Source of the DNA: a virus
Lineage: Duplodnaviria > Caudoviricetes
Reading direction: 5' to 3' (one strand)
Virus record (IMG/VR): IMGVR_UViG_3300021400_001327
Span: 43,315 to 107,314 of that record
DNA length: 64,000 nucleotides
Below the pieces are notes generated by a model that made no database searches, was not told the origin of the DNA, and saw only the letters and a list, made by a program, of their open reading frames with translations. This document shows positions 1 to 64,000 of the stretch, in pieces (positions within the stretch are counted from its first letter, which is position 1; each line of letters opens with the position of its first letter). The translations under genes and the position numbers were made by a program.

Positions 1-637
1 AAGCATCCCTGATTTCCTTTGGATACCGGCGTAGCTTCTCCTCGGCTGGTTCATTACCGCTCAGCAGGAAGTATTCCAGATTGAACGACAGCACATATGA
101 CCCGTTCCGTATGCCAACGATGCGTGTGTAGTCGGGATCAAGGTAGATAACAGCGGCGTTCAGCAGCGTGTTCTGTTCGTTGATCTCGACGATGTTATTG
201 ACCTGCCAGTCGCTCAGCGTGGTCTCCGTGCTCAGCGGGCGCTTCCGCGTTTCAAAGTACGCGAAATACACGCCGTCGATCAGCGTATTGAAAAGCGCAT
301 CGCGAACGAGCTCCTTGTCCCGCACGATACGCAGTACGTCCTTGACGAGATTTTTATATTTCTGTTTCTTGTTCTTGCTGTCACCGTGCGCCACAAGCAC
401 ATGATTGAGCGTCGGCAATGCCGTACAATAGTCTATGACGTTAGTGACGACGCCGTTACAGGAGTACAGCGTCCTGCTGAGCTCTCTGATCTCGCGGTTG
501 AAAGTCATCGGCTCTTTGACGATTTCCTGTATCTTATCGATATCATACAGATCGAGGATATTGCATCCATACACCGGACGCCATGATACATTATCCCATC
601 GGGAACTGGCTTCATAGCTTGGGCTTTCCTCAGCCAT
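1..637 (-). CDS. Probable portal protein (SPbeta YonE-like), runs off the left edge
   Basis: ATG at 637 with GGAGGTGA RBS; frame MAEESPSYEASSRWDN... is open to the edge; lies directly downstream of the terminase. Confidence 0.7.
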   Translation of the reverse strand, partial: MAEESPSYEASSRWDNVSWRPVYGCNILDLYDIDKIQEIVKEPMTFNREIRELSRTLYSCNGVVTNVIDYCTALPTLNHVLVAHGDSKNKKQKYKNLVKDVLRIVRDKELVRDALFNTLIDGVYFAYFETRKRPLSTETTLSDWQVNNIVEINEQNTLLNAAVIYLDPDYTRIVGIRNGSYVLSFNLEYFLLSGNEPAEEKLRRYPKEIRDA

Positions 638-651
638 CGGCGCTCACCTCC

Positions 652-2421
652 TTAATTGACATATACATGGTATTCATACTGACTTGATGTAGACAGAAAG
701 TCGTGCTCAAGCAGGGATGCAAAGTAAACGCCATAGCTGACAGACGTGTATCTGTCCTTGGTGTTGTTCCCTTGCTCCGATATCCTGATGATACCGGTGT
801 CCGGCATTCTGTCATAAGTCAGACTGATCATTTCATTGATAAGGGCTCGCGTCTCGATGAACGGTCCCTCATAGAACATCTGTGTATCGAGGTCAATGGC
901 GTCAGCGTATCCCTTGACCTTCGGTAATATATCGTCGACCGCTACGTCGTACTGAGCCAGCAGGTGCATCCTGTGCTCGACGAACTCACGCCGCGTGACC
1001 TGCGCAATCTCACTGTTGATCCTTGATGAGGCGTTGACGGCAAACAACACCTCCATCGCGCCCTCAACGCGGACACGATTGGCTGTGTTCTCGTCATTCA
1101 TGCATTTGAAGGCAGGCATCTCGGTCTGTGAGCTCTCATCATAGGTCGGTCTGGCCAGCATGTCGTATACTGCCACGCCGCCGTTCCGCATATCCAGCAC
1201 CACATAGTCACAGCCTGTATCAAAGAAGACAGTCTTGATCCTTTTGGCTTGCTCCATCGTGTCGCCGCCATGAATGTGCTCCATATAGACGACATGCTTC
1301 TGATATGCCATACTCCCGTTCTCGAAGTATTCCGGTAATAGCCTGATAACAGAAAACACAGAGTTGTCGTTGTTCTTCTTGTCGACGAACGCCATATCAC
1401 ACGACAGAATCCTGATCTCGCCGTCCTGATGCTTCAGCGTCTCGCCTCTCTTAATCTGGTTGTAGCTGTCCTTGCGCGGGTAGATGGGCGGCTGCTGTAT
1501 CGTCTGCGCCGCCGCGAGCATCTCATAGTCGAAGTAGGCGTTCTCGTTCTCGCCGACCATGATATTTTCGCTCTCGATTAACCAGGTGGTCGGGTCGTCC
1601 CTGCGCTTGTCCTTAATCAGCTGATTCCGTGTTTTGATTTTATGGTACAGTGTGATGACGTAATCGAACGCCAGCAACGAGTACCGCATGTTTCCATGCG
1701 CTACCTGCTGGGCGGTATCCCTGATTGTCTTCCACATCCAGTGCGATCTGTACCACGCGGACGATATATAGATGGTCTTGCTCTCTTCTGGCTCGATGTC
1801 CTTATACTCTGGAAGGTCCTTGTACGGCGCGTTGCGCACATGCTGGAATTTACTCAAGACAGAGTCGATGATGAACTTTTTGATCATGCGGCACTCTTCC
1901 AGTATCAGGATAGTCGAGCGGTAGCCACGGGCGTTATCGTTGCCGACGACGACTACAATAGAGCTCTCGTTTCTGAACAGCACCTCGATATCGTCGCCCC
2001 GCGTCTTGATCGATTTGATTTCAGCGCGGAGGTTAGGCGATACCGGCATAAGCTCCTTCTCTATCTTTTCAGACACGATGAGCTTCGCCTGCTTCAGCGT
2101 GCCAGATGCGATAACGATTTGGCTCTTCGGTCTGAGGATGGCTTCGCAACAGGCGAAGATAGCCAGTACATAAGACTTGGATGTGGCGCGGGCGGCAATA
2201 CACATTGACTCGTCCGCGTTGCCGAGCTCGTACAGCATCATCCGCTGGTATGGGTACAGCTTGAGCCCGAGGTAGTGTTCAGCGAACCGGTGGATATTAT
2301 GCCGGTAGAAGTCACACCAATCGATCAGAGCGTTGACGTGCTCCTGATCGCTCAGCCACCCGTCCTCGAAACGCTCAGCCAAAGCCCTCTGGTTTTTATC
2401 GAGCAATCGTTCGTTAGCCAT
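652..2421 (-). CDS. terL: Terminase large subunit
   Basis: Walker A-like AARATSKS, Walker B LILEECR, nuclease SCDMA and C-terminal KDRYTSVSY; likely start MANERL at 2421 after GGAGG. Confidence 0.9.
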   Translation of the reverse strand: MANERLLDKNQRALAERFEDGWLSDQEHVNALIDWCDFYRHNIHRFAEHYLGLKLYPYQRMMLYELGNADESMCIAARATSKSYVLAIFACCEAILRPKSQIVIASGTLKQAKLIVSEKIEKELMPVSPNLRAEIKSIKTRGDDIEVLFRNESSIVVVVGNDNARGYRSTILILEECRMIKKFIIDSVLSKFQHVRNAPYKDLPEYKDIEPEESKTIYISSAWYRSHWMWKTIRDTAQQVAHGNMRYSLLAFDYVITLYHKIKTRNQLIKDKRRDDPTTWLIESENIMVGENENAYFDYEMLAAAQTIQQPPIYPRKDSYNQIKRGETLKHQDGEIRILSCDMAFVDKKNNDNSVFSVIRLLPEYFENGSMAYQKHVVYMEHIHGGDTMEQAKRIKTVFFDTGCDYVVLDMRNGGVAVYDMLARPTYDESSQTEMPAFKCMNDENTANRVRVEGAMEVLFAVNASSRINSEIAQVTRREFVEHRMHLLAQYDVAVDDILPKVKGYADAIDLDTQMFYEGPFIETRALINEMISLTYDRMPDTGIIRISEQGNNTKDRYTSVSYGVYFASLLEHDFLSTSSQYEYHVYVN

Positions 2422-3454
2422 CGTCGTCGCCTCCGATGCTATCGAACGCCGCCGCCTCCTCGTCGGTGATAGAGAGCTCATCGTCCACCTTCTGAGACGC
2501 CCTATTCAGCAGGTTCATCGTCGGGCGCCGCACGAAGCGGTCATAGTACGTTCCCTGCTTATCGACGTCCTTGTACGGCGTGTTCTTAACATACTGGGCT
2601 GGCGTATATTTCTCGATATATCCCAACAGTACACCGATCGGCGGGACGTCGTTGTCGTCCTTGGGGTTAACGACAGAGTCGAAGCCGCTCTCGGCGATAG
2701 ACTTTCGCAGGGCGGAAGACAGCGCCGAAGCATTGGGCTTGTCATTCTTGATAGCCTCCATGCATCGGTATTCAAGTGCGGCCAGAAAGCGGGCGCTCTT
2801 CAACTGACCAGCGGTGGCCGTATCACCCAATGGGTCGATATAGCCACGGTAGATTCTGTACATATAGCCGTACGCCTTTTCCTCAAAGCCCTCGCCAAAA
2901 ATATTGACAGCCCTGCTGAGGTCGTCCGTCGATAAACCGGCGTCGGCCAAAGTGACGACATTTCCGCCCCCAGAATACACACGGTCGCCCTCATCCTGAA
3001 GTGTGTCGTCAAAAGATTTATTGATAGAGGATACACTCATCCGAATACGGTGAAGGTATTCCTCCATCCCTTGTTTTTCCGGCAATATGCGGTCCATGAT
3101 TTTCGGATCATAATACGCGTCGATCCACTCACAGGTTCGACGAACAGCCTTCTGCATATCACCAGAATACATCTCCATGTGGTCGTTGAAGAATTTTTCG
3201 ATGCAGTCCATACACACGGCTGTGTAACTGTAATTGCCCGCGTATGTGCTCGATCCAACCTGCGGGAAATATGTCCTCTGCATGGGATATGTTTTCCCGC
3301 ACATCGGACATTTGGTCGGCACATCAGGGACTTTAGGTTTCTCTCGTGGCGGCGGAGACTTGTCTTTGTTCGCCGCCGCGCCTTGTCCCTTGTTGCGCGT
3401 CCTTTTCTCCTTCACGATCACCTGTTCTTTGATTACAACTGGTATCGCTGGCAT
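2414..3454 (-). CDS. Zn-finger protein upstream of terminase (YonG-like, possible small terminase subunit)
   Basis: CPMC...CMDC; position immediately before terL. Confidence 0.55.
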   Translation of the reverse strand: MPAIPVVIKEQVIVKEKRTRNKGQGAAANKDKSPPPREKPKVPDVPTKCPMCGKTYPMQRTYFPQVGSSTYAGNYSYTAVCMDCIEKFFNDHMEMYSGDMQKAVRRTCEWIDAYYDPKIMDRILPEKQGMEEYLHRIRMSVSSINKSFDDTLQDEGDRVYSGGGNVVTLADAGLSTDDLSRAVNIFGEGFEEKAYGYMYRIYRGYIDPLGDTATAGQLKSARFLAALEYRCMEAIKNDKPNASALSSALRKSIAESGFDSVVNPKDDNDVPPIGVLLGYIEKYTPAQYVKNTPYKDVDKQGTYYDRFVRRPTMNLLNRASQKVDDELSITDEEAAAFDSIGGDDDG

Positions 3455-3602
3455 CTTTCAACATTCCTTTATTCCCAAAAATACAAAAACCCCGTGGGCG
3501 CAAAGACCCACGGGACCCACTACAATCGCATTAAGGCAGCGAAACGCCATATGTTACGGCTCGCTGGCATAAGCCACCAACAGCGGCGCAGCCTGTAACT
3601 TC

Positions 3603-4838
3603 TTAGTCATCGTCTTCTTCCTCCGCGTACTCGTTGTGATCGAGCGTCACATTATATATACACTCCACTGTCCGACGGTTCGACGTGATGACCACCGTCT
3701 GCTCCACCGGCGCGAACAGACGCTTGTTGAAAGCGTAGCTGTCGGCGCCAGACAGGCATCCACACTGAATCACTCTCGTCTTTCCGATAGTGTTATAAGC
3801 GCTGTGGTGCATATGCCCCATCAGGATAATATCGGGGATGCGTCCGTAAATCTGCGTCATGTTTCCGGCGACCTTATCCATGCTGTCGAGGTCACCATGC
3901 ACGATGACCACGTCACGTCCGGCCTTCGTTTTGAATAGCTGGTTATAATGGTACGATGCGTCACCGCTCGGCATAACCAGTATACGGCTGTTGCTCGCAG
4001 TCGCGGCCTCCAGATAAAACGGGATCAGGTCATCAAGGTTGTCGCCAGGGATATTATCCTCTTTGTTCGAGTTGACCCTGCTGTGGTTGCCGCTGACGCT
4101 ATAGATGTAGATTTGCCCGAAGACGCCGCTCAGTTGATAGAGAAACCAGCTGATCTCGCGGCATACGAACTTGATTTGCTGGACAGTGTTCATGTTGTTC
4201 GTAGCGGTGATTGAGGCATGGATACTGCCACTGATCTGGTCGCCCAGAAGGCAGAGATGACATACACCAATATGATGCCGCTCCTGTATCTCCTTGAGAT
4301 TTTCGAGATACTCGGCCAGCCTGTTATGCAGTACACTGTGGTCATAGTCATTCATCAGATTGCTGGCCGTAACGCCGACATGCATGTCAGACAGACACAC
4401 GATAGCTTCACAGTCCGTGTCGCCCTTATGTTTCGGCTCCATGACCTTTACAGGACACTGCTCTACCAGCACGTCTCTGAGCGCGTCCATGAATGACTCC
4501 TTGCGGGCTTCCTCGCGAAGCTGGCGGTTGAACTGGTTGCGCTCGTCTCTGAGGCGGGTGCGCTCCTTATACAGTTCCTGTTTTGCCTCGCGAAGCTCCC
4601 GGACGAGCTCATCCTCCCCTTTGTTGGCGAAGACCTCGTTATAGTATGTCATCGCCTGAGTATATGGTTTCCGGTACGTTGCGCTGTCGAAATGACAGCC
4701 AAGCTGGTCGTTCAGGACATCTGTGAGCTCATCCCATGTCATGTCGAGTTCGCCGTGGTCCTTCATGGTGGCCAGCCTGTAGATATATTGTATCCGGCTT
4801 TCCTCATCTCTTTTCTTCAATTCCTGTTCCAATCTCAT
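3603..4838 (-). CDS. Calcineurin-like metallophosphoesterase with N-terminal coiled coil
   Basis: Motifs SDMH, LGD, GNH, HGD, GHMH. Confidence 0.85.
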   Translation of the reverse strand: MRLEQELKKRDEESRIQYIYRLATMKDHGELDMTWDELTDVLNDQLGCHFDSATYRKPYTQAMTYYNEVFANKGEDELVRELREAKQELYKERTRLRDERNQFNRQLREEARKESFMDALRDVLVEQCPVKVMEPKHKGDTDCEAIVCLSDMHVGVTASNLMNDYDHSVLHNRLAEYLENLKEIQERHHIGVCHLCLLGDQISGSIHASITATNNMNTVQQIKFVCREISWFLYQLSGVFGQIYIYSVSGNHSRVNSNKEDNIPGDNLDDLIPFYLEAATASNSRILVMPSGDASYHYNQLFKTKAGRDVVIVHGDLDSMDKVAGNMTQIYGRIPDIILMGHMHHSAYNTIGKTRVIQCGCLSGADSYAFNKRLFAPVEQTVVITSNRRTVECIYNVTLDHNEYAEEEDDD

Positions 4839-5589
4839 CGCTCCTCGAATATATATCATCAGCCCACTCGGCGACCTGGCCGCGCCGCGACTTGGTCAAC
4901 TGTGTATAATCACACAGGTCTGGCCGCTTCATAAAATGCTCTATATATGGCACAAAACCGCTGAGACGTTTGTTTGGCAGGTCGATTTGCTCGCGATGGC
5001 CGATGACCACCACAAGGCTATTGTCGAACACACGCGTCAGCAAAAGCCGCATTTCGTCTACCGTGGCGTTCTGCGCCTCGTCGATGATAACGATGGCCCT
5101 GTTGTCCGGGTCATTACTGCCGAGGTTGCACCCACGCATATACATCTGCCCACTACAATAGATAGGGTTGTCGATGGCTGTCTCTTCGTCGATGTCGCCA
5201 TAGCATATCTTCCTGTCGGGGCTGAGACCGGCAGTGATAAGCGCTTGCTCCACAGGGATGAAGTACGGCTTCGTCTTCTCCAGAAGACCCGGCCTGTATC
5301 CTACCTTTGATTCAGCAGAGCCGCCCATTGCGCGGATGTAATAGGTTTTGTTGGCAAGTCCGTAGTCCATAGCGATCACAGCCAGCAGTACTGCCAGCGT
5401 AGTCTTACCAGACCCGCTCTTGCCTTCAACAAAAACCACCTTCCCGTTTTTGGCGCCCCGCCACATCAGATCAACATAGTGGCGCTGCTCATCGTTCATG
5501 CTCTTTGCGAGCCCGAAGAATGGTGAGTCCTCGAGCGTTTCCGGCGGTGCCTCGCGTTCTGCGGGACGTGTACTCTTTCTTGTTGCCAA
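4804..5589 (-). CDS. phoH: PhoH-family ATPase
   Basis: GKSGSGKT, YMRG, IIDEAQN, LLTR...GHREQID. Confidence 0.9.
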   Translation of the reverse strand: MATRKSTRPAEREAPPETLEDSPFFGLAKSMNDEQRHYVDLMWRGAKNGKVVFVEGKSGSGKTTLAVLLAVIAMDYGLANKTYYIRAMGGSAESKVGYRPGLLEKTKPYFIPVEQALITAGLSPDRKICYGDIDEETAIDNPIYCSGQMYMRGCNLGSNDPDNRAIVIIDEAQNATVDEMRLLLTRVFDNSLVVVIGHREQIDLPNKRLSGFVPYIEHFMKRPDLCDYTQLTKSRRGQVAEWADDIYSRSDEIGTGIEEKR

Positions 5590-5616
5590 GCGGTCTCCAC
5601 ATCCTTTCGTAAAAGA

Positions 5617-6291
5617 TCAGAAGATAATATCTTCAACCTTTGTGATGATGGCATCAGCAATACCGCAGTCAACGGCCTCAGCAGAACTCATATATGTATC
5701 TGTCTGCATAAACCGTTCCACATTAACACGCGGTATCTTCGTGCGGTCAACAACCATATCAACCATATCGACGACCTGCATATCCCACTGCTTCATGCTG
5801 TTATGCGCAGACCTGTGGTCCATACTCATGCCATCCACAGACCCGCGATGCATCATGAACCAGCTATGCTTCGTCGCGAAGCGCTTGTGGCAGGCCAGAT
5901 AGATAAAGAACGCCGCGCTGTAAGCGATACCGAAGTTGATACCATAGACAGGCGTGGTGCTCATTTGAATGGCGTCATACAACTGCATACAGGCATCGAG
6001 CTCTCCGCCGTGTGAGTTGATCATGATACAGATAGGCAGGCGCTTGTCCACCGGCGTTTCTGTGTCATCACGATTCCACTGGATGATGCGCCGCACGATT
6101 TTCGTGGCGCCCTCTACATCGATATCGTCGTCGATCCACACGATACGGTTCATGTCGTCCTGCATGGCTTGCAACTCATCAGGTCCCGGCACTGAGCCAA
6201 GATTGCCATCGCAGTCACAATCGTCGAGTACGATCCCCATCTCTTTGGCTTGTTCCTCAGTGATATACTGAATGTTTTCCTCACTTTTCAT
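5617..6291 (-). CDS. clpP: ClpP-like serine protease
   Basis: INSHGG, AYSAA (Ser), FMMH (His), TDTYMS (Asp). Confidence 0.9.
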   Translation of the reverse strand: MKSEENIQYITEEQAKEMGIVLDDCDCDGNLGSVPGPDELQAMQDDMNRIVWIDDDIDVEGATKIVRRIIQWNRDDTETPVDKRLPICIMINSHGGELDACMQLYDAIQMSTTPVYGINFGIAYSAAFFIYLACHKRFATKHSWFMMHRGSVDGMSMDHRSAHNSMKQWDMQVVDMVDMVVDRTKIPRVNVERFMQTDTYMSSAEAVDCGIADAIITKVEDIIF

Positions 6292-6457
6292 ACTGCCGCT
6301 TCTCCTTCTCAAAATTCTTCAGCGCGTTCAGCACCTTCATGCTCTCCTCCACATAATACCTGTGGCGTTGGCTATGGGCTTTCATCGTTCTGACAATGTT
6401 GAGATTGGGGAATCGACCTCTCAAATATTCCGCTTCTTCTTTGCCGATAAGTACCAT
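6281..6457 (-). CDS. Small hypothetical protein
   Basis: MVLIGKEEAE..., AAGGAG RBS. Confidence 0.7.
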   Translation of the reverse strand: MVLIGKEEAEYLRGRFPNLNIVRTMKAHSQRHRYYVEESMKVLNALKNFEKEKRQYEK

Positions 6458-6484
6458 ACAAAGAACTCCTTCACGTAAATTCCC

Positions 6485-6532
6485 GATACAGATCGGGTGA
6501 TACAACTATGATGATACAAGTTGGCCGATACA
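6485..6532 (-). promoter_or_regulatory. Four TGTATC boxes with exact 14-bp period upstream of the ClpP-terminase block
   Basis: GATACA on + strand at 6485, 6499, 6513, 6527. Confidence 0.6.
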
Positions 6533-6568
6533 TAATTATATATCATAGTTTCCTATAACACGACGAAA

Positions 6569-7198
6569 TCAGCGAGAACCAAGACGCAGAGCCGCATACA
6601 GCGCCTCGATGTCGTTGTCGATAAGTTCGTGCTCTCCTGTATTTTTATATGGCACAAGCAGTTTGAAGCATGACACAGAGCGGCGATATTTTGAGAAACG
6701 ACCAGCGGCCTTGCCTTTGTCTGTATCTACCTTTGCGATGTATTGCCACTCGCACAGGCGGCGGATATTGCGCCCGCGAACGTTGGCGCCTTTCATATCC
6801 AGCCAATTAGCCAGTTGCTCGGTTGACGCCTGAAACACCCCACGCCTGTCAGCGAACGCCTTTGCATTGCACAACAGGGCAAGCGCCACCTTCCTGTCTG
6901 TCTCTGTCGGCGCATGGTCCACGATATTCTGGGCGTCTGTCTCTGATACGAACACACGACAGCCACTGTGAAGCTCGGCTTCATTGATGTACGCAGCGTT
7001 GACGCACTGAAGGAGATTCAGCCCGTTCGTCTTGTGGCCATTCAGCCAATCACGAATAAAGGAGACGGCGTCCACTGGGGACTCGCCGTCTGCCTTCATC
7101 AGCTTGGATATCATATAACATGCCCGATACAGCCGACTCTGCTCCTCTGGCGGCTGTCCAGACATATACTTCTTAACTTCCGCGACCTCGTCAATCAT
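6569..7198 (-). CDS. Hypothetical protein downstream of RNAP, possible C-terminal winged HTH
   Basis: Open frame overlapping the RNAP stop; STEQLANWLDM...IRRLCEWQYI. Confidence 0.6.
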   Translation of the reverse strand: MIDEVAEVKKYMSGQPPEEQSRLYRACYMISKLMKADGESPVDAVSFIRDWLNGHKTNGLNLLQCVNAAYINEAELHSGCRVFVSETDAQNIVDHAPTETDRKVALALLCNAKAFADRRGVFQASTEQLANWLDMKGANVRGRNIRRLCEWQYIAKVDTDKGKAAGRFSKYRRSVSCFKLLVPYKNTGEHELIDNDIEALYAALRLGSR

Positions 7199-8180
7199 CG
7201 TCATCCTCCAGAAAATCAAAGATGCCCGGTTCAAGCGAGATGTCCATCTCGTCACTGTTCATCGGGACCATCGTGTAGTGACGCCCAAGATAGCTGAGCT
7301 CGCCATCATCATCGCGCTTTGGCACCATGATGCCAGCCTGCGGCTTCACGTTCGCCACGACACCGTCCGGCGCCACGACCCAAGGGAACTTCCTTCCGCG
7401 CCCTTTGTACACCTCATGCACGAGCTTTGTAGCAATATTGGCCAGCACCCGCTGGTCATCACAAACCTCAGCGCACAGCTTCCTATACTTCTGATACAGC
7501 GCGTCCCAGTCGGCGATGAAGGTAGTCGCCTCGTACTTCGTAAACTGCTGTCTGATCTCACGGTCAGAGTACCGCCTGACTTTCGTCTGGTATTTCTGGA
7601 GCTCGTTCGTCTCCTTGCAGAAGTCTTTGAATATCTTGGCCACCGCGTCGAACTGCTCTTGTGTGTAGGCAATGCTCTCGTCGCACATCACACTGTAGTC
7701 GAATCGCTCCTTCCGCCGCCACTTAAGCTCACGTTCCCATTTCTCGAGCTCACGGCAGAGGCGGTTCATATTGCTCGGCGCTTTTGAAAGTTCCATCCTT
7801 GCGTAGTACGGCGACCGATACCGCATAAAATACGGGAGGGGTCTGCCCCACTTACTGATTACGCGGGGCATTGAATAAAGGACGCCGGTTTTTGCGTAAT
7901 CGATGCTCTTCCCGACGATGGTACTGATAATGTCCTCATACTTCTCGTACCGCTCCTTCTGCTCATCTGTCTTCGGGCAGCGGTTCAGATATACACTCGC
8001 GTAGTTGCTGTACTCGCCAATCATATTCTTTGTTGTTCTGGTCAACAGCAGGACGCGACCGGCGGCGTCGTTGTTTTCCTTCAGGGCTGTGACCTTGTCT
8101 TCCATGTCGATAACGATAGTGGCGTTTTTGTCCGACCCGTCCAGGAAGAGCGGGTTGTCATTGACCAGTACGATATCACC
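7191..8180 (-). CDS. yonO: YonO-like RNA polymerase, exon 2
   Basis: Begins GDIVLV, completing DFDGD after splicing; IGEYSN and SIDYAKTG motifs of RdRP-like/YonO polymerases. Confidence 0.85.
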   Translation of the reverse strand, partial: GDIVLVNDNPLFLDGSDKNATIVIDMEDKVTALKENNDAAGRVLLLTRTTKNMIGEYSNYASVYLNRCPKTDEQKERYEKYEDIISTIVGKSIDYAKTGVLYSMPRVISKWGRPLPYFMRYRSPYYARMELSKAPSNMNRLCRELEKWERELKWRRKERFDYSVMCDESIAYTQEQFDAVAKIFKDFCKETNELQKYQTKVRRYSDREIRQQFTKYEATTFIADWDALYQKYRKLCAEVCDDQRVLANIATKLVHEVYKGRGRKFPWVVAPDGVVANVKPQAGIMVPKRDDDGELSYLGRHYTMVPMNSDEMDISLEPGIFDFLEDDDD

Positions 8181-8474
8181 CATAACCCACCGGCTTTCGC
8201 CGATGGCCGGACTATTTCTTTACCCATTGCTGGGCAGCTGGCACTTCGCCGACTGGAGTTTCACCAGCCAGCTACTCCTTACGGATAGTCTCTACACCTT
8301 CCTCTCACGAGGCTTGGCACGGCATTGTCCTGCGCTCATGCGTTTAGAGTTTTGCCGTTAGCCGACCCAAAAGTCCATATATTATTGATAGTGGTCATTT
8401 GGTCCGACACCCCAGTTGTCTGGGTTCACCAGCTTTTCATCATCACGTTACCGTGATGCGCGACAGTGTTACTT
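8181..8474 (-). ncRNA. Group I intron (294 nt, no ORF) in RNA polymerase gene
   Basis: Exon ends in U and CGAU pairs with intron GUCG; intron ends in G; P7 elements GAGACUA and AAGAAAUAGUCC; P3 GCUGG/CCAGC; removal restores A-D-F-D-G-D in frame. Confidence 0.9.
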
Positions 8475-10016
8475 ATCGAAATCCGCACCGTTCAATCTCT
8501 GCGCCACTAAGCTCTTTATGTTCAGCATAGCCACATTTGTCAGGTGGCCGCACCATTTCCAAATCTCGTCCGCGTTATTCACTCGGAGCACTACGTTCTC
8601 GCTCCGGCAGATGTGCGGGTTTCTTGTCACGACGTATTCCCCGTCGTACGTGATGCCCTTGCCTTTCGTCCAGAACTCATCGGCGCCGAGACAGCCGACA
8701 ACCGGAAGTCCGCCAATGTGTTCCGCAAACGCGATCAGGTCTGGGGCGATAAACTTGAAGCATGACTTAATGTACAGCTTACCGCACTTCATATCGTTGA
8801 TAAACTTGTCCAGCAGGGACATGATGTATTTGTTCACTGTTGGCTCTTTCATCATGGCGTCGTTCTTAGCAATCGCCGCCACGTACGCGTTCAGCGCGTT
8901 GCACTTCCCGTCTACGATACCAAGGAAGCATTTGGTAAAAAGCTCGTCTCCGCTAACGATGCGCTCAATCCACCTCGCAGACTGGTGGGCCAAGGTCTTG
9001 AAGTCCTCATAGGGCAGGTCCAGCGTCTGCAAGACCTGATAATTGCTCCGTGTGTACACCGGCTCTTCCTCTTCGGTGAAGTTGGCGCGGGCAATAGAAA
9101 TACAGTGTTCGTATTTATAGAACGCATCCCAGTACCGTTGCCAGTCCCTTGCGTCGCCGTACTGCTTGAAGTAGCCGAGCCCCTTGTACATGCTCTCGCT
9201 CAGGATGATCATCTCTTCGTGGATGCTGTGCTTCTGCCCCCACAGGTCCTCAATATACTCGACGCCGCGCTCCTCGTAGAAGCCCTCGTAGTCGAAGACG
9301 TGAAGACACCCTTTAATGAACGGCTGCCTGTAGATGACGGTGGTGATGGGCGTTGTGCTGTTGGTCAGCGTCTCCATCCAGTGAGCCACGTTCTTATGCA
9401 TGATGCCAACACCATCGAACGCGTTGATCTCGTAGTCGAACACGCCCTCGGCGATGTCCTTCTGCGTAAAGTTGAACTCTTTGCCTTCAGAGTTCGTGTA
9501 CGTGGTCACCTTATCAACAAGGTGTTTGATGCGCTGGTTCTTGATGGTCGTCATCATGTCCGGCACAACGATCATCTTCGGCACATAGTTCTCGATGCAG
9601 TGTGCTGATGAAAGCGCGAGCCCGCGATAGGCGTACCACTTGCTCAGTACCGTCTTGTCGATTTTCAGCCCCATCGTCACGCGCTCTGTGAGCTCGTCCG
9701 CTATCGAGGCATCGACCATCGACAGTACGCCCTGGCGCACCATAGACGCGCTGCGCTCGCCGAGCACGAACGGTCGCCCGCGTATCTTGATACCCTCCAG
9801 CGCAAGCCGCGACAGTGTAACAGCGATATCCTTGTGGTAGTTAATGTCCACGAAGATGATATACGGGTTGTACTTCGACGTCACGCCGGTGATGCGCCTG
9901 ATCTGTCTCAGGTACTGGCTGTCGGCCTGCTTGATGAAATACTTCTTCTCTTCCTCTGGCGAGATATCCAGACTGAAATCTGCCTTTACGATCGTACGCA
10001 GATCAATCGAGCGCAC
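8475..10016 (-). CDS. yonO: YonO-like single-subunit DNA-dependent RNA polymerase, exon 1
   Basis: RSASMVR, FDGVG, RQPFIKG, TRNPH, QRLNGADFD; true start may be ATA at 10040. Confidence 0.85.
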
Positions 10017-10058
10017 GATATACTGCTTAGGCGCCTGTATGTTGCAACACCGCCCTTC

Positions 10059-10259
10059 TTAATCTTCTTCGAGCTCCCGTATGCTGAAGCCCGCCTGAGC
10101 CCATGTCTCTTCCCTCGCTACCTCATAGGCGCGTTCTGGAGACTCGAACTCATCATCGTAGTCATTTGGGTAATAATAGCCGCAGTACTGCTCGCCTTCC
10201 TTCCCGCAACCCGTCAGCCGCCAGTAACAGGTCGCGCATGAATACTTTGATTTGATCAA
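10059..10259 (-). CDS. Cys-rich hypothetical protein
   Basis: ORF in operon, CxxC. Confidence 0.6.
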   Translation of the reverse strand: MIKSKYSCATCYWRLTGCGKEGEQYCGYYYPNDYDDEFESPERAYEVAREETWAQAGFSIRELEED

Positions 10260-10690
10260 CCCTCATCACCGGCCTCTGCGGCATCGCCGCCTTCTTCTAT
10301 GAAAAGACTGGGATTGCTGGCCATGTACGCAGATTTCGCGCTTGGTACGACGTGATTGTTCAGATCCAGTACAAACTCCTGTAACCGCTGCAACGTGACC
10401 TCCGGCGGCAACAGTCCCTGAGCCATCGCATCCATCATAATGGCCACGACCTGCGCCGGTTCACACATCATGGGCTCCATAGCCACCACCTTTGAGTGCT
10501 TCAGGATGAACGCCTTTACCTTCGGCGTGAACTTGGTCACCCCTACATTCACGAACACGTTGGCGAGGTCTACCATCACCGTATCCCCCATACCATCCAC
10601 ATACACGCGCTGAACACCGCACGTCTTCGGCGGCGCCCCCTCTTCTGTCTGTTCCATCAACGCCACCTTGAACCAATGCTTTACTTCCAT
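10256..10690 (-). CDS. Hypothetical protein
   Basis: AGGAGG RBS, operon context. Confidence 0.7.
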   Translation of the reverse strand: MEVKHWFKVALMEQTEEGAPPKTCGVQRVYVDGMGDTVMVDLANVFVNVGVTKFTPKVKAFILKHSKVVAMEPMMCEPAQVVAIMMDAMAQGLLPPEVTLQRLQEFVLDLNNHVVPSAKSAYMASNPSLFIEEGGDAAEAGDEG

Positions 10691-10705
10691 GCTTCCCGCT
10701 ACCTC

Positions 10706-11014
10706 CTATTTGATTTCTGCCTGTAAACCATATTTCTTGAACAGCGCCTCGACATGCTGCCTGATTGTCTCCTCACGCATAAGCTCCGGCTGTCTGTTCG
10801 CCAAAGACAAAGCTTCGAGCATTACAGACTGCACTTCCTGTATCGCGAAGACGACCAGCATCCCCTCCCTGTAGGCCACTGCCTTTCCAAGGTCAATGAT
10901 CGGCTGTACGTCGTCCAGCACAGCCGACGGCGACCCGAACCTCGTCTTGCCGATAAACTCATTGACGAAATGGTCAATAGTAAGGGCGACCCACTCACCC
11001 GTCACGTCAGCCAT
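10706..11014 (-). CDS. Hypothetical protein
   Basis: AAGGTGA RBS, overlap with upstream gene. Confidence 0.65.
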   Translation of the reverse strand: MADVTGEWVALTIDHFVNEFIGKTRFGSPSAVLDDVQPIIDLGKAVAYREGMLVVFAIQEVQSVMLEALSLANRQPELMREETIRQHVEALFKKYGLQAEIK

Positions 11015-11372
11015 CGGCGCTCACCTTCAACTTCAGCTTCTCGACCATCTTGTCGTCGACCAGCTTGGCGCGGTCAATAAACTTCCGCATGTCGTCCCAT
11101 ACATCCTCAAGGGTTTTGGTCCCGCGCCGGTTGATCGACTCTCGCATCTGCGCCGATACGATAGCCTGGAGCACACCGCCAAGCGTCGTGTAATAACCGA
11201 CAGCCACATAGTTCTCTTTGCCGATGTTCTCCTGCTTGGGCTGTTTGCCGGTGCCGCCGCCTTTGACCTTCGTTCGCCGGTACAAAATCAAACAGTAGTT
11301 GTCCGCGCCGAGGAACCACTCATCAACGATCGGTATGACCTTCGGCTCCCTTTTCTCTTCTGCCAAACCCAC
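11007..11372 (-). CDS. Hypothetical protein
   Basis: GGAGGT RBS. Confidence 0.7.
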   Translation of the reverse strand: MGLAEEKREPKVIPIVDEWFLGADNYCLILYRRTKVKGGGTGKQPKQENIGKENYVAVGYYTTLGGVLQAIVSAQMRESINRRGTKTLEDVWDDMRKFIDRAKLVDDKMVEKLKLKVSADG

Positions 11373-11501
11373 TCACCTCCATAAATATCCTTAAAACTAA
11401 TTTGAACAAATCGCCACGCGTTTCCACGAAGCGAGCCGATAACTTGTTAGGGTGTTTTTCCATCGGCCTTCACGATCTCTAAAATATTGATTTCAGATTG
11501 C

Positions 11502-11897
11502 TTACTTCTTTTTTCTGCTCTGCTCGACCCTGTCCTCAATGATTTCGGCGATCCTCGGGTCTTTGACGATCTCTTCGGCGTCCGCGTCGGTCGGTACACG
11601 ATAAGCGCTCTGCACGTAGTTGTAGAAAGCCCCTTTCATCTTTTGACCGAGACCGGCGACAGAGATCATGCCGCCGTTCCAAGCGTCGGCCAGTACGTTG
11701 ATATCCGAGTACGCCGGGGTCGAAAGTTTACAGCAGGTACACTCGATCCAATATGCGTGAAGGTTTTTGAATATAGCCTTACTGCCGCAGAGGGGGCACG
11801 TCTTTATCTTCGGCTGTTGCTCGGGCAGCTCAACGTATGCCGTCTCGGTAAGGGACTGAACGCCATAACCAGTGTTCCAGAATGCACCGCTTGCCAT
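11502..11897 (-). CDS. Lar-like (restriction alleviation) Zn-ribbon protein
   Basis: KTCPLCGS...IECTCC...AWN pattern. Confidence 0.55.
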   Translation of the reverse strand: MASGAFWNTGYGVQSLTETAYVELPEQQPKIKTCPLCGSKAIFKNLHAYWIECTCCKLSTPAYSDINVLADAWNGGMISVAGLGQKMKGAFYNYVQSAYRVPTDADAEEIVKDPRIAEIIEDRVEQSRKKK

Positions 11898-12202
11898 TAC
11901 GCATCCCGTTCCTTCCGGTACCAGTCATTGAATATCTCACAGGCGAGCCACAACTGATGCCATATCTGGCCAATATCGATCTCCGCGATCTCGGTGAACG
12001 GTCTGTCGCCCACGAAGTGAAGCTCTGGCGGTTCCTTGCCGGAGAAGTACCAGTAGGCCAGCGTGAAGCAGTAAGCTCTGCCGGAGCTCTCCCTGGTCCA
12101 TTTGACGAGCTCTACGTAAGGCTGGCCGTCGCCGAGACTCTTTGTTGTTCGTATTTCAAACTCACCGTATTTCCAATTGAAGTCGAATTGATTGGTCTCC
12201 AT
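11897..12202 (-). CDS. Hypothetical protein (METNQFDF...)
   Basis: AAAGGAG RBS before ATG 12202. Confidence 0.65.
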   Translation of the reverse strand: METNQFDFNWKYGEFEIRTTKSLGDGQPYVELVKWTRESSGRAYCFTLAYWYFSGKEPPELHFVGDRPFTEIAEIDIGQIWHQLWLACEIFNDWYRKERDA

Positions 12203-12405
12203 GCATACTCTCCTTTGATGCCATCCATCCTCGCTCCGCACTCGGGGCAGAAGTTGGTCATTGCAAAATCTCCAGCCTTGTCCTCTATCGCGAAGGTCAA
12301 ACAGTTTGAGCAGAACGGCTCGACGCCGTGTTCGTTCGCCACCCATTCCGCATGAGGCTGGGATGGACACTTCCCGCACTGGTCTGTGGCATAAGTCCAC
12401 GTCAT
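12112..12405 (-). CDS. Zn-ribbon hypothetical protein
   Basis: CSNC...FCPECGARMD. Confidence 0.6.
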   Translation of the reverse strand: MTWTYATDQCGKCPSQPHAEWVANEHGVEPFCSNCLTFAIEDKAGDFAMTNFCPECGARMDGIKGEYAWRPINSTSIGNTVSLKYEQQRVSATASLT

Positions 12406-12740
12406 TTCTTTCCGGCCTCCTCGGCTGCGGTCGCCGCGATGAAGCGGTCCCTGAACTCGATCGCCGCACGGCTCATGTAGGCAGCGCCGTCGGTGGCCTC
12501 GTCCAAAGTATCGGGCAGGCGTCCGGCCAGAAACTCACCGAATAGCAGGTGAACGCCGAGCGTGATCATGTCCCGCTTATGCCGGTTGCGGCCAGCGCCC
12601 TTGATGGCGACAGCGCAGACCTCTGCCAGGTACTGGTCCCAATGTTTATAGAAGCCGGTCTCAGGCGCGATCTTGAACCCGCAGACTTCCATCATTTTCT
12701 TCAACACATCATCCATGCTTGATGGCCTCCTCAAATTCAT
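12402..12740 (-). CDS. Hypothetical protein
   Basis: Operon context. Confidence 0.6.
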   Translation of the reverse strand: MNLRRPSSMDDVLKKMMEVCGFKIAPETGFYKHWDQYLAEVCAVAIKGAGRNRHKRDMITLGVHLLFGEFLAGRLPDTLDEATDGAAYMSRAAIEFRDRFIAATAAEEAGKK

Positions 12741-13092
12741 CCAATAGCTTAGCCGCCCTCAACATCAGTGCGCCGGTGCAATCACCGAGGGACTTTCCGT
12801 GGTCGGTTCCCGTTACGCAGTCACTGCACGTCTCATCGTTATACGGCAGGCTGCACCGCTTGAGAGACATCGACGTCTGTTGTACCTCGCCGAGAAGGAC
12901 GGCGTTCTGGATAACCTTCATCTCCTCGATCTCGTGACGATCGCGCTCAAGGGACAAGTCCTTCCTCAGCTGGCTGATCTCGTTCTCCGCGTCACGCATC
13001 CTGTGCGCGTCCGTGATGTGCATAATGACGAGCAGAAGGCATAGCGCCGTAAATAAAAAATAAATGACCCGAAGGTCAGTCTCAATGTTCAT
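12709..13092 (-). CDS. Membrane-anchored hypothetical protein
   Basis: N-terminal hydrophobic helix, GGAGGTG RBS. Confidence 0.6.
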   Translation of the reverse strand: MNIETDLRVIYFLFTALCLLLVIMHITDAHRMRDAENEISQLRKDLSLERDRHEIEEMKVIQNAVLLGEVQQTSMSLKRCSLPYNDETCSDCVTGTDHGKSLGDCTGALMLRAAKLLDEFEEAIKHG

Positions 13093-13342
13093 GGGGCACC
13101 TCCAATACTTCTGCCGGTACGCTCCAGCACTCCCATGTGACCCCGTACTCATTCAATGGCAACATGTACCTGTGCTTCGCGCTCTCGAACAGGTAAACAC
13201 CGCTATCCTGCATAAGGAAGAACGTTGGCTCCTGGCACCACACTTCGTCTGGGTCACAGCAGGTGATAACGACGAGCTCGTTCTCCTCCAGACATTTAAC
13301 GTCGAGGAGAGTCATCTTAGTTATCTTGCTCATCGAACTCAT
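13082..13342 (-). CDS. Hypothetical protein
   Basis: AGGAGG RBS. Confidence 0.6.
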   Translation of the reverse strand: MSSMSKITKMTLLDVKCLEENELVVITCCDPDEVWCQEPTFFLMQDSGVYLFESAKHRYMLPLNEYGVTWECWSVPAEVLEVPHEH

Positions 13343-13429
13343 TCCTTCCTCCTGCGCTCACCAGCGCCATACAAAAAATGCCAACCATCGCTGACAGGGG
13401 AACGATCCAGAACAGATGCCATATACTAA

Positions 13430-14098
13430 TCATTGCTCCACCTTTCTGATCACGTACCGGTGATCCCTGAACTCAGATTCCTTATCCATCTTCTCAACGC
13501 TGCGCACAATAATGTTGCAGTCGCCCTTAGCTGTATTTACGAGCGCGATATCCCCAGGCTTCAGTTTCTCCGCCAGCGCCTTGTCCGCGTACCACTGGAA
13601 GTCCACTGTGTCGGTCGCGTGATGGACGCCGTGCACCACGTACAGATCCCTCTCATCGTCGTGCAAAGCATCGATATGGCAGAGCACGTTCCACAGGCTT
13701 TGCTGTACCTGCTTCGCCTCAGCGCCGATACGCTCGATTTCGTCCTTGTACCGTTTCATGGTTTCGCCCAAGCCCTCAGCCTTTCGCTGAAGCTCTAGCT
13801 TTCGCGCCATGAGTGCGCTGTACTGGTGCTCCCTCTTCACATGCTCGACAGGCGGAGGCGTGAACTTGATTGAGGCCAGCATCTCCTCCGGCGTGAGCTC
13901 ATGCTCGAGCACCCACTGCTTCTTCTTCACGTCCTTGCCGTTGTCTGTTACGACAGCAACATCATACATTTGCCAGGAGTCATCGGCCATGTCATAATAA
14001 CCAACGGTCGAATACGGGTCCTTCCTTAACTTCCAGAGCCATTTGCCCTCGCCCGTGTCCTGATTGATAAAATATCCAATGCTTCCCTGATACATCAA
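13430..14098 (-). CDS. Hypothetical coiled-coil protein
   Basis: GGGAGG RBS, 222-aa ORF. Confidence 0.7.
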   Translation of the reverse strand: MMYQGSIGYFINQDTGEGKWLWKLRKDPYSTVGYYDMADDSWQMYDVAVVTDNGKDVKKKQWVLEHELTPEEMLASIKFTPPPVEHVKREHQYSALMARKLELQRKAEGLGETMKRYKDEIERIGAEAKQVQQSLWNVLCHIDALHDDERDLYVVHGVHHATDTVDFQWYADKALAEKLKPGDIALVNTAKGDCNIIVRSVEKMDKESEFRDHRYVIRKVEQ

Positions 14099-14193
14099 AA
14101 CCTCCCGTTATCGTACCAGTCAGATAGTACAGCCATGATTAACACGATACAGAATAAACCGAGAATGATCGTCATGTCCGCTAAGTCCCCCAC
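14095..14193 (-). CDS. Small hydrophobic protein
   Basis: AAGGAGGTGA RBS, GTG start. Confidence 0.5.
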   Translation of the reverse strand: MGDLADMTIILGLFCIVLIMAVLSDWYDNGRF

Positions 14194-14220
14194 AATGAAG
14201 GTCACCTCCTTTGCGTAAAT

Positions 14221-14247
14221 AAAAAACGGCGAGCCTTCGCGCCCGCT
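14221..14247 (-). terminator. Intrinsic terminator / attenuator
   Basis: GCGGGC-loop-GCTCGC followed by T-tract on minus strand. Confidence 0.5.
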
Positions 14248-14291
14248 CAGAGATATGTAAAAGGCAGACACCTGGTCTGCCCTGTAAGAAT

Positions 14292-14320
14292 AATATAACA
14301 CATCGTGGCCGCTGCGTCAA
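14292..14320 (-). promoter_or_regulatory. Sigma-A promoter of leftward operon
   Basis: TTGACG-17 nt-TATATT with extended TG. Confidence 0.7.
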
Positions 14321-14399
14321 ATTAGGTTGGCGGCTCCGTTCTATCCATTGGATAAACTCTGGATGTATATTTTAAAATCGACGAATCTTTTGTAATATC

Positions 14400-15120
14400 A
14401 GATTAATTAAATTATTTTTAATCTGTTTTTTGAAAAATTCTCTATCATTAGTATAGTATATATAATAAGACTAATAATCAGATTAGTACTCAGTTAGATG
14501 AGAACTACTGTACAGTAGAACTCAATCAGTTGAGAACTCCTGTAGATGAGTCCTAATTTTTTAAAAACTAATAAGACCGGTCTTAATAGCTTATACTCTC
14601 TATGGACATAATGGTATACCATTCTCTCTATGAGGTACATGTAGAATAAGCTATTCTGTAACGATATAATATTATAAGCTTAGATGCAATATAATATAAA
14701 CTATTACACTCAATAAACTTAGATGCAATATATAAGCTATTAAGCTCAAGTAACTTAGATACGTCTACTATGATACATAATAATATAATCTATGACTTAA
14801 CGGCTTATATAAGCTATTACCTAACGGCTTATACCAGATGTCACTTAATAGCTTATACTCTCCAGTCTTAAGGGCTTATATCTCATAGAGTCCTTGATTC
14901 TAACTGCTGATATATTCATTTATAGCCATGAAGCAAATAAATGAATATATCAGCAGAGAGTAATAGAAGAATATAGAGAAGACTGTCCATAGAGTACATG
15001 TAGAGCGTAATAGCTTAGTAACGTATCAAGGACTCGTTACAGAATAGCTTATACCTCTCGGTGCTTATATGCTTACCATTATGTTCTAATCTCTTAATAG
15101 CTTTTAAGATAATGGGTCTC
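14400..15120. repeat. AT-rich non-coding mosaic of direct and inverted repeats (candidate origin)
   Basis: Recurrent AATAGCTTAT/ATAAGCTATT, perfect 20-bp inverted repeat 14904-14923/14937-14956, no ORFs. Confidence 0.7.
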
Positions 15121-15341
15121 GGCAAAAAATTTTCTTGGGTCGGATGGCTTCGGGGCGCCGGTGACTGACGGCTGATGACGCAGCGGCTGGCGATTTATCG
15201 CCAGGAAGTTTTGCGGCGGGCGCGTATCTGTATTTTTAATTCTAACAAATCCCTGAACGTCTCCGGCTGGACCCTAACAAGTTATCGACCTTTACGAAAG
15301 AATTGGCTGGCGGTTTGTTAGAATTTAATATACGTGTATTT

Positions 15342-16178
15342 TCACTCGTCGTCGTCAGTGTCGAGCGCGTACTGGTAGCTGAGTTCCATGCTCTTCACGG
15401 CAGTTTTGCCTAGTACAAAATCAGAAACACCGCGCCGGAGACTGCTGGTACGCGGGAGCCGACATCCGATGTAAGCCATCGTGGTCGTCTGGTTCGCGTG
15501 ACGAAGCATCAGGGATGTGTCCGCCATAGCGAGCGCCGCGTTCTGGATGTCTCGGGACGTAGAGGCTATCGTGTTGGCGATGGTGGCGAAGGTCTTACGC
15601 ATCGTGTGTGTAGAGGTCCTGAGGTATGGAGCCGCTGCGCGTAAGCCGGTACGCAATAACCGGTTGGCGGCGTCGGTCGCCATCGGGGTTTTGCCCTTGC
15701 CTTTGTTCGAGGCGAAGAGGTAGTTGTCCTGGGTGAACGGCATGGTCCAGCGGCACTCGTTGATGTAGAGGCTGACGTACTGCTTGATGGCGTCCGTGAT
15801 CAGCATCTCGTCGTCCTGAGAGCAGGTGCGCTTGCCGGTCTTGATCTCGATGATGTCGATAGCCCGCCTGAACGTGATGGGGTTCGTGGAGATCAGAAGG
15901 TCGGATACCTTGAGAGCGCAGAGGTCAGAAATACGAAGGCCGGTACATACACCAGTCACGAACATAGCGGCTTCCCTGAACTTGCGCTGGGAGAGGAAGT
16001 GATCGATGACCGCCTTTACCTGAGCATAGGACTCAAGGGGCTGCGCGGCCTTGATGGCAGAGACGCCCTTCGCCAACTGCTTCTGGCGCGGGGTAAGATT
16101 TTCGTCCTCTACGGTATAAGCCAGAGAGGTCATGTTCACAGAGTCCGCGCCGGGGAACGCAATGATCTTACCGCTCAT
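15342..16178 (-). CDS. Tyrosine recombinase
   Basis: GLRISDL (R), KT (K), HTMR (HxxR), LRH, TTMAY (Y); no obvious N-terminal arm-binding domain. Confidence 0.9.
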   Translation of the reverse strand: MSGKIIAFPGADSVNMTSLAYTVEDENLTPRQKQLAKGVSAIKAAQPLESYAQVKAVIDHFLSQRKFREAAMFVTGVCTGLRISDLCALKVSDLLISTNPITFRRAIDIIEIKTGKRTCSQDDEMLITDAIKQYVSLYINECRWTMPFTQDNYLFASNKGKGKTPMATDAANRLLRTGLRAAAPYLRTSTHTMRKTFATIANTIASTSRDIQNAALAMADTSLMLRHANQTTTMAYIGCRLPRTSSLRRGVSDFVLGKTAVKSMELSYQYALDTDDDE

Positions 16179-16235
16179 AATAGCCTCCGATTAGATGTAG
16201 GATCTGGTACGGTGGACCTGACTTCCACCGAAATC

Positions 16236-16264
16236 AGTGTACCACAAAATGTCGGTTTTGTCAA
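16236..16264 (-). promoter_or_regulatory. Sigma-A promoter of recombinase
   Basis: TTGACA-17 nt-TACACT. Confidence 0.75.
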
Positions 16265-16519
16265 GAGAAAATGTCGGTCTCCCGGGCGTTTTCGCGAGGT
16301 CGATGTCGGCCTGTGCGATTGAATGCGGGGATGGCGGAAGTGGTCTGGCGACGATGAGGAGCTTGGTGTGCAGCGGCTACGGAAGATCAGGCGGCGCCCA
16401 CACGTTAAAAGAAGGGGACGTAAAGGCCACTACATCATCATGGAAAATGTTTTCCAATCCCCTTTCCCTGTGACTCCCTGGTCCCATTTCTTTTGCTTTT
16501 CCCAGAGCTCAGAAATGGG

Positions 16520-16860
16520 ACCAGACTACTGGGAGGGAAGGGGATAAGCCGGGAGGCGCAGAGGGTGGGTATACACTCTTTTCGGTGGTGATTGGTGTCG
16601 CGTTTGGGGTCGCAGGGGGAGGAGGTGGTTTTGGGGGTTGAGAGGGGGATTTTGGTGGATGGGAAATAAATTTTGGGGGTTGGGAGGAGAGGCAGCTTGG
16701 CCGGGCCAGGCTGGTCGCTCGGTGGGCTGAGATGTAAACGGGGCGGGGGATGTCGGGTTTCTGTCGAAAACCGATATTCTGCGGCGGTCGCGGTCGCGGC
16801 ATAAAAAGAGCAGGGGCGGCGGCGCGTCCCTGCTTCTGTTGCGGTGGTGGTCAATGGTTA
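16520..16860 (+). other. G-rich, strand-skewed non-coding tract
   Basis: Many GGG-GGGGG runs, very few C over about 16600-16690. Confidence 0.6.
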
Positions 16861-17694
16861 GTCGGTCACGAGTTCCAGCTTTCCGGCACTGGTTACTTTC
16901 AGCAGCCCAGCCTTTACAAGGACTTTTACAAGGTAGGGCTTGACGGATGAGGGATTTTTCACTTTTTCCCCGTGTCCCTCCACCATCCTTTTCATATCCT
17001 GCGCCTGCTTCGCTGTGCACTTCCCCATTCGTTCCCGCTCTGCGATGGCTTCCAGCGCTCTCTCGGTCCAGTCCATGACGGCGCTTGTCTCGGCAAGGCG
17101 GCGTTCTGCGGCACTGGTGGCGCTTCGCTCGTGTACGTGCTCGACAGGCGTTCCCTCTTTCGCGCTTCTTGTGACAATCCGCTTCTCAAGCCTGCCGCAA
17201 GCCCTACACGCTTCGATGAATGCACTGTGATGGTCGGCGTAATAATCACCCTCAAGCTCGGCAGGTATCATGACGGTGTACTGTGCCGCCTCCGCTTCTG
17301 CTTCACTGATAGCGAGAGCGGCGGTCTGTATCATGTCGGCATAATGACGAATGTAGACGTTCTTGTCTGCGGTCGCGCCGCGCCTGATAGCACCCTTGAT
17401 TTTCGCGGCTACCACACGCCGCGCAAGGTCATATACAGGGCCTGAAAAAACGGCGCGTCCTGCGGCGGCTTCCTCTGCTCGGTGATTGATGGGGGCTGTG
17501 GTGGTGGCCTTCCTATTAGTGGCGGCGGCGGTGGTGGTCGTGACGGCGGCGGCGGTGGGGATGGTGTAGGCGTTCATGCGCTCTAACACCCTGATGATAC
17601 GAGCGGTGAAGCTATGCGGTGTGCGGGGGTCTCTGATAGCCTTAACGGCGGCGGCGATACGGGCGGCGGCGGTGGTGGTGTTGGTGGTTTTCAT
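16858..17694 (-). CDS. Hypothetical protein, weak sigma-factor-like resemblance
   Basis: GAAAGGA RBS before MKTTNTTT; low-complexity N-terminus; YADMIQTAALAI. Confidence 0.55.
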   Translation of the reverse strand: MKTTNTTTAAARIAAAVKAIRDPRTPHSFTARIIRVLERMNAYTIPTAAAVTTTTAAATNRKATTTAPINHRAEEAAAGRAVFSGPVYDLARRVVAAKIKGAIRRGATADKNVYIRHYADMIQTAALAISEAEAEAAQYTVMIPAELEGDYYADHHSAFIEACRACGRLEKRIVTRSAKEGTPVEHVHERSATSAAERRLAETSAVMDWTERALEAIAERERMGKCTAKQAQDMKRMVEGHGEKVKNPSSVKPYLVKVLVKAGLLKVTSAGKLELVTD

Positions 17695-17959
17695 AGTGGT
17701 GTTCCTTTCTGCCCTGTGGGCTGTCGGTGTAGTGTGTGTCTTACTGAATGACACTAAAGTAAGAATTCGACAAAAATTTCTGAATTCCTGCAAAAAATCT
17801 CGATTGCCATAATTTTGACATATTTCCTGGGCGCTCTCGGGTGCATGGTGGGTGTAATCGTTCATCGATGATGAATCGATGATGATTCATCAATCAGTGT
17901 TTAATAATGATTGATGGTATCCAAACAAGTTGTATCTGTTCCATGCCAACCGTTGGATT

Positions 17960-18320
17960 CATCGGGCGCGAAAGTGCCCGAGATGGTACGAGCGGCGGAC
18001 CTGGACGGGCGCTTGCCCGCTGGATAGCTGGAAGTCCAGACGTTGAGTCCCAGCGCAAAAGCTCGATTTGCAGGATGAAGAGCAAACACAGAAACGACGC
18101 TGCTTAGCAGAAAGCGCGACGTGCGAAAGCACAGCGGCTTGCCTGATAGCCTTCGGCGATTCAGGATTTCCGGCAAAGCCTTCGGCGATGTCGGCTTGCT
18201 TAGTGCTGGGCTCACCCACCGCATTTGCATCTCTGAGCGCATGGTGCCGAGACTGTGACTGACAAAGCAATCAACAGCCGCAAGGCTGATTTTGCCCACG
18301 GTGCAAGCCCGTGGGCCTTA
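17960..18320 (+). ncRNA. Candidate large structured RNA / leader
   Basis: GNRA and UUCG hairpins, long-range pairing 18044-18056 with 18203-18214, T-loop-like hairpin 18294-18316. Confidence 0.5.
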
Positions 18321-18390
18321 TGCCAGCGCTGGCCGCATGAAGCTGGCGCGGTAATAAAATCGCTGGTTAAACCAGCAGAAAGAGGTACCT

Positions 18391-19317
18391 ATGTATAAGC
18401 AGAATGATTACACCGAGAAGAAGTCCGCTGCTCAGGCCAAGCTCGACGCCTACATCGAGAAGGTCAACGCTGACAAGCCGCAGGCCAACGAAATCACCGG
18501 CGCGAAGGAAGCGCTCGACAAGGCCGTCGCCGATTACAACACGCTCGTCGTGTCCGACGCCTACGAGCGCCTGTTCCTGCTGACCGCCGACGACGCTGAG
18601 GTCGGCTCCCTGCCTGATCCAGCCGCACACCTGAAGGCCACTGACCCGCTGGGGCGTGCCTTCCGTGGCTATCGCTTCTCCGGCCTGATGAAGGCCAGCA
18701 TAAAGCGCGACAAGCAGACCGACCGTGTAGACACAGGCAAGACGTCGCTGGTCTGTGTCGCCGACGATGACGCCGACGAGAAAAAGCAGGTCTACCACCT
18801 GCGCGACATCGCCGCGAAGTGGGACGAGCTCCAGACTGCCGCAGGCGTGACCCAGAAGGCCGAGCTCATGGCTTCGCCAATGTGGGGCTCGCTGGTCCAG
18901 AAGGTCCGGCGGCTGTTCATCGCTCGCTCGCTGTCGCTGGGCGGCTACGCCATCCCTTCCGGCGTGACCAATGACTATATCGTCTACACCGCTGACGGGC
19001 AGGCCGTGGCTGTCGCTGACCTGACCGCTGAGCAAAAGAAGGCGCTCGACGACAAGGTCACCGTCAAGGCGCTCAAGGCCGAGCTTCAGGCGCTCGTTGA
19101 CGCTGTCTACTTCGACGCGACTGGCCGCAAGAACGGCTCCAACAAGTACCGTGTCAACGAGAAGGACGTGCACTGGCTCGTGGACAACGCTCATCGGTTT
19201 GATGAGCGCTCCCACAAGACCGTCCTGATGAGTGACGCGAAGGCGTACGAGTTGGCCTTCTGCATGGTCGCCCACATCGTGACCGGCGAGTCCTACAGCG
19301 CTCTTCTGGGGGAGTAA
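18391..19317 (+). CDS. Hypothetical protein, first rightward gene, strong codon bias
   Basis: AAAGAGGT RBS; C/G-ending codon preference suggests high expression. Confidence 0.85.
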   Translation: MYKQNDYTEKKSAAQAKLDAYIEKVNADKPQANEITGAKEALDKAVADYNTLVVSDAYERLFLLTADDAEVGSLPDPAAHLKATDPLGRAFRGYRFSGLMKASIKRDKQTDRVDTGKTSLVCVADDDADEKKQVYHLRDIAAKWDELQTAAGVTQKAELMASPMWGSLVQKVRRLFIARSLSLGGYAIPSGVTNDYIVYTADGQAVAVADLTAEQKKALDDKVTVKALKAELQALVDAVYFDATGRKNGSNKYRVNEKDVHWLVDNAHRFDERSHKTVLMSDAKAYELAFCMVAHIVTGESYSALLGE

Positions 19318-19388
19318 TTCCCCCCTTTGCCCCGCATGGCTCAAGCCTCCACGCGGCGCGGGGTGGGTAACGCCGATTGAGTCAGACC

Positions 19389-19417
19389 TTGTCAACTGAG
19401 CGAGAACGTGATATATT
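19389..19417 (+). promoter_or_regulatory. Sigma-A promoter
   Basis: TTGTCA-17 nt-TATATT. Confidence 0.6.
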
Positions 19418-19426
19418 TATACAGGG

Positions 19427-19657
19427 GTGGTGATATTGGCAAAAGAAAAAGATCGGCACAAGAATCCGAACTATAAGAACGAGTATGCCCGCGCAAACTA
19501 TGAACGTGTTACGTTTATGTACAAACATGACCAACGTTATAAAGAGCGCATCAAAGCGCAGGCTGAATACGATGGTATGTCCATCAACGCCTGGATTCTT
19601 CGCGCAATTGATACACAGCTTCGCCGCGAGTCCGGCGAGCTTACAGGAGAGGAGTGA
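19427..19657 (+). CDS. Ribbon-helix-helix (Arc-like) DNA-binding protein
   Basis: NYERVTF...KERIKAQAE..GMSINAWILRAI. Confidence 0.7.
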   Translation: MVILAKEKDRHKNPNYKNEYARANYERVTFMYKHDQRYKERIKAQAEYDGMSINAWILRAIDTQLRRESGELTGEE

Positions 19658-19663
19658 TACACC

Positions 19664-20356
19664 CTGAAGTTTCTTGATGACCTTGACCCGCGACTGATAA
19701 CCGACGAGCAACGACAACAACTCCGTGAACTCTATGAACGCGACCCGTACGCGTTCTACAACCTGTGGCGCGATCCCGCCCAAGCTCAAATCTGGGCAGA
19801 AGGCGAGAACTTCAAGACAGAGCCCGCCAACGACCTGTATCAGAAAATCGGCGCTTTGAGGCTCGCCGGTGCGCCCGAGCATGTTATTGACTTCTGGAAA
19901 GACACACTTACGCACAAGGGCAGAGACGAAAGGAGTGATTTACTGCCACCAGCAACAAAACCTGTTCCAGAGAAGCTTAAGCAAATCGACGAGCTTTGCG
20001 CGTATCTCGACGGTTTATTGAACTGGGTCGAAGACAATCGGCTCGAACTCGATGACAATGCCGACGAGCTTCCAGACGTTCTGCCAATTGCTGGCAAGTG
20101 GGAGCGTTTGATGCGGCGAGCGACGACGGGCAAAGACGTGATTGAACATCACAACGGCGCCGTGCGTCACTACAAAGCGACTGATGACGTTGTAGAGGCC
20201 AACATGGGCGTCGAGGTCGTAGAAGTGATATTAAGAGAGGGCGCAGACATCGAGCTCGATATCGAAGACTGGGACAACAACTACATCAAGCCCGGAAGCT
20301 GCCGCATAGACAGCAACGGCAACATCCTGTTATACTTCTATCACTGTTACGAATGA
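19664..20356 (+). CDS. Hypothetical acidic protein (probable CTG start)
   Basis: Frame open from 19658; GAGGAG upstream of CTG 19664. Confidence 0.6.
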   Translation: MKFLDDLDPRLITDEQRQQLRELYERDPYAFYNLWRDPAQAQIWAEGENFKTEPANDLYQKIGALRLAGAPEHVIDFWKDTLTHKGRDERSDLLPPATKPVPEKLKQIDELCAYLDGLLNWVEDNRLELDDNADELPDVLPIAGKWERLMRRATTGKDVIEHHNGAVRHYKATDDVVEANMGVEVVEVILREGADIELDIEDWDNNYIKPGSCRIDSNGNILLYFYHCYE

Positions 20357-20416
20357 AGCTGATATCACAAGCCTGTAAGTAAAACCGCATAACGACGCAA
20401 TGAACCGACCACCAGC

Positions 20417-20439
20417 AACCGCCTACGGGCGGTTTTTTT
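20417..20439 (+). terminator. Intrinsic terminator
   Basis: AACCGCC-TACG-GGCGGTT-TTTTT. Confidence 0.8.
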
Positions 20440-20886
20440 ATGCCCAAAAATCCTGCACGAGGGATTGATGAGCGAGCGTTTTTTTGCGACCACTGGTTAG
20501 TCGGAACCAGAAATGAAAACGGAATCAGAAAGGAGACCAAAAATGCAGACATTCATTATCAGCAAGAAGCAGTTCAAGCGCCTCATGAAAATTATCAGCA
20601 AGGGACGCACCATCCAGCGCAAAGCTGAACGGAAAAACAAGAGGCTCGAACGCCTTTTGGCCGAGGTGTTCGGATGATGATTCCAACATGGGTTTTCCTT
20701 GCCGTTCCTATGGTCATCGCGTACGGAATCGGAACCATAATTGATTCCGTAAAAGACCGCCGCGAGCGCCGGATGCTCCACTACATCTTCGACGGTGACA
20801 GGCTTCAGGCGGAGCGCTGCAACAAAATCATTATGCGCCGCGAGCGCAAGTTTTATTGACAACCGGAACCAGAAAGGAGAAGCAAT

Positions 20887-21432
20887 ATGTTCGACGTCAA
20901 ACACGGGCATCACCTGATTTGGACGAACCACGCACTCAACCTCGACGACTGGGCCCCCTTTCTTGAAGAGGAATATCCAGACGTAACGGACGAGAGTGAC
21001 AAGTGGAATATTATCTGCGAGCGGAATCTGGAATATCTGGACGATGAGCGCATGAACCTGAACATTAATCTCGGAATGCCGATCATCTGCATAGCGGATC
21101 TGGAACTCTGGGACGGACGGAAAGATGGTTATAAAATCATCGGATCGGGAAATATTTCTGATTGTCTGTATGACAGTTGCGACTACGACACATGGTACGT
21201 GGACGAGGTCGGAGATCTCTGCTGCGACGCCATACACCACGACGGAACCAACCACTATTTGTATAGGGTTTTCCGCGACGGAACCACACCTGAACAGATG
21301 AGCAAACTGGAACAGAAAATCTACAACGGAATCGCAAAATGGCCTGATATCGCCAGAGTTACGACCAAGATCGGACCCACAATCGCGAAAGTATATGGGT
21401 GGGGATGGAACCGGAACCGGAAACAAAACTGA
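20887..21432 (+). CDS. Hypothetical protein
   Basis: AAAGGAGA RBS; AIHHDGTNHYLYR. Confidence 0.75.
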   Translation: MFDVKHGHHLIWTNHALNLDDWAPFLEEEYPDVTDESDKWNIICERNLEYLDDERMNLNINLGMPIICIADLELWDGRKDGYKIIGSGNISDCLYDSCDYDTWYVDEVGDLCCDAIHHDGTNHYLYRVFRDGTTPEQMSKLEQKIYNGIAKWPDIARVTTKIGPTIAKVYGWGWNRNRKQN

Positions 21433-21499
21433 ATCTTGATTTTGTTAAACAATTAGCGGGGATGAAAACCACCCCGCTTTTTGTTTGGAAGGAGCAATC

Positions 21500-22237
21500 A
21501 TGTCATTCAAAATCGGAAAAATCTTCGACGCGCTCGGACACATCTTCAGAATCAACCAGACGGAACACAAAGGAAAAATGGAGTTCGTTCCGTCTATCAG
21601 TACTTCCTGCCGGTGCAACGAATTCTGTCAGGCACGCATGCGGAACGGCGAGAACGTCTGCGCGGAGTGCTTCGCGGACTCCCTTCTGGCGTTTCGCTGG
21701 TCGCTGGAAGAGGCGCTGGAACAGAATTCCAAACTGCTTTCCGAGCGGCTTCTGACGGAACAGGAAATCGATTCGATTGTCATCCGTTGGACGCCAAAAA
21801 TGCTGGAAGGAAATCCGGGTATGTATACCCGCATCGAGAGCTTCGGCGATGTGCGGAACGTAATCCAGGCACGGAATTACATCCGCATCATCAAACGGAA
21901 CCAGAAATGCAACTTTGCCATCTGGAGCAAAAACTGGCGGCTGTGGTTCATCGCCTTCCAGATGGAAGGGAAGCCGGACAATTGCACGTTCGTGTTGAGC
22001 TCGCTCAAATTGAACGTACAGGACCTGATTCCGCCCGAGATGGAACAGTATGTAGACCACGTTTTTACGGTCTACGATGCTGACTACATCGCCGCCAACG
22101 GAATCGAAACCAACTGCGCGGCTGAGTCCTGCGCAAAGTGCGGACGTTGCTACAGGAAGAACAGGGCGGACCTGTATGTAAACGAGAAGCTCAGGAAGAA
22201 GGGCGGGAAAGCCCGCCGGATAGCCAAAGCCGCATAA
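21500..22237 (+). CDS. GP88-like Cys-rich (Fe-S/radical-SAM-like) protein
   Basis: CRCNEFC..CAECFA, RIESFGD, FAIWSKN, C-terminal CAAESCAKCGRCY. Confidence 0.6.
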   Translation: MSFKIGKIFDALGHIFRINQTEHKGKMEFVPSISTSCRCNEFCQARMRNGENVCAECFADSLLAFRWSLEEALEQNSKLLSERLLTEQEIDSIVIRWTPKMLEGNPGMYTRIESFGDVRNVIQARNYIRIIKRNQKCNFAIWSKNWRLWFIAFQMEGKPDNCTFVLSSLKLNVQDLIPPEMEQYVDHVFTVYDADYIAANGIETNCAAESCAKCGRCYRKNRADLYVNEKLRKKGGKARRIAKAA

Positions 22238-23222
22238 CGGCATCGGAGCCGAAATGAAATCCAATTCGGATTCCCCGACCGTGGTTCCCTGACTGAAAAC
22301 CCACCCCATACGGTCAGCGGAGCCCGAAATGAATCTCGTTTTGGATTTCAGCGGCGGCTCTTGTGGACGAAAACCCACCCCGAAAGGAGACACACTATGG
22401 AGAAACCCGTTGAATACATCGTCAGGGTTTACGACGGACCCGATACCTACGAGTATGAATACTCGAATCCAGAACACGCCAACGAAGCGCGGGACTGGGA
22501 GCGCGAACACGGCAACAGCGCCAGCCTCTTTGCCTACTACTGGGACGGCGTCAACCGTCGCGAAGAGTTTATCCGCTAATGGCGGAACCAGAAAGGAGAT
22601 TGAATCATGAGCAAGCAGTATTTCCCAATCACATCGGACCGGGATCAGACCATAAACTTCATGCGCGTTGACTTCGTCTACAACAAGGGCGGAATGAACG
22701 TCTGGACGTACAAGCGGGAGCCCCGTGGTTACTACCTGATGTTCACGCCGGTCCAGCGTGACGGAATCATGGAGGGCTTCACGGCCTTCACCGGCAAGAA
22801 GTACATCATCACTGAGGTCTCCAGGGCTTCCGCGAAAGCGGAACGGGAAGCAAAAGCTGAAGCTGACCAGTTCATCGAAGACATGCTGGAGCACGTTTGT
22901 GAACAGCTTGGCTGTCATCTGGTCAGAGAGGAGCAGGAATGAAAATCAGGTTTTATCAGGTGACGATGAATCGTCACTATGACTATCCGGCTGCTGTGCC
23001 TGTGACGGAATCGGAAACCATTGTTAATCGCATCGGTCTATCACCCACCGTCAAGAATGTGAAGCGCTTCATCGAGCGTCACACAGACCTTATGATCGAC
23101 ACCCGCTGGATGAGCGTCGCGGAGCAAATCCACGACGGTATGTCATGCGGGTACTTTTCAATCAACCTTGTGACCGGAACAGAATTTGAAACCTGTTCCA
23201 TCGGATTTATGGAGGTGTAATC

Positions 23223-23723
23223 ATGAAACGCTCGTTTGAATGGCATGGAAATAAATACTTCCTGCTCGGAACCGGATCGGACGGAGATTATTATTGGCTC
23301 CAGGAGGCTTCGTTTGATTGTGGCTGGTACTGGAGTATCGGCTACATAGAAACATTCACGAATAATAAAGCTCCGTGGAGGAGCGCAGATATAGCCAGTC
23401 ACAGCCATTTTAAGTACATGATGGAACGCCAAAAAAACGACTTTGGCGGACCAATGAATTGGTATGACGCGTTCCGTGCCGTTTTTCATGAGACGCCGCT
23501 GACGGATTCAGAAGTATGGACCGTGATAGAAATCATGAGGAGCCTGTACACGGCGCGTGATTACTCGGATATGCTTTACCATGGCGGATCGTATTACACC
23601 AGAAACCCTGTCGCAGAAACCATAAAGAACGCAGCGGAATACGGGCGGATCAACAAAGTGGTCATCCCTGCCTTGCTCGAAAACCTGTACAAAATCTTGG
23701 ACGGAACAGGAAAGGAGAACTAA
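23223..23723 (+). CDS. Hypothetical protein
   Basis: GGAGGTG RBS; SFDCGWYWSIGY. Confidence 0.75.
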   Translation: MKRSFEWHGNKYFLLGTGSDGDYYWLQEASFDCGWYWSIGYIETFTNNKAPWRSADIASHSHFKYMMERQKNDFGGPMNWYDAFRAVFHETPLTDSEVWTVIEIMRSLYTARDYSDMLYHGGSYYTRNPVAETIKNAAEYGRINKVVIPALLENLYKILDGTGKEN

Positions 23724-23725
23724 CC

Positions 23726-24106
23726 ATGACCGAAGTCTATCGCCAGACCGGCGCCTATGCCCGCGAACACAATGAGCTCGACCAGTACCGCGAATCGTAT
23801 CGGCTCAACCAGGAATGCAAGCGCGACATCGAGAAGGGCATCGCCGCCGCCTTCGACGGAATGCGCCTCGCTAACGGACCGGAGCAGGAAGTGCTCACTA
23901 AGTACGGCGCGGACCGTGTGTCCTACGTCCTCGCCAACACGCTTCAGGAACTGCGCTACGATGGCCGCTTCAGCCGGAGCAATAAAGAGTGGGCGAACGG
24001 AATCACAATTACACCCAGCGAAAACAACTGCTATCTGATCGTGAACACCCATCCCGCCGTGCTGGATGGATTCGTAAATAAGGTCCGAAAGATTATCGGA
24101 CAGTGA
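23726..24106 (+). CDS. DUF3849-like protein
   Basis: YAREHNELDQYRES..N.EC...IE..I...FDGMRL; RFSRSNKEWA. Confidence 0.65.
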   Translation: MTEVYRQTGAYAREHNELDQYRESYRLNQECKRDIEKGIAAAFDGMRLANGPEQEVLTKYGADRVSYVLANTLQELRYDGRFSRSNKEWANGITITPSENNCYLIVNTHPAVLDGFVNKVRKIIGQ

Positions 24107-25739
24107 AAGGAGAACGGAATGGATAATCAATCGCATTTCAAATGGGAACTGACCCGCGATGAACTGGACACCATCTGGTGGGCGCTGACCGAGCGCGAAA
24201 CATCCATGCGGAAGAAAGCCGAGCGTGTACACAACGGCGAGAAACTGGGTTGCACGGAAGCAGAATATCACAGCATGGCCAACAAATGTTTAGACTTGTA
24301 CGGCCAAATCAATCGTATGCGGAACCGCTACTGGTAAGAAAGGAGACAAAAACCATGACTATTAAGCGCGACATCCTCGGAACCGTAATCGAAATCAAAT
24401 TATCTGAGCAGGAAGTGCTCGCCGCCCACCGTGCCTATCTGGAACAGGAGCTCGGTAAGATGAGCGCTCCTCTCCCCCAGCCCACAAAGTGTGAGATGAC
24501 TCAGAAGCCACAGCCGGACTGCAATCCAAAGCTTGTTGTCGCTGTGGCCGTAGGGCAGGAACCTGAGTATATACAGAAACTGTGGGAGTGCAGGGCAAAA
24601 CTCGAAGAGGCACCGTACACATCAAAACGTTGTTTGGTGCTGGATGCTTACGTTCCGTATATGGCAGCAGCGCATAAAGCAGGGCTGTCTGGAAATAAGA
24701 TTGCGCAAATACTCGGCACTTGCCCGTTAACAGTTCTGAAACGTCTTGATTCTATTCGTCGAGGGAATACTTTCGCCGCCTGACGGACTCAGAAAGGAGA
24801 GAGCGTATGGGTTACTACACAAGTTATAACATGGACGTAAACAACGTTAAGAGTAAAGCGGAACACGATGCGCTTTATGATGCGCTTAGAAAGAAGAACA
24901 TTATTGGATATGCCTTCTATGGCGGAGACTGGGATAAGCATAACTCATCCTCGTTCTGGTGCAGCGAATGCGTTAAGTGGTACGACCACGATGAAGACAT
25001 GCTTGAGATCAGCAAACAGTTCCCGGAAATGACGTTCAAACTGATCGGAACAGGCGATGATGACGATGATCGCTGGTACACGCTGTATCGTAATGGCGAA
25101 TTTGAAACGGTAAAGGCCGTACTGACCTGGCCGGAACCAAAGCGGATTAAGTGGAAGGAGTTATGGAAATGAAAATCGTTTATCAGGTGACCGTAACGGA
25201 CGAAGATGTCAGACAGAACGTAATGGACGTTATTGATGAAATGGAAGGTGAAATCGAGTTTCACAACGACGATGAGAAGTCCAACTTTATCACAGACTGC
25301 ACTGAGAACATCTGCGATAAATACGAAAGCGAATATTGGAACCACGAATTGTCGTACATGGACTATGAAGAAGAAGTCCTGGATTTGGCAAGGGAATATG
25401 GAATCAGGAAGGACTGACGATGAGAGCGAAGGATTACCTGAAGCTCAATCGGACGGCAGCGGTCGAGCTCCGGGCGCTTGATGAGTATTTACTGAGGCTG
25501 TGCGGAACAGCATTTGACTGGAGATTCGTCAACATGTACGACATCCCTCTTCTGGCCGGAACGATAAACGGACACGAGTTCCTCGTGAACCTCAGCCTGC
25601 CGATGAAGAAGGTGAAATACTGGATCGATGGAGCCGTAAAGGAGAGTGATGACTATCACGGCTTCAGCGAAGAAGAGCTCGCAATCGAAATCTCGAACTG
25701 GTCCGGCAGGAATTTCTTGTATGAAATCGAATCTCTTAT

Positions 25740-25769
25740 TTGACATCGGAGCCCAAAACGAATTAGGAT
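25740..25769 (+). promoter_or_regulatory. Possible sigma-A promoter
   Basis: TTGACA-18 nt-TAGGAT. Confidence 0.45.
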
Positions 25770-25788
25770 TATGAAGGGAGTGGAGTAA

Positions 25789-26361
25789 ATGAGAGCGTCG
25801 GACTGGGGAATACTAATCTTACTCGTTATCCTCTTTGGCCAATACTACTACAGGATGAACAAAGCACAGAAGGATCTGTTTAAGGAACAGGCGATAAAGT
25901 ATCAATTGCTCCCGAAGTACGGTGTGTTTGATCAGCACACAATAAAGAATTATCTGAGCAAATTTGCAGAGCCAGGAGTCAATGTGTACTTCGGCAGCCT
26001 GCAAAATGTCGCGCAGAGTGTTCCGATGATGCGGCTCGGATCGATTGACACTGCGATGAGAAAGTACTATAGCTGGTACGGGTTCCTGTATATCGCAATG
26101 TACATCATGTATTATCAGGATTCTATGCCGCAAATCGCCAGACGGATGGCGCACGAGCTTGAGAAGTACTGGCCGGAAGGAATGACATGGCGAAAAGCCA
26201 CGAAGTACTTAACGGAATTAAATCAACAAGAGATTTATGAACTCGGAAACAAAGCTACCTACTATGCAAAACTATACATGACGCTTCCGCCGGAAATCCA
26301 AGCGAAACTCGATGACAAAAAACAGCGAAAGAAGTTCCTGAAAGAAGAAGGAATAATCTAA
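25789..26361 (+). CDS. Membrane-anchored protein (moron-like)
   Basis: N-terminal TM helix; own promoter and terminator. Confidence 0.7.
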   Translation: MRASDWGILILLVILFGQYYYRMNKAQKDLFKEQAIKYQLLPKYGVFDQHTIKNYLSKFAEPGVNVYFGSLQNVAQSVPMMRLGSIDTAMRKYYSWYGFLYIAMYIMYYQDSMPQIARRMAHELEKYWPEGMTWRKATKYLTELNQQEIYELGNKATYYAKLYMTLPPEIQAKLDDKKQRKKFLKEEGII

Positions 26362-26397
26362 CGGAACCACAATTGAATATGGATCGTTACGAAGTAT

Positions 26398-26427
26398 GAG
26401 GACTGTCTGGAACGGCAGTCCTCTTTA
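26398..26427 (+). terminator. Hairpin terminator
   Basis: GAGGACTGTC-loop-GGCAGTCCTC-TTT. Confidence 0.55.
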
Positions 26428-27350
26428 ATTACGAAAGGAGACAGACGGAATGGTAACAAACACATTCGGGCTGAAGATGGACGGCCTCGCTCAGGCCGCA
26501 GCCGCCACCGAAGATTATGGTTGGCGCGGACTCAGATACAACGAACTCTTCTACAATATGCGGACCGGTAAGGTGTGGCTGGTCAAGCAGACCAGTCTGA
26601 ACCAGGCCGCCTGTACTAAATATGATAACCCCAGCATCGTGAAGATTGGCAACCTGACGGACCAGTATACAGAACAGAAACTGGCGGTAAGGATTTACCG
26701 TGGGCTCATCAAACAGGGGAGGATCAGAAAATCATGAAAAAGATGTCTGAGGTCTATGCGGAACTGGTCGCCGCGATGCCGTCGGAAGAAATCGACCATC
26801 ATGAGTCGGACCTGTATGTGAAAGCCACGCCGGTCAGTAGTCGGATCATCAAAGAGGCTGATATCCCCCACGGAATGGTGGAACGGTTTGTAGACCAAAT
26901 TACAGGAACCGTCTGGTACGACCTTGCGTTTGCTTACATGCCCTTCTGGGCGGAAAGGATTTAATATGGCAGATTACACTCGTTACTCTATGGAAGTCGA
27001 CGGAATCAAAACCGATGAAGAACTGAAGGCGTTTGAGGACAAGCTCAAAGAGCTCGACCTTATCGGATACGTCTTCGATGAAGGTCCTTGGAAAGCAAAG
27101 AATGGTATTTACCAGTGGGGACATTACGATGAGCAGAACTGGACGACATGTGAGGAAACGATGATGCTTCTCAGCAGGACATTTCCGACCTTCACCTTTA
27201 AGCTCATGTGCTACGGTGAGGGGATTGACGACAACTGGGTGCTGTATATGAAGAACAACGTTTGGCAGTGGGTTAAAGCGGAATGCGTTGCCCCTGCTCC
27301 CGACTGGGCGGAATGGCGCGGCGACTGGAAAATGTGAAGGGAGAACCGGA

Positions 27351-27680
27351 ATGACATTTGAAGTGAAAACCCGCTGGGCTGTAACGCCTGACTGTTACCT
27401 GAGTGTTGGCCAATATGAACGCGGCAAGCACATCGCCATCAGCATCTGGTCTGAATCGGAAGGACCGTTCGCTGACCTGACCGTGAACCTCGACAAGGTC
27501 AAGCGGTTCCCGAGGAACTACGCTTTCGTGGACGTGAACAATTTTCCAGAGGCTGAAGCCATGATCAAACAATTGGGCATTGGAACACGAATTGAAAACG
27601 AATTCGGTTTCAGCGGATACTGCGCTTACCCGCTGTATCAGTTCGATGAAGAAGCAATTAAGAAATGGATGGAGGGATGA
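27351..27680 (+). CDS. DUF4313-like protein
   Basis: PFADLTVNL, AFVDVNN, SGYCAYPLYQF. Confidence 0.55.
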   Translation: MTFEVKTRWAVTPDCYLSVGQYERGKHIAISIWSESEGPFADLTVNLDKVKRFPRNYAFVDVNNFPEAEAMIKQLGIGTRIENEFGFSGYCAYPLYQFDEEAIKKWMEG

Positions 27681-30600
27681 AAATGACTATCGGAGATTTG
27701 GCGGACGTATATCAGGGACACATGGTGGTTATGGGAGCGGACAAGATAACGCTCGCAGACACGATCCGTGACCACGGGGATTTGCCGTTCGACCTTATCA
27801 ATGTGCGGATTGAAGGACTCTTGCCGCTGAAATATCCAAGCGGAGAGTTTTATATTGAAATCACTGTCGACCTGTAACGAAAGGAGATAAGAAGTATGGA
27901 ACTGGAAGTCAAAACAAAGCTCGGAACCCTGATGGCCTCTGCGGACGGAGACGTCAGTTATCCGGGAATCATGATATATCTTGTGCGTGACGACGGAATG
28001 AGAATACTGTATGCCTGGGTCGAAGTCGACGAGACAGAAGCGGAACCAGTGCTGAAGGTGCATGCGTTCAACAGCTACGACGACGAGCCAGAGTTTGATT
28101 TGGACCAGACAGCGGACGACATCAATAATTATGGAGAGGAGACGGAATAATGAAGAGGTATCGGATTGAGTTTAACGGCGTGATTGAGATTGAAGCCGAG
28201 GACGAGGACGAAGCGTGGTCGACCTTTGGATGTATGTCCGACGAAGAAGTACGCGGGAACATCAGCTACATCGATGTAGAAGAGGTTGAGTAAGGAAGGA
28301 GCGATAATCGTGAAAAAGATTCAGTTTGGACTGACGGAAGAGCAGATGCTGATCACGAAGGGATGGACGGTTGTGCCGTCTGACAGCAACGACCCCACGC
28401 AGCCCGTGCTGTTCATCCCGCCGCTTGAGTCGGACGAGCGTCCGTTCATTAAAATGTCCGATGGAACCAGAATCAACGTCACAGCCAATATGTGCGACGC
28501 CATCTACCGCTACGTGGATCGGGAGTCTGCCGCCGATGATTTGAATTACTTCACGAACGATAAGTATGAGGGCGGCGAGTTCATTGAGCATAAGGACGAG
28601 ATTGAGGAATGCAAGGAAGATATCATCGACAACTACATTGAGCGCCGGAACGGAGCGGAATCGTGGTGGGATGATATGCGCGACAGCATCAAGTATTCAC
28701 TGGGATTGTATTAAGGAAGGAGCGATAAACATGAAACCGTTTAAGGAACTCAGCCGTAGAGAGCGCATGAACGAACTGCTGGTGCATGTAAACCAGATCA
28801 TGCATCGTATCTATCCAGACCGTGAACTCTGGGTGGACTACGTTAAGCCGGACGAGGAAAGCATCAAGACCTTCAGCGACTGGACTCAGAAGAGACTTGG
28901 AATTCTGACTGGAGATGAATACCTAATCGTCAGCGAAGGGCCCCGCATGGAGAGTGTCCTGTACGCCGTGAATATTTCGGCGGACTCAGAACTCACGGCG
29001 ATGGACGAACTGTTTCATCTGCTGAGTTATAAGTTTTAAGGAGCGTTGTGATGGATGGTAACGGATACGCCATCTTTTCATATGAAAGATGGCGTGATGG
29101 TATGCAGGATAGGCCGGAGCCCGAAACAATGAGTCTTGAAGACCTGGTCTCCGAACTGATTAAATGGTTGCCGAAGGATGAGCACCGCATATGGAGCTAT
29201 GACGGAGACGAAATTCTGTGTGAGACTGAACAGCTTGCTGAAGACATCGCCGACTTCATAGATGCGCTCTATGGCACACCTGTAGCAAACACAGGATACT
29301 ACGCCCCAGAAGAGGATGCGCGGAACGGCGAAACAGACCAGCAGACCGGCTGGTATTATGTGACGATAGATTAAGGCGGAAGGAGAAAATGATATGACGT
29401 TATTTGGTGGATATGAGTGCAAGACGACTTTCTGGAACGACTTCGAGATTGCAGAACGATTCGGAAAAGATGCTCTGATGGACACCTTCAACAGGGCGTT
29501 CGGTGAGTGGAAGAACAACTACATCTACCTGACAGAATTGGTCATGGTGATGAACCACAAGCTGTGGTACTGGTACGAGAAAAAGCACGATCACCCATAT
29601 GTGGAACTGTACAACGTTTTCTACGATAAGAGCTCATGCTATGCGGAAGAGAATCTGAAAGGCAATGAGCTCAGCTACTACTACAGGACGACAGACTGAA
29701 AGGAGAATCGTTATGAAGTATCGCGAATACAAGAAAGAATACATCGGCGAATCCGACAGCGCTGTACTGGTGGTGCTGTCTCAGACATATGACGGGGCGC
29801 TCGAAGCGGCGCCGCTGAAGTTTGGTCAGGACCACGCATACAGCGCATATATCGTGGACCAGCACTGCGACCCGCCCCAGCTTGAGGGATGGAACCTTGA
29901 GATCATCAGGATTGGCGCTGGTTGGTTCAGAATCTACGACGACCACGAGGGAATCGTGATGCAGAAGGATTTTGATAACGTGCTCCGCATTTACCGGCGC
30001 GGCGAGATGGGCTGCATCATCCAGGCGTATTGAGAGGAGTTAAACATGAAGTATATCGACTATATGGAACAGCATCCGAAAGAGAACATGAGTTGGTGCA
30101 GGCCGTTCCTGTCAGATGACGGACACGCGCTTGCTCTCAACGAGGGCGACCCAACCTGCCGCTTCCCAGACGGGGCAATAGGCGGGCAGGAACTGATGAA
30201 GCGGTTTGCAATGGAGGTCAATCCATCATATGATTTATACAGCGGATGGGATGACATTCATATAGCGCTCGAGTGCATGCACGAAGTCGGCTGCGTGGAC
30301 TGTCCGTTTGCCGACATGTGCGAAGTGATGAACGATGAACTGGAGGGATGAGGAATGAATAAGGAGCGCAGGAAGCAGTTACAGGAAGTGATCAACAAGA
30401 TTTCCGAAGCGCACGACCTGCTCGACGAGATATTGAGTGACGAGCAGAACGCCTTCGACAATATGCCGGAGGGGCTCCAGTCTTCGGAACGCGGTGAGAC
30501 TATGGAAGAAGGCATCTACAACATGGAAGAGGCGCGTGATAACCTCGAAGACATTACCAGCACACTCGAAGAAGTAATGGGATAGGAGAGATGAGCGATG

Positions 30601-31338
30601 ACGGAAGACACTTATATCAAGTGTATTGACGGTAAATGGTATGCCTTTGCGGCAGACACAAAGGATTGGAAAGCATATTCGATTGGTAGCGACAATCCGA
30701 GCAGAGGCAGAGACGGCACGCGTTGGGTGGCGCCACTGAACGACAGTGGAATCAAATATGTGGCTATCTGGTCGACGTCCAGAAGCGGCGCTTATCAGAA
30801 AGCCCGTCGGAATGGCAATTACTGCGGCGAAATGAAATGGTAAGGAGACAACACCATGACGAAGCTCACGAAGGAAGAGGCCAAGAAGGAACTGTTCGAT
30901 GCGCTGAACATTGACCATCCAATCATCTTTCATGTCTACGAGACCGACATTACGGACGGATATGTGGTGGGATCGGGGATCATCGGAGCGCCCGATGACC
31001 TGTACGACACAGACCGCTTCTACGATATCGGATATGATAACCACGACGTGGAAGAAATCCATGTCGACAGCATCACGACCTACATGATTGGTGATGGTGG
31101 GGATAGCGAACATGCTGACTCCAGCGATTGCGCTGTCATAGAGGATATGCTGAACAACCGACGGACAGCTGGCGGACTGATGGAGTTCCTTGAACACGAC
31201 GCCGACGTCATCTCTGATTGTGGCGCTGGGTATGTGGACAACCCGTGCTATGAGCCTGAAGACGACGATTACGACATATAATAGGAAGAAACCCATGCAT
31301 GCTTTATCCAATGGATAGAAACGGAAGGAGATTTGATT

Positions 31339-31902
31339 ATGAAGATAGTATTCTCAGCGGAAACATTCAAGAGAATGATGAAGGTTTGTTCGTCGGCAGT
31401 CATCAAGAAGGACGATGGCCGAAGAATGCTCCAGTACATCTGCATTGATGTTGGTTACGACGGAACATTTACTGCGTGTGGTGTGAACGGGCATGAGCTT
31501 GCCAAGTATAGAGGGGCATGTGAGGCTGACGGAGAGGGACGTGTCTTCATTAAGCCGGTCAAGACGCCAAAGGACGCGACCAGGGTCGTGGTCGACGGTA
31601 CAGATGGAACAAGGACCATTGTTGAGTATCAGATGTACAGCCGCGCCATTTACACAGAGGTACAGGTGGTCGATAAAGGCGAGTTTATCGCTTACGACAA
31701 TGTGATTCCTAAACCAGAGGAGCGAGATGTTCTTTCGATTTCGGTCGATCCGAAAGCCATGATTGAGTTAATGTCTGGCCTGAAGGACTTTAAGTCTATA
31801 AAGATGTCCTTCAGAAGACCGATCGACAGCATCCTGATTACACCGAATCATTACACGGAAGGCGAAGTCACTTGCGTCCTGCTACCAATGCGTGTCGCTT
31901 GA
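31339..31902 (+). CDS. Sliding-clamp (DnaN)-like protein, shortened
   Basis: ACGVNGHELA (ATDGHRL-like), GEFIAYDNVIP, C-terminal VLLPMR. Confidence 0.55.
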   Translation: MKIVFSAETFKRMMKVCSSAVIKKDDGRRMLQYICIDVGYDGTFTACGVNGHELAKYRGACEADGEGRVFIKPVKTPKDATRVVVDGTDGTRTIVEYQMYSRAIYTEVQVVDKGEFIAYDNVIPKPEERDVLSISVDPKAMIELMSGLKDFKSIKMSFRRPIDSILITPNHYTEGEVTCVLLPMRVA

Positions 31903-31936
31903 TGGCGGCAGACCATGATTGATACGTCTTAGCGAT

Positions 31937-31965
31937 TTGACAGGCCGAAATAGTATATGTATACT
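31937..31965 (+). promoter_or_regulatory. Sigma-A promoter
   Basis: TTGACA-17 nt-TATACT. Confidence 0.8.
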
Positions 31966-31991
31966 GTGTATCGAAAGGAGGTCGGTTTGAA

Positions 31992-32381
31992 ATGGAAGTT
32001 AAAGACCCCGGAAATCTGCTGATACCATTTGATAAGGTTAAAGAACTGGTCCATGACAAACTTGTTAAAACACTCGACTTAAGGGCAGATGTTAACAGTG
32101 ATGTTCTCAGAGCATTGGAATTGTTCTTTCTCGAACTGGAGATGCAGCTCTATGTGGATGACATCTGGAACCCAGACTGGCGGCTCGATTACCTGGAGGG
32201 CGTCATCGATTTTGTAGAAGAAGCGAAATTGGTCACAAAAAAGCAGGCACAGTGGCTGCGCCAATACCATGACTGGATCGTCGGGAACGATGACATGTTT
32301 GGCGACGTGGAGGATTACAGGAAGGCACTCGGAATCAAAACCCCCATTCGATATCCGGAAAAAGAAGAAGACGCAGAATAA
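31992..32381 (+). CDS. Hypothetical protein (moron-like)
   Basis: AAAGGAGGT RBS, own promoter and terminator. Confidence 0.75.
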   Translation: MEVKDPGNLLIPFDKVKELVHDKLVKTLDLRADVNSDVLRALELFFLELEMQLYVDDIWNPDWRLDYLEGVIDFVEEAKLVTKKQAQWLRQYHDWIVGNDDMFGDVEDYRKALGIKTPIRYPEKEEDAE

Positions 32382-32408
32382 CAGAATATGAAAGGAGCCG
32401 CATAGCGG

Positions 32409-32439
32409 ACGCACGGTGAAAACTGTGCGTGTTTTTTTT
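32409..32439 (+). terminator. Intrinsic terminator
   Basis: ACGCACGGT-GAAA-ACTGTGCGT followed by T8. Confidence 0.75.
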
Positions 32440-33333
32440 ATTATGACGATAACGATGATTGTGGATGGCGTGGAACATAATGTCAACCTGAGCGAAGAGC
32501 AGGTGCAGCAACTGCTGGATACAGCGGGACGTCAGCCATATGCCCGTGTCGGGTACGGCGAGACGTATTACTATCTCGATAATCTTGGCGACGTCAAAAC
32601 GACGGACGACATTGAATCAAGTGCAGACGACAGGTTGTATGATTTTGGCAATTACTGGGCGAACAAGAAAACATGCGAGGATGATGCCAGAGCGGACATC
32701 TTGCTCAGACAGCTCCGTAGGTTCGCTATGGAGAACGGCGGTTACTTCGACAAAGACACAGACGACCTGATGTTGTCATGGTGTTTGGAACCGGCGGACA
32801 AGCCATCATTGAAAGAGGTGCGCATCTATAAGCGATACACGAGTCGCGTCGGAATGGTGGGCTTCGCTTCATGGGATGCTGCGCGAGACGCTTTAACGCA
32901 GTTCCGCGACGAAATCATCTGGTATCTGTACACCTACCTGCCGAGCAAGGAGATGAAATAATGGCGCTGATCAAGTATTCATGTGAAGTTTGTCACCGGC
33001 TCTGGGATACAGAGGAGCAGGCGGACGCCTGTGAAGCGACGCACAAAGGAGCGACCGAAATTCTGGAATGCCGTTACAAAAAGAAAGCGCAGCCGGAACT
33101 GTATCCCTCCAGCCTGCTGATGAAAATGGCGGACGGAAAACAAATCGTCTACTACATGGGACGGGCAGAGAAGCAGCCCACTACACCGCTCAAATATGAG
33201 TCTGTCCCCTACCCCACTGACCCGACTGGCGGACAGTAAAGGAATAGTAAATCGGATTAAGCGCCGACGGCGAGCGGCTATCCGATGCGGATTAAGAACC
33301 GCCAGTGAGCGGGCATCCGCGTGAAAGGAATAT

Positions 33334-34042
33334 TTGAAGTTAGGGAGTTTGTTCTCCGGGTCCGGCGGCTTTGAGTTCGCCGGACTTTTTTGTGGCATCA
33401 CGCCAAGTTGGAATTCCGAGATTTTGGGCTTCCCTCGTTCTGTAACGGATCGCTGGTTTCCAGACACAAAGCAGTTAGGCGACGTGACGAAGATTAAAGG
33501 GGGTGATGTTGAAGCGGTTGACCTGATTACATTTGGGTCGCCGTGTTAGCCAGGACCTCTCTATCGCCGGTAACCGTGCCGGAATCCATGATGGAACCAG
33601 AAGCTCACTGTTCTTTGAAGCGATCAGAATCATAAAGGAGATGCGCGATGCCACAAACAACCGGTATCCAAGGTTTGCAGTCTGGGAAAACGTTAGCGGC
33701 GCCTTTAGCTCCCACAATGGAGCAGACTTCCAAGCCGTCCTCGAAGCGTTCTGTCAGGTCGCAGGAACCGACATTCATGTACCTTTCCCTGAAGTCAACA
33801 AAGGAAGGTGGGCAAAAGCCGGAACCATCGTGGGAGATGGTTTCTCGATTGCCTGGCGTCTCTACAACGCCGTCGGTTGGGGCGTTCCCCAGCGTCGAGA
33901 GAGAGTCTTCCTTATCGCAGATTTTGGAAGTGAACGTGCCGGAGAAATACTATTTGACAGCGCGTGCGAGTCTTGGGATACTTCGGCGAGCATGGAAACG
34001 TGGAAAGAATTTGCCGGAAGTGTTAAACAACGCACTTGTTGA
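33334..34042 (+). pseudogene. dcm: C5 cytosine DNA methyltransferase, catalytic part (motifs I-VIII), disrupted by a 4-nt insertion at PC|Q
   Basis: FSGSGG, GSPC-TAG-C-QDLS, WENV, PQRRERVF. Confidence 0.75.
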
Positions 34043-35018
34043 GTGCATAAAAATTAGTGGTGATTGCTTTGGGCAGAAAGAAATTAGAGACGCCGGAAAA
34101 ATATTGCGAGAATTGTGGGAAGAAGTTGGAGAGAAGACCTTTAAAGAATGGATACTTAGAGCCATTATTTCACTTCAACAAGAGAAAATACTGTTCAATA
34201 CAGTGTTGCAGTGCTATGCAATCGAGGGAAAAGCTCCTGTGCCCACCAAAGACAGCAAAGACGAGCAGACAGAGGGCGAGAAAGATTGTAGAGCAGGGAA
34301 CGTGTGTGATGTGCGGGGCGCAAACACGGACAGAAGTGCACCATATAGATCACAATCCTATGAACAATACGCCAGAAAATTTGATGAGATTGTGTTCCAA
34401 GTGTCATCACGCCCAGCACAAAAACGACCGACAGAAACCTTTATGTGTTGTTTGCGGGGAGCCGCAGAAGGGGCACCATTTATGCTCAAAACACTGGCAA
34501 GCATGGAGAAAGAGCTTAAAAAGAGGATGGGATACAGAATACACATTGATGATAAAACAATGTTTGATAGATGCGGGGCTGTGAGCGTCTGGGATGCCCG
34601 TGGGAATGGCGACGGAGAGACTTCTCCTACCATCACAGGCGACCACAACAACAGGATCACCGACTACACCGCCGTCATTGTGGAATCGAAACCGAGCACC
34701 CACTACTTCTCTATGCAGCGCTTCGATGAATTCAAGGAGAGCGATGCGGCGTCCACCCTCAAACAGCGGGACTACAAAGACGTGACAGATATCGTGGTCG
34801 AGGAACGAGAACCAATACAGGAACGCAAGTACATCGTCCGGCGGCTGACGCCCACGGAAAGCCTGAGTCTTAATGGTTTGCCGAAATGGTGGTGCGATGA
34901 TGTGAAAGGCCGTTCGGATACAGCGGTATATAAGCTGTCCGGAAACGCAATAGCGATTCCGTGTGCTGTAGATGTGTTGGAAAAAATCGAACGGGCTTAC
35001 AGGAGAGATTTGAGATGA
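33648..35018 (+). CDS. C5 methyltransferase C-terminal/beta-type chain in an alternative frame (start uncertain)
   Basis: SLSQILEVNVPEKYYL; RRLTPTE..LNGLP and YKLSGNAI (motifs IX and X). Confidence 0.7.
   Translation: MPQTTGIQGLQSGKTLAAPLAPTMEQTSKPSSKRSVRSQEPTFMYLSLKSTKEGGQKPEPSWEMVSRLPGVSTTPSVGAFPSVERESSLSQILEVNVPEKYYLTARASLGILRRAWKRGKNLPEVLNNALVECIKISGDCFGQKEIRDAGKILRELWEEVGEKTFKEWILRAIISLQQEKILFNTVLQCYAIEGKAPVPTKDSKDEQTEGEKDCRAGNVCDVRGANTDRSAPYRSQSYEQYARKFDEIVFQVSSRPAQKRPTETFMCCLRGAAEGAPFMLKTLASMEKELKKRMGYRIHIDDKTMFDRCGAVSVWDARGNGDGETSPTITGDHNNRITDYTAVIVESKPSTHYFSMQRFDEFKESDAASTLKQRDYKDVTDIVVEEREPIQERKYIVRRLTPTESLSLNGLPKWWCDDVKGRSDTAVYKLSGNAIAIPCAVDVLEKIERAYRRDLR
34057..34584 (+). CDS. 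HNH endonuclease overprinted within the methyltransferase ORF
   Basis: CENC, KYCSIQC, CVMC..EVHHIDHNPMNN.PENLMRLCSKCH. Confidence 0.85.
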   Translation: MVIALGRKKLETPEKYCENCGKKLERRPLKNGYLEPLFHFNKRKYCSIQCCSAMQSREKLLCPPKTAKTSRQRARKIVEQGTCVMCGAQTRTEVHHIDHNPMNNTPENLMRLCSKCHHAQHKNDRQKPLCVVCGEPQKGHHLCSKHWQAWRKSLKRGWDTEYTLMIKQCLIDAGL

Positions 35019-35659
35019 ACAATTACAATTCAGGAGTAATGGATTTATGGCATGCACTGAAAATGGTTTGGCAGGAGATGCCGACCTCCGCCGTTTGCGG
35101 GATGTTTGGTTGGGGTGAGTCATACGATTTTGATTTCGATGATGTCCTTTGTGAAGATCCGATGACCATGATAACAAAGGTCAAGGAATACGAACAGAGA
35201 AAAAACCCGACAAAGAAACAGGTCATCGCGGCGCTGAAGTGCCTCGGCAACCCAGAGTCGGACTCGTGGGATTATAAGAAATGCTTAGAAACAGGGTGTC
35301 CGTTCGCCAGTAATGAGGATGGATGCGCGGCGCCTATCACACAAAGCCTCTTCAAGTATTTTCCAGAGCTTTGTGATGACGGCGCTGATAAACCTGTCAA
35401 AGCCCGCCCAATAAAAAAGCATGAGTTGTCGTTGTTGAAGCCCGGAGATAAGGTCTGGTGGACACTGTGTGATTGTGAACAGAAGCCGGATTGTGAGACT
35501 ATCACCTATATCAACAAGAACATCATACGCTATGAGCCCGGTCATGGATTTGACGTCGTCGATAATTACGCAAAGGAGAATGGTTTTATTCTGTGGTATG
35601 ACGAGCCAACAGAGGAAGACATCGACGGTGTCGATTTGAAAGGATTGCGCGATGACTGA
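35015..35659 (+). CDS. Hypothetical protein
   Basis: ATG overlaps methyltransferase stop (MNNYNSG). Confidence 0.6.
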   Translation: MNNYNSGVMDLWHALKMVWQEMPTSAVCGMFGWGESYDFDFDDVLCEDPMTMITKVKEYEQRKNPTKKQVIAALKCLGNPESDSWDYKKCLETGCPFASNEDGCAAPITQSLFKYFPELCDDGADKPVKARPIKKHELSLLKPGDKVWWTLCDCEQKPDCETITYINKNIIRYEPGHGFDVVDNYAKENGFILWYDEPTEEDIDGVDLKGLRDD

Positions 35660-35957
35660 TAACGGGATGCCTGACAGGGAGAAGGTTATCAGGGCCGTTG
35701 AAACTTGTTTTGATAGCTGGATTGATAAGCACCGGAACATAGGTCTTGATTTGCATGAAGTCGAGCGGTTGAAACGAGAAGCGCTGGAGATGCTGAAAGA
35801 GCAGGAAGCTGTTGAACCAAAACTTGTCGATGTAAACACATGGACTTGTGGTGAATGTGGTGCGTTGATCGGTTGGGAGGAATTTGCACAGTCAGGATTG
35901 GAACTGGTCAAGTACAAGTTCTGCACGGAATGCGGAAGGGCGGTGAAATGGGGATGA
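35652..35957 (+). CDS. Zn-ribbon protein
   Basis: WTCGEC...KFCTECGRAVKW; paralogue of 36460-36780. Confidence 0.7.
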   Translation: MTDNGMPDREKVIRAVETCFDSWIDKHRNIGLDLHEVERLKREALEMLKEQEAVEPKLVDVNTWTCGECGALIGWEEFAQSGLELVKYKFCTECGRAVKWG

Positions 35958-36931
35958 CATATTCTTCGATTGAAAAAATCCGACCGAAAGCGAGTATCCA
36001 ATGGGACAATGGCAACGACGGGCGGGATGGGCGTTATTATATCGAATATCGCTGCCCCGTGTGCGGTCGAAGGATATTCTATTATGGGCGCGATAACGCA
36101 TGTGATCAGTGCGGAACATTTTACGATTGGGGAAAGCGTGAACCAGTCATCGAAATAACGAGGTGCGTGAAATGGGATGAGTGACCAATATAATACAGAC
36201 GGGATAATGGTTTTCCAAAAGGCAAGTCAAAGACCTGTAACAGATAACGCCTTTGAAAGCATTGAACGCGCAATAGCGTTTGACGTGAGAGACTGGTCTC
36301 AAGACCGGAGAAGTGCATGGATCTATGCCATCGTGTTCGGCTGGGAGTACGAGGACGCCTGGGATGAAGTGGCTAAGAAATTCGGCTGGGATGAAGAAGA
36401 CCGTAAAAGAGCACGCTCACTGCATGTGCAATGGGAAATGGCAAAGGCGGTGAAGTGGGATGCCTGACCGGGAAAGGGTCATTTACGATCTTGAACGATG
36501 TACGTGCCACGTTCCGGACGCTTGCCGGGATTGCTCAAAATACGCCAGCGGAACCGTGATGAAATGCATGGAAAGCCTGATGATGGACGCGTTGGAACTG
36601 CTGAAAGAGCAAGAACCAGTTAAACCAACAGTCAACGTTGATACTTGGATTTGTTCCGAATGCGGTCATACATTAGAAAGTCAAGAACTTATTGATGACA
36701 ATGAGAATCCTCAGGTGCTTATCCATGAGCAATATAATTATTGCCCGAACTGCGGAAAGGCGGTGAAGTGGGATGAGTGAATACACAGGAGGGCCGCTTG
36801 ACAGATTAGCCGATTTGTTCATGAGAGCACTGAGAACGGATGACCCTCAAACGAAAGCCAATTTAATCAATGAATGGAACGAAGAAATCAAGTTTATCAA
36901 TTCTGTATTAAAAGGATGGTGAAGTGTGATG
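35936..36931 (+). repeat. Five copies of junction motif AAGGCGGTGAAGTGGGATG
   Basis: Near 35936, 36161, 36443, 36756, 36911; each overlaps a gene end and the next ATG. Confidence 0.75.
36460..36780 (+). CDS. Zn-ribbon protein
   Basis: WICSEC...YCPNCGKAVKW. Confidence 0.7.
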   Translation: MPDRERVIYDLERCTCHVPDACRDCSKYASGTVMKCMESLMMDALELLKEQEPVKPTVNVDTWICSECGHTLESQELIDDNENPQVLIHEQYNYCPNCGKAVKWDE

Positions 36932-37131
36932 AATGAGTACAAAGAAGGACAGTATATCATTTACCAGAACGGCGATAGATTCGAGATCGGGAAGATCAAG
37001 CGCCTCACGCCGACCGGCGCGTTTGTATGGTACTCATGCGGTGATACTGCTGCAAATACCCCGTATGACTGTATGCACCCGATCCAGAATGCTTATGTGA
37101 TCGGCGAGACAGGGCTTGGAGGGTGTATGAC

Positions 37132-37518
37132 ATGAGGCTGATTGATGCGGATGCACTGAAAAAGGAATGGAGCATGGGCCTTGGATCATGTAATGATTGC
37201 CCACAGAACACGAGAAGATGTCAATTAGACATGGATTTTACGCGAATGGATATTTGCGGGATGATTGACGATGCTCCAACCGTTGGCGGCTGGATCAGCG
37301 TTAAGGACAGATTGCCGGAAACACGTCATGCTGTACTTGTGTACACGCCGCATTATAAAAACATATGGGCGGCTTCAATGCACGAAGACGGGAATTGGTG
37401 TATATGGTCACCACACAGCGGAGTATATTTGGACCCAGATTGGCACGGGCCGATCACCCATTGGATGCCGCTGCCAGAACCTCCAAAAAGCTTAAATAGG
37501 AGTTTATATTATGGATAA
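37132..37518 (+). CDS. DUF551-domain protein
   Basis: MRLIDADAL, WISVKDRLPE, ITHWMPLPEPP. Confidence 0.75.
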   Translation: MRLIDADALKKEWSMGLGSCNDCPQNTRRCQLDMDFTRMDICGMIDDAPTVGGWISVKDRLPETRHAVLVYTPHYKNIWAASMHEDGNWCIWSPHSGVYLDPDWHGPITHWMPLPEPPKSLNRSLYYG

Positions 37519-38110
37519 TTGCCCTATCTGTAAGTTGAAAATTGGCGAAAAAACAGTTCAAAGTCCAATTGCGCCGTCCCTGTGTTGGCTTGAAACAAGT
37601 CGAAGTAAAAACGGATATATCATTATGAAATTTGGATATGGCGACGATTATGAACACATTTTCTATAGCCCGCGGTATTGTCCAGAGTGCGGGAAGAAAA
37701 ATGAGCCAGTTACCTAAATAGGAGTTTTGAACATGACCCGTAGAAACACATTTATACCGTTAGAAATTCAATGCTTCTGGTGTAACGGGCAAATGGAAAG
37801 AGGGACGGTTATATCTGGTGAACTCAATTGCGTGACGTATTTTTGCGAGCGATGTGGTGGAGTATCACACTTCGCAGTAAATGACAAGCAGAGAATAAGC
37901 AGTATTGAAGTTGAGTATAAATCGCCAGACAAAGGGACTCAAATAGGAGGATAAGCGCGATGGATTGTCCGTGGTATTTAGGGTTTCAGGCCACAGAAGA
38001 ATGCCTCAAAACATGCACCATCACAGAAGAAAACCGGGATTATTCGATATGCCCCGAAAGCACCAGCGAAGATGATGTTTATATGGACATGGCTTAAAAT
38101 AGGAGTTTGT

Positions 38111-38209
38111 ATGATATATCACTTGAGCTGTCCATATTGCTTCCATCTTTGGTGGAGTAAAAATGGATTTCCTAAAAGATGTCCAAAGTGTAGAAAACAA
38201 CTTAAATAA
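38111..38209 (+). CDS. 32-aa Zn-ribbon cassette protein
   Basis: CPYC...CPKC between two sites. Confidence 0.6.
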   Translation: MIYHLSCPYCFHLWWSKNGFPKRCPKCRKQLK

Positions 38210-38537
38210 CACTATTGATGGGTGGGTAAGATGAAAGCCAAACAGTATTTTGAAAAATACGGGGAATCAATCTGGAAAGAAGCCAACGAGCCCGATGTTC
38301 ATACTGATGGGCCGATAGCACAGATGTTCATCGAATTCGCATCTGAAATGAAAGAGATTATAACCCGCAGAAACGCGAAAACCGATAATGCGGTAATGGC
38401 TATCATTTCAGAACAGAACCAAAAATGGAATTCAGTTGTCAATATGTTTGTGAAGCAATATGGAATTTCACCGATTTCAAGAGATGGATTCGCAAAAGGA
38501 TTCAAACAACAGCTTGGAATTTAAATAGGAGTTTAGA

Positions 38538-38768
38538 ATGGCTGATTATCACGTTGGTGCTGGCGAAATAACTGGAGAAATCTATGCTGGCGTGTTGTCG
38601 AAAGACGGCAAATCATGGAGAAACCGTTCGATTGTAACTGATGCGGCAATCTGTGCTGTACGGGATCATCTCATCAATCAAATGAATCAAAGCAATCAAG
38701 ATTGGTTTGGTTATGAGTGGTCACGAAAAGACGGCAAGAAGGTCGTATTGAGCATTGCAGTCAAATAA
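38538..38768 (+). CDS. Cassette protein (copy 1 of MADYHVG...)
   Basis: Near-identical to 57764-57994. Confidence 0.8.
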   Translation: MADYHVGAGEITGEIYAGVLSKDGKSWRNRSIVTDAAICAVRDHLINQMNQSNQDWFGYEWSRKDGKKVVLSIAVK

Positions 38769-39159
38769 TTTAAATCGGAGTTTATAGCATGAAAGCAATT
38801 ATAAAATTTACCGCCTGTCTTGAATGTGATATTGATGACAAACTTCGAGACAAGATAGTTTCGAAAGATGAACAGGTCAAACAGCTAAAAAGCCTGTTAA
38901 CGGAAGAATGCGATTGCGAGCAAGTTGAAATAAGCGAGTATCACGTAGAACTCAAATAGGAGTTTAAGCAATGAAGCGAACACCACAAAATTGCACGGTT
39001 GCTGATAGAGTTTATTCCCGCGATGGACATGATAGGTACGTTGGCGATAAATGTGCTGGTGTACGGATTGCTGTTGGTTGGGATGGCGATGAGCCGATTG
39101 ATACTTGTAAAAAATGCAAGTATTTCTATATGTTTGATGAGGATGAGGAAACTTAAATT

Positions 39160-39726
39160 ATGGATTTAGGAGCCTACGCACAGATTGAAAATATTAGCAA
39201 AATCATGACAGACAACGGAATCGCTGTTCCAAGACTGCGCGGACTCAGGCTGATGAGTCAGGAAAAAGCAATTTCTACAGACGAAATTTCAGAGTCTGCC
39301 AATCAATTGGGCCTACAAGAATGTGAAGCTCTCTGCGAGTCAGACTTCCGACTAAACGCACACATTTTCGAATGTTCAAATAGAACCCGCCGGATCAGGC
39401 GAAAATATCTGAAGTATGACGATGATCAATTCACGCCTGTCGGAGTTAGATGGGATCACATCCATGGCAAAAAGCGCAAGAAGTTCAAGTACGTTATCAA
39501 AGCCGCTTATCAGCGTACGCGTGAACAGCTTGAATTATTCAATCGCTATTGCGGCAGGCCTGATGTTCTCTACATCCACGCAAGAATCGGTGGCGGAAAC
39601 TGGCCGTATTACTGTAACGAGGTAAAGAATCAGCCGTGGTTCATCTGCAAAATCGACGATGCCTTTGATTCCACCTACTGCGACATTTACGCCGCGATCA
39701 AACCGCCGGAGGAGAGCCATGGCTGA
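39160..39726 (+). CDS. Hypothetical protein
   Basis: 188-aa ORF, YIHARIGG, DSTYCDIYA. Confidence 0.7.
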   Translation: MDLGAYAQIENISKIMTDNGIAVPRLRGLRLMSQEKAISTDEISESANQLGLQECEALCESDFRLNAHIFECSNRTRRIRRKYLKYDDDQFTPVGVRWDHIHGKKRKKFKYVIKAAYQRTREQLELFNRYCGRPDVLYIHARIGGGNWPYYCNEVKNQPWFICKIDDAFDSTYCDIYAAIKPPEESHG

Positions 39727-39877
39727 CGAAGAAAGAGAGCAGAAGATTCATGAAGCGCTTCATGTCCACCATGACAAGGTAAAAGAAAAATACCATACGG
39801 TTATGACTGTTCCTTGTGGAAGCCAGAACTATAGGCTGGATACGGAAAGCAGTGATTATGACACTTTAGGAGCTTAG
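39719..39877 (+). pseudogene. Truncated nucleotidyltransferase fragment
   Basis: GSQNY.LD...SDYDT, then stop within a TTTAGGAGCTTAG site-like sequence. Confidence 0.6.
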
Positions 39878-40559
39878 AGGAGTAAAAATGGCACAGATAA
39901 AGACTTTTCCAAGGGACTGTACGAAAAAATGCCCACACTATAAAACGTGGGATATGTCCGTGGACGACTGGACATCATACTGCGATTTGCTGAAAGAGCA
40001 GGTTGATGATTGCGACGAGGATTACATTCGGTTTCGTTGTCCGCTGGATGCAACTGTGGAATATGCAGACCAACCAACATTGCAACCAGCGACTTAAATT
40101 GAACCAAAGTCAACGAAAGGAGCTCGCGAGATATGTTGGAACGATTCTACAGATTCAGACACAAGCTATTCGATCTGATCGAGAAGGTGGATGATGGATA
40201 TCATAAGAGCTATGAAGGAGCGATGGAAGTACGGTTCCACTACCCAAACATATTTGAAGATGAACCGGTAGAGAAGGTCGACTTTGTAGAAATCGAAGTG
40301 CATTGCTATCTGCTGATAAACGGACGGCACATCACGTTTGAGGGCAAGACGTTCGACGATGCTTTGGATAAAGCAGAAGCGTGGCTTGAGCGTGTGACGG
40401 AAGAGGAAGGTTTCTGATAATGATTCCACTGCTGCTCATTGGTTTTCTTCTTGTCGTTGTTGCTGGCGTCTGGCTGTTGATTATGACGGACGAAGAAGCG
40501 TTCTGGTTATCAACGACGTTGCGGTCGCACGAGTCTGACTGATTCAAAAGGAGACAGAA

Positions 40560-40904
40560 ATGGTGATCAATCCATCTACAGTTTATTGGATGAACGTGCT
40601 GTGTCATGTGCGGGAAATCGTACAGGTACTGATGATATCGTCTGCTATTTTTTGCACGATATCGCTTATATGTGGTTGGATAATCGATGACGAACAAGAA
40701 AAGGCATGGTGTCGGACCTTTGCCTGCATTATGGCTATCATCTGCCTCGTTATGATTTTCCTATACATATTCATACCGGATAAACAGACCCTGGCAGAGA
40801 TCATGCTGGCCAAACACATCCGTGTTGATGAGACTGGGTGGACCCCAAAGCTGGTAAGAGAGACAGCGGATTACGTCGTCAAGGCGTTCAAGCAAATCAA
40901 GTGA
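40560..40904 (+). CDS. Membrane protein
   Basis: Two hydrophobic helices. Confidence 0.65.
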   Translation: MVINPSTVYWMNVLCHVREIVQVLMISSAIFCTISLICGWIIDDEQEKAWCRTFACIMAIICLVMIFLYIFIPDKQTLAEIMLAKHIRVDETGWTPKLVRETADYVVKAFKQIK

Positions 40905-40912
40905 GGTGTGTT

Positions 40913-41365
40913 ATGAAGATAATCGATTTTGAGAAGAAAGGGAATGTCGTCAGGTTCTACCTCGGTCAGGATAATCTGGAAGACTGGTACGGCGATGACT
41001 GGAATGACAGGCCATACGAGTACAACGCCGGAACTGTGTACGATGAGTTTCTTGCTGGATACAGAGATATCGCGTTCGATTTTGACTCGGTTGTTCTGGA
41101 GCCAAAGGATGACTATGAAAACCGCGGCAATTCAAAGTACTGTAAAGACGATATGCGGAACAGGGATGTGCCGTGCATCATTGTTGTGCCTGACGATGTT
41201 ATTGAGGACAATTGTTGTAGGGATGAATTCAATAGGTACGTTGGCAGCGACCGTGTAACAAAATTCTACTTTGGCGACAGGATGGAGCCTGACTATGTAT
41301 ACGATGCTCCACCGAAGCGTGATGAAAACTATAGGCTGATCGCAAAACCGGCCAACGGGGGTTGA
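40913..41365 (+). CDS. Hypothetical protein (MKIIDFEKKGNVVRFYLG)
   Basis: GAGGTG RBS; YGDDWNDRPYEYNAG. Confidence 0.7.
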   Translation: MKIIDFEKKGNVVRFYLGQDNLEDWYGDDWNDRPYEYNAGTVYDEFLAGYRDIAFDFDSVVLEPKDDYENRGNSKYCKDDMRNRDVPCIIVVPDDVIEDNCCRDEFNRYVGSDRVTKFYFGDRMEPDYVYDAPPKRDENYRLIAKPANGG

Positions 41366-41369
41366 TAAA

Positions 41370-42272
41370 ATGCAGGAAGTGAAGCACAACGGAATCACCA
41401 AGTATATCTACCAGCGTCTTCTGGCCTTCATCGGAAACCCGTATGGGGTCGCCGGATTGATGGGCAACCTCTACGCGGAATCAGGTCTGCGCTCTGACAA
41501 CCTTCAGAACAGCTTCGAGCAGAAGCTCGGTATGACAGACGAAGAGTATACAGACGCCGTCACGAACGGCACGTATACGAAATTCGCCAACGACGGTGCT
41601 GGATACGGCTTGGCGCAGTGGACCAATAGTGCCCGGAAACAAAATCTGCTTGGTCTGTCGAAAGCGATAGGCGCGGCCATTGACAGTGTGGAGATGCAAA
41701 TCATTTTCCTGATCCTTGAGCTCCAGAATTACTCACTCGTATGGAACGTCCTGACAAAAACGTCAAGTTCGTATGAAGCGTCTGATGCGGTATTGGAACA
41801 CTACGAGAAACCGGCTACGATAACTGACTCCTCGCGGGACAACAGGCGTTCGTTCAGCGTACAGTACTATCAGCTGTATGGGAGCGATGAAAAAATAGCT
41901 TACAGTAATGATGAATCTGTCATGTTTGCTGGTGTGCTGAAGCGTGGAAGTCGTGGTGCTGATGTCAGGACGCTCCAGCAGCAACTGAAAAGGCTTGGCT
42001 ATGCTGGCGGAACGCTTGCTGTGGACGGTGCATATGGAGAGAAAACGGGAGCGGCTGTCAGTGAGTTTCAGAGGGATTACCACCTGTACTCTGACGGAAA
42101 AGCTGGGGCTGTCACACAGTATGTGCTCAAGCTTCAAGAGCGTGATGGATCGAGATACACAGTTGTGATTGGCAACCTCGATTTCACAAGCGCAATGGAG
42201 CTTTATCACAAGTATAAAGACGCAATCATCAGAGAGGGACATGTCGATGCAAAAAATTCCGACTTTGTTTAA
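41370..42272 (+). CDS. Phage tail-lysozyme-type muramidase with peptidoglycan-binding domain
   Basis: GLMGNLYAES, GYGLAQWT; LKRGSRG.DV..LQ..L..LGY...VDG.YG..T..AV..FQ. Confidence 0.85.
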   Translation: MQEVKHNGITKYIYQRLLAFIGNPYGVAGLMGNLYAESGLRSDNLQNSFEQKLGMTDEEYTDAVTNGTYTKFANDGAGYGLAQWTNSARKQNLLGLSKAIGAAIDSVEMQIIFLILELQNYSLVWNVLTKTSSSYEASDAVLEHYEKPATITDSSRDNRRSFSVQYYQLYGSDEKIAYSNDESVMFAGVLKRGSRGADVRTLQQQLKRLGYAGGTLAVDGAYGEKTGAAVSEFQRDYHLYSDGKAGAVTQYVLKLQERDGSRYTVVIGNLDFTSAMELYHKYKDAIIREGHVDAKNSDFV

Positions 42273-42840
42273 GCGCGAGTTTATCGACCGCCATGTTGTT
42301 AAAATTCTGCCGGAAGTCACGCCTGGGCTGGAATGGGTGTTGCTTGGCGGCGGTATCCCCACGGTCAAGTATGACGGCGCCTGCTGCGCGATCATTGACG
42401 GTGTGTTCTATAAGCGCTATGACGCGAAACGGAACAAGGATGGCATCCAGAAGTCTCCCCCGCCGGGAGCTATTCCGTGCTGCGACCCAGACCCCGTGAC
42501 CGGTCACTGGCCGCACTGGGTAAAGATAGACGCGGGGAAACCGGAAGACAGATGGTTCATTGAGGCTTACATAAACACGGGGCGCGACCGTGAACTTACA
42601 GACGGAACGTATGAGGCCGTCGGTCCACACTTTCAAGGCAACCCGTATCACTTGAATTTTGAACACCTTATCAAGCACGGCGAGGACGTTATCCGTCTTC
42701 CAGACCGTAGCTTTGAAGCTATCAAGGAATACCTGCAATGGAATCACATTGAGGGCATCGTCTTTTGGAAGGATGGCAAGCCGGAATGCAAAATCAAACG
42801 TTCGGACTTCGGCTTCCCGTGGCCGATTCTTAAATGTTAA
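42241..42840 (+). CDS. DUF5565-like (RNA-ligase-like) protein
   Basis: KIPTLFKR, KYDG, GTYE.VGP, EGIV, KIK. Confidence 0.6.
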   Translation: MSMQKIPTLFKREFIDRHVVKILPEVTPGLEWVLLGGGIPTVKYDGACCAIIDGVFYKRYDAKRNKDGIQKSPPPGAIPCCDPDPVTGHWPHWVKIDAGKPEDRWFIEAYINTGRDRELTDGTYEAVGPHFQGNPYHLNFEHLIKHGEDVIRLPDRSFEAIKEYLQWNHIEGIVFWKDGKPECKIKRSDFGFPWPILKC

Positions 42841-43049
42841 CGATTTGTTAAGTTGGTGTCCGCAAAAAGACTTAATTTGCGGACGTCCATAAAAATGGCA
42901 GGTCGGAATCATAAACGCCTGATAGCACACGATATTTGTGAGCAGGCTTTCTAAAAATAGCCGGACAAACCTGTCCTGTACAAACACGCGGCTTGTCCGT
43001 TAACATAAATATGCGATCGCAAACGACGGAAAAAGAAGGAGAAGAGAGA

Positions 43050-44126
43050 ATGAAGGAATTGTTTGTTCTGCGCAACGTCGCCGACCTGAAAGCCCACCCG
43101 AAGAACGACTATTACTTTGACCCCATCGAAGGAGACAAGTGGATCGAGTTCGTTGACTCGGTTAAGCTCCACGGCGTCATCAACCCTATCGTTATCGCGC
43201 CGGACGGGACGATTATAAGTGGGCATATGCGGGTCGAGGCTTGCAAGGCGCTCGGCATCAAGGAGATTAAGTGCTATATCCTTGACGTGAGCGAGGAAGA
43301 TCAGGAGATCGCACTGATCGAGAGCAACGTCAGGCAGCGCGGGACCATCAATAGCCCCTCCGTTAAGATGGGGCGCGTCATCAAGGCAATGGAGCAGTAC
43401 AAGAGCAAGGGCGAAGTCCGTAAGGAACTTCAGATCGACTACAACGTGGCCAGCAGGTCCAAGTGCCTCGCCGACATGCCGGAAGAGGTACAGGAGCTCA
43501 TCGAACTGGACGTCATCTCTCCGCGCACAGCGCTCAGCCTTGTGCGGAAGCTGACGCCAGAACAGCAGGTCGAGCTTGCCAAACAGCTTGACCCCGTCCG
43601 CCAGTACACTCAGAACGAGATCGCGGCGGCGATCAAGGAGCTTCCGTCCAAGGAGAAGGTGGACGAGCTCCAGAGCAAGCTGGTCGAAGCCCAGAGGAAC
43701 CAGAACGAGGACGAGCTCGAGCTTCGACAGAAAGTCAATGAGCTCACCGAGCGTGAGCGCAAGGCGTATGAGGACCTTCAGGCGGAGAAGCGGGCGCGTC
43801 GGACCATGATTGCGGACTACGAGCGCAGGATTGAGAACGTGGAATCGCTTCTGGAGAATGCCTCCAGCAACGCCAAGGACCTGGTCGAGCTCGCTGAGGA
43901 ACGCGACGAGTACATGAAGAGCGCGGAGACCGCTCAGTGCGACGCGGATCTGAAGCTTCTCTGCCAGTTGGTGGAGTCTGTGGCAAAGGGTCTGTCCGAG
44001 GTAGCGAACGACCCGACGCCGCTGTATGGCGACATGGCGACAAGGGCAAGCAGCGCCATCAGCGAACTGAGCGGCGTTCTGGAGAAGATTACCAGGCGTC
44101 TGAACACCGTGGACGGGGCGGCGTAA
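43050..44126 (+). CDS. ParB-like N-terminal domain protein with coiled coil
   Basis: GVINPIVI, IISGHMR, LIESNVRQR. Confidence 0.8.
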   Translation: MKELFVLRNVADLKAHPKNDYYFDPIEGDKWIEFVDSVKLHGVINPIVIAPDGTIISGHMRVEACKALGIKEIKCYILDVSEEDQEIALIESNVRQRGTINSPSVKMGRVIKAMEQYKSKGEVRKELQIDYNVASRSKCLADMPEEVQELIELDVISPRTALSLVRKLTPEQQVELAKQLDPVRQYTQNEIAAAIKELPSKEKVDELQSKLVEAQRNQNEDELELRQKVNELTERERKAYEDLQAEKRARRTMIADYERRIENVESLLENASSNAKDLVELAEERDEYMKSAETAQCDADLKLLCQLVESVAKGLSEVANDPTPLYGDMATRASSAISELSGVLEKITRRLNTVDGAA

Positions 44127-44165
44127 GCCGCCTTTGTCTCTGTTATTGGATCTAACCAATTATTA

Positions 44166-44195
44166 TGTATCCCCGATACTGTATCACCCTGTATC
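44166..44195 (+). promoter_or_regulatory. Three TGTATC boxes upstream of the replication operon
   Basis: TGTATC at 44166, 44180, 44190; shares TGTATCACCC and TGTATCATC with the 6485-6532 site. Confidence 0.55.
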
Positions 44196-44211
44196 ATCGA
44201 AAGGAGAACGC

Positions 44212-44973
44212 ATGGAAAACAAAGAGGATATCATGTCGATGAACCTGTATCAACGTCTGGCGAAAGTCAGAGATATCGCTGACGTCGTGCAAAAGAACAA
44301 GTCCGGCTATGGCTACAAGTACACGTCGGAAGACGAGATTCTGGCCAAGGTCAAAGCTGGCATGACGAAGTATCGTGTATCTATCTATCCAAGAGTGGAC
44401 ACGGAATGCTTCAATAGCCAGCCGCGCAACTACGAAAAAATGAAGTACGACAAGGCTGCTGGCAAGAACGTGACCACTACCGAAACAGAATGGCTGGTGG
44501 ACGGGACGGTCGTTTATTCCGTTATCAACGATGACGATCCTAACGACCGCTTTGAAGTGACGTGGCCTATCTGCGGTTCGCAGTCAGACAAAGCACAGGC
44601 GTTTGGCTCAGCGCTGACTTATGCCAATCGTTACTTCTACCTGAAGTTCTTCAATATTGCCACATCCGAGGACGACCCCGACGAGTGGAAGCGAAAGAAG
44701 ATGGAAGCGGCTGACGCGGAAGACGAGGCCGCAGCCAAGGTGGTTGTGCAGAAAATCGACGAGCTCTGCCGTGGTGGAATCACCGAAGAGAACAAGCAAG
44801 ACATCATCAAGCTGGTCAAGAAGTACGCCAGGGATGGCGGGAAACCGTCAGGTAATTACCTGCTGATCAAGAAGCTGGATGACGCTAATGCCCTGTACAC
44901 GGAACTGCGGCAGTTCTTCGATGGAACGGGAACAAAAACCAAGAAGACCGAAAAGAAAGAGGAGGCCAAGTAA
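44212..44973 (+). CDS. erf: ERF-family ssDNA annealing protein
   Basis: KNKSGYGYKY, AQAFGSALTYANRY, EDDPD. Confidence 0.85.
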   Translation: MENKEDIMSMNLYQRLAKVRDIADVVQKNKSGYGYKYTSEDEILAKVKAGMTKYRVSIYPRVDTECFNSQPRNYEKMKYDKAAGKNVTTTETEWLVDGTVVYSVINDDDPNDRFEVTWPICGSQSDKAQAFGSALTYANRYFYLKFFNIATSEDDPDEWKRKKMEAADAEDEAAAKVVVQKIDELCRGGITEENKQDIIKLVKKYARDGGKPSGNYLLIKKLDDANALYTELRQFFDGTGTKTKKTEKKEEAK

Positions 44974-44975
44974 TT

Positions 44976-45425
44976 ATGGGTTTCAGGAATGATGCGTATG
45001 CTAAGCTGTGGAAACTGGACATGAGCAGGAAGTACCCTGAAGGGCAGATTTCCATCTCCCGCAAAGACAAGACGACTGGTGAGTATGTCACGGACTTTCA
45101 GGGCTTCGTGACCTTCAACGGAAAGGCGGCTGAGGACATCCAGAAGGTGCCGAAGGAAGGCCGCTTCCAGATCAAGCAGTGTGATGTGTCCCGAGTCTTC
45201 AATAAAGAGAAGCAGCGGGAATATACGAACTTCCGCGTGTTTGAGATCGACGCCAACGTGGACAATGGTGGACAGCGCCAGCAGACGAGTGGCCGAGCTC
45301 CGGCGACCGCGAAAGGCGACGACAACATGAGTGTGGCGGAACTGGAAGCAAGGCTGGCCGAGGCGAAGCTCCGTGAGAGTGGGAAGAATGTTGTGGGAGA
45401 TCCTGATGAACTCCCTTTTGAGTGA
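44976..45425 (+). CDS. ssb: Single-stranded DNA-binding protein
   Basis: OB-fold-sized ORF ending DELPFE, next to ERF. Confidence 0.75.
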   Translation: MGFRNDAYAKLWKLDMSRKYPEGQISISRKDKTTGEYVTDFQGFVTFNGKAAEDIQKVPKEGRFQIKQCDVSRVFNKEKQREYTNFRVFEIDANVDNGGQRQQTSGRAPATAKGDDNMSVAELEARLAEAKLRESGKNVVGDPDELPFE

Positions 45426-45470
45426 CGGGTTAGCCTTCCCACACAAAAAGGCGGATGAGGCGATGGCGGT

Positions 45471-46226
45471 ATGAGCTCACTGATTTACGACGACTGGACG
45501 TGGTCCTACAGCCGACTCAGCCTGTTCAATCAGTGCCCGTATGCGTTCGCGCTGAAATACCTGTATGGGGAAACGTCACAGTCAAACCAATATGCAGAGT
45601 TCGGCTCTTATATCCATAGTATACACGAGCAGTTTTACAATAAGGAATTGAAAGAGTCTGAGCTTGTCCCCTATTACATCGAACACTTCAGCGAAGTGAA
45701 CAGCCGTATGAGCGGCGAAGCGAGAAGTAAATACTTCCTTGATGGTCTCAACTACTTTGAGGGCGGGATACGGGTTGTCCCGTCCTCAATCATTGGTGTC
45801 GAAAAGGTTATCAACTTCAAAGTTGCCAACTACAGGTTTGTTGGAATCATCGACCTGTTGTATCGGAATGAGGACGGTTCACTGACCATCCTGGATCATA
45901 AGTCCCATAACCTAAAACCAAGGTCTGGCCGCGTCAAGCCGACTGCAACGGACAGGGAGTTGGATGACTATCTAAAACAACTCTATTTGTACGCTCACGG
46001 CGTTCATCAGCTGGGGTTAGGAAATGTCAGCACCCTTACGTTCAATTGCTTCAGGGGTTCTCAGATTATCGAAAACAGATATTCTAAAGCCAAGGAAGAC
46101 GAGGCCGTTGAATGGGCGGTCAACACCATCGGGAAGATAGAGGATGCGACCGTCTTCGATCCGCGTCCAGACTGGTTCTACTGCCGCAATCTATGTGATT
46201 GCCGGGGCATCTGCGAGTACAAATAA
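45471..46226 (+). CDS. PD-(D/E)xK (Cas4/RecB-like) exonuclease
   Basis: WSYS..QCP, GIIDL, ILDHKS, QLYLY, C-terminal Cys cluster. Confidence 0.85.
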   Translation: MSSLIYDDWTWSYSRLSLFNQCPYAFALKYLYGETSQSNQYAEFGSYIHSIHEQFYNKELKESELVPYYIEHFSEVNSRMSGEARSKYFLDGLNYFEGGIRVVPSSIIGVEKVINFKVANYRFVGIIDLLYRNEDGSLTILDHKSHNLKPRSGRVKPTATDRELDDYLKQLYLYAHGVHQLGLGNVSTLTFNCFRGSQIIENRYSKAKEDEAVEWAVNTIGKIEDATVFDPRPDWFYCRNLCDCRGICEYK

Positions 46227-46232
46227 ACAGGG

Positions 46233-48209
46233 GTGATGATGTTGGATCAGATATCACAGGAAGCTATACGGGAAGCGAAGGAAAAGCTCGGCGACCGGCA
46301 GGCCGACATGATTGCCGATATCCTCTCCCTTGAACAGTACAATCAACAGCGGCGTATCGCCTGCTGTCCACTTCATAACGACAAGACGCCGAGCTTCAGC
46401 TATAACCCCCGGAGCAATAGTTTCTTCTGCTTTGGTTGTCACCGGACGGTCGATATTATTGACGCATGGATGATGAAGGGAGATACATTCCTTCAGGCGG
46501 TCGAGAAGTTGTTTACCGAGGCAGAGATGCCTCACAACTTCTCGTACCGTGGCGTCAAAGAAGACGACGAGACAGAGTTTTGCTATCCAGAGCCGACCTA
46601 CGCCGAGAACAAAGAACGCGTCTACGCGTACTGGCAGCGCCGTTGCATCTCGCCGGAAACAATCGACGCTATGGATGTGCAGGAAGACCCGGATGGGAAC
46701 ACGCTGTTCCAGTTCTATGACTCTGCGGACGTCCTGAGGGCAGTCAAGTTCAGGCCGTCTCGCCCTGTCCCCCACGGCGAGCGGAAATGCTGGTGGATGA
46801 AGGATAAGAAGAACCCGGCGCTCAAGCCCTATGTCGGAATACTGTTCAACCAGCACAAGCTGAACATCTCCCAGCCTGTCATTATCTGCACAGGCGAAGG
46901 CGACGCGATGGCGGCGTATGAGTGTGGGTTCCATAACGCGTCCAGCATTCCCGGCGGAGACCAGAACCTGAATTGGGTATCGTACCAGTGGGATTTCCTG
47001 ACAAAATGTCAGCAGTTCGTGCTGGTATATGATAACGATGAGTCTGGCAGGAAGTACATCAAAGAGATTACGCGCAGGCTTGGTGAGGACAGGTGTAAGG
47101 TGGTTGACCTGCCGGAGACCATCGAACTGGAAGATGGTTCGGTCAAGCATATCAAAGACTTGAACGAGCTCTTGTTCTACGGTGGCAAACAGGCTGTCAT
47201 TAACGCCATCAACAACGCGCAGGAGCGGAAGATTGAGTCTGTTATCGACTGCTCAGACGTGCAGGATATCGACATGGATGGTATTGACGGCATGAAGACG
47301 GGGTTCAAGGAATTGGACTCATGCATTAACCGCTCGTATTGCGGAACTGTATCCATTGTGACGGGGGTTCCCGGCGCGGGCAAGACATCGTTTCTGTCCA
47401 CTATCATTAATGAGGGCGTAGACCAGGGGTTTCCGACATGGGTCTACTCTGGCGAACTTTCCAATAGTGCATTAAGGAACTGGACTATCAAGTGCAGGGC
47501 TGGACAGTTCTGGCTGGAGAAGGTCGTACGCGATGGATTCACATCCTATCAGGTGGTGCCGGAAGCCATCAAGAGGATGGATGAGTACTATCGCGACAAG
47601 CTGTTGTTCTTCAAGGACACATATGACGCCACGCCTGATGCGCTGTTCCAATCACTGGAGTCATGCGTCAGGAAGTACGGTGTCAGGATGGCAGTCATCG
47701 ACAACCTGTCGTCGGTCAACCTTGGCGCGTTCGGTGACCATTACTGGGATGAACAGAATAAGTTCATCAGGGACTGTATCGCAACAGCAAAACGACTGGA
47801 TGTCATCATGTGGATCGTGCTTCACCCGAAGAAGATGGTCGAGTTCAATCGGGCGCCGGACCTATATGACCTGTCTGGCTCTGTTTCTGCGGCGAACCTC
47901 GCGCACAGGGTGTTTTCCCTGTACAGGGTCAAAGAAGAGGACAGACAGCCGGACAAGAATGGCAATCGCAGACCGTACACGGACTGCTCTGTACAGCTTC
48001 ACATCGTCAAGGATCGGTTCACAAGCGCACTTGGCAGGGTCTATCCGCTGTACTATGACCCGAGCAGTCGGCGCTTCTATGACACGATGGAAACACTCAG
48101 GAAGAACTACTCATGGGATACACAGTTGCACACGGACCCGCTGCCGTTTCTGACGGACGAGCAGGTTGCAATGATGCGTGGAGAGCTCAATGATGACGAC
48201 CCGATTTAA
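46233..48209 (+). CDS. Primase-helicase (CHC2 Zn finger, TOPRIM, SF4 helicase)
   Basis: CPLHNDKTPSF..CFGC, TGEGD, YDND, GVPGAGKT, IDNL. Confidence 0.9.
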   Translation: MMMLDQISQEAIREAKEKLGDRQADMIADILSLEQYNQQRRIACCPLHNDKTPSFSYNPRSNSFFCFGCHRTVDIIDAWMMKGDTFLQAVEKLFTEAEMPHNFSYRGVKEDDETEFCYPEPTYAENKERVYAYWQRRCISPETIDAMDVQEDPDGNTLFQFYDSADVLRAVKFRPSRPVPHGERKCWWMKDKKNPALKPYVGILFNQHKLNISQPVIICTGEGDAMAAYECGFHNASSIPGGDQNLNWVSYQWDFLTKCQQFVLVYDNDESGRKYIKEITRRLGEDRCKVVDLPETIELEDGSVKHIKDLNELLFYGGKQAVINAINNAQERKIESVIDCSDVQDIDMDGIDGMKTGFKELDSCINRSYCGTVSIVTGVPGAGKTSFLSTIINEGVDQGFPTWVYSGELSNSALRNWTIKCRAGQFWLEKVVRDGFTSYQVVPEAIKRMDEYYRDKLLFFKDTYDATPDALFQSLESCVRKYGVRMAVIDNLSSVNLGAFGDHYWDEQNKFIRDCIATAKRLDVIMWIVLHPKKMVEFNRAPDLYDLSGSVSAANLAHRVFSLYRVKEEDRQPDKNGNRRPYTDCSVQLHIVKDRFTSALGRVYPLYYDPSSRRFYDTMETLRKNYSWDTQLHTDPLPFLTDEQVAMMRGELNDDDPI

Positions 48210-48219
48210 GGAGGGGTGA

Positions 48220-49392
48220 ATGCCAAACTATGTGATGTACCACTGTCATAGCGATTACAGCCTGCTCGACAGTTGTACAAAGTTCAGTGATTACATCGAA
48301 CTGGCGAAACGCGATGGCATGACGGCGATTGGGTCCAGCGAACACGGACTTCCGAGAGGCAACATCAGCAAGATGATCGCCTGCCAGGAAGCTGGGCTGA
48401 AATTCCTCTATGGTGTTGAGGTGTATCTGACCAGGACGTTGAGTGGTGAAAAGGTCAGAGACAATTACCACACCGTGCTGATTGCCAAGAACCACGAGGG
48501 CATGAAGGAAATCAACCTCGCGGTCAAGCTGGCCTCGCGTGACGACCACTTCTACTACCAGCCGAGGATGACATTTGATGAACTGATTCGGCTTTCAAAA
48601 AACGTGATTGTTATATCAGCCTGTGTCGCTTCGCCGCTAAGCAAGCTGCATGTCAGTGATGCGGACTACCAAAGACTGCTGAACCGCTACGATTATCTGG
48701 AGATACAGCACCATGACCACCCAATGCAGATAGCGTACAACCAACATCTGTACCAACTGTCGCTGGAGACAGGCAAGCCGCTCATCGCCGGGACGGACAC
48801 ACACTCCTCTACACCGTATAAGGCCGAGTGCCGCGACCTGCTGATGCTGGCCAAGGGCAAGTCGTTTCCCGATGAGGAGACCTTCGACCTGACCTATAAG
48901 ACCTATGATGAATTAGTGGCCGCATATGAGAAACAGGGCGCCCTCCCCCGTGACGTGTATCTTCAGGCGATTGAGAACACGAACGTGATGGCGGCGAGCG
49001 TGGAAGAGTTTACCATCGACCGCAGTAACAAGTATCCGATATCGTATGGCTCTGCCGAAGAGGACGCAAGGCGGTACAAAGAACTGACATGGCAGATGTT
49101 CGAGGACAAGCTGAAGAAAGGTGTAATACCGAGGAGCCAGGAAGATGCGTTCAGGAAGGCGATAGAAGAGGAGCTCGCCACATTTGAAAAGCTGGGCATG
49201 TGCGGCTTTATGCTGTCTGAAAGCGAGCTCATTCAGTGGTGCCATGCTAACGGCATTCCAACCGGCCCAGCTCGTGGTTCTGTCGGCGGTTCGCGTGTGG
49301 CGTATGTTACGGATATCATCGACATGAACCCTGAGGACTATGGCACGATATTCAGCAGGTTTTGTAACGAAAATCGTATAGAAATTGGCGAT
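48220..49392 (+). CDS. dnaE: DNA polymerase III alpha, exon 1
   Basis: PHP HCHSDYSLLD, GPARGSVGGS, FSRF..EIGD. Confidence 0.92.
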
Positions 49393-50235
49393 CAACCATA
49401 CGGTCGCCCTTTGCAGTAATGCATCGAAAACAAGCTGGTGAACCAACATACGTTGGGTGTGCGGCGTTTGCCGTGCTAACGGTGAAAGCTAAACCGCAAG
49501 GCATGCTAATACCGTGGTAAGCCTTTAGGAAAGGAGGTAACCATATGATTGACTATAGTTTGCTGTATAGCGGAGAGGAATTGAAAGAAATCAATGGGTT
49601 TGAACATTACTATGTTTCAAATTATGGCCGTGTGTTTTCTGACGGAGAATACAGAAAGAGTGGCCGTCGTGACTTTCATGAGCTGAAGGGCAAGTACGGG
49701 AAGAATCCAGCGAAGTACGGTAATGTCATGCTCTCGAAGGATGGAAAGTATTACACGTTTATGATTCACCGACTTGTAGCTCTACACTTTGTGCCCGGAT
49801 ATTTCGATGGCGCTGTCACCAATCATATCGACGGCAACAACAGAAACAATCGAGCCGATAATCTTGAATGGATAACTCAAAAAGAAAATATCCACAAGTC
49901 CTATGTCACATCAGGAGTCAATCAGCTTCGTCATTATGATGAGTGGGCTTTGTTTGACCCTGAGGGCAACGAACTCGGAGTATTCAAAGGTATGACGGCC
50001 ATACACAGATTTATCGAGAAGAATCATCTTCCGACGTATGGATCTTCGTTAGAAAAGTATAAGGTCAGTCGTGGTTACCGTGTTGAAAAAGTTCCTAAGG
50101 AAACTGTAACGACTATCCAAATCGGAGTAGCGTGACGGTGAAATTCCGTCGTGCGAAGTGCCAGCCTCCGCAATAATGCGGATGAAGATATAGTCTACTC
50201 CCCTAATAAATATCGGGAAACCGAGGGTATAAAGG
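49393..50235 (+). ncRNA. Group I intron (843 nt) in dnaE carrying an HNH gene
   Basis: P1 GGCGAU/GUCGCC with U.G pair; ACGACUA and AAGAUAUAGUC; terminal G; splicing yields EIGD-IDTD. Confidence 0.9.
49545..50135 (+). CDS. NUMOD4-HNH homing endonuclease
   Basis: YYVSNYGRV, HRLVA, NHIDGNNRNN..NLEW. Confidence 0.9.
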   Translation: MIDYSLLYSGEELKEINGFEHYYVSNYGRVFSDGEYRKSGRRDFHELKGKYGKNPAKYGNVMLSKDGKYYTFMIHRLVALHFVPGYFDGAVTNHIDGNNRNNRADNLEWITQKENIHKSYVTSGVNQLRHYDEWALFDPEGNELGVFKGMTAIHRFIEKNHLPTYGSSLEKYKVSRGYRVEKVPKETVTTIQIGVA

Positions 50236-52233
50236 ATAGATACTGATCTTATTGACACCGATAGGCCAAGAGTGTTCCAACATATCATCCAGAAGTTCGG
50301 CGAACGCAAGACCGCCCGTGTTTCGGCTTATGGCACGGTCGCCGATAAAGGCGCGATTGACGATATCTGCCGTGGCCTGAAGACGCGCTGGGTGACAGAT
50401 AACAGAAAAGACCTAAACCCCAAGACATTCAAAGATGAGATGATTCCAGAGTGCCCGTTCACACTAAAAGCGGCGGACAAAATCAAGGACGAGTATATGA
50501 GCAATCCGACAGCCGCCAGACAGAAATATCCCGATGTCTTCTACTACTTCGATGGCACAGTCAACACCATCGTCAGCCAGTCCATTCACGCAGCAGGCAT
50601 CGTTATTTCTCCAGTAACATTGGACGATAACTACGGCACGTTCTACAACTCTGGTGAGCACTGCCTCCTGCTCGATATGGAAGAGGCTCACGACGTAGGT
50701 ATGTGCAAGTACGACATGCTGATTCTAACAAACGTTAAAATCATTGCGGACACATATAAGGCGCTGGGCAAACCGTTCCCCAAAACGCACGAAATTGACT
50801 TCAATGATCAGGCTGTATGGAAAGATATGAGGCGAAGCCCCTACGGCATCTTTCAAATGGAGAGCTCGCTGGGATACAACTCCCTGCGCAAGATGAAACC
50901 GACCAGCGTCAAAGAGATGGCGTTGTTGACTGCATCAATTCGTCCGTCCGGCGCGTCGTACAGGGATGACGTATTCGCCCGTAAGGTACACGCCAACCCC
51001 ACCAAGGAGATGGACGAACTCTTCAAAGACAACTTTGGCTTCTGCGTCTATCAGGAAGACATCCTGCGTGCTCTGATCGAGCTTTGCGGCTTCAGCGGCA
51101 GTCAAGCAGACACAGTGCGGCGGGATATCGCAAAGAAGAATCCAGAGAAGGTCGCCAAGGATATTGTGCTGATCAAGCAGGGGTATATCGAACGCTCCAA
51201 TAAACCAAGGGAAGAGGCTGAACGCGATGTGGCAGACCTGCTTCAGGTCATTCAGGACGCCAGTGGATACTCTTTTAATAGCTCGCATGCAGTCGCATAT
51301 TCCATTGTGGGCTTCATGTGCGCCTATTGCCGCCACTACCACCCGCTTGAGTTCTGCACGGCCTACCTCAACGGCGCCAAGTCGCAGGAAGACATCTACC
51401 ACGGAACCGTCCTCGCCCAGCTTTACGGCATCAACATCCAGCCGCCGACCTTCGGCCACTCCGGCGACGAGTACACATTCGACAGAGCGACCAACACCAT
51501 TTATCAGGGGCTCGACTCGGTCAAAGATATGGAGTCTGGCGTTGGCCAACGCATGGCCGAGCTTGAGAAGACCGCGCCAACAGACTCTGCGGTCGACCTG
51601 TTCCGTTATCTCAAGAGTAACGGTATCGGCAACAAACAGCTTGAGATACTCATAGACATCGGGTTTTTTGCCAATTTCGGCAATGTCAGGAAGTTGCAGA
51701 AAATCCTTGAAAACGCTATCGCTCTCAAGTGGGGAGATATGACATGGCTCGCGCACGAAAAACTCCCGAGGTTTAGCTTTGAAGCCGGTGCGCTCTCCGC
51801 CTATGCAGAGCGCAGGACAGAGAAGAACTGGAAGGTCAAAGACGGCGCTGGCCTGTTACGGTATATGGGGCGCATCGTCGACGATCAGAACGTACAGGAC
51901 GAACCGTTGTCCGAGAAGTTTAGCAAGTGGATGAACTACCTTGGTTATATCCCGGCGATGGGCGCGGACTTCAGGGCAAAGATGTATGTCTCAACCGACC
52001 CGAGAGAACTCAGGTCCAAGAAGACGGGTAAGGTATGGGCGCACTGCATATCGGCAATTTCGCTGAGAACTGCCGAAATGCATGAATGGCTGATACCGAG
52101 CGGCTTCTACATCAACAAGCTTAAGAAGGGAGACGTGATCCAGGTCGTCGGCGGGCGCGAAGGATTCAGCGTTGGTGATTATAACGGTATGCCGACATAT
52201 CGCCTGTATAACTACAAGGTAACCAATGTTTAA
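50236..52233 (+). CDS. dnaE: DNA polymerase III alpha, exon 2
   Basis: IDTD, HAAG, KYDML, GIFQME, YQE, YSFNSSHAVAY. Confidence 0.92.
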   Translation: MDTDLIDTDRPRVFQHIIQKFGERKTARVSAYGTVADKGAIDDICRGLKTRWVTDNRKDLNPKTFKDEMIPECPFTLKAADKIKDEYMSNPTAARQKYPDVFYYFDGTVNTIVSQSIHAAGIVISPVTLDDNYGTFYNSGEHCLLLDMEEAHDVGMCKYDMLILTNVKIIADTYKALGKPFPKTHEIDFNDQAVWKDMRRSPYGIFQMESSLGYNSLRKMKPTSVKEMALLTASIRPSGASYRDDVFARKVHANPTKEMDELFKDNFGFCVYQEDILRALIELCGFSGSQADTVRRDIAKKNPEKVAKDIVLIKQGYIERSNKPREEAERDVADLLQVIQDASGYSFNSSHAVAYSIVGFMCAYCRHYHPLEFCTAYLNGAKSQEDIYHGTVLAQLYGINIQPPTFGHSGDEYTFDRATNTIYQGLDSVKDMESGVGQRMAELEKTAPTDSAVDLFRYLKSNGIGNKQLEILIDIGFFANFGNVRKLQKILENAIALKWGDMTWLAHEKLPRFSFEAGALSAYAERRTEKNWKVKDGAGLLRYMGRIVDDQNVQDEPLSEKFSKWMNYLGYIPAMGADFRAKMYVSTDPRELRSKKTGKVWAHCISAISLRTAEMHEWLIPSGFYINKLKKGDVIQVVGGREGFSVGDYNGMPTYRLYNYKVTNV

Positions 52234-52242
52234 GGAGGGCTT

Positions 52243-52650
52243 ATGAAAACACTGACGCGCATTGTATCAGCAACACTGTTGTTTTCTTTGGTTTGTCTGG
52301 CGCTATTGCTCTGCTTCGGTTACCGCACAGCTGTTTCCGATAGCATCACATCAGACACAATCAAGCCAGACCCGTCCATCGTCCTGCTTGAACCCACGCC
52401 GACCCCTGTCCCGAAGACTGTGCTGATCTTCTGCTCGCGCCAGCCCACTATGATGACAGGCGACCCCGTCAGGCTGACGTCAAAGCTGACTGGCTTTGAT
52501 GGCCTGAGCGTGAGCTACCAATGGCAGTGTGACAAAGGCGGCGGATTTGAGGACGTGGCTGGGGCGACAAGCGATTCCTATACGTTTCCAGCCACAAGTG
52601 AGACCCTTGGCTGGTCATGGCGGCTGGTGGTCACATATAACACCGATTAA
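52243..52650 (+). CDS. Secreted or membrane protein with Ig-like domain
   Basis: Signal-like N-terminus, YQWQ..GAT..SY. Confidence 0.6.
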   Translation: MKTLTRIVSATLLFSLVCLALLLCFGYRTAVSDSITSDTIKPDPSIVLLEPTPTPVPKTVLIFCSRQPTMMTGDPVRLTSKLTGFDGLSVSYQWQCDKGGGFEDVAGATSDSYTFPATSETLGWSWRLVVTYNTD

Positions 52651-53128
52651 CGATTGACAGGAGATGGTGCCAGTGCAGACGCGAAGCGACAGCGCCACTA
52701 TCAGTAAGCTCAAGGCGGAGATAAAGCGGCACGAGGCACTCGAGCGCAAGCTGTTTGAGATACTGGTGTCGGTGCCGATCAGGAAGACAACCGATATCTA
52801 CGAAGAGCTCTGGAATTACGCGGAAGAGCAGTCGGGTTTTATACCCGAAGGGGAAGATTTCTATGATGAGGTGTAAAAATTGCACCTTGTCGGGAAGGAA
52901 AGTGCAGAATGTCAGAAGAGAAGAAGACATACTTTTTAGAACATACGGCTTTCCCGTGGGATATCACATACTGCGGGAGCGAGAAGTGTCGGCGCAGGGA
53001 CTGCGTCAGACATCTGTGTCACGTACATAATGTAAAACATGTGACATCAATGAAGCCAGACGGCCTGCCGTTACTTTATTCGATGGCTGACTTTGGCAGT
53101 GTGTGCGAGGACTATACGGAGGATCAGA

Positions 53129-53803
53129 ATGCAGGTTGAATTGATTTCCTATACCAACGACCCGCTGTTTACGTGTGAACAGGCGGCGTGTGAGTGTTAC
53201 GACTCCGTGCCGGACAAAGAGCATCCATCCAGGATACTCGGTTCGTGCATCAAAAGCGGGCATCAGTCCGTCAGTGAACACGCGAACTTCACGTTTAGGG
53301 TGACCGGCATTAGTCGCGCCTGTCTCGCCCAACTGACAAGGCACAGGCTGGCAGCGTTCTCTGTGCGTTCACAGCGGTACTGCGGAGAAGGCGAGTTTGG
53401 CTACGTGACGCCGCCGTCCATTGAGCAAAATCCAAACGCGAGAGAGACGTATCACGCGTTGATGCAGACCATCAAGAACGTTTATAACTACTACACGCAA
53501 GACCTCGGTATAGCCAATGAGGACGCGAGATTCGTCCTGCCAAACGCGTGTGAGACGACGCTGACGATGACGGTCAATCTACGTGAGCTCATCCATATCT
53601 GCCACGAGAGGCTGTGCAGTCGAGCTCAATGGGAGATCAGGTGGCTGGTGTCAAAGATGGCCGATCTTGTGGCGGAGAAATTTCCTGAGACAGAGCAGTG
53701 GCTGGTGCCGAAATGCGAAAAGGACCCGGCGCACCCGTTCTGTACTGAGCGGCAGTGCTGTGGGCGGCATAAGAAACTTTCGGAGGTGTATAGGGATGAG
53801 TGA
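53129..53803 (+). CDS. thyX: Flavin-dependent thymidylate synthase
   Basis: GHQSVSEH, RHR-x7-SQRY, EDARFVLP, AQWEIR. Confidence 0.93.
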   Translation: MQVELISYTNDPLFTCEQAACECYDSVPDKEHPSRILGSCIKSGHQSVSEHANFTFRVTGISRACLAQLTRHRLAAFSVRSQRYCGEGEFGYVTPPSIEQNPNARETYHALMQTIKNVYNYYTQDLGIANEDARFVLPNACETTLTMTVNLRELIHICHERLCSRAQWEIRWLVSKMADLVAEKFPETEQWLVPKCEKDPAHPFCTERQCCGRHKKLSEVYRDE

Positions 53804-54215
53804 GAAGGTAGACCATCCGTCATATTACAATCGCGGTAAGGTCGAGGTGATCGACTTTATTGAAGACTGGGACCTTGACTTCTCTATGGGGTGCTTCGTG
53901 AAGTATGTGTGTCGTGCTGGACACAAATCGGACGCGGTTGAGGACCTCGAGAAAGCCAAGTGGTATATCAAGCGATACACAGAACATCCGAGCGAGCCGA
54001 AATTCGATGGTACTTATGATTGGCGGGAGTACGCAGAGTCCCAGGGGCTGTGCCGTGAGTTGTGCATTGCGATGCAATTGGCGCACGACATGTATTTTAC
54101 GCCGGACGAGCTTGTTCTGAACGATATTTTGTTTCTGATCGATACAGCGATCAAAGATATTAAAGCAAAAACATTCACGCCAAGCGTGACGTTTGAATCG
54201 GGGTGTAAGGAATAA
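53796..54215 (+). CDS. DUF3310 protein
   Basis: VDHPSYY...EVIDFI, KYVCRAGHK, EDLEKAKWY. Confidence 0.8.
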   Translation: MSEKVDHPSYYNRGKVEVIDFIEDWDLDFSMGCFVKYVCRAGHKSDAVEDLEKAKWYIKRYTEHPSEPKFDGTYDWREYAESQGLCRELCIAMQLAHDMYFTPDELVLNDILFLIDTAIKDIKAKTFTPSVTFESGCKE

Positions 54216-54433
54216 TGGGCTATAAACTTTACGGACTTCATGGCTGCGGCATGTGTGCCGCGCTTGAACAGCAGATGCGGGAAAAGGGTGTCCCGTACGA
54301 AAAAATCGAGGACAAGGAAAAGATCATGGCGATGGATCTGGATAGTATTCCGGCGCTTGATACGGGCGACAAGGTAATGTATTTTCCAGAGGCCATCATG
54401 TTTCTTCGGAATACACAGTTTATCTACACATAA
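54215..54433 (+). CDS. nrdH: NrdH/glutaredoxin-like redoxin
   Basis: CGMC and SIP cis-Pro, next to RNR. Confidence 0.7.
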   Translation: MGYKLYGLHGCGMCAALEQQMREKGVPYEKIEDKEKIMAMDLDSIPALDTGDKVMYFPEAIMFLRNTQFIYT

Positions 54434-54461
54434 ATAACATTACACGAAAGGGTGATCTCCT

Positions 54462-56369
54462 ATGACGGATGCTGAAAAGCGGCTCCTGCTTGATCAATAT
54501 TTACCATTCATGAATGACCTTGACTTCATTGACCGCTATTGCAACGCTGAAAACGCGGCCTCGGGCAGTGAGGTCGATCCAAACTCCAACGTCCGCAATA
54601 AGAACGTCGCTACGCTGGAGAGCGAGATTCATAAAAAGAAGAACATCTTTGCCAATCGGCTTCGCATGTTTAACACGATTAAAGAAATCTACGGCGAAGA
54701 CCTCGCCTATCAATATTTGTATGACCTTGAGCACCACATCATATACCGTAACGACGAGACAGGTTTGGTCGGAAAACCATATTGCGCTGCCATCTCCCTT
54801 TACCCTCTGCTGGTCAGCGGTCTGAAGGGTGTGGGCGGGCAGTCCTCTGCACCTAAGAATCTGGAGTCCTACTGCGGCAACTACATCAACCTTGTGTTCG
54901 CGGTCTCCGCGCTGATCCTCGGCGCTTGTGCGACCCCCGAGTTCCTGACCATCTTCGATTACTTTGCGCGTAAGGATATGGGCGAAGACTACTGGCAGTA
55001 TCCTGACCGTGTCGTCTTTAACTCTCCTATCCGCAAACGCACCATTGATCAGTATATCTGTGATAAGTTCCAGCAGGTGGTGTATTCCCTGAATCAGCCC
55101 GCAGGCAGCAGAACATACCAGAGTCCGTTTATCAACTTCTCCTATTTCGATAAAGAATACTTCGACGCTTTGTTCAATGGATATTACTTCCCCGATGGCA
55201 CACAGCCAAAGTGGGAGAGCCTGCAGTGGCTACAAAAACGCTTCATGAAATGGTTTAATGAGGAGAGAAGAAAGGTAATCCTCACGTTCCCAGTGGAGAC
55301 GTTCTCAATCCTTAATAATGGGGAAAGCTTTCCTGATGAAGACTCTTTTAATTGGATTGCTCAGATGTATAGCGAGGGGCATAGCTTCTTCACGTATACG
55401 TCTGATACAGTAGATAGTTTGAGTTCTTGTTGTAGATTGCGAAACGGTATTGATCTCGAAGAAAACGTATTCAGCTATTCTCTTGGCGCTGGCTCCATCC
55501 AAACCGGCAGCCTCTGCGTTATTACTCTGAATATCAGCCGCACTGTACAGGACGCGAAGCGTGAGGGTCGCGACATCTCTGACATGATTACCGAGCGCGT
55601 ATCCCGTATCCACAAGTATCTGATTGCCTTCCGCAAGATCCTTCAGGATATGATTGACGCACATATGATCCCGATTTATGAGGAGCCGATGTTCATCGAT
55701 CCCAACAAGTGCTATCTGACTGTCGGCATCAACGGCCTGAATGAGGGTGCTGAATTCCTTGGCATTGAGCCTTCCAACAATGAAGACTACCAGCAGTATG
55801 TGGCCTCTATTCTGAAACCGATTTACGAACTCGATAAGGCGGATCGCGTCGCCGGGAAATACAAGTTTAACTGCGAGTGCATCCCAGGTGAGTCAGTCGG
55901 TGTGCGCTTCCGCAAGTGGGATGCCCGTGACGGCTATTGGGTTCCCGACCGTATCGCGTACAACAGCTACATCTACCGCTCTGACGACCCAAACATCCAG
56001 CCCACCGAGAAGTTCGTCATGCATGGCGAGAACTATACCCAGTGGCTCGACGGCGGTTCCGCTCTGCATCTGAACCTCAATGAGCACCTGACCAAAGAGC
56101 AGTACAAACGGCTGTTGAAGCTCGCTGCCAAGAACAAGACCGGACTGTTCACCATGAATATCCCGAACACCGTCTGCAAATCCTGCGGTCATATCTCCAA
56201 GCATTACCTCCAGAAGTGCCCTGAGTGCGGCAGCGAGGATGTCGACTACGCGGTTCGCCCCATTGGCTACCTAACACTTGTGTCACGCTGGTCGCTTGAG
56301 CGGCAGGAGGAGTTCAAGAAGCGGTACTTCGCAGATCCGCAGAAAGTTGATGAGGTAAAGAATGATTAA
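54462..56369 (+). CDS. nrdD: Anaerobic ribonucleotide reductase class III (no ATP cone)
   Basis: PYC, SSCCRL, CKSC..CPEC, RPIGYL glycyl-radical loop. Confidence 0.93.
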   Translation: MTDAEKRLLLDQYLPFMNDLDFIDRYCNAENAASGSEVDPNSNVRNKNVATLESEIHKKKNIFANRLRMFNTIKEIYGEDLAYQYLYDLEHHIIYRNDETGLVGKPYCAAISLYPLLVSGLKGVGGQSSAPKNLESYCGNYINLVFAVSALILGACATPEFLTIFDYFARKDMGEDYWQYPDRVVFNSPIRKRTIDQYICDKFQQVVYSLNQPAGSRTYQSPFINFSYFDKEYFDALFNGYYFPDGTQPKWESLQWLQKRFMKWFNEERRKVILTFPVETFSILNNGESFPDEDSFNWIAQMYSEGHSFFTYTSDTVDSLSSCCRLRNGIDLEENVFSYSLGAGSIQTGSLCVITLNISRTVQDAKREGRDISDMITERVSRIHKYLIAFRKILQDMIDAHMIPIYEEPMFIDPNKCYLTVGINGLNEGAEFLGIEPSNNEDYQQYVASILKPIYELDKADRVAGKYKFNCECIPGESVGVRFRKWDARDGYWVPDRIAYNSYIYRSDDPNIQPTEKFVMHGENYTQWLDGGSALHLNLNEHLTKEQYKRLLKLAAKNKTGLFTMNIPNTVCKSCGHISKHYLQKCPECGSEDVDYAVRPIGYLTLVSRWSLERQEEFKKRYFADPQKVDEVKND

Positions 56370-56850
56370 ATACGTCTCTCACGCCATTACCTTCGCCGAA
56401 GTCCCTGACGAGATCAGTCTGACCCTGGCCATCTCTAACTGCGGTGGCCACTGCCAAGGCTGTCACTCGCCGGAGCTCCGGCAGGATATTGGGCGTGACC
56501 TCGAAACCGACCTTCCAGACCTGATCAAAAAGTATCGTAACCAAATCACCTGTGTTTGCTTCCTCGGCCAAGGTAACGATATCGATGCACTCAATGAGTG
56601 TATCGCCTACTGCCACTATCACGGCCTGAACTCATGTCTGTATACAGGGCGAGACTCTTTCGACGTATTCCAGACGCCCTACTTGACATATCTCAAGGTC
56701 GGGCCATACGACGAAAAGCTCGGCGGCATCGATAAAGTGACGACTAATCAGAAGATGTATCAATTCTATTGGGCACCCGATATCAGCGCGTCGATGATGG
56801 TTACGCGATACGATATCACACACAAATTCTGGCGCAAACCTGTGGTGTGA
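56362..56850 (+). CDS. nrdG: RNR activating enzyme
   Basis: CGGHCQGC radical-SAM motif, EVPDEISL. Confidence 0.9.
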   Translation: MIKYVSHAITFAEVPDEISLTLAISNCGGHCQGCHSPELRQDIGRDLETDLPDLIKKYRNQITCVCFLGQGNDIDALNECIAYCHYHGLNSCLYTGRDSFDVFQTPYLTYLKVGPYDEKLGGIDKVTTNQKMYQFYWAPDISASMMVTRYDITHKFWRKPVV

Positions 56851-56889
56851 CATATGGTTTAAGAAAATCAGAGCCGAGGGAGGAAGAGT

Positions 56890-57282
56890 ATGAAGGTCGC
56901 TGAAATGTCGAGAGAGGATTTTGAAAAAGTTCCAGAGCGAAAACACTTTGATGAACAGATTGGTTTGTTTAACTCTCTTGTAATTCTTCCAATGGACTAT
57001 TTGCACGACAGCGGTTATAAGTGTATGGATTTTATTGCCGTTGATAATAATGATGAACCGATATGTAGGCTGTCGGGGTATTCAGATGTTTTGCATCTTG
57101 ATGGGATTGGCGGGTGTGGAGAGCATAACGGGAGAATTGCCACTAATAGGCCGGTTGAAGGGTGGTCGATTGATTGTTTACCATGCGGTCTTTTGAGAGT
57201 TTTTTGTAAAGGATGGATAGCAGCAGGTGCTGCTGTTAGTAGCTTTGAGGTTTTCTTTCATGATAGGAACGAAAAAAGATAA
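56890..57282 (+). CDS. Hypothetical protein
   Basis: GGGAGG RBS, HDSGY. Confidence 0.7.
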   Translation: MKVAEMSREDFEKVPERKHFDEQIGLFNSLVILPMDYLHDSGYKCMDFIAVDNNDEPICRLSGYSDVLHLDGIGGCGEHNGRIATNRPVEGWSIDCLPCGLLRVFCKGWIAAGAAVSSFEVFFHDRNEKR

Positions 57283-57301
57283 GTGTGTTAATCAGGAGTT
57301 T

Positions 57302-57452
57302 AAGCGGTGGCGAAATATGTAGACGCTTACACTATGCCGGTTGATATGACATATGTCTTATCTTCTAAGAAGAGCTACGGCACGTTACCACCTGTGGTCC
57401 CAAATCGGCCGTTGGAATGCTCTTTATGTGAGGTGCAAATCCTCACCTGCTT
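57302..57452 (+). ncRNA. tRNA-like RNA with large insert
   Basis: AAGCGG/CTGCTT acceptor stem, Leu-type D-arm, GTGAGG-TGCAAAT-CCTCAC T-arm. Confidence 0.65.
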
Positions 57453-57469
57453 AACGAAATAACATTTTT

Positions 57470-57559
57470 ATGCGGTGGTGCAAGCATAGCACTCCGCCGG
57501 GGTGTAGGCGTAGTAGCCGATAGCCGGGGGCAATGTCAGGTGAAATGCCTGTCCCGCAT
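57470..57559 (+). ncRNA. tRNA-like RNA
   Basis: ATGCGG/CCGCAT, GTGC/GCAC D-arm, GTCAGG-TGAAATG-CCTGTC. Confidence 0.55.
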
Positions 57560-57763
57560 TAAATAGGAGCTTTGTAGAATGGAAGGAATCTGTGACAACT
57601 GCCGGAATGCAGAACAATGCGACAGTGCTAAAACAATGATTGGCATCAGAATTGAATGCAGTATGTTTCTACCAAAGGACAGAGTACCTTATGAGGATGA
57701 GATAACGGGCTTTGTTTCAACAGTAAAGCAGTGTAACAAGAAGGCTTAAATAGGAGCTTTGAA

Positions 57764-57994
57764 ATGGCTGATTATCATGTTGGCACTGGTGAAATAACTG
57801 GAGAAATCTATGCTGGCGTATTAGCGAAAGACTGCAAATCATGGCGCAGTCGTTCGATTGTGACAGATGCGGCAATCTGTGCTGTACGGGATCATCTCAT
57901 TAATCAAATGGAGCAAAGCAAGCAAGATTGGTTTGGTTATGAGTGGTCACGGAAAGACGGCAAGAAGGTCGTATTGAGCGTTGCCGTCAAATGA
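57764..57994 (+). CDS. Cassette protein (copy 2 of MADYHVG...)
   Basis: Near-identical to 38538-38768. Confidence 0.8.
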   Translation: MADYHVGTGEITGEIYAGVLAKDCKSWRSRSIVTDAAICAVRDHLINQMEQSKQDWFGYEWSRKDGKKVVLSVAVK

Positions 57995-58869
57995 CTCAAA
58001 TAACACTTGTACTGCGGTGGCTACGAAGGATGGGGATTGGATAGCGTAATTGATGGGTATCCGCAGATGGTTAAAATTAGGAGCATAAACCATGAACGAC
58101 ATTGATTCTATGCCGCCGAAATGTCATGATTGTCCTTATTGGGAGATGTGCGAAGAACCGTATATATGCCCAACGCAAGATGAAAAGAAGGAACTTGAAT
58201 AACACTTTGGTTAGAGCCTGACACGCCTCTGATGACGGTGATTCAAGCGGACCACGTTAGGACATTTGGCAGAGAATGCCGTCACGTTCTCTGCGACTTC
58301 AATAGGAGTTTTGTATGATTGGACTAAAGAGTTCCATGCCTGATAAATGCCTTTGTTGTCCATGTCTCCATACCATATTGGTAGACGGTATGGCAGTTCG
58401 TTTCTGTATGGCTAAACACAGGGACATCGTTATTATATCAGAAAACGAAGTAAAGAATTCCTCAGAGTGGATGAACTTTCCGAAACCGGATTGGTGTCCC
58501 TGGGTTGAAGTAAATTAAACAGGAGAATAAAATGACAGGGCAAGAATTGATAGAATACATTATAAACAATCATCTGGAAAATTATATCGTTGTAGTGTCT
58601 CAAGAAGTTGGTGAAAGCAGTTATCCAGCAAGAGAAATCGAAATAGACAATACTCTAAAGACATTTGAGATAACATAAATTAAATAGGAGTTTTGATTAT
58701 GACAGTAAAAGAATTGATTGAAAAACTGAAAAAGGAGAACCCTGATGCGTTGGTTTATACAATAGATACTTCAGACGATGATATCGCGCTGATTGTAACC
58801 AAAGTTAGCAGGAATATTCTTGAAGGGAAAGACGAGACAGTTACAATACATTAAACAGGAGAACAAAGT

Positions 58870-59214
58870 ATGAAAGACTATAGTTTTGCCCAACAGACAG
58901 ATGAACTCAAGAGGCTAATCGCAGAGCATCCAGATTATCAAATCGTAGTGCTTGCAGGCGAGGAGGCATACATCGGCGATTATGCGTGGACGTGCTGTAG
59001 TGATGTCAGGTTTGCTATTGGTGAAATCTTAGACACGGACTATTACGATTATGACGATGCCATTATTACCGATAGAGAGAGACTGGAAGAAATAATAGAA
59101 GATCGTCTTTATGATGAGTTTGAGAGCGATGAACTGGACAAGGCCGTGAAAGACAAGATGGCGGAGCTTGAACCGTATTGGAAGAATGTTATTTTTATAT
59201 ACGCAACAAACTAA
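58870..59214 (+). CDS. Acidic hypothetical cassette protein
   Basis: 114-aa ORF between two sites. Confidence 0.7.
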   Translation: MKDYSFAQQTDELKRLIAEHPDYQIVVLAGEEAYIGDYAWTCCSDVRFAIGEILDTDYYDYDDAIITDRERLEEIIEDRLYDEFESDELDKAVKDKMAELEPYWKNVIFIYATN

Positions 59215-59225
59215 AATAGGAGCTT

Positions 59226-59435
59226 AAGCGGTGGCGGAACAGGTAGACGCAGAGATCAGACTTGACTGGTAGTAATCGGCGCGTAGGCCCATGTGGCGGA
59301 TGTGGATGCGACACCACTGTTAAAAAAGCATAACGGTTGCGCTGGTGCCAAACGAGGAGCGTACAGGCTGAAAGCTCCCGCCAATCAGGGGTTGCTTCAA
59401 ATCCAGTCATGTGAGGTGCAAATCCTCACCCGCTT
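59226..59435 (+). ncRNA. tRNA-like RNA with large insert
   Basis: AAGCGG/CCGCTT, GGCGGAACAGGTAGACGC, T-arm identical to the 57302 unit. Confidence 0.65.
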
Positions 59436-60061
59436 TAACGTAAATAGGAGGATAAACTATGCAGGGAAATGTAACCAAAGAAATATGCTTGACACTTGAC
59501 CAATGGGAAAAAGTGAAAAATGCGCTCAATTTTTACGAATGCGCTGCCGTTGAGTTTTTATCAATTACTGACAGGGAGAATTTCAGCGAAGAATACATCA
59601 TACCTATATATAATCAACTGCCTGACGAGGTTTTCTAAGCGTCTTAAATTAGGAGTTTTTATATCATGGCTATGGATTACATTCCAGATGACTGTACTTG
59701 TTGTATGTATTTGGACAAATGTGGCGTATGTCAAAAATATAACAAGAAAGCGGTTAATCCAGATGATTTATCAGACCCGTTCGCGGAAATAGAGAAACCA
59801 GATTGGTGCAATATTGGAGAGCAAGAGTGTAATTAAATAGGAGTTTAAATGATTAAGTGGATAAAACGTATGCTTGAATTGCACAGAAAACGAAAGACCT
59901 GTTATTTCAGGACGAGACCATACTTTCATCCGCCTTGCAAGTATCCAAATAATGAAGAATGTAAATTGTGTAGGTATAAAAAGTAAATGTTCTTTTAGTC
60001 AAACACGATTTACCAAATCTTGATTATATAAATCGACATTATATATTAAGGAGGTGAAGCT

Positions 60062-60622
60062 ATGTACAAACCTAAACCAAAGGCGATTTACTACAGCAAA
60101 GACAAAGTCCGCTATGATTATCCAAGCAAAAAGTACGTTTGGAAAGAAGGCAAGAGTGGCACATTGTGGTCGATGGGAACATATCCTACAAAGATTAGGC
60201 CATGCGATCTGTCTGATGACTACATCAAAGTATATCTGTATGGCGACTACAAATACCTGAGAGCGTCTGGCATCAAAGACATGTACTACAAGCCAAACAT
60301 GTGGATTAACCATTTTCTAAAGGATGATGTCCTATACATCTCCTACGGTAAGCCGCTAATAATTGCGCCCGACAGGTATGGTTATGAGCGATGTGACAAC
60401 TATGACGTCGCCCTGTTTGGCAACGACATCATGCTCTTTATAGCAGCTGCCAAACGTTACTCCAACTACGACGTCAGTAAGTTTGAACAAGCGATTAAAG
60501 ACAAGCTCATCCACTTCAGGACCAAATTTCCAGAAGATGCGGCGCACATTTCCAATGGTTGGGATTACAGGCCGGAAGACTACGATAATAAAATAAAGGA
60601 ATTGGCGAGACATGAATGGTAA
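60062..60622 (+). CDS. Hypothetical protein
   Basis: AAGGAGGTGA RBS. Confidence 0.75.
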   Translation: MYKPKPKAIYYSKDKVRYDYPSKKYVWKEGKSGTLWSMGTYPTKIRPCDLSDDYIKVYLYGDYKYLRASGIKDMYYKPNMWINHFLKDDVLYISYGKPLIIAPDRYGYERCDNYDVALFGNDIMLFIAAAKRYSNYDVSKFEQAIKDKLIHFRTKFPEDAAHISNGWDYRPEDYDNKIKELARHEW

Positions 60623-61097
60623 TAAAGAGAAACAGATCGCACGACGCCAGAAAATACTCGAGATTATCACGAGCGAGCGCGTCGACAGTGTTCCTGAGCT
60701 CCGCGAAAAGCTCGATGCAGAGGGCTACCACTGCGACCGCGCCACCGTCTACAGAGATATCCAGGCGATGGGACTCATCACCGCCGTTCAAAGAGATGGC
60801 ACGGTTGGCATAGCGACCCCAGAGAGAGTCGCCTATGAGAGTGTGTCAGAGCGCTTGTCTAAGCTGACGGTGGAAGCTGTATACGATGTTGTCAGTTATA
60901 AGGACATGGTAAAGATACGCTGTGTGCGCGGGTGCGCGGAGGCTGTTGCCGCTTCTGTTGAGGGGCTGAGGCTCCAAGAGGTGTTTTGCTGCATGTCGTC
61001 GTTTGATTATGTGATAGTTATATGCCTGCACGAAGAGGGCGCCGCAAAGGTGGCTGATATATTAAGAAGGGCGGTGTTTGGCGATGATTATGTTTGA
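60612..61097 (+). CDS. argR: ArgR/AhrC-like transcriptional regulator
   Basis: RRQKILEII...EL...L...G...RATVYRDI..MGL wHTH plus ArgR-like C-terminal domain. Confidence 0.75.
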   Translation: MNGNKEKQIARRQKILEIITSERVDSVPELREKLDAEGYHCDRATVYRDIQAMGLITAVQRDGTVGIATPERVAYESVSERLSKLTVEAVYDVVSYKDMVKIRCVRGCAEAVAASVEGLRLQEVFCCMSSFDYVIVICLHEEGAAKVADILRRAVFGDDYV

Positions 61098-61593
61098 GAA
61101 GGTTCCATTTGATATTTTCGTAGATACTGTGAATAATCTTGATTTAGGCATTATGTTTCCAAGCGATCCCGGTTTTTTGTATAATACACTGCATGACCTA
61201 CAGATGCCCACGCGGGCAACCAAAGGCTCGGCTGGTTACGACATTCATACTCCCTTCGCGTTCCCGCTTAACCCCGGAAAAAGCGTTATTATCCCAACTG
61301 GGCTCAGATGCCTGATGCCGCATGACGTGGTCCTGATGCTCTACCCACGCTCCGGCCTTGGCTTTAAGTATCGGTTAAGGCTGAACAACACCGTCGGCGT
61401 GGTAGACAGCGATTTTGCGAACTCTGACAGTAAAGGCCACATACTGCTGAAACTCAGCAACGAGGGCGATAAGCGTATAGAGTTCAAAGCCAACGACCGC
61501 GTGTGTCAGGGCATATTCACTCATTACCTGCTGACCGATGACGACGCCGCAGACGGTGAGCGTACCGGCGGCTTCGGCAGCACAGACAAATAA
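61090..61593 (+). CDS. dut: Trimeric dUTPase
   Basis: SAGYD, RSGLG, GVVDSD, QGIF, RTGGFGST. Confidence 0.93.
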   Translation: MFEKVPFDIFVDTVNNLDLGIMFPSDPGFLYNTLHDLQMPTRATKGSAGYDIHTPFAFPLNPGKSVIIPTGLRCLMPHDVVLMLYPRSGLGFKYRLRLNNTVGVVDSDFANSDSKGHILLKLSNEGDKRIEFKANDRVCQGIFTHYLLTDDDAADGERTGGFGSTDK

Positions 61594-61605
61594 AGGAGGT
61601 GCGCC

Positions 61606-62514
61606 GTGGAGATACAATCCATTGTATGCACAAATAACTATAGTCAGGCATGCGTTCGGGTAGAGATAGACTATCCACTGCCTACTATCGGTAATATCGC
61701 CACCATGAAACTGACTCGCACTTCGCTGGCCACGGGCTTCGTAAAAACGCTGATTGATAAAGAGGTGACAGACGTCAGTGACCTTGATGTGACCTATGAT
61801 GACCTTGAGGTGCTGAATGGTGTGTCATACCTGTACATTGTGTATATGGCTACGAGCGATAACATTGTCGAGCGCAGCGGTTCGGCGACAGTGACTTGCT
61901 CATTTGAGGGGCTGTCCATCGCCGACGCGACAGGTTCGTGGAAGACTGCGTTCGGCACAAGCTCCAGCCAGTACTCAGAATCCTATAAGCGCAACAGGCA
62001 AGTCCAGTATGTGACAACACTATCGGGCAAATTCCCGCATCGTGTATCAAATAGCGCCAGCAATTACACCACTGGTTCTATCAGCGCCCTCTGGGTGCCG
62101 CTGGGAGAGGCGTGTGGCGAGCCCACGTTCCCAGAAGAGACGAACAAATACAGAGAAGCGTTCATTGAATTCCTCGCGAACGGCAGGGACAAACTCCTGC
62201 GCACAGCAGACGGCAAAGCGTACATCGTATCCATCGACGGTGAGATCACAGAGAACTGGAACCCGGTTGTTAAGCTCTCGACCGTTACATTCAACTGGAC
62301 GCAGATTGGCGAAATCGACAAACCGATATATGTGAGCACTGGTCCCGCGTACGTCAGACCCGATGTTGAGGACGACATTTATGACGCCGACGAGGCGCTC
62401 AGACGCATCGAAGAACTGATTGCGTCGCTTGATGACCGCTACGTGACTCAGCCTCAGATGGAGGCTTATGTCGCTGAGGCGATAGCCGTCCATCCGCCGA
62501 CACTTCAAGAATAA
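61606..62514 (+). CDS. Probable tail/distal-tail structural protein
   Basis: FLANGRDKLLR..DG, TVTFNWTQIG; precedes a tail gene. Confidence 0.55.
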   Translation: MEIQSIVCTNNYSQACVRVEIDYPLPTIGNIATMKLTRTSLATGFVKTLIDKEVTDVSDLDVTYDDLEVLNGVSYLYIVYMATSDNIVERSGSATVTCSFEGLSIADATGSWKTAFGTSSSQYSESYKRNRQVQYVTTLSGKFPHRVSNSASNYTTGSISALWVPLGEACGEPTFPEETNKYREAFIEFLANGRDKLLRTADGKAYIVSIDGEITENWNPVVKLSTVTFNWTQIGEIDKPIYVSTGPAYVRPDVEDDIYDADEALRRIEELIASLDDRYVTQPQMEAYVAEAIAVHPPTLQE

Positions 62515-62526
62515 GGTGGTGATCAT

Positions 62527-62655
62527 ATGCCTACTAATACAACAGAGGCCGACATTATCGCCGAGGCGTTCGATGGCCTGTATGTGACACCCAAAGAGCT
62601 CGAAGACCACGTCGAAGAAGAGCTCGATAAGCACCCGCCGACGTTACAGGAGTGA
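62527..62655 (+). CDS. 42-aa protein duplicating the C-terminus of the upstream gene
   Basis: Ends ...YVT...HPPTLQE as does 61606-62514; AAGGTGGTGA RBS. Confidence 0.6.
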   Translation: MPTNTTEADIIAEAFDGLYVTPKELEDHVEEELDKHPPTLQE

Positions 62656-62660
62656 GGCCC

Positions 62661-64000
62661 ATGACGATCACACAAGACGATATCAAAGCCGTGAACCAGC
62701 GAACACATGACGTGATGTATAAGCTGGAAGTGCTGAACGAATACCTGTTCGTAGAAAGCGAGATTACGGCGAGCGCCAGCAATATTACATTCAACATTGA
62801 CGCCGAGAGCGATATGCGGAGAACTGGCACCCTGACGATGCTCGTCGAGGACAAGGCATGGGTCGAAGAGACTTTTGAGATAGGTTGGATGAATAAGTTT
62901 ATCCGATTTAACATTGGTCTCTTATACAATGATGCGTATAGGTGGTACCGACTGGGGACTATGGTGGCGACCAGCGACGCGTTCAACTATGACGCAACGA
63001 CCAAGGAGCTTCAGCTGACGCTCACCGACATCATGGGCATCCTTAACTCGGAGCGCGGCAGTCAGATTGGTACACCGGTGCAGATCAGGATGGACAGCGT
63101 TATCAAAGATGCGCTCGAAGCGACGATTTCCCGCTACTCTATCCTGAAAAGGGCAGAGATTGCTGACTTCCCTGATGTGATTCCATACGACCTTGACTTC
63201 GCCGAGGGCGCGTATCCGTATGAGATCATGAAGAAAATACTCGACCTCTTCCCTTGGTATGAGCAGTACTTCGATGTGGAGGGCGTCTACCATGCCGACC
63301 AGATACCGATGCGCAAAGATGAGGCTTGCCTGCTGAATGCAGAAGACATCGACGACCTAATCATTTCCGAAAAACGCTCAATCAACTTTAGCGATATCAA
63401 GAACACTACAGAGATTTGGGGCAAGCAACTCAAGTCTGATTACTCGGCGACACAGTGTACGCTGAACGGCTCGACCTACACTCTCGGCTTCCTCGTACAG
63501 CTTCAGACCGTAGAGGCTAACAAAAAGTATTCCTTTACGCCGAACGCGGACTCCCCCGCTTCACCGAGCTTTACGTTCCCGTTGGTCAACGATGGCGTCA
63601 CAAGCACCGAGACATTGCCGATGCTCGACTCGACCGGCGCCGAGCTTGAGGCTGGTGCGCTGTCGGCTGGCAGAACCTACGTCGCGAGATGCATCCTGAC
63701 GACTGTAGACGACCAGCCGGTCAAGAAGCTGTACTTGATGGGGCAGAAAGACATCCATGTCATTGTGCGCGAGATGAACATCCAGCCGACCGTTGATGTC
63801 ATCCGGTACGACAAGTCGCGTAATGCCTGCGAGGATATCCTTTATGTCATCAACCCGGACAGCCCATATGCGTGTGACAGGCCAAACGGCGTTGACCGCT
63901 ACCTGATTCAGGATGGTGAGATCAGGCAAGTCCTGAAGGATGGCGACTACGCTTCGATTTACTCAACATCTCTGGCATACCAGCGCGGTGAGTACGAAAA
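62661..64000 (+). CDS. Tail/baseplate protein (DUF5048-like), runs off the right edge
   Basis: MTITQDDIK..., IDAESDMRRT; frame appears open to the window end. Confidence 0.65.
   Translation, partial: MTITQDDIKAVNQRTHDVMYKLEVLNEYLFVESEITASASNITFNIDAESDMRRTGTLTMLVEDKAWVEETFEIGWMNKFIRFNIGLLYNDAYRWYRLGTMVATSDAFNYDATTKELQLTLTDIMGILNSERGSQIGTPVQIRMDSVIKDALEATISRYSILKRAEIADFPDVIPYDLDFAEGAYPYEIMKKILDLFPWYEQYFDVEGVYHADQIPMRKDEACLLNAEDIDDLIISEKRSINFSDIKNTTEIWGKQLKSDYSATQCTLNGSTYTLGFLVQLQTVEANKKYSFTPNADSPASPSFTFPLVNDGVTSTETLPMLDSTGAELEAGALSAGRTYVARCILTTVDDQPVKKLYLMGQKDIHVIVREMNIQPTVDVIRYDKSRNACEDILYVINPDSPYACDRPNGVDRYLIQDGEIRQVLKDGDYASIYSTSLAYQRGEYE

Follow-up and report, generated by a model that had tools for sequence, protein, structure and literature searches.

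We identified a group I intron of the phage IA type in the catalytic DFD|GD motif (the bar marks the insertion point) of a single-chain RNA polymerase gene in the window, the whole 64,000-nt stretch of viral DNA analysed here. The record from which the window is taken, a complete gut phage genome of 107,314 bp, has terminal repeats of 107 bp; the window covers its right-hand 64 kb, and positions refer to the window unless another record is named. The intron (8181-8474, minus strand, 294 nt) has no ORF, and its sequence predicts that it is removed from the transcript by splicing. We consider it highly probable that this ORF-less IA-type intron in a YonO-type polymerase gene is a selfish element in a homing cycle; we infer its self-splicing, its mode of mobility and the late role of the polymerase.

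The gene is read on the minus strand as two ORFs. The first (8469-10016) ends with AAC GGT GCG GAT TTC GAT|AAG TAA, which encodes NGADFDK followed by a stop, and the second (7191-8183) starts with ATG GGT GAT ATC GTA, encoding (M)GDIV. At the 3' junction the minus strand reads ...GGGTTATG|GGT GAT ATC GTA. Excision of 8181-8474 fuses ORF 8475-10016 with ORF 7191-8180, both exons being in phase 0. Exon 1 (8475-10016, minus strand) comprises 514 codons, ends in NGADFD with T8475 as its last base, and is defined by the ORF list, tblastn, PHROGs and a colinear alignment. Exon 2 (7191-8180, minus strand) comprises 329 codons and a stop, begins with GDIVLVNDN, and is defined by the ORF list and the colinear alignment. 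The joined frame is 843 aa long and reads ...RLNGADFDGDIVLVNDN..., in which NGADFD|GD is restored and DFDGD occupies residues 512-516; the predicted exon-exon RNA junction is ...GCGGATTTCGAT|GGTGATATCGTA.... An earlier note on this DNA had given the ORF ends, a 294-nt excision between U and G, and an ADFDGD join, and all of these were correct to the base.

The nearest cultured relative is Thomasclavelia phage TR-TP1, whose gp3 is an uninterrupted protein of 864 aa annotated as an RNA-dependent RNA polymerase. The spliced product aligned with gp3 over its full length at 39% identity (E 0), and the alignment was gapless at the junction (RLNGADFDGDIVLV in the spliced product versus RLNGCDFDGDLLFV in TR-TP1 gp3). 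The NGADFDGD loop is present only in the spliced product. Since neither ORF alone contains the three-Asp loop, a functional enzyme must depend on splicing, as had been proposed.

The host gene is a YonO/QDE-1-type single-chain RNA polymerase with two double-psi beta-barrels. In tblastn searches, exon 1 matched SPbeta yonO (E 3e-15) and TR-TP1 (E 5e-137); it also matched phrog_8308 and phrog_4291, and exon 2 had no match in PHROGs. The spliced protein matched SPbeta YonO by blastp with an E value of 3e-23 and an identity of only about 25%. When the window exons were scanned singly against Pfam, none scored above threshold. The family PF05183 (RdRP) was recognised in the intronless 86% relative P0005 with 53.5 bits (cut-off 23.8), and this match spans the insertion site. 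We also examined an AlphaFold (AF2) model of P0005, a close relative and not the window's spliced product itself (pLDDT 89.4, pTM 0.85). Its best Foldseek matches were plant RDR2 and fungal QDE-1 (E 5e-22 to 1e-20), followed by the phage single-chain RNA polymerases P74 gp62 and P32 gp64 (E about 1e-7) and P23-45 gp96, and then by cellular beta-prime subunits. A sequence search of the PDB with the family profile gave no match, and it was the structure search that recognised the polymerase fold. Across 30 homologues, the D, D, G and D columns of the DxDGD loop are invariant. These matches, together with the position of the break, agree with the former description of the insert as splitting DFD|GD in a YonO-like two-barrel RNA polymerase.

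In SPbeta, the late operon is transcribed by YonO, which is a DNA-dependent RNA polymerase (PMC5467207). By analogy, the polymerase of the window may synthesise RNA on DNA and have a role in late transcription, and its gene position is helpful here: the gene stands first in a long run of minus-strand genes, among them one for a ClpP-type head protease.

The intron follows T8475 (U in the RNA), begins with AAG UAA and ends with G8181, the omega G. Its boundaries and class are indicated by the Rfam model RF00028, by covariation and by an empty site in the related locus L009. The RF00028 match (8188-8484, minus strand) covers the full model length with 33.7 bits, at E 1.1e-6 in the window scan and E 1.1e-7 in the whole-genome search, a score below the Rfam gathering score of 50. 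At the gathering threshold, Rfam returned no match anywhere in the window, and the intron emerges only at an E-value threshold. Most other insertions in this gene family fall short of the cut-off as well: among 15 family loci scanned, a single RF00028 match passed it (L025, 104.6 bits, a further match at 5998-6272 of that locus). The low score of the window intron probably reflects weak coverage of phage IA-type introns by the model. A match to the group II model RF02003 (14.6 bits, E 1.1) was rejected as noise, because the insert lacks a domain V and, at 294 nt, is much too short for such an intron. A part of the intron's core (about 8255-8330) is 84% identical to stretches within two introns, one splitting the DNA polymerase gene of Aeromonas phage PT2 and the other the gene for the large terminase of Klebsiella phage ZX22; both of these introns carry endonuclease ORFs. 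In the window intron, no sense-strand ORF of at least 40 aa was found within 8181-8474, in line with the claim that it has no endonuclease of its own.

To this intron we aligned three copies of its lineage from the same site in other loci, L008 (259 nt), L088 (263 nt) and L089 (257 nt). For the 78 proposed pairs, 98.7% of the cells in the four copies are paired. Two-sided (compensatory) changes were found in 16 of the 78 pairs; column shuffles gave 5.0 +/- 1.7, with 0 of 500 as high, and sliding the partners by 1-3 columns left just 0-2 compensatory pairs. The compensatory changes are located in P2, the long hairpin, the P5 arm, P6a, P7.2, P8 and P9. P1, P3, P4 and P7 are invariant in the four copies, so that their support comes from conservation and the model alignment.

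The core of the predicted structure is a P3-P7 pseudoknot with conserved R and S (AAGAUAUAGUC-like) elements, accompanied by P8 and P9; all helices lie on the minus strand. The 5' strand of P3, GCUGGU (8428-8433), pairs with 8237-8242, and both strands were found in the Rfam alignment and the MFE fold and are invariant in the four copies. The 5' strand of P7, GACUA (8286-8290), belongs to the R element (..AGACUA) and pairs with UAGUC (8210-8214), which lies inside the S element AAAGAAAUAGUCC; both strands are in the Rfam alignment and the MFE fold, and the 5' strand is also seen in the four copies. P2 (8441-8458) is a hairpin with a GUAA loop and four of its seven pairs compensatory. Between P3 and P4 there are two extra hairpins (8411-8424 and 8361-8408), and three of the six basal pairs of the second are compensatory; the distal part of this 8361-8408 peripheral hairpin contains a 35-nt extension specific to the window copy. 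Such a pair of hairpins is absent from the textbook group I scheme. Helices that would correspond to a P4-P5-P6 domain (8296-8358) are 100% paired and mostly invariant in the four copies: a putative P4 at 8353-8358/8319-8324, a P5 arm at 8328-8348 and P6/P6a at 8296-8318. P7.1 (8276-8285) and P7.2 (8248-8272, four of eight pairs compensatory) together span 8248-8285, between P7 and the 3' strand of P3, and are extra stems typical of subgroup IA. P8 (8221-8236, GCAA loop) has two compensatory pairs, and P9 (8187-8206, GAAA loop) has one, along with three one-sided changes that keep all pairs. The RF00028 alignment and the four-copy comparison bear out the earlier assignment as a group I intron with P1, P3 and P7, and the covariance-model check that had been suggested gave the full-length match described above.

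At the 5' splice site, P1 and the internal guide sequence (8461-8478) form 5 bp that are invariant in the four copies. Exon bases CGAU (8478-8475) and A8474 pair with UGUCG (8465-8461), which places the wobble U8475·G8464 at the splice site. With the ligated exons CGAU|GGUG, the guide CACUGUCG (8468-8461) could form one unbroken helix made up of P1 and P10. The possible P10, between CAC(U) at 8468-8465 and the exon-2 start GGUG, is read from the sequence.

These features suggest how the gene would be expressed. The whole gene would be transcribed as one pre-mRNA, in which the guide would pair with the exon-1 end CGAU and place the U·G wobble at the splice site, where exogenous guanosine would attack. 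The guide would then align the exon-2 start GGUG, the terminal G8181 would serve exon ligation, and the spliced mRNA would encode the 843-aa polymerase. On unspliced RNA, ribosomes would halt two codons into the intron, because it opens with AAG UAA.

In the same genome, other candidate introns were observed. The DNA polymerase III alpha gene (48220-52233, plus strand) is split by a putative intron at about 49420-50271. Part 1 of this gene contains PHP and positions 6-103 of DNA_pol3_alpha, and part 2 contains positions 117-259 of DNA_pol3_alpha and the finger and HHH domains. The insert carries an HNH_3/NUMOD4 endonuclease ORF (49545-50135) and a weak RF00028 match (50015-50217). Its 5' end and 3' core resemble those of the RNA polymerase intron, and thus the two introns look related. 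Outside the window, there are two RF00028 candidates on the minus strand (22.5 and 25 bits), at G000:C1:12578-12812 and at about 35755-36140. One of the two lies between ORFs of 1,611 and 3,385 aa, and the other adjoins an ORF of 219 aa. The phage may carry four group I introns.

Relatives of the window phage have occupied, empty and ORF-bearing forms of the same intron site. In the metagenomic loci L009 and L010 (84-86% amino acid identity) the site is empty, and the empty site of L009 (...GACTTCGAT|GGTGATATCG... / ...GCAGACTTCGAT|GGTGATATCGCA...) is almost base-for-base the window exon ends joined. A homologous intron in L008 matched RF00028 with 42.4 bits. At the window's site, L090 (exon identity 72%) carries a 1,021-nt intron, of which the first 65 nt and the last about 145 nt are 79-82% identical to the window intron. 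The L090 intron contains a 246-aa ORF with its own AGGAGG, placed in the terminal loop of the P5 arm; this ORF matched no Pfam family and gave only weak matches to PHROGs of unknown function. Because the homologous L090 intron carries this ORF, sequence comparison indicates that the window intron is the ORF-less form of a mobile lineage. The occurrence of ORF-bearing, ORF-less and empty alleles among related phages fits the homing cycle, an established scheme that we apply to this family.

We also examined the motif in 80 IMG/VR loci, whose counts are not independent because many of the contigs come from one metagenome. The motif is uninterrupted in 45 of these loci. Site A, NGAD|[FY]DGD, holds an insert in 28 of the 80, and site B, NGAD[FY]D|GD, the site of the window, in seven. 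All inserts in the 80 loci are in phase 0, follow a T and end with a G. At a third point, site C (RLN|GAD), L091/L092 have a 1,349-nt insert with a homing endonuclease of phrog_12131, and the site-C intron of L091 matched RF00028 with 81.4 bits. The homologues fall into three length classes, of about 515-545 aa, about 600-640 aa and 820-860 aa. The motif inserts belong to several lineages without mutual blastn similarity, yet all share a UAGUC element that lies 20-50 nt before the 3' end. HNH_3 endonucleases, some with NUMOD4 and some lacking it, are encoded by the long inserts; L043, L024, L040 and L054 have site-A/B introns with HNH proteins. The ends of P0076, P0078 and P0096 ("RLNRS..."/"RLNRA...") were considered as a further insertion site and rejected; we read them as frameshifted NGADYDGD, probably assembly errors or frameshifted copies. 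A sub-threshold match to the HEARO RNA (RF02033, 74.2 bits, cut-off 83) was seen in a relative at L049:59-303, where it lies upstream of the polymerase gene by about 3.7 kb.

Inserts at site B were likewise found in two public records. In Clostridium phage c-st (L095), the sequence NGMDMD|GDAV is interrupted by a 317-nt T...G insert (AP008983.1, 165561-165877), which has R- and S-like elements and gave nothing against RF00028 at E<=0.1. The genes CST179/178/177 of this phage are annotated as a YonO homologue "N-ter only", a hypothetical ORF and then "C-ter only". Exon 2 of c-st runs straight into CST178, the annotated hypothetical protein, which has an internal-codon start. MT835481 holds a 948-nt insert at site B. 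The other site-B introns (the L019 group, the L043 group and c-st) gave at most short weak blastn matches to the window intron, with no detectable similarity for c-st; as they are not clearly homologous to it, we do not claim a single origin. The earlier note knew of no such insertion in a phage RNA polymerase, and proposed a survey of YonO homologues. The site turns out not to be unusual, being occupied in seven of the 80 relatives, in MT835481 and in c-st, a GenBank record of 2005, and the neighbouring NGAD|FDGD is filled in 28 more of the 80.

A second motif, GK[SA]ID[YF]AKTG, has at least three insertion points in relatives (NG|K, within the Ile codon, and ID|Y), with inserts of 282-1,227 nt in L008, L010, L017, L019, L023, L037, L042, L045, L066 and L088. 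In window exon 2 this motif (GKSIDYAKTG) is intact and unoccupied. Bacillus phage vB_BsuS-Goe11 (MT601272.1, L100, locus 4456-5745) has its yonO annotated as yonO_1 and yonO_2, separated by a 300-aa ORF, and the break, ...NNFTID|FAKT, is at this second hot spot; SPbeta itself is uninterrupted. Taken together, sequence comparison across the family indicates that introns have entered the Mg-binding loop of YonO-family polymerases at several sites, which makes the loop a hot spot; this is the modestly new point of this work.

This distribution bears on whether the intron has been recruited as a regulator, with the efficiency of splicing timing the active polymerase and hence late transcription, a timing switch also put forward in the earlier note. 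There would be no enzyme without splicing, YonO-type enzymes drive the late genes of SPbeta, and at least three further candidate introns lie in late or replication genes of this genome, including Pol III alpha. However, L009 and L010 lack the intron, a homologous intron in L090 carries an ORF, unrelated introns occupy neighbouring positions in other relatives, several of them with HNH homing endonucleases, and no sensing element was seen in the window intron. The patchy presence and the unrelated endonuclease-bearing neighbours argue for selfish invasion of a conserved target rather than a conserved regulatory device. The timing switch is thus unsupported, and we regard regulation by this intron as very unlikely.

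It is more improbable still that the two ORFs encode separate subunits of a split polymerase, with the 294 nt as a structured spacer and exon 2 translated from the ATG at 8183-8181. The last three bases of the intron do form an AUG that shares the exon-2 frame, with a GGUGG shortly before it, and multisubunit RNA polymerases of phages are often in pieces (PMC7824862). However, this GGUGG is base-paired within P9, and the last codon before exon 2 in the L090 intron is TCG, so no start codon is available there. Separate subunits would also divide the Mg-binding triad between two chains, with two Asp on one and one Asp on the other, within a single loop between barrel strands. Moreover, the break point varies among relatives (N|GAD|FD|GD), close relatives are unsplit, and the spacer shows a group I core with covariation. 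Least credible of all is a decayed, non-splicing intron in a polymerase pseudogene: the missing endonuclease ORF, the Rfam score below threshold and the 35-nt insertion relative to the three closest homologues would fit it, but every helix has stayed paired through compensatory changes (98.7% of cells), the insertion is confined to the distal peripheral hairpin, both exons are intact and conserved, and the genome is complete with terminal repeats.

The reading we prefer, a selfish ORF-less intron whose homologue in a relative bears an ORF and whose site is empty in close relatives, would place this element among well-known ones. It is textbook knowledge that group I introns interrupt essential phage genes at catalytic motifs, and phage examples of the IA2 type include those of T4 td/nrdB/sunY, of the DNA polymerase genes of SPO1-family and T7-like phages, and of SPbeta bnrdE/bnrdF. 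Like these, the window intron is a small, putatively self-splicing ribozyme with P7.1/P7.2, inserted in phase at a highly conserved catalytic motif, with an in-frame stop just inside; endonuclease-bearing and ORF-less forms likewise exist, distributed patchily among close relatives. Unlike these, it has a YonO-type RNA polymerase as its host, two extra P3-P4 hairpins and a score below the Rfam cut-off. The window intron is therefore a selfish element of a familiar kind, well supported as such and lying at a hot spot.

Introns have been described in other phage RNA polymerases. In Pseudomonas phage PhiPA3, a group I intron with the HNH endonuclease gp210 lies in the gene of an RNA polymerase beta subunit, and this intron-borne endonuclease was shown to cut the intron-less polymerase gene of a rival phage (PMC11620839). 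A mobile intron was also reported in the RNA polymerase beta-subunit gene of 201phi2-1 (gp273/274) (PMC2919709). The window intron resembles them in its location in a phage two-barrel RNA polymerase gene, beside conserved catalytic Asp residues. The enzymes of PhiPA3 and 201phi2-1 are multisubunit, with the intron in the beta-like subunit, whereas the window has a single-chain enzyme, with the intron inside the beta-prime-like DxDGD loop and no endonuclease. The enzyme shares its single chain, two double-psi beta-barrels and DxDGD loop with SPbeta YonO and QDE-1/RDR2 (PF05183); its low identity to YonO sets it apart.

Split YonO homologues are also found in public phage records, namely the c-st homologue, broken exactly at the window's site, and Goe11 yonO, broken at the second hot spot; both records annotate separate ORFs rather than introns. 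The limited literature that we searched contained no report of an intron in a yonO-family gene or in a DxDGD loop. The papers searched make no mention of the c-st or Goe11 yonO splits, and those on SPbeta mention only the bnrdE/bnrdF introns (PMC8270828).

The finding leaves the understanding of the group I intron mechanism unchanged, and its consequences concern the polymerase family and its phages. Annotation splits the polymerase into two "hypothetical" ORFs, neither with the catalytic motif or a Pfam score at threshold. Such splitting by automated annotation suggests that YonO-type polymerases are under-called in gut phage genomes, including the long-standing c-st record. Expression of the enzyme requires the spliced sequence. 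More tentatively, and with far less confidence than in the homing cycle itself, the DNA of the Mg-binding loop could be a battleground between co-infecting gut phages, in which intron-borne HNH endonucleases, like gp210 of PhiPA3, would cut the intron-less genes of rivals and occupied sites would be immune. This doubtful but possible scenario would explain the persistence of ORF-less introns, because an occupied site would be immune to cutting, and it would also explain the three adjacent insertion points, the many unrelated lineages and the second crowded motif. The most conserved loop of two-barrel RNA polymerases is, on this evidence, a multi-site intron target across a phage family, and it offers a natural system for homing, intron immunity and phage competition.

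Follow-up and report, generated by a model that had tools for sequence, protein, structure and literature searches.

The HNH reading frame and its insertion site

The window (the whole 64,000-nt stretch of phage DNA that was analysed) carries on its plus strand an open reading frame at 34057..34584 (frame 1; GTG start, 175 aa, TGA stop at 34582-34584). It lies wholly within ORF 33648-35018 and in the +1 frame of that ORF, as (34057-33648) mod 3 = 1. The initial annotation had named it a zinc finger/HNH endonuclease, and this identification was borne out by profile matching, by invariant residues and by modelling. The architecture of the product is zinc finger, HNH core, zinc finger. It matches Pfam family PF01844 with 22.2 bits against a gathering cutoff of 21.4, and all residues that are invariant among 45 relatives are present (C79, C82, H91, H92, N104, C109, C112 and H113), in the conserved layout of two CxxC pairs around an HH...N...H core with N- and C-terminal zinc fingers, as expected of a beta-beta-alpha-metal core (His-Me finger endonucleases). 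AlphaFold2 modelled the product with a mean pLDDT of 91.7. Structural comparison of the model returned the GVE2 HNH enzyme (Z 6.2), EcoKMcrA (Z 5.4), the Gme HNH enzyme (Z 5.1) and I-HmuI (Z 4.8, rmsd 2.5 over 60 residues); these Z values are modest, and almost all of the top-ranking matches are HNH enzymes. The HNH profile matched no sequence of a solved structure at E≤0.01, and a Foldseek search of the PDB with the model gave no match at E≤0.001.

The translation start signals of the HNH gene lie at 34056..34071 (plus strand) and comprise the SD-like AGTGGTGA and a TTG at 34069, which is homologous to the ATG of relatives. This conserved start position is 10 codons upstream of KYC. An ATG is found within 25 codons upstream of KYC in 38/42 relatives, usually at the 10-codon position, and an SD-like motif precedes a start in 30/42; the start region of L008, another filled allele, reads GGTGGTGA. 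Because the start codon in the window is TTG with a weak SD, expression of its HNH protein may be low. The HNH frame is closed by a stop two codons upstream of GTG 34057, and in many relatives by a stop within about 10 codons of the start.

Alignment of the DNA with the HNH-free alleles L086, L087 and L088 delimited an insertion module at 34037..34587 (plus strand). The initial annotation had proposed that such alleles would define the ends of the insertion, and they did: the left junction is within 34037-34056 and the right junction is 3 nt past the HNH stop. Homology to the empty alleles picks up again at position 34588 with GTC TGG GAT (VWDARGNG). Nearly the whole insert is taken up by the HNH ORF, with about 30 nt left uncovered. 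The HNH-free alleles are P0003/L087, P0004/L088 and P0005/L086, and the window and L008 are filled. P0003/L087 and P0004/L088 are single-frame enzymes of 385 and 422 residues, respectively.

Sequence identities across the region form a mosaic. From 33334 to 33900 the closest sequence is the HNH-free L086 (100% and 99.4%), from 33901 to 34909 it is L008 (99.3-100%), and from 34910 to 35018 it is again L086 (91.7%), while the 3' end of L008 is of the L087 type. The window and L008 differ by 21 substitutions in the 606 nt upstream and by 2 in 947 nt across the middle block (Fisher p = 2e-7). The middle block, 33901..34909 on the plus strand, is a recently transferred cassette in which the module is flanked by 136 nt on its left and 322 nt on its right. 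By these identities a cassette of about 1 kb has moved between two backbones, which is the pattern expected of homing with co-conversion.

The two backbones also have different genes 3' of the methyltransferase (MTase) gene. In the L087-type backbone (loci L008, L087, L088 and L095) an RNA ligase gene (PF09414) follows directly. The window backbone has a different 3' neighbour, and the break is at 34910-34922, inside the end of the MTase gene.

The host methyltransferase gene

The gene that contains the module is a C5-methyltransferase gene in several pieces, all on the plus strand. Piece 1 (33334..33549, frame 1) runs from motif I (FSGSGG) to the catalytic FGSPC and ends at TAG 33547-33549; it corresponds to PF00145 profile positions 1-71 by Pfam and pairs with residues 6-76 of the intact relative L002. 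Piece 2 (33551..34042, frame 2) has QDLSIAG, ENV, QRRERVF and a linker, and ends at TGA 34040-34042. It corresponds to profile positions 72-131 and beyond, and tblastn with the L002 MTase aligned residues 78-229 of that protein to it. A post-motif-VIII segment (SLSQILE..EKYYL..GILRRA..RGKNLP..AL) is encoded at 33909..34040 in frame 0, which is +1 of piece 2; of the upstream MTase sequence, only these 44 codons share the frame of the insert. The C-terminal half (34588..35018, frame 0) comprises the TRD (WDARGNGDG..TITGDHNNRITDY, TLKQRDYKD), motif IX (RRLTPTE) and motif X (GNAIAIP). It matches profile positions 216-323 and is 82-90% identical in amino acid sequence to the HNH-free proteins P0002-P0004.

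ORF 33648-35018, 456 codons long, is only in part a methyltransferase: its initial 87 or so codons are an alternative-frame shadow of the frame-2 motifs, and genuine MTase sequence in frame 0 begins at about 33909. Motifs I, IV, VI, VIII, IX and X of PF00145 are all present at the locus, but they are encoded in three different frames, with a stop following PC, and do not form one polypeptide. The initial description of an uninterrupted MTase frame with motifs on both sides of the HNH gene applies to the TRD and motifs IX-X downstream and to the 44-codon segment upstream, but the catalytic motifs are in frames 1 and 2. The close relatives P0003 and P0004 have the full motif set in one frame. 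L008, which comes from an independent metagenome assembly, aligns with the window over 33204-34922 at 98.4% identity with zero gaps, so both frame changes are real and not assembly errors.

The frame change between pieces 1 and 2 is due to four extra bases, TAGC, at 33547..33550 (plus strand), between the Cys codon TGT and the CAG (Gln) of motif IV. They introduce a stop and a +1 frame change. They are present in the window, L008, L086 and L095/96 and absent from the intact alleles L087 and L088. The string TGT-TAGC-CAG (33544-33556 in the window) is invariant and was found in 17 IMG/VR contigs with an MTase gene, which represent at least five diverged lineages and together with the window, L008, L086 and L095/96 make 22 loci (the others are in L100-L120, L127, L135, L145, L167 and L177). 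Five Clostridia genomes carry the string as well, in prophage-like loci. Downstream of TAGC, most of the 22 loci have an ORF of 300-590 codons. Between the window and L095, which share 74% nucleotide identity in piece 1, omega is 0.26 upstream and 0.20 downstream of TAGC, with dS of 0.73 and 0.46 on the two sides. A genome-wide scan for the TAGC pattern gave 71 matches, about the chance expectation, of which only 5 were in a methyltransferase context, and a search for a tRNA that might read TAGC found zero tRNA genes in the whole 107-kb phage genome.

Judged by its conservation, TAGC looks like a maintained, functional feature and not like decay. It could be a recoding site, the boundary of a split enzyme or an on/off switch. 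We consider it possible, though rather doubtful, that the host gene is recoded, with TGT-TAGC-CAG as a programmed site (e.g. a +1 shift on UGU UAG C) that, in combination with the post-motif-VIII +1 change, would yield one MTase from three frames. If recoding were true, the stop-free frame of the HNH module would belong to a recoded MTase in phages of Clostridia. Independently of the module, an MTase under purifying selection with a conserved stop-plus-one-base in a catalytic motif is a separate puzzle.

Two further irregularities were noted among related genes. On the 5' side of TAGC in L100, L109, L112, L120, L105, L107 and L114, the GGSPC-terminated frame extends over no more than 27-29 codons, so that the motif I region of these genes must be encoded in a further frame or be separated off by a further insertion. 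In the IMG/VR MTase L003 an in-frame TGA (CTT TGA CTT, L003:3195-3215) is found within motif IX, which reads RRLTPL*LECERLQG; motif X follows in the same frame, and this is another short insertion that brings a stop into a catalytic motif.

The second frame change recurs among relatives. The selected post-motif-VIII frame is +1 of the catalytic ORF in 27 non-identical loci (33890-34042 in the window; L002-L004 and L009-L076, about 27 loci; also L086-L093), with the consensus SLSDILE...YFLS.KAC.GILRRAEKRGK.LP..AL. Over the 27 loci amino acid identity is 63.5% in the +1 frame vs 33.6% in the annotated frame, and nucleotide identity at codon positions 1, 2 and 3 of the +1 frame is 0.68, 0.71 and 0.43, the third being the most variable. 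Selection switches between the frames 7-10 codons past the Gln of motif VIII. Neither a conserved start codon nor a slippery site was found for the +1 segment. Two layouts occur. In most loci (layout A) the +1 frame soon ends, and it is the annotated frame that encodes the TRD and motifs IX-X. Layout B, seen in the window, L008, L089, L090/91 and L092/93, has a catalytic ORF that stops and a +1 frame that passes through the HNH module to the TRD and motifs IX-X.

A C5 methyltransferase with coding sequence in a second frame has a precedent in M.EcoHK31I, where the alpha gene contains, in a different frame, the coding sequence of the beta chain (PMC2836561). The host MTase likewise has a selected segment +1 of its catalytic ORF. 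Purifying selection was found on the +1 frame from just past motif VIII. The nested chain of M.EcoHK31I is small and carries motif IX; unlike it, the +1 frame described here, as read from the sequence, encodes the post-motif-VIII segment, and in this phage it additionally takes in the insert, the TRD and motifs IX-X.

The stop-free host frame across the HNH gene

Read in frame 0, the HNH DNA yields a stop-free read-through peptide at 34043..34587 (plus strand). Chance openness was assessed with 500 synonymous-codon permutations of the HNH gene. Frame 0 has 0 stops across the 528 nt of HNH, vs a mean of 7.4 after synonymous shuffling, and zero stops were obtained in 0/500 permutations. The absence of stops in the host frame reported initially is confirmed.

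Relatives were collected by a profile scan of IMG/VR, which gave 166 confirmed members; the best 80 of the 166 were analysed together with L001, L003 and the window (n=83). In 71/83 loci the HNH gene is +1 of a frame that is open across it, and the +2 frame is also open in only one of the 83. The initial annotation would have been contradicted by homologues that usually have stops in the MTase frame, and this is not what was found. The host ORF matches PF00145 in 64/71 cases, and 3/71 nested host ORFs are terminases with intein domains. With the three terminase hosts set aside, the remaining 68 nested loci have 0 host-frame stops vs a mean of 6.0 after permutation. The third frame of nested loci contains 5.4 stops vs 5.1 after permutation. 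Stop depletion, which the initial annotation had proposed to test across homologues, was thus seen in the host frame and was not seen in the third. Conversely, 12 free-standing HNH relatives have a mean of 12.2 stops in the equivalent frame. Since nested loci were defined by zero host-frame stops, the weight of the stop-avoidance evidence lies in the share of 71/83 and in the bimodal distribution.

Nuclease relatives also occur with terminase genes. L078, L081 and L082 are more distant relatives of the HNH core and are inside large terminase ORFs with intein splicing domains. Brucella phage records have an annotated HNH gene overlapping a terminase gene.

Amino acid conservation was then compared between frames using 326 pairs of non-redundant copies. 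Identity in the HNH frame is 41.8%. In the host frame it is 22.5%, vs 21.3 +/- 0.3% in a null of stop-free synonymous permutations of the same pairs, and the unused third frame shows a similar small excess (22.8% vs 22.0%). Because host-frame identity is close to the null, as in the control frame, the read-through peptide is constrained only to stay open. By this measure the nuclease frame is the sole frame of the module DNA under amino acid selection, a clean natural case of one-sided dual coding in which one frame is selected for sequence and the other only for openness.

The read-through peptide is poorly structured in prediction and common in databases. AlphaFold2 modelled the frame-0 product with a mean pLDDT of 44, with values of 23-71 within the insert, and the position of the loop relative to the enzyme could not be read from so poor a model. 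With a profile built from the read-through peptide, 2005 representative proteins were matched at E≤1e-3, 1121 of them at E≤1e-10, and a word-based search with the peptide alone matched only the near-identical P0001. The peptide is present in about 2000 protein clusters, where the HNH gene goes unseen because gene callers annotate the MTase only. The nested arrangement is also present in Staphylococcus phage CUB-EPI_14, which has an intact 601-residue MTase with a nested 160-codon HNH homologue (42% identity) in the +1 frame. In six nested loci the HNH frame is broken and the host frame is open, as would be expected late in a homing cycle.

Persistence of the nuclease inside the gene

Taken together, the segment 34037-34587 is probably a mobile, homing-type "hidden out-of-frame HNH" module, with its own start and a stop-free host frame that is read through. 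The HNH protein would be translated from its own internal SD and start, TTG 34069 here and ATG in most relatives. Through its choice among synonymous codons, the HNH gene would keep stops out of the host MTase frame, one base behind. Ribosomes on the MTase message would read through the insert, adding a poorly structured loop of about 180 residues that the enzyme presumably tolerates. The nuclease would cut empty alleles and spread by repair-mediated copying. In this phage the read-through frame joins the post-motif-VIII segment to the TRD and motifs IX-X and would not reach the catalytic N-terminal half.

The initial annotation proposed a selfish nuclease that spares its host gene by dual coding. 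For the family this reading holds: the sequences point to selfish HNH genes tolerated by read-through of the host frame, with neither an intron nor an intein. For this phage the sparing of the host gene is less certain, because two upstream frame changes would be needed and the host gene is not one intact frame.

Other explanations were weighed against the hidden module. It is improbable that the host MTase of this phage is a dead gene whose open frame 0 was merely inherited with the module and is useless here. The catalytic half is indeed cut by TAG directly after the catalytic Cys and lies in frames other than that of the C-terminal half. However, TAGC and the frame layout are kept in diverged lineages with both sides under purifying selection, long ORFs follow TAGC as described above, and of the nine changes that separate the window from L008 in piece 1, seven are synonymous. 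Furthermore, the layout of a catalytic half followed by a +1 frame recurs with an intact PCQ in L089, L090 and L092. The occurrence of 64/83 analysed relatives in C5-methyltransferase genes could reflect, besides target preference, a functional partnership. The HNH protein might then be a nested restriction-like or addiction nuclease blocked by methylation, or a packaging-type HNH, since other relatives adjoin or sit inside terminase genes. We think this unlikely, as presence varies among near-identical alleles and a cassette has moved between backbones. The host MTases belong to widely differing subfamilies, the HNH gene has decayed in six copies, and the insertion point varies among hosts: it follows the post-motif-VIII segment in some and precedes motif IX or motif X in others. 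In addition, database records label the nearest free-standing relatives (T5 hegA, F-TflIV) as HNH or homing endonucleases.

Phage group I introns commonly carry HNH genes, and the module has a defined insertion site in a conserved gene, as would a self-splicing intron or intein that had escaped recognition and was removed after transcription or translation. In agreement with the initial annotation, which had seen no group I or intein features, no Rfam family matched at E≤1 within 33000-35500, and Pfam found only PF00145 in the frame-0 product, with no Hint or intein domain. A stop-free host frame would be needless if the segment were spliced, yet it is present in 68/68 nested loci, and the HNH ORF leaves no space for a ribozyme core. 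Splicing of RNA or protein would be excluded on these two grounds only, the absence of recognisable signatures and the logic of stop avoidance, and we rate it as very unlikely. Production of the HNH protein as a fusion to the upstream MTase part by +1 ribosomal frameshifting would account for an offset that is always +1 (71/83 loci). We give it next to no weight, given the conserved SD and ATG at a fixed position and the in-frame stops shortly before the start, in the window and in many relatives.

The hidden out-of-frame module has close parallels in mycobacteriophages. Gosselin et al. 2023 (PMC9957025) and Arsenault, Gosselin and Gogarten 2025 (Genes, PMC11855218) described the ShiLan domain, in gp65 of Mycobacterium phage ShiLan, and a second case, the insertion in Pacc40 gp60. 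In both cases an out-of-frame HNH gene is concealed in a stop-free insertion within a mycobacteriophage methylase, with a patchy distribution and no intron or intein features (PMC11855218). The concept of a hidden out-of-frame HNH is therefore already known, having first been published in 2025, and the initial proposal of a third strategy was anticipated by that work. As in ShiLan and Pacc40, the present module is an insertion in a phage methylase gene that is present or absent among relatives, the host frame is stop-free across it with no intron or intein signature, and the insert is occupied by a zinc finger-HNH-zinc finger ORF in a different frame, whose stop falls among the final bases of the insert. 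As its authors report for ShiLan, the read-through peptide is predicted with low confidence. Unlike in ShiLan, compared here by its published description, the offset is +1 rather than a "third frame", the HNH gene has a conserved SD-led ATG start where leaderless initiation was proposed, the hosts are C5 methyltransferases of phages of Firmicutes and other phages, and the host gene is itself in several frames. A tblastn search with two members of this HNH family against 50,697 phage records gave no mycobacteriophage match at E≤1e-5 or at E≤0.01. What the window adds is the three-frame variant of the host gene and a clear pair of filled and empty alleles, which makes homing directly testable.

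The same nuclease fold is found in other genetic settings. T5 hegA (F-TflIV), found by tblastn with the L004 copy (E = 3e-6), is a free-standing gene, and I-HmuI is encoded in an intron; those genes lie between genes or in a self-splicing intron, whereas the present one is overprinted on a translated host frame. Homing endonucleases are usually viewed as persisting inside genes by means of introns or inteins. Other ways for a host gene to accommodate such a gene, likewise with no splicing involved, are mobE in nrdA of Aeromonas phage Aeh1, a gene-splitting insertion of a homing endonuclease, and T4 gene 60, which uses bypassing. Unlike mobE, which splits the host protein, and gene 60, where ribosomes skip the insert, the present insert would be translated in frame with its host. 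Overprinting combined simply with the avoidance of stops would be a third route beside introns and inteins, and one used at large scale.

Downstream of the host gene, at 35652-36780 of the window, are four consecutive small overlapping genes (101, 109, 96 and 106 aa). Three of the products have CxxC...CxxC zinc-ribbon motifs and all four have similar tails (VKWG, VKWDE, VKWDA and VKWDE). These shared features suggest a family of small zinc-ribbon proteins encoded in tandem.

Follow-up and report, generated by a model that had tools for sequence, protein, structure and literature searches.

A translational junction between small phage genes that probably doubles as a short-homology crossover point

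Near-identical phage genomes differ from one another by cassette-sized stretches whose junctions lie inside a short motif repeated between unrelated small genes. The motif is found in two arrays of a 107,314-bp phage genome, namely array 1 (37492–39159), with eight small genes, and array 2 (57290–59986), with ten motif sites, as many small ORFs, and tRNA-like units that are non-coding; positions refer, unless otherwise indicated, to the window, the 64-kb stretch of this genome that was analyzed, and the array elements, the flanking genes, the second junction family and the ERF and Cas4-like genes described below lie on its + strand. Judging from the comparison of sites and relatives, we consider it rather probable that the motif is a translational junction which doubles as a short-homology crossover point.

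The eight ORFs of array 1 show no mutual relatedness in BLASTP, six of them carry CxxC-type cysteine pairs, and the cassettes are under purifying selection (dN/dS 0.05–0.27). The array begins with site 1 (37492–37507), a full-consensus copy that is a crossover point in the relatives L011 and L149, followed by cassette A1 (37511–37717), which encodes a zinc-ribbon-like protein of 68 aa (dN/dS 0.27) and takes its stop from the left-arm TAA of site 2 (37714–37729). Cassette A2 (37733–37954; 73 aa, two CxxC pairs, dN/dS 0.09) is associated with site 3 (37939–37954), in which GAT replaces TTT and which forms the left end of an A3 deletion in sample contigs. Cassette A3 (37960–38097; 45 aa, dN/dS 0.05) ends on the TAA of site 4 (38094–38110), whose left arm is one A longer, and the 32-aa zinc ribbon encoded by A4 (38111–38209; 100% aa identity in L149) ends on the TAA of site 5 (38202–38213), a non-SD variant in which the usual left arm is followed by AACAC; this type of variant was also found after cassettes in array 2 and in the phages L016, L017 and L149. 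Cassette A5 (38231–38524; 97 aa, no family, 96% aa identity in L149) is terminated by the left-arm TAA of site 6 (38521–38536), the left end of an A6 replacement in sample contigs. Cassette A6 (38538–38768; 76 aa, dN/dS 0.07–0.17) belongs to DUF7446 (Pfam PF24233, E 2e-15), for which neither a solved structure nor a paper was found, and is a paralogue of the array 2 ORF B2 (57764–57994; 91% aa identity). Site 7 (38770–38785), a TCGGAG variant, precedes A7 (38789–38959; 56 aa, dN/dS 0.26), whose stop is the spacer TAG of site 8 (38952–38967), and the array closes with A8 (38971–39156; 61 aa, no family found) and a left-arm half-site (39152–39158), the TAA of which is the A8 stop. The description of eight unrelated, often Cys-rich small ORFs given in the first-pass annotation was thus accurate.

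To what extent the motif is specific to these arrays can be judged from its counts. The core AAATAGGAGTTT (two mismatches at most) has 20 matches in the 64-kb window compared to 3.98 ± 1.96 in shuffled sequences, and none of 100 shuffles reached 20 or more. Across the whole genome, the true sites form two clusters (37494–38965 and 57290–59846), all on the + strand, and no gene outside the two arrays carries the motif, in agreement with the initial remark that other genes of the window mostly lack the arms. Both clusters are low-GC islands (0.39–0.40 vs about 0.51 for GC content). Of the 10 copies of the left arm TTAAATA, all on the + strand, 7 fall within 5% of the genome. Other phages from the same habitat display one tight cluster apiece, and genome-wide use of the motif was seen in none of the genomes examined. 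An exact 14-mer scan of IMG/VR returned mostly lone chance matches, together with at least two further clustered arrays among the matches listed.

The 16-bp consensus proposed at first reading, TTAAA-TAGGAG-TTTAA, was recovered by a position matrix built from 19 in-array sites as well as by one built from 47 unique sites from 10 sources. Among the latter, conservation reaches 85–98% for AAA/TTT and for the T at −2 and only 50–77% for the outer arm letters, and 23 of the 47 sites have at least four of five complementary arm pairs; the palindrome that had been described is therefore real in the consensus and weak site by site. The arms can pair over 3–5 A-U pairs only. GGAG lies 5–10 nt ahead of ATG, the junctions are 3–21 nt long, and the ORFs downstream of the motif belong to 27 mutually unrelated families in the 10 sources. 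The motif stays intact despite a synonymous divergence of 0.3–1.06 in the adjoining gene.

It had further been suggested that the sites often supply the upstream stop and also supply the Shine-Dalgarno (SD) sequence, such that cassettes would be translatable in any order. The stop falls within a site element for A1, A3, A4, A5, A7 and A8, as detailed above, and outside it for A2, A6 and the DUF551 gene that flanks the array. Since this gene reads through site 1 and since, in L149, its frame continues without a stop into the next cassette, translatability in any order is only roughly true. The use of the stop codon was also rejected as a full explanation for the conservation of the left arm, because, of roughly 20 sites, at least 7 have neither of their stops in use; the motif persists at junctions whose upstream stop falls elsewhere. 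Promoter-like sites between 34500 and 41000 numbered 11 (11.4 expected) and terminator-like sites 6 (5.6 expected), none of either kind being located at junctions.

We then compared cassette content and order among relatives, in which neither was found to be invariant. L149, whose flanks are 98–99.6% identical to the window, has a 613-nt insertion at site 1 that adds three small ORFs and has a site at both ends; it parts from the window halfway through site 6, with the stretch from A6 to about 40100 replaced, and holds the array 2 cassette B10 in its array 1. Array 2 of L011 contains A1 (93.6% nt identity), the homology covering exactly 37492–37727 and the crossover lying inside nine shared letters of the site, and L028 lacks 57456–58675, a stretch that ends at a site. 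Similar results were also obtained for population data, for which we used assembled Logan contigs (the four holding most of the stretch derive from one sample) and left out contig joints with sides shorter than 30 letters as unreliable. In assembled contigs from the probable source sample, A3 is missing from 37940 to 38097 (runs X2 and X4), a deletion that joins site 3 to site 4 over seven shared letters, and another sequence takes the place of A6 between sites 6 and 7. These observations bear out the proposal that the sites are where cassettes enter and leave, replace one another and change their order.

Cassettes also recur in other phage contexts with homology bounded by sites, as observed for A1, A2, A3, A6, A7, B1 and B10. 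A2 is present in L070 (89% nt identity, homology from site to site over 37715–37949), A3 in L014 (95.7% over 37960–38098), A7 in L061 (79% over 38770–38958) and A6 in five other phage contexts, in which homology stops at the sites; overall, six of the eight array 1 cassettes recur in this way. Three cassettes or cassette pairs, A1, B10 and the A6/B2 pair, have several genomic locations, each of them in a motif-bearing array. The two arrays, which trade cassettes, are 20 kb apart. No tRNA was detected by ARAGORN, with introns allowed or not; Rfam searches gave nothing at the gathering score and, for array 2 at an E-value threshold, only a chance-level Mu-gpT-DE match, and the fold stability of the 219-nt tRNA-like unit does not exceed that of shuffled sequences (z = 0.17).

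Two limits apply to reading these breakpoints. As the spacers consist almost wholly of the motif, a breakpoint at a site and one at a gene boundary are inseparable by position alone. Moreover, all crossover intervals that could be delimited are consistent with one fixed position between left arm and GGAG, and this check cannot separate homologous from site-specific exchange. The identical tract at crossovers is only 7–15 nt long. Annealing proteins normally need longer identity, which implies that exchange rates would be low and that another mechanism is possible.

The flanks of array 1 add to this picture. On the left, the DUF551 gene (37123–37518; Pfam PF04448, E 5.8e-13) crosses site 1 and picks up a 9-aa tail, its profile match reaching to the K of PEPPK (residue 122), and its homologue in L017 has its stop within the left arm of a site of its own; site 1 hence falls at the usual end of a DUF551 gene, as had been noticed from the sequence. 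On the right, a 188-aa gene (39160–39726) behaves as a single-gene mosaic module that shares 87% nt identity with L008–L010 over exactly 39157–39728, with unrelated flanks and no motif. Its movement between phages without a shared motif indicates that ordinary gene-boundary mosaicism also operates here. Upstream of the array, a second junction family consists of four 18–25-nt stop/start overlap copies (36167–36936), of which the three full-length ones encode a C-terminus of the KWDE type, and in L149 a 410-nt gene is inserted between two copies of this repeat. In the moderately related phage L033, an unrelated, motif-free block of 5.1 kb replaces 34931–42972. Relatives found via DUF551 and a 456-aa gene were distant or moderately related phages only, and blastn of 36000–41000 against deposited phage genomes gave no match.

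Regarding the enzymes, an ERF-family single-strand annealing protein gene (44134–44970; PF04404, E 1.7e-18) lies 5 kb downstream of array 1 and is a candidate recombination enzyme. A Cas4-like nuclease ORF (45471–46223), recognized by a weak TIGR00372 match (E 1.6e-4; 21.6 bits vs a cut-off of 65), is likely to be its partner. A single, unlocated ORF of the genome matches PF12705 (PD-(D/E)XK; E 1.3e-24), and we infer that it is probably this one. The genome also encodes two tyrosine recombinases (genome positions 705–1877 and window positions 15345–16178), the nearer of which is more than 21 kb away from array 1. A host search in bacterial genomes with the integrase returned a single irrelevant match of 25%.

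Based on these data, we propose a model in which arrays 1 and 2 are hyperplastic stretches of promoterless small accessory genes that are probably expressed early and would be read from one polycistronic transcript. Each junction of ∼15 nt runs from an A/T-rich left arm with its TAA, over a TAG overlapping the AGGAG SD sequence, to TTT and the ATG. At the RNA level, such a junction would often end the upstream gene and start the next one. At the DNA level, same-orientation repeats between unrelated genes, present in two arrays and in co-infecting relatives, would offer a short-homology crossover point, used most plausibly by the phage ERF protein together with a nuclease, or by replication slippage. 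Whole genes could in this way be deleted, inserted, replaced or moved between arrays with their expression unbroken. The small zinc-ribbon proteins would be accessory, and we infer a role in host takeover or counter-defence. General short-repeat recombination is favored by the behavior of the second junction repeat, by the presence of ERF and a PD-(D/E)XK nuclease, by promoter- and terminator-like sites being no more frequent than expected within the array, and by the precedent of PeSL-mediated gene shuffling in T4-type phages (PMC2839356, PMC4122927).

An alternative that we hold to be possible but unlikely is that the motif is a translation signal only, kept by selection, perhaps because a factor of phage or host origin binds it to co-regulate these genes, and that cassette turnover reflects ordinary illegitimate recombination sieved at gene boundaries, with no promotion of exchange by the motif. 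The AGGAG placed 5–10 nt ahead of ATG, the conservation of the motif well beyond synonymous divergence and the motif-free transfer of the 188-aa gene are all consistent with this possibility, as is the likeness to a motif of Cluster K mycobacteriophages, the start-associated sequence or SAS (Pope et al. 2011; PMC3203893). SAS are asymmetric 12–13-nt sequences with the consensus GGGATAGGAGCCC, located 3–7 nt ahead of the start codon, one-oriented and found before non-structural genes only, and about half of them are extended by upstream 17-bp inverted repeats (PMC3203893). Both motifs show outer triplet symmetry around an AGGAG core a few nucleotides upstream of ATG and have the 7-nt core ATAGGAG in common, in which one conserved T is unable to pair with 16S rRNA; both precede, in one orientation, non-structural genes of many families (27 here) and sometimes contain the upstream stop. 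Beyond the ATAGGAG core, the SAS consensus is not present: the arms are GGG/CCC in SAS and AAA/TTT with an extended A/T-rich left arm here, SAS are scattered over half a genome whereas our sites are packed in two back-to-back small-gene arrays, no inverted repeat recurs upstream of the sites, and a role in gene exchange was not proposed for SAS (PMC3203893).

Against a function confined to translation stands, first, the presence of the motif before non-coding tRNA-like units, where a ribosome-binding role has no use. In addition, inserted blocks are bounded by sites on both sides with seamless joints in register, the multi-location cassettes are in motif-bearing arrays in three of three cases, and the convergence of 27 unrelated families on one 15-nt context is improbable. 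We therefore argue for a role of the motif beyond that of a passive ribosome-binding site, given that it precedes non-coding units, accompanies cassettes to several locations, resists divergence and is independent of the position of the upstream stop.

The first-pass annotation had favored a site-specific, integron-like system without attC hairpins. Stated explicitly, a dedicated phage recombinase or nuclease would recognize the left arm and spacer, cut always at the same point between that arm and GGAG, and excise or insert single cassettes in integron style, the 15-bp site replacing attC. The consensus arms inverted around a 6-bp spacer, the left arm kept in SD-less AACAC-type variants, the crossover intervals that all fit one point and the strand-biased clustering of TTAAATA are compatible with such an activity, and, as in integrons, promoterless single-gene cassettes are arranged in one-orientation arrays, vary in content and order among close relatives and are common to different arrays. 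Integrons, however, possess IntI as an adjacent recombinase, whereas no recombinase adjoins either array and the best TIGR02249 score of the two tyrosine recombinases is 43.4 bits, compared to a cut-off of 265. Their attC hairpins of 57–141 bp follow the cassettes, while the 15-nt site described here is also the ribosome-binding site, and the inverted-repeat search found no attC-like hairpin recurring at the junctions. Furthermore, the arms of 3–5 bp are weakly conserved beyond AAA/TTT, no gene was seen by eye to travel with the arrays in the loci fetched from other phages, and the unrelated second junction repeat upstream behaves likewise. Dedicated site-specific exchange is thus very doubtful, and the integron-like interpretation was not sustained.

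That the arrays were inherited whole from a lower-GC donor phage with the motif as its usual ribosome-binding context, the sites being inert, would suit the two low-GC islands and the motif-free 5.1-kb block of L033 but is highly improbable, as each examined genome with the motif has a single tight cluster instead of genome-wide use and near-identical genomes differ by single cassettes, not by whole blocks.

The best reading, in our view, is that the junction is close in form to the SAS of mycobacteriophages and in process to the PeSLs of T4. PeSLs, or promoter-early stem-loops, were described in T4-type phages (Arbiol et al. 2010, PMC2839356; Comeau et al. 2014, PMC4122927), where it is established that short regulatory repeats recombine with one another and thereby produce the same pattern (PMC2839356). 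Like PeSLs, the junctions are short one-orientation motifs that separate small genes, most of them orphans, within hyperplastic regions (the region being replaced in L033), genes are inserted, deleted and replaced at the motifs among close relatives (with breakpoints at the sites in L149, L011 and L028), and an upstream stop in an A/T-rich stretch and a downstream SD sequence lie within the motif. Unlike PeSLs, which combine a sigma-70 promoter with a stem-loop terminator and thereby make each gene its own transcription unit, the junctions yielded neither element (promoters being counted over 34500–41000), and the repeat is a translational junction of only about 15 nt. The setting also differs, in that the phage is an uncultured 107-kb animal-gut phage with Gram-positive-type lysis genes and some of its cassettes are non-coding RNA-like units. 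Mini-circles have been shown for PeSLs; exchange in the present arrays was followed in assembled sequences.

The arrays are also reminiscent of the linker model of Susskind and Botstein and of lambdoid boundary sequences, in which homologous recombination at gene borders reportedly reassorts modules, and of which we know of few clear natural examples. Short conserved sequences at gene borders are the proposed points of module reassortment in both cases; here, in contrast to the model, the linker can be read directly in about 17 copies within one genome, and its use is seen between genomes that are 98–99% identical.

These results bear on a debate of long standing on phage mosaicism at gene boundaries, which has been ascribed either to random illegitimate joins sieved by selection or to recombination at short conserved linkers. 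Because of its ∼17 junction copies, the whole-gene differences at the junction and the passage of cassettes between arrays, the locus is a clean example from nature in favor of the linker view. It also ties motifs of unknown function (SAS) to shuffling repeats (PeSLs), which had been described separately before, and raises the possibility that gene exchange, besides translation, is a function of SAS-like motifs. Should the fixed-point nuclease or recombinase exist after all, it would constitute a minimal phage cassette-exchange system with a 15-bp site and no attC, one that carries protein genes as well as tRNA-like RNA units from array to array and from one co-infecting phage to another. For synthetic operons, the junctions are in addition a natural model of a standard connector, and in uncultured phages they flag fast-turnover accessory genes that are likely to encode host-takeover or counter-defence factors.

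The virus record represents a complete genome of 107,314 bp with direct terminal repeats, of which the window comprises bases 43315–107314. No nucleotide match was found among deposited phages, a search of bacterial genomes with the phage integrase yielded no host, and the public runs holding the sequence are animal gut metagenomes. By gene content, as determined in a Pfam sweep of 90 ORFs, it is a large tailed phage encoding DNA polymerase III alpha, DnaB, primase, NrdD, ThyX, dUTPase, PhoH, ClpP and Gram-positive-type lysis domains, as well as two tyrosine recombinases, an HNH protein, an ERF annealing protein and a PD-(D/E)XK nuclease. The genome's one PD-(D/E)XK match is probably the Cas4-like ORF that adjoins the ERF gene.

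Our analysis confirmed the motif array described in the first-pass annotation, and its consensus, TTAAA-TAGGAG-TTTAA, was reproduced by a position matrix. Allowing up to two mismatches, the core AAATAGGAGTTT occurs 20 times in the window compared to 3.98 ± 1.96 times in shuffled sequences, a count of 20 being reached in 0 of 100 shuffles. Genome-wide, real sites are found only at 37494–38965 (array 1, seven sites) and 57290–59846 (array 2, ten sites), all on the plus strand, and both arrays form low-GC islands (0.39–0.40 versus ∼0.51). The left arm TTAAATA is present in ten plus-strand copies, seven of which lie within the arrays (5% of the genome), and in zero copies on the minus strand. The letters flanking AGGAG are conserved at 85–98%, although these letters would add no pairing with a standard anti-Shine-Dalgarno (anti-SD) sequence at 16S 3′ ends. 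The outer arm letters are conserved at only 50–77%; therefore, the palindrome ascribed to the site is real in the consensus and weak at individual sites. A non-SD variant, in which the unchanged left arm is followed by AACAC, occurs once in array 1 (38202) and at two places in array 2, and also in L016, L017 and L149.

Array 1 (37492–39159) carries eight ORFs of 32–97 aa (cassettes A1–A8) without similarity to one another: A1, A2 and A4 are zinc-ribbon-like, A6 is a DUF7446 gene, and A3, A5, A7 and A8 matched no family. These cassettes are real genes, as indicated by dN/dS values of 0.05–0.27 versus homologues in other phages. Since promoters and terminators are not in excess within 34500–41000, the array-1 genes probably share one transcript, on which each would be translated from its own SD. 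The proposal that the left arm or spacer often provides the upstream stop codon held for A1, A3 and A5 (left-arm TAA of a full site) and A7 (spacer TAG), and in modified form for A4 (TAA within a variant of the AACAC type) and A8 (TAA of a half-site at 39152), but not for A2, A6 and the preceding DUF551 gene, whose stops lie elsewhere. Because site 1 is in frame without a stop, DUF551 reads through it (37480–37518) and gains a 9-aa tail; in the close relative L149 (1610–1807), the same frame is open into the next cassette with no stop, making a fusion protein possible. A 27-nt imperfect inverted repeat (38063–38155; 70% complementary, 39 nt apart) surrounds site 4, reaching from the last part of A3 into the beginning of A4, a feature present at no other junction.

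Comparison with relatives, as suggested in the first-pass annotation, revealed cassettes inserted, lost, replaced and relocated at sites in L149, L011 and L028, supporting the proposed acquisition and shuffling of cassettes at these positions. All three are collinear with the window in the compared flanks (2–5 kb each side of the arrays). In L149, a 106-kb metagenome contig with flanks 98–99.6% identical to the window, site 1 holds a 613-nt insertion that contains three small ORFs and has the site at each of its ends. After A5, identity extends as far as the left-arm part of site 6, with unrelated sequence from the next letter; other cassettes, including B10 of array 2 (window 59835–59985, 98%), replace A6 to ∼40100, and the right breakpoint adjoins a further left-arm copy at 40093. 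In L011 (97–99% identical around array 2), A1 directly follows the first array-2 site, with a crossover that the alignment confines to nine letters shared at the site. B10 at the array front, a tRNA-Ile gene and one additional small ORF are also present. L028 (98–99%) is devoid of 57456–58675, a stretch ending at a site.

Two well-supported variants were also observed in population contigs from four runs of one sample, the probable source of the genome. In the first, present in runs X2 and X4, A3 is deleted between sites 3 and 4, and the joint has seven letters in common (shorter side, up to 68 letters). In the second, 235 other letters take the place of A6 between sites 6 and 7 (depth 84 in one run; shorter side, 153–192 letters). 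Contigs with weaker support place A1 after A3, and an A7 allele immediately after site 1.

In other phages, cassettes recur among different neighbours with nucleotide homology extending from site to site, namely A2 (in L070), A3 and the array-2 cassette B1 (L014), A6 (L012, L013, L014, L016 and L017) and A7 (L061). Each other phage harbours one tight motif cluster (3–6 sites in 45–148 kb of sequence), and 57 sites in ten sources precede 27 unrelated ORF families of 28–76 aa. DUF7446 is the sole cassette in both arrays (38538–38768 and 57764–57994; 91% aa identity, dS 0.30, dN/dS 0.17) and the most widespread one in other phages, directly following a DUF551 gene in L017 and L025; a search for a DUF7446 structure or paper retrieved neither. 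Next to array 1, a 188-aa gene matching no family (39157–39728) forms a single-gene mosaic module, 85–87% identical at the nucleotide level to three large phage contigs (L008–L010, ∼108–148 kb) with unrelated flanks, the homology extending from 3 nt before the ATG to the stop. In one sample contig, it is followed by sequence whose start resembles the tRNA-like units of array 2.

These non-coding units, at 57303–57458 and 59227–59436 with shorter relatives at 57470–57560 and 58010–58070, combine a tRNA-like acceptor stem, Leu-type D-arm and T-arm (loop TGCAAAT) with unrelated interiors, and are cassettes, each immediately 3′ of a site. ARAGORN (introns allowed) and Rfam find nothing in them, and in folding the 219-nt unit has no advantage over shuffled sequences (z = 0.17). 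One tRNA-like unit in L011 has a genuine tRNA-Ile(TAT) as its neighbour. The start of the A4–A5 spacer (38200–38231) resembles the non-coding unit after the array-2 DUF7446 copy and has a 10-nt stretch in common with its 3′ part; this spacer may be what a deletion has left of such a unit.

On balance, we favour a model in which the motif would be a dual-use translational junction that also acts as a short-homology crossover point. Weak points of this model are the identity tract of only 7–15 nt, the movement of the array-adjacent 188-aa gene between phages without a shared motif, and the crossover intervals, every one of which also fits a single fixed point. The latter would equally be expected of a dedicated, site-specific and integron-like system as postulated in the first-pass annotation. 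Such a system is not supported, since neither array has a recombinase nearby, neither tyrosine recombinase is IntI-like, an inverted-repeat search revealed no attC-like repeats, and a typical recombinase core site would have longer and more strictly conserved arms; the locus also fails the integron tests. Moreover, insertion between duplicate copies is likewise seen in L149 at an unrelated junction repeat (36167–36936), where a 410-nt gene absent from the window sits between two of the copies. This second junction family is an 18–25-nt stop/start overlap ending successive small genes (36167–36184, 36450–36467, 36763–36780 and 36919–36936), its three full-length copies encoding a ..KWDE-type C-terminus. 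General recombination at short repeats would account for both junction types, and the phage has ERF and the adjoining Cas4-like ORF of its own. That the motif is a passive ribosome-binding site (RBS) is argued against by sites on both sides of inserted blocks with seamless, in-register joints, by all three cassettes with more than one location (A1, B10 and the A6/B2 pair), each of which lies within a motif-bearing array wherever it occurs, and by a motif that is placed before non-coding tRNA-like units, for which an RBS is useless, is kept where the upstream stop lies elsewhere, and is unchanged beside genes with a synonymous divergence of 0.3–1.06.

Among known systems, the closest in form are the start-associated sequences (SAS) of Cluster K mycobacteriophages, which have a 13-nt consensus with GGG/CCC arms around an ATAGGAG core and are found in single orientation 3–7 nt before the ATG of non-structural genes of many families (PMC3203893). 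The ATAGGAG core is common to SAS and the array motif. In process, the nearest counterparts are the promoter-early stem-loops (PeSLs) of T4-type phages. These promoter-terminator motifs are repeated in hyperplastic regions, where they mediate indels and give rise to mini-circles through homologous recombination (PMC2839356, PMC4122927). By sequence or defining parts, the locus belongs to neither. Array 1 itself sits in a hyperplastic region, since 34931–42972 (8 kb), which lies between two conserved blocks, is exchanged in the moderately related phage L033 for 5.1 kb of unrelated sequence that lacks the motif. This region is bigger than the motif-bearing array.

Follow-up and report, generated by a model that had tools for sequence, protein, structure and literature searches.

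A stop/Shine-Dalgarno junction as a candidate exchange point for small cassettes in a 107-kb phage genome

Comparison of near-identical strains and of unrelated phages shows that small cassettes are gained, lost, reordered and replaced at an array-specific junction in a 107-kb phage genome with direct terminal repeats. The region concerned, array 2, takes up 2.7 kb of this genome and strings 15 tiny units in a row; it lies within the 64,000-nt stretch of DNA that was analyzed (hereafter, the window), and a second such array, array 1, is found at 37.5-39.2 kb. We posit that array 2, like array 1, is a hyperplastic region composed of small AT-rich co-oriented expression cassettes and GC-richer structured RNA units, in which the end of one unit and the start of the next would form one portable 16-nt stop/Shine-Dalgarno (SD) junction; with a single portable junction, the units would be translatable in any order. 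We lean, with some reserve, toward modular shuffling driven by homology at this junction, akin to that of promoter-early stem-loop (PeSL) cassettes. Exchange would occur by homology-guided recombination between short conserved junctions during co-infection and, occasionally, at other short conserved sequences, such as the ends of tRNA-like RNA stems.

Positions 57288-59990 hold 15 full junctions and one half junction, which delimit 10 small ORFs (36-114 aa) and five GC-richer units without a conserved ORF, in agreement with the first-pass annotation of about 16 sites, 10 small ORFs and five non-coding units. Set in a 5+6+5 frame (16 nt), the junctions follow the consensus TTAAA-TAGGAG-TTTAA or a non-SD variant, TTAAA-TAACAC-TTT, non-SD meaning without the SD ribosome-binding motif. 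The non-SD spacers of array 2 are TAACAT at 57460 and TAACAC at 58001 and 58200; as had been proposed, all three (in the junctions starting at 57455, 57996 and 58195) precede non-coding units in this array, and the site reported as perfect at 59833 indeed reads TTAAATAGGAGTTTAA at 59833-59848. The features are, in order:

57288-57303 (+), junction S1, TTAAT-CAGGAG-TTTAA, SD type, 5' of RNA unit A
57302-57454 (+), unit A, predicted tRNA-Leu-shaped RNA with an insert of ~100 nt, without anticodon arm; arms shared with unit B
57455-57470 (+), junction S2, CGAAA-TAACAT-TTTTA, non-SD
57471-57560 (+), non-coding unit N2, GC 0.61, closing stem ATGCGG/CCGCAT
57559-57574 (+), junction S3, TTAAA-TAGGAG-CTTTG; breakpoint versus L147
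57579-57749 (+), cassette ORF, 56 aa, Cys-rich, no family found
57746-57761 (+), junction S4, TTAAA-TAGGAG-CTTTG
57764-57994 (+), cassette ORF, 76 aa, DUF7446 (Pfam PF24233, 1.4e-13)
57996-58011 (+), junction S5, TCAAA-TAACAC-TTGTA, non-SD
58012-58066 (+), non-coding unit N3, closing stem CTGCGG/CCGCAG; conserved in L120 only
58073-58088 (+), junction S6, AAAAT-TAGGAG-CATAA
58092-58202 (+), cassette ORF, 36 aa, Cys-rich; 4/4 differences to L120 synonymous
58195-58210 (+), junction S7, TTGAA-TAACAC-TTTGG, non-SD; breakpoint versus L147
58211-58297 (+), non-coding unit N4, GC 0.53, strong 3' hairpin, folding z about -2
58298-58313 (+), junction S8, TTCAA-TAGGAG-TTTTG
58315-58518 (+), cassette ORF, 67 aa, Cys-rich; 9% divergence to L120
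58515-58530 (+), junction S9, TTAAA-CAGGAG-AATAA
58532-58678 (+), cassette ORF, 48 aa; missing in L119 and L147
58680-58695 (+), junction S10, TTAAA-TAGGAG-TTTTG; right breakpoint of the L119 difference
58699-58854 (+), cassette ORF, 51 aa; copies in L142 and G004
58851-58866 (+), junction S11, TTAAA-CAGGAG-AACAA
58870-59214 (+), cassette ORF, 114 aa, widespread small phage protein; 295 homologue clusters
59212-59227 (+), junction S12, TAAAA-TAGGAG-CTTAA, SD type, 5' of RNA unit B
59227-59437 (+), unit B, predicted tRNA-Leu-shaped RNA with an insert of ~150 nt; arms shared with unit A
59440-59455 (+), junction S13, GTAAA-TAGGAG-GATAA; breakpoint versus L147
59459-59638 (+), cassette ORF, 59 aa; missing in L120 and L147
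59645-59660 (+), junction S14, TAAAT-TAGGAG-TTTTT
59666-59836 (+), cassette ORF, 56 aa, Cys-rich; missing in L120 and L147
59833-59848 (+), junction S15, perfect TTAAA-TAGGAG-TTTAA; breakpoint versus L120 and L147
59849-59986 (+), cassette ORF, 45 aa, basic, Cys-rich; copy in L120
59983-59988 (+), half junction GTAAAT; array end, adjoining the constant backbone GTTCTTTTAG

Four strains whose flanks are 98-99% identical each have a cassette set of their own; over the 10-12 kb compared, they differ in structure only inside the array, and 12 of the 14 breakpoints lie in junctions. S2 is the left breakpoint of a 1.2-kb difference versus L119, a relative that, like L147, is missing ORF 57579-57749. 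S9 is joined straight onto an S11-type junction in L147, where N4 moves together with the next ORF at 92% identity; L120 carries additional cassettes inserted at S12 and has ORF 59849-59986, at 97% identity, at the front of its array. The left part of S1 is constant backbone in L120 and L147, and the right part varies with the cassette that follows. Array-1 cassettes are found inside array 2 of these same two relatives, and ORF 57764-57994 is a paralogue of array-1 ORF 38539-38769. Divergence to L120 ranges from 0 to 9% per cassette (chi-square p 2e-8): ORF 57764-57994, at 8%, is flanked by cassettes at 0% and 4.4%. Third codon positions hold 12/19 differences in this ORF and 14/19 in ORF 58315-58518, and this excess, together with the 295 homologue clusters of ORF 58870-59214, identifies the cassette ORFs, at the level of sequence, as real genes. 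The cassette behavior suggested by the first-pass annotation was looked for among the strains and seen at junctions; its counter-case, an array without rearrangement, does not hold: cassettes are present or absent, change order, pass from array 1 to array 2 and are replaced by other alleles, in every case at junctions. A metagenome scan added one further strain only.

The remaining two breakpoints fall at the conserved GCGGTGG / CACCCGC stem ends of RNA unit B; both ends of this unit in L120 are breakpoints within the acceptor stem, with the outer pair compensated. Some junctions are half sites (e.g., AAATAG followed by unrelated sequence), and overlapping double junctions are present too. The stem breakpoints and half sites fit homology-guided exchange better than a site-specific one. 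Across seven shared cassettes, the left arm tends to follow the upstream unit and the right arm plus leader the downstream unit, a pattern that fits homologous and site-specific exchange and thus does not discriminate between them; a fixed site-specific cut is still compatible with the data because crossover points cannot be placed inside a junction. Further considerations count against the homology model: the shared homology spans only ~11-18 nt, short for efficient homologous recombination, and the recurrent TAACAC spacer and 5-nt inverted arms are accounted for only by common descent.

The cassettes are not confined to close relatives. For at least 12 cassettes from arrays 1 and 2, copies with 80-96% nt identity are present in viral genomes that are otherwise unrelated; these genomes range in GC from 0.39 to 0.58, their remaining proteins show either 22-66% aa identity or no similarity at all, and nearly all HSPs of the copies begin and stop at junctions. 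Nucleotide copies of ORF 57579-57749 (85%, in L140) and ORF 58699-58854 (84-89%, in L142 and the 46-kb genome G004) run from junction to junction; ORF 58092-58202 has an 83% copy in G003, and ORF 58870-59214 has an 89% copy in the 38-kb genome G007, where it adjoins an array-1 cassette. The 95% identical copy of N2 in L038 has a TAACAC junction as its left border and stops at the 3' stem of the unit itself. Arrays are lower in GC than the backbone, both in the window genome and in G007. No array follows the left flanking gene in more distant relatives (49-67% aa), none of 50,697 GenBank phage records matched the array in BLASTN, and protein-level searches with two cassettes returned only three weak matches, to uncultured records. 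Pfam and PHROGs assign the cassette proteins no function beyond DUF7446 and a few PHROGs of unknown function.

The exact AAATAGGAG occurs in 12 plus-strand copies in the whole 107-kb genome, only within the two arrays; AAWWAGGAG is present in 18 copies versus 1.8 expected, and AAAT lies directly 5' of AGGAG at 11 of 17 array ORF starts (16 cassette ORFs plus a GTG frame inside unit A) versus 0 of 74 elsewhere (Fisher 3e-10). Each unit is closed by TTAAATA(G/A), with stop codons in two reading frames, and most protein units open with GGAG-TTT-N(2-7)-ATG. The junctions are 15-25 nt long and contain only the stop/SD motif, the upstream half being the best-conserved portion; S7 overlaps the stop of the preceding ORF (58092-58202), and S14 retains its left arm even with the upstream stop 8-10 nt away. 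Such a layout could serve translation only, as an optimal or co-regulated stop and strong SD in A/U-rich flanks with no role at the DNA level, possibly recognized by a translational repressor of the phage or cut at GGAG by a RegB-like nuclease; mosaicism would then arise by random illegitimate recombination, with selection retaining the joins at gene borders. We consider this reading unlikely, if worthy of serious attention. SD-to-ATG spacing is normal (5-10 nt) at all ORF junctions, ORF-ORF gaps hold almost only the site, so that viable breakpoints must fall there, and distant homologues of ORF 58870-59214 in other phages sit at ordinary junctions; a different conserved RBS context, CGGAAC(C)AGAA-AGGAG-A, marks another gene module of this genome, which is suggestive of module-specific signals at the RNA level. 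Yet a 16-18-nt junction, including its SD-less TAACAC allele, is identical among unrelated phages with GC of 0.39-0.58, and the junction also fronts RNA units, where an RBS is not needed. Illegitimate joins, moreover, would not restore an intact consensus on both sides every time, and the two breakpoints at another short conserved sequence point to homology.

The non-SD junction TTAAATAACACTTTA(A) recurs in at least eight places in other viral contigs, where ~0.1-0.6 would be expected; because this form is conserved across phages, the need for an RBS alone cannot explain the arms. Only to this extent is the DNA-level function that the first-pass annotation read into the retained arms supported; a dedicated site-specific mechanism is not evident. 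Its link between non-SD spacers and non-coding units turns out to be no general rule, because the TAACAC junction is also found 5' of ORFs with their own SD (in array 1 and in other phages) and RNA units A and B are both preceded by SD-type junctions. The TAACAC junction may be an allele from which the SD has been removed, and would travel as the leader of units for which the junction does not initiate translation, be they RNAs or genes that bring a leader of their own.

If the motif were a signal for transcription or RNA processing, its presence in front of both RNA units and ORFs would make sense, as would the high conservation of its upstream half. The junction could be (i) the promoter of a phage-specific polymerase, with a start at GGAG or ACAC, or (ii) a cleavage site that frees each unit from a polycistronic RNA; we find this idea very improbable. 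A scan of positions 54000-61500, which include the array, returned 14 promoter-like sites versus 13.3 expected and four terminator-like sites versus 6.0: sigma-70-like promoters are not above chance, there is no excess of either element inside the array, and the junction holds neither. The SD on which the ORFs evidently rely would be weakened if transcripts began within GGAG or 3' of it. A search for a T7-type RNA polymerase gave no match, a weak absence in that the search control matched nowhere either.

The array also invites comparison with integrons (IntI, attI, attC): in both, small promoterless cassettes are co-oriented, each with one recombination-associated site bearing inverted arms, and close relatives differ in which cassettes they have and in what order, the breakpoints lying at the sites. 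In a phage "mini-integron", a tyrosine recombinase encoded by the phage or of the host Xer type would use the 5-6-5 junction as its core site to excise and insert protein-coding and RNA cassettes alike. We deem this improbable, and give equally little credence to the broader proposal that the junction is the core site of a cassette-mobilizing activity, whether exerted by a tyrosine recombinase of phage or host or by an enzyme outside all known families. The two 5-nt arms and the 6-nt spacer, conserved even without an SD, would suit such a site, as would the common orientation of all junctions, one per promoterless cassette, and the travel of cassettes between very different genomes; no longer inverted repeat surrounds the junction, however, and the binding arms of known tyrosine recombinases far exceed 5 nt. 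The genome does encode two generic Phage_integrase-domain proteins (genome 705-1880, window 15342-16178), and all five other array-bearing genomes tested have a Phage_integrase-domain match, three above the Pfam cut-off, but integrases are common among temperate phages anyway. Neither protein is of the integron type (best TIGR02249 score 43 bits against a cut-off of 265), both lie >20 kb from either array, no IntI or other recombinase adjoining the arrays and no resolvase was found, and no recombinase or other protein is common to five array-bearing genomes. Whereas attC is an imperfect inverted repeat of 57-141 nt with R''/L'' and L'/R' boxes, the junction here measures 16 nt, serves also as stop and RBS, and may be imprecise or halved; half junctions, double junctions and RNA-stem breakpoints are unlike precise site-specific exchange. 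Homology-guided exchange, the reading we prefer, would probably be assisted in this phage by an Erf annealing protein and a PD-(D/E)XK nuclease, encoded at 44.1-46.2 kb; Erf cannot be the general agent, because it is absent from five other array-bearing genomes.

The closest parallel is offered by PeSL cassettes, which are found in T4-type phages within hyperplastic regions (Arbiol et al. 2010, PMC2839356; Comeau et al. 2014, PMC4122927) and whose exchange has been ascribed to homologous recombination between motif copies (PMC2839356, PMC4122927). There as here, small non-essential ORFs of unknown function lie between copies of a short conserved regulatory motif, which also marks the limits of indels and replacements among close relatives. 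In PeSL shuffling, exchange between adjacent motifs also gives rise to circular mini-circles. The PeSL motif, however, combines a strong early promoter of the sigma-70 type with a terminator stem-loop, and the junction has neither, being a much shorter 16-nt stop/SD element; in addition, the units of our arrays include putative structured RNAs, and shared cassettes circulate among otherwise unrelated genomes. Morons differ as well, in that each has its own promoter and terminator and the array units have neither.

The tRNA-gene regions of T4, T5 and other large phages intersperse tRNAs, small stable RNAs of unknown function and small ORFs. Array 2 resembles them as a variable, presumably co-transcribed region that combines small ORFs with tRNA or tRNA-like RNA genes, including a true tRNA-Ile present as an array cassette in L120, and differs in that one uniform junction links RNA with protein units, that canonical tRNAs are missing from the window genome and that its RNAs are without an anticodon arm. 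ARAGORN at default settings found no canonical tRNA (RF00005) for A or B, with 0 genes in window and genome, and Rfam gave no match in the array at the gathering score or at E up to 10; ARAGORN calls forced by allowing introns and lowering thresholds were inconsistent and were not accepted as tRNAs. Judged by sequence features, A and B belong to a widespread family of anticodon-less tRNA-Leu-shaped phage RNAs, whose 3' motif occurs at >116 viral loci and which comprises 66 distinct units of 90-312 nt with a variable insert. Its members combine a 5' tRNA-Leu-like acceptor/D arm, the D arm equaling that of an ARAGORN-called phage tRNA-Leu, with a 3' T arm that has a UGCAAAU loop; the closing stem shows 38 different pair combinations, and the acceptor and D stems covary (D-stem variants GCG/CGC, CTG/CAG, GTG/CAC and TCG/CGA). 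A and B carry the family's 5' GGCGGAAUAGGUAGACGC arm, 3' GAGGUGCAAAUCCUC arm and covarying closing stem, and the 5' acceptor/D arm and 3' T arm GAGGTGCAAATCCTC are common to A, B and >100 viral loci; what sets these two apart is their position as cassettes behind SD-type junctions. The window copy of A has a mutated D loop that has lost the two conserved G residues.

The non-coding units are richer in GC than the ORFs (0.47-0.61 vs 0.32-0.45; p 0.003). When folded as single sequences, N2, N3, N4 and unit B give weak z-scores (-0.3 to -2.2), which alone do not prove these units to be RNAs; N3 (z -0.6 to -1.6) is the weakest candidate. The RNA units would be co-transcribed passengers, probably excised by tRNA-processing enzymes, and the putative passengers include the two tRNA-Leu-shaped anticodon-less RNAs, the three units of ~60-90 nt and the true tRNA of one relative.

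Tiny phage genes without a known function are abundant and their spread is poorly understood; the array offers a clean natural example, in which a pool of 60-400-bp units, RNA and protein genes alike, circulates among unrelated phages, each unit bearing a universal 16-nt adaptor that ends the preceding gene and starts translation of the following one. If this adaptor is the point of recombination too, the stop/RBS junction would join PeSL-type motifs as a means of plug-and-play exchange of accessory genes; if a cassette-mobilizing activity were instead at work, the arrays would represent an integron-like platform carried by phages, with mini-genes for proteins and genes for tRNA-shaped RNAs captured and exchanged among unrelated phages. 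A ready test system exists in the four naturally occurring strain variants, and the adaptor could be a practical design for phage engineering. Should the adaptor model be true, searching metagenomes for sequences between adaptors would yield candidate accessory, host-takeover and anti-defence genes as well as new small RNAs.

Array 2 (57288-59990) is a real and well-delimited feature. Reading the sequence from 56800 to 60400 and listing its ORFs bore out the counts of the first-pass annotation: 15 junctions of 16 nt and one terminal half junction separate 10 small ORFs (36-114 aa) from one another and from five stretches that lack a conserved ORF; the perfect site (59833) and the three junctions with a TAACAC/TAACAT (non-SD) spacer in place of AGGAG (SD type), at 57455, 57996 and 58195, lie where it had placed them. 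The non-coding units and flanks are as follows.

56890-57282, 130-aa ORF left of the array, preceded by a reductase activase-like gene
57302-57454, non-coding unit A
57471-57560, non-coding unit N2
58012-58066, non-coding unit N3
58211-58297, non-coding unit N4
59227-59437, non-coding unit B
60062-60622, 186-aa ORF right of the array

The 107,314-bp record, whose final 64 kb make up the window, has direct terminal repeats, and from about 22 kb of the window onward the + strand carries nearly all larger ORFs. Genes for replication and nucleotide metabolism surround array 2: primase-helicase, a split Pol III alpha, the flavin-dependent thymidylate synthase ThyX, an anaerobic ribonucleotide reductase (identified by translation alone) and a dUTPase (identified by translation and by a homologue, annotated as dUTPase, in a related locus). 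The first Pol III alpha part (48220-49419) holds PHP and the start of the NTPase domain, the second (50272-52233) the NTPase remainder, finger and HHH; an HNH_3/NUMOD4 homing-endonuclease-like ORF (49545-50135) lies between them. A 456-aa ORF (33648-35018) with a C-terminal C5 cytosine methylase domain encloses an HNH ORF (34057-34584) in another frame.

Aligned on the spacer, the junctions give the consensus TTAAA-TAGGAG-TTTAA, well conserved in left arm and spacer and with a T-rich right arm at about 70% of sites; the stop of the upstream ORF usually falls inside the left arm or spacer, and AGGAG stands 5-10 nt from the next ATG. This motif is not the general RBS context of the phage. AAWWAGGAG was observed 18 times against 1.8 expected, and the + strand of the whole genome has 12 exact copies of AAATAGGAG, all of them in the arrays, six in each (array 1 spans 37.5-39.2 kb); the minus strand has one more, 12 nt 5' of ORF 10256-10690. 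Among 91 AGGAG-type ORF starts, AAAT directly precedes AGGAG at 11 of the 17 in arrays (16 cassette ORFs and the GTG frame within unit A) versus 0 of 74 elsewhere (Fisher 3e-10). A different module on the + strand, 20500-30100, has its own RBS context, (A)CGGAAC(C)AGAA-AGGAG-A, before at least 10 genes.

That the units behave as cassettes, as had been proposed, is shown by comparison with three further records with 98-99% identical flanks (L119/L121, L120 and L147): rearrangement was looked for and seen, as gain, loss, reordering and allele replacement, and over the 10-12 kb compared structural differences are confined to the array. L119 lacks 57456-58675 (eight units). In L120, A is preceded by an array-1 ORF (37511), a new non-coding unit and also ORF59849, and B by a 28-aa ORF, a further non-coding unit and a tRNA-Ile; 59438-59988 is missing. 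In L147, A and N2 are retained and are followed by an array-1 ORF (38799, 86%), N4 with ORF58315 (92%), and further on ORF58870, B, a 44-aa ORF that is new, and ORF59849. Of the 14 breakpoints, 12 fall in junctions; two lie at the ends of unit B, in GCGGTGG and CACCCGC, and there the change in the outer stem pair is compensated. From cassette to cassette, divergence between window and L120 switches between values as low as 0% and values of 8-9% (chi-square p 2e-8), which means that individual cassettes have been swapped for other alleles.

Cassettes are also shared with genomes of 38-148 kb and GC 0.39-0.58 that outside the cassettes have few proteins in common with this phage, at 22-66% identity.

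Table. Cassette copies in other viral genomes and contigs (nucleotide identity; with few exceptions, HSPs both begin and end at junctions)
N2: L038, 95%; left bound a junction, right end its own 3' stem
ORF57579: L140, 85%
DUF7446 (57764): L140, 86-88%
ORF58092: G003, 83%
ORF58699: G004 and L142, 84-89%
ORF58870: G007, 89%
ORF37733 (array 1): G007, 91%
ORF37960 (array 1): L098, L140 and L181, 80-96%
ORF38799 (array 1): L098, 86%
188-aa gene just after array 1 (39160-39726): G001, 86% (87% aa)

In the 38-kb G007, one array-2 cassette adjoins one array-1 cassette in a small AT-rich island within a GC-rich backbone. G001 is an otherwise unrelated viral genome (148 kb, GC 0.39), and no family was found for the 188-aa gene. 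IMG/VR contains few such arrays: 15 contigs have the exact 17-mer, and of the 23 with paired sites 150-180 nt apart only a few are true multi-site arrays.

Differences in array ORFs concentrate at third codon positions, with 12/19, 4/4 and 14/19 against L120, 20/35 and 14/21 against the relative L130, and 14/22 between the two DUF7446 paralogues. Public data contain 295 homologue clusters for ORF58870; its remoter homologues in other phages (53-71% aa) have ordinary and different junctions, and the junction therefore belongs to this array pool rather than to the genes. No function is known for any cassette ORF, and many of their products are rich in Cys.

In GC content the five non-coding units exceed the ORFs (0.47-0.61 versus 0.32-0.45; p 0.003). 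A and B have in common a 5' end resembling a tRNA-Leu acceptor/D arm, the D arm of their family matching ARAGORN-called phage tRNA-Leu genes, and a 3' T-arm-like hairpin with the loop UGCAAAU; neither ARAGORN nor Rfam calls them, because a variable insert replaces the anticodon arm. More than 116 viral contigs contain their 20-nt 3' motif, nearly always together with the 5' arm, at a distance of 80-300 nt upstream, and with a covarying closing stem (38 pair combinations among 66 distinct units, with D-stem variants too). In the window and L119, unit A (57307-57462) has two D-loop substitutions, GGAATAGG to GAAATATG, that abolish the GG conserved in the tRNA-like RNA and remove the TAG ending the frame GTG-GCG-GAA-TAG, with the result that a 51-codon ORF opens 8 nt downstream of the SD-type junction; in L120 and L147 the D loop is canonical. 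N3 and N4, conserved in close strains only and with weak folding scores, are for those reasons the least certain RNAs. Other arrays hold further GC-rich units of 75-100 nt that fold into closed multi-hairpin shapes, and L120:2797-2871, directly before B, is a true tRNA-Ile(UAU); canonical tRNAs are absent from the 107-kb genome to which the window belongs.

Among loci fetched for other reasons, the non-SD form TTAAATAACACTTTA(A) stands at at least eight places, with perfect 5-nt arms in four, against about 0.1-0.6 expected, and is a conserved allele rather than random decay. RBS function cannot explain this conservation, and a purely translational or RNA-level reason for keeping the junction is rather unlikely. 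The proposed pairing of non-SD spacers with non-coding units holds locally in array 2 but not as a rule, because elsewhere the non-SD junction precedes ORFs with their own SD (including array 1 at 38203) or a near-consensus promoter as well as RNAs, and the junctions in front of A and B are of SD type. On the reverse strand of L142 (about 5086-5160), a sigma-70 promoter close to consensus (TTGACA, 17 nt, TAGAAT) comes after a TAACAC-type junction at the array end, a hint that this allele can mark where a translated array stops. At L147:4516-4540, two junctions overlap in tandem (TTAAAC-AACAC-TTAAAC-AGGAG), with one arm common to a TAACAC-type spacer, CAACAC, and an SD-type spacer.

A dedicated site-specific system is unsupported: no resolvase and no protein common to array-bearing genomes was found, the two tyrosine recombinases are generic and each more than 20 kb from the arrays, and some joints are imprecise, among them half junctions, overlapping double junctions and joints within RNA stems. 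No promoters or terminators stand out. For the DNA-level function first argued for the arms, an allele conserved beyond RBS function speaks in favour and the want of such a system against; that function is no more than plausible. Since shared cassettes do not resolve the exchange point within a junction, a fixed cut there by an unknown enzyme keeps a slim chance. Simplest would be a portable stop/RBS adaptor that doubles as a short homology patch for recombination during co-infection, the principle shown for the PeSL (promoter/stem-loop) cassettes of T4-type phages, where exchange is attributed to homologous recombination at the motif (PMC2839356, PMC4122927). Two genes form a two-component recombination module:

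44134-44970, Erf-family annealing protein
45471-46226, PD-(D/E)XK nuclease

The pair could promote cassette exchange in this phage; Erf is not common to the other array-bearing genomes. Array 2 is best classed as a variant of junction-mediated modular shuffling, notable for its very short stop/SD adaptor, its mixture of RNA and protein units and one cassette pool across unrelated phages.
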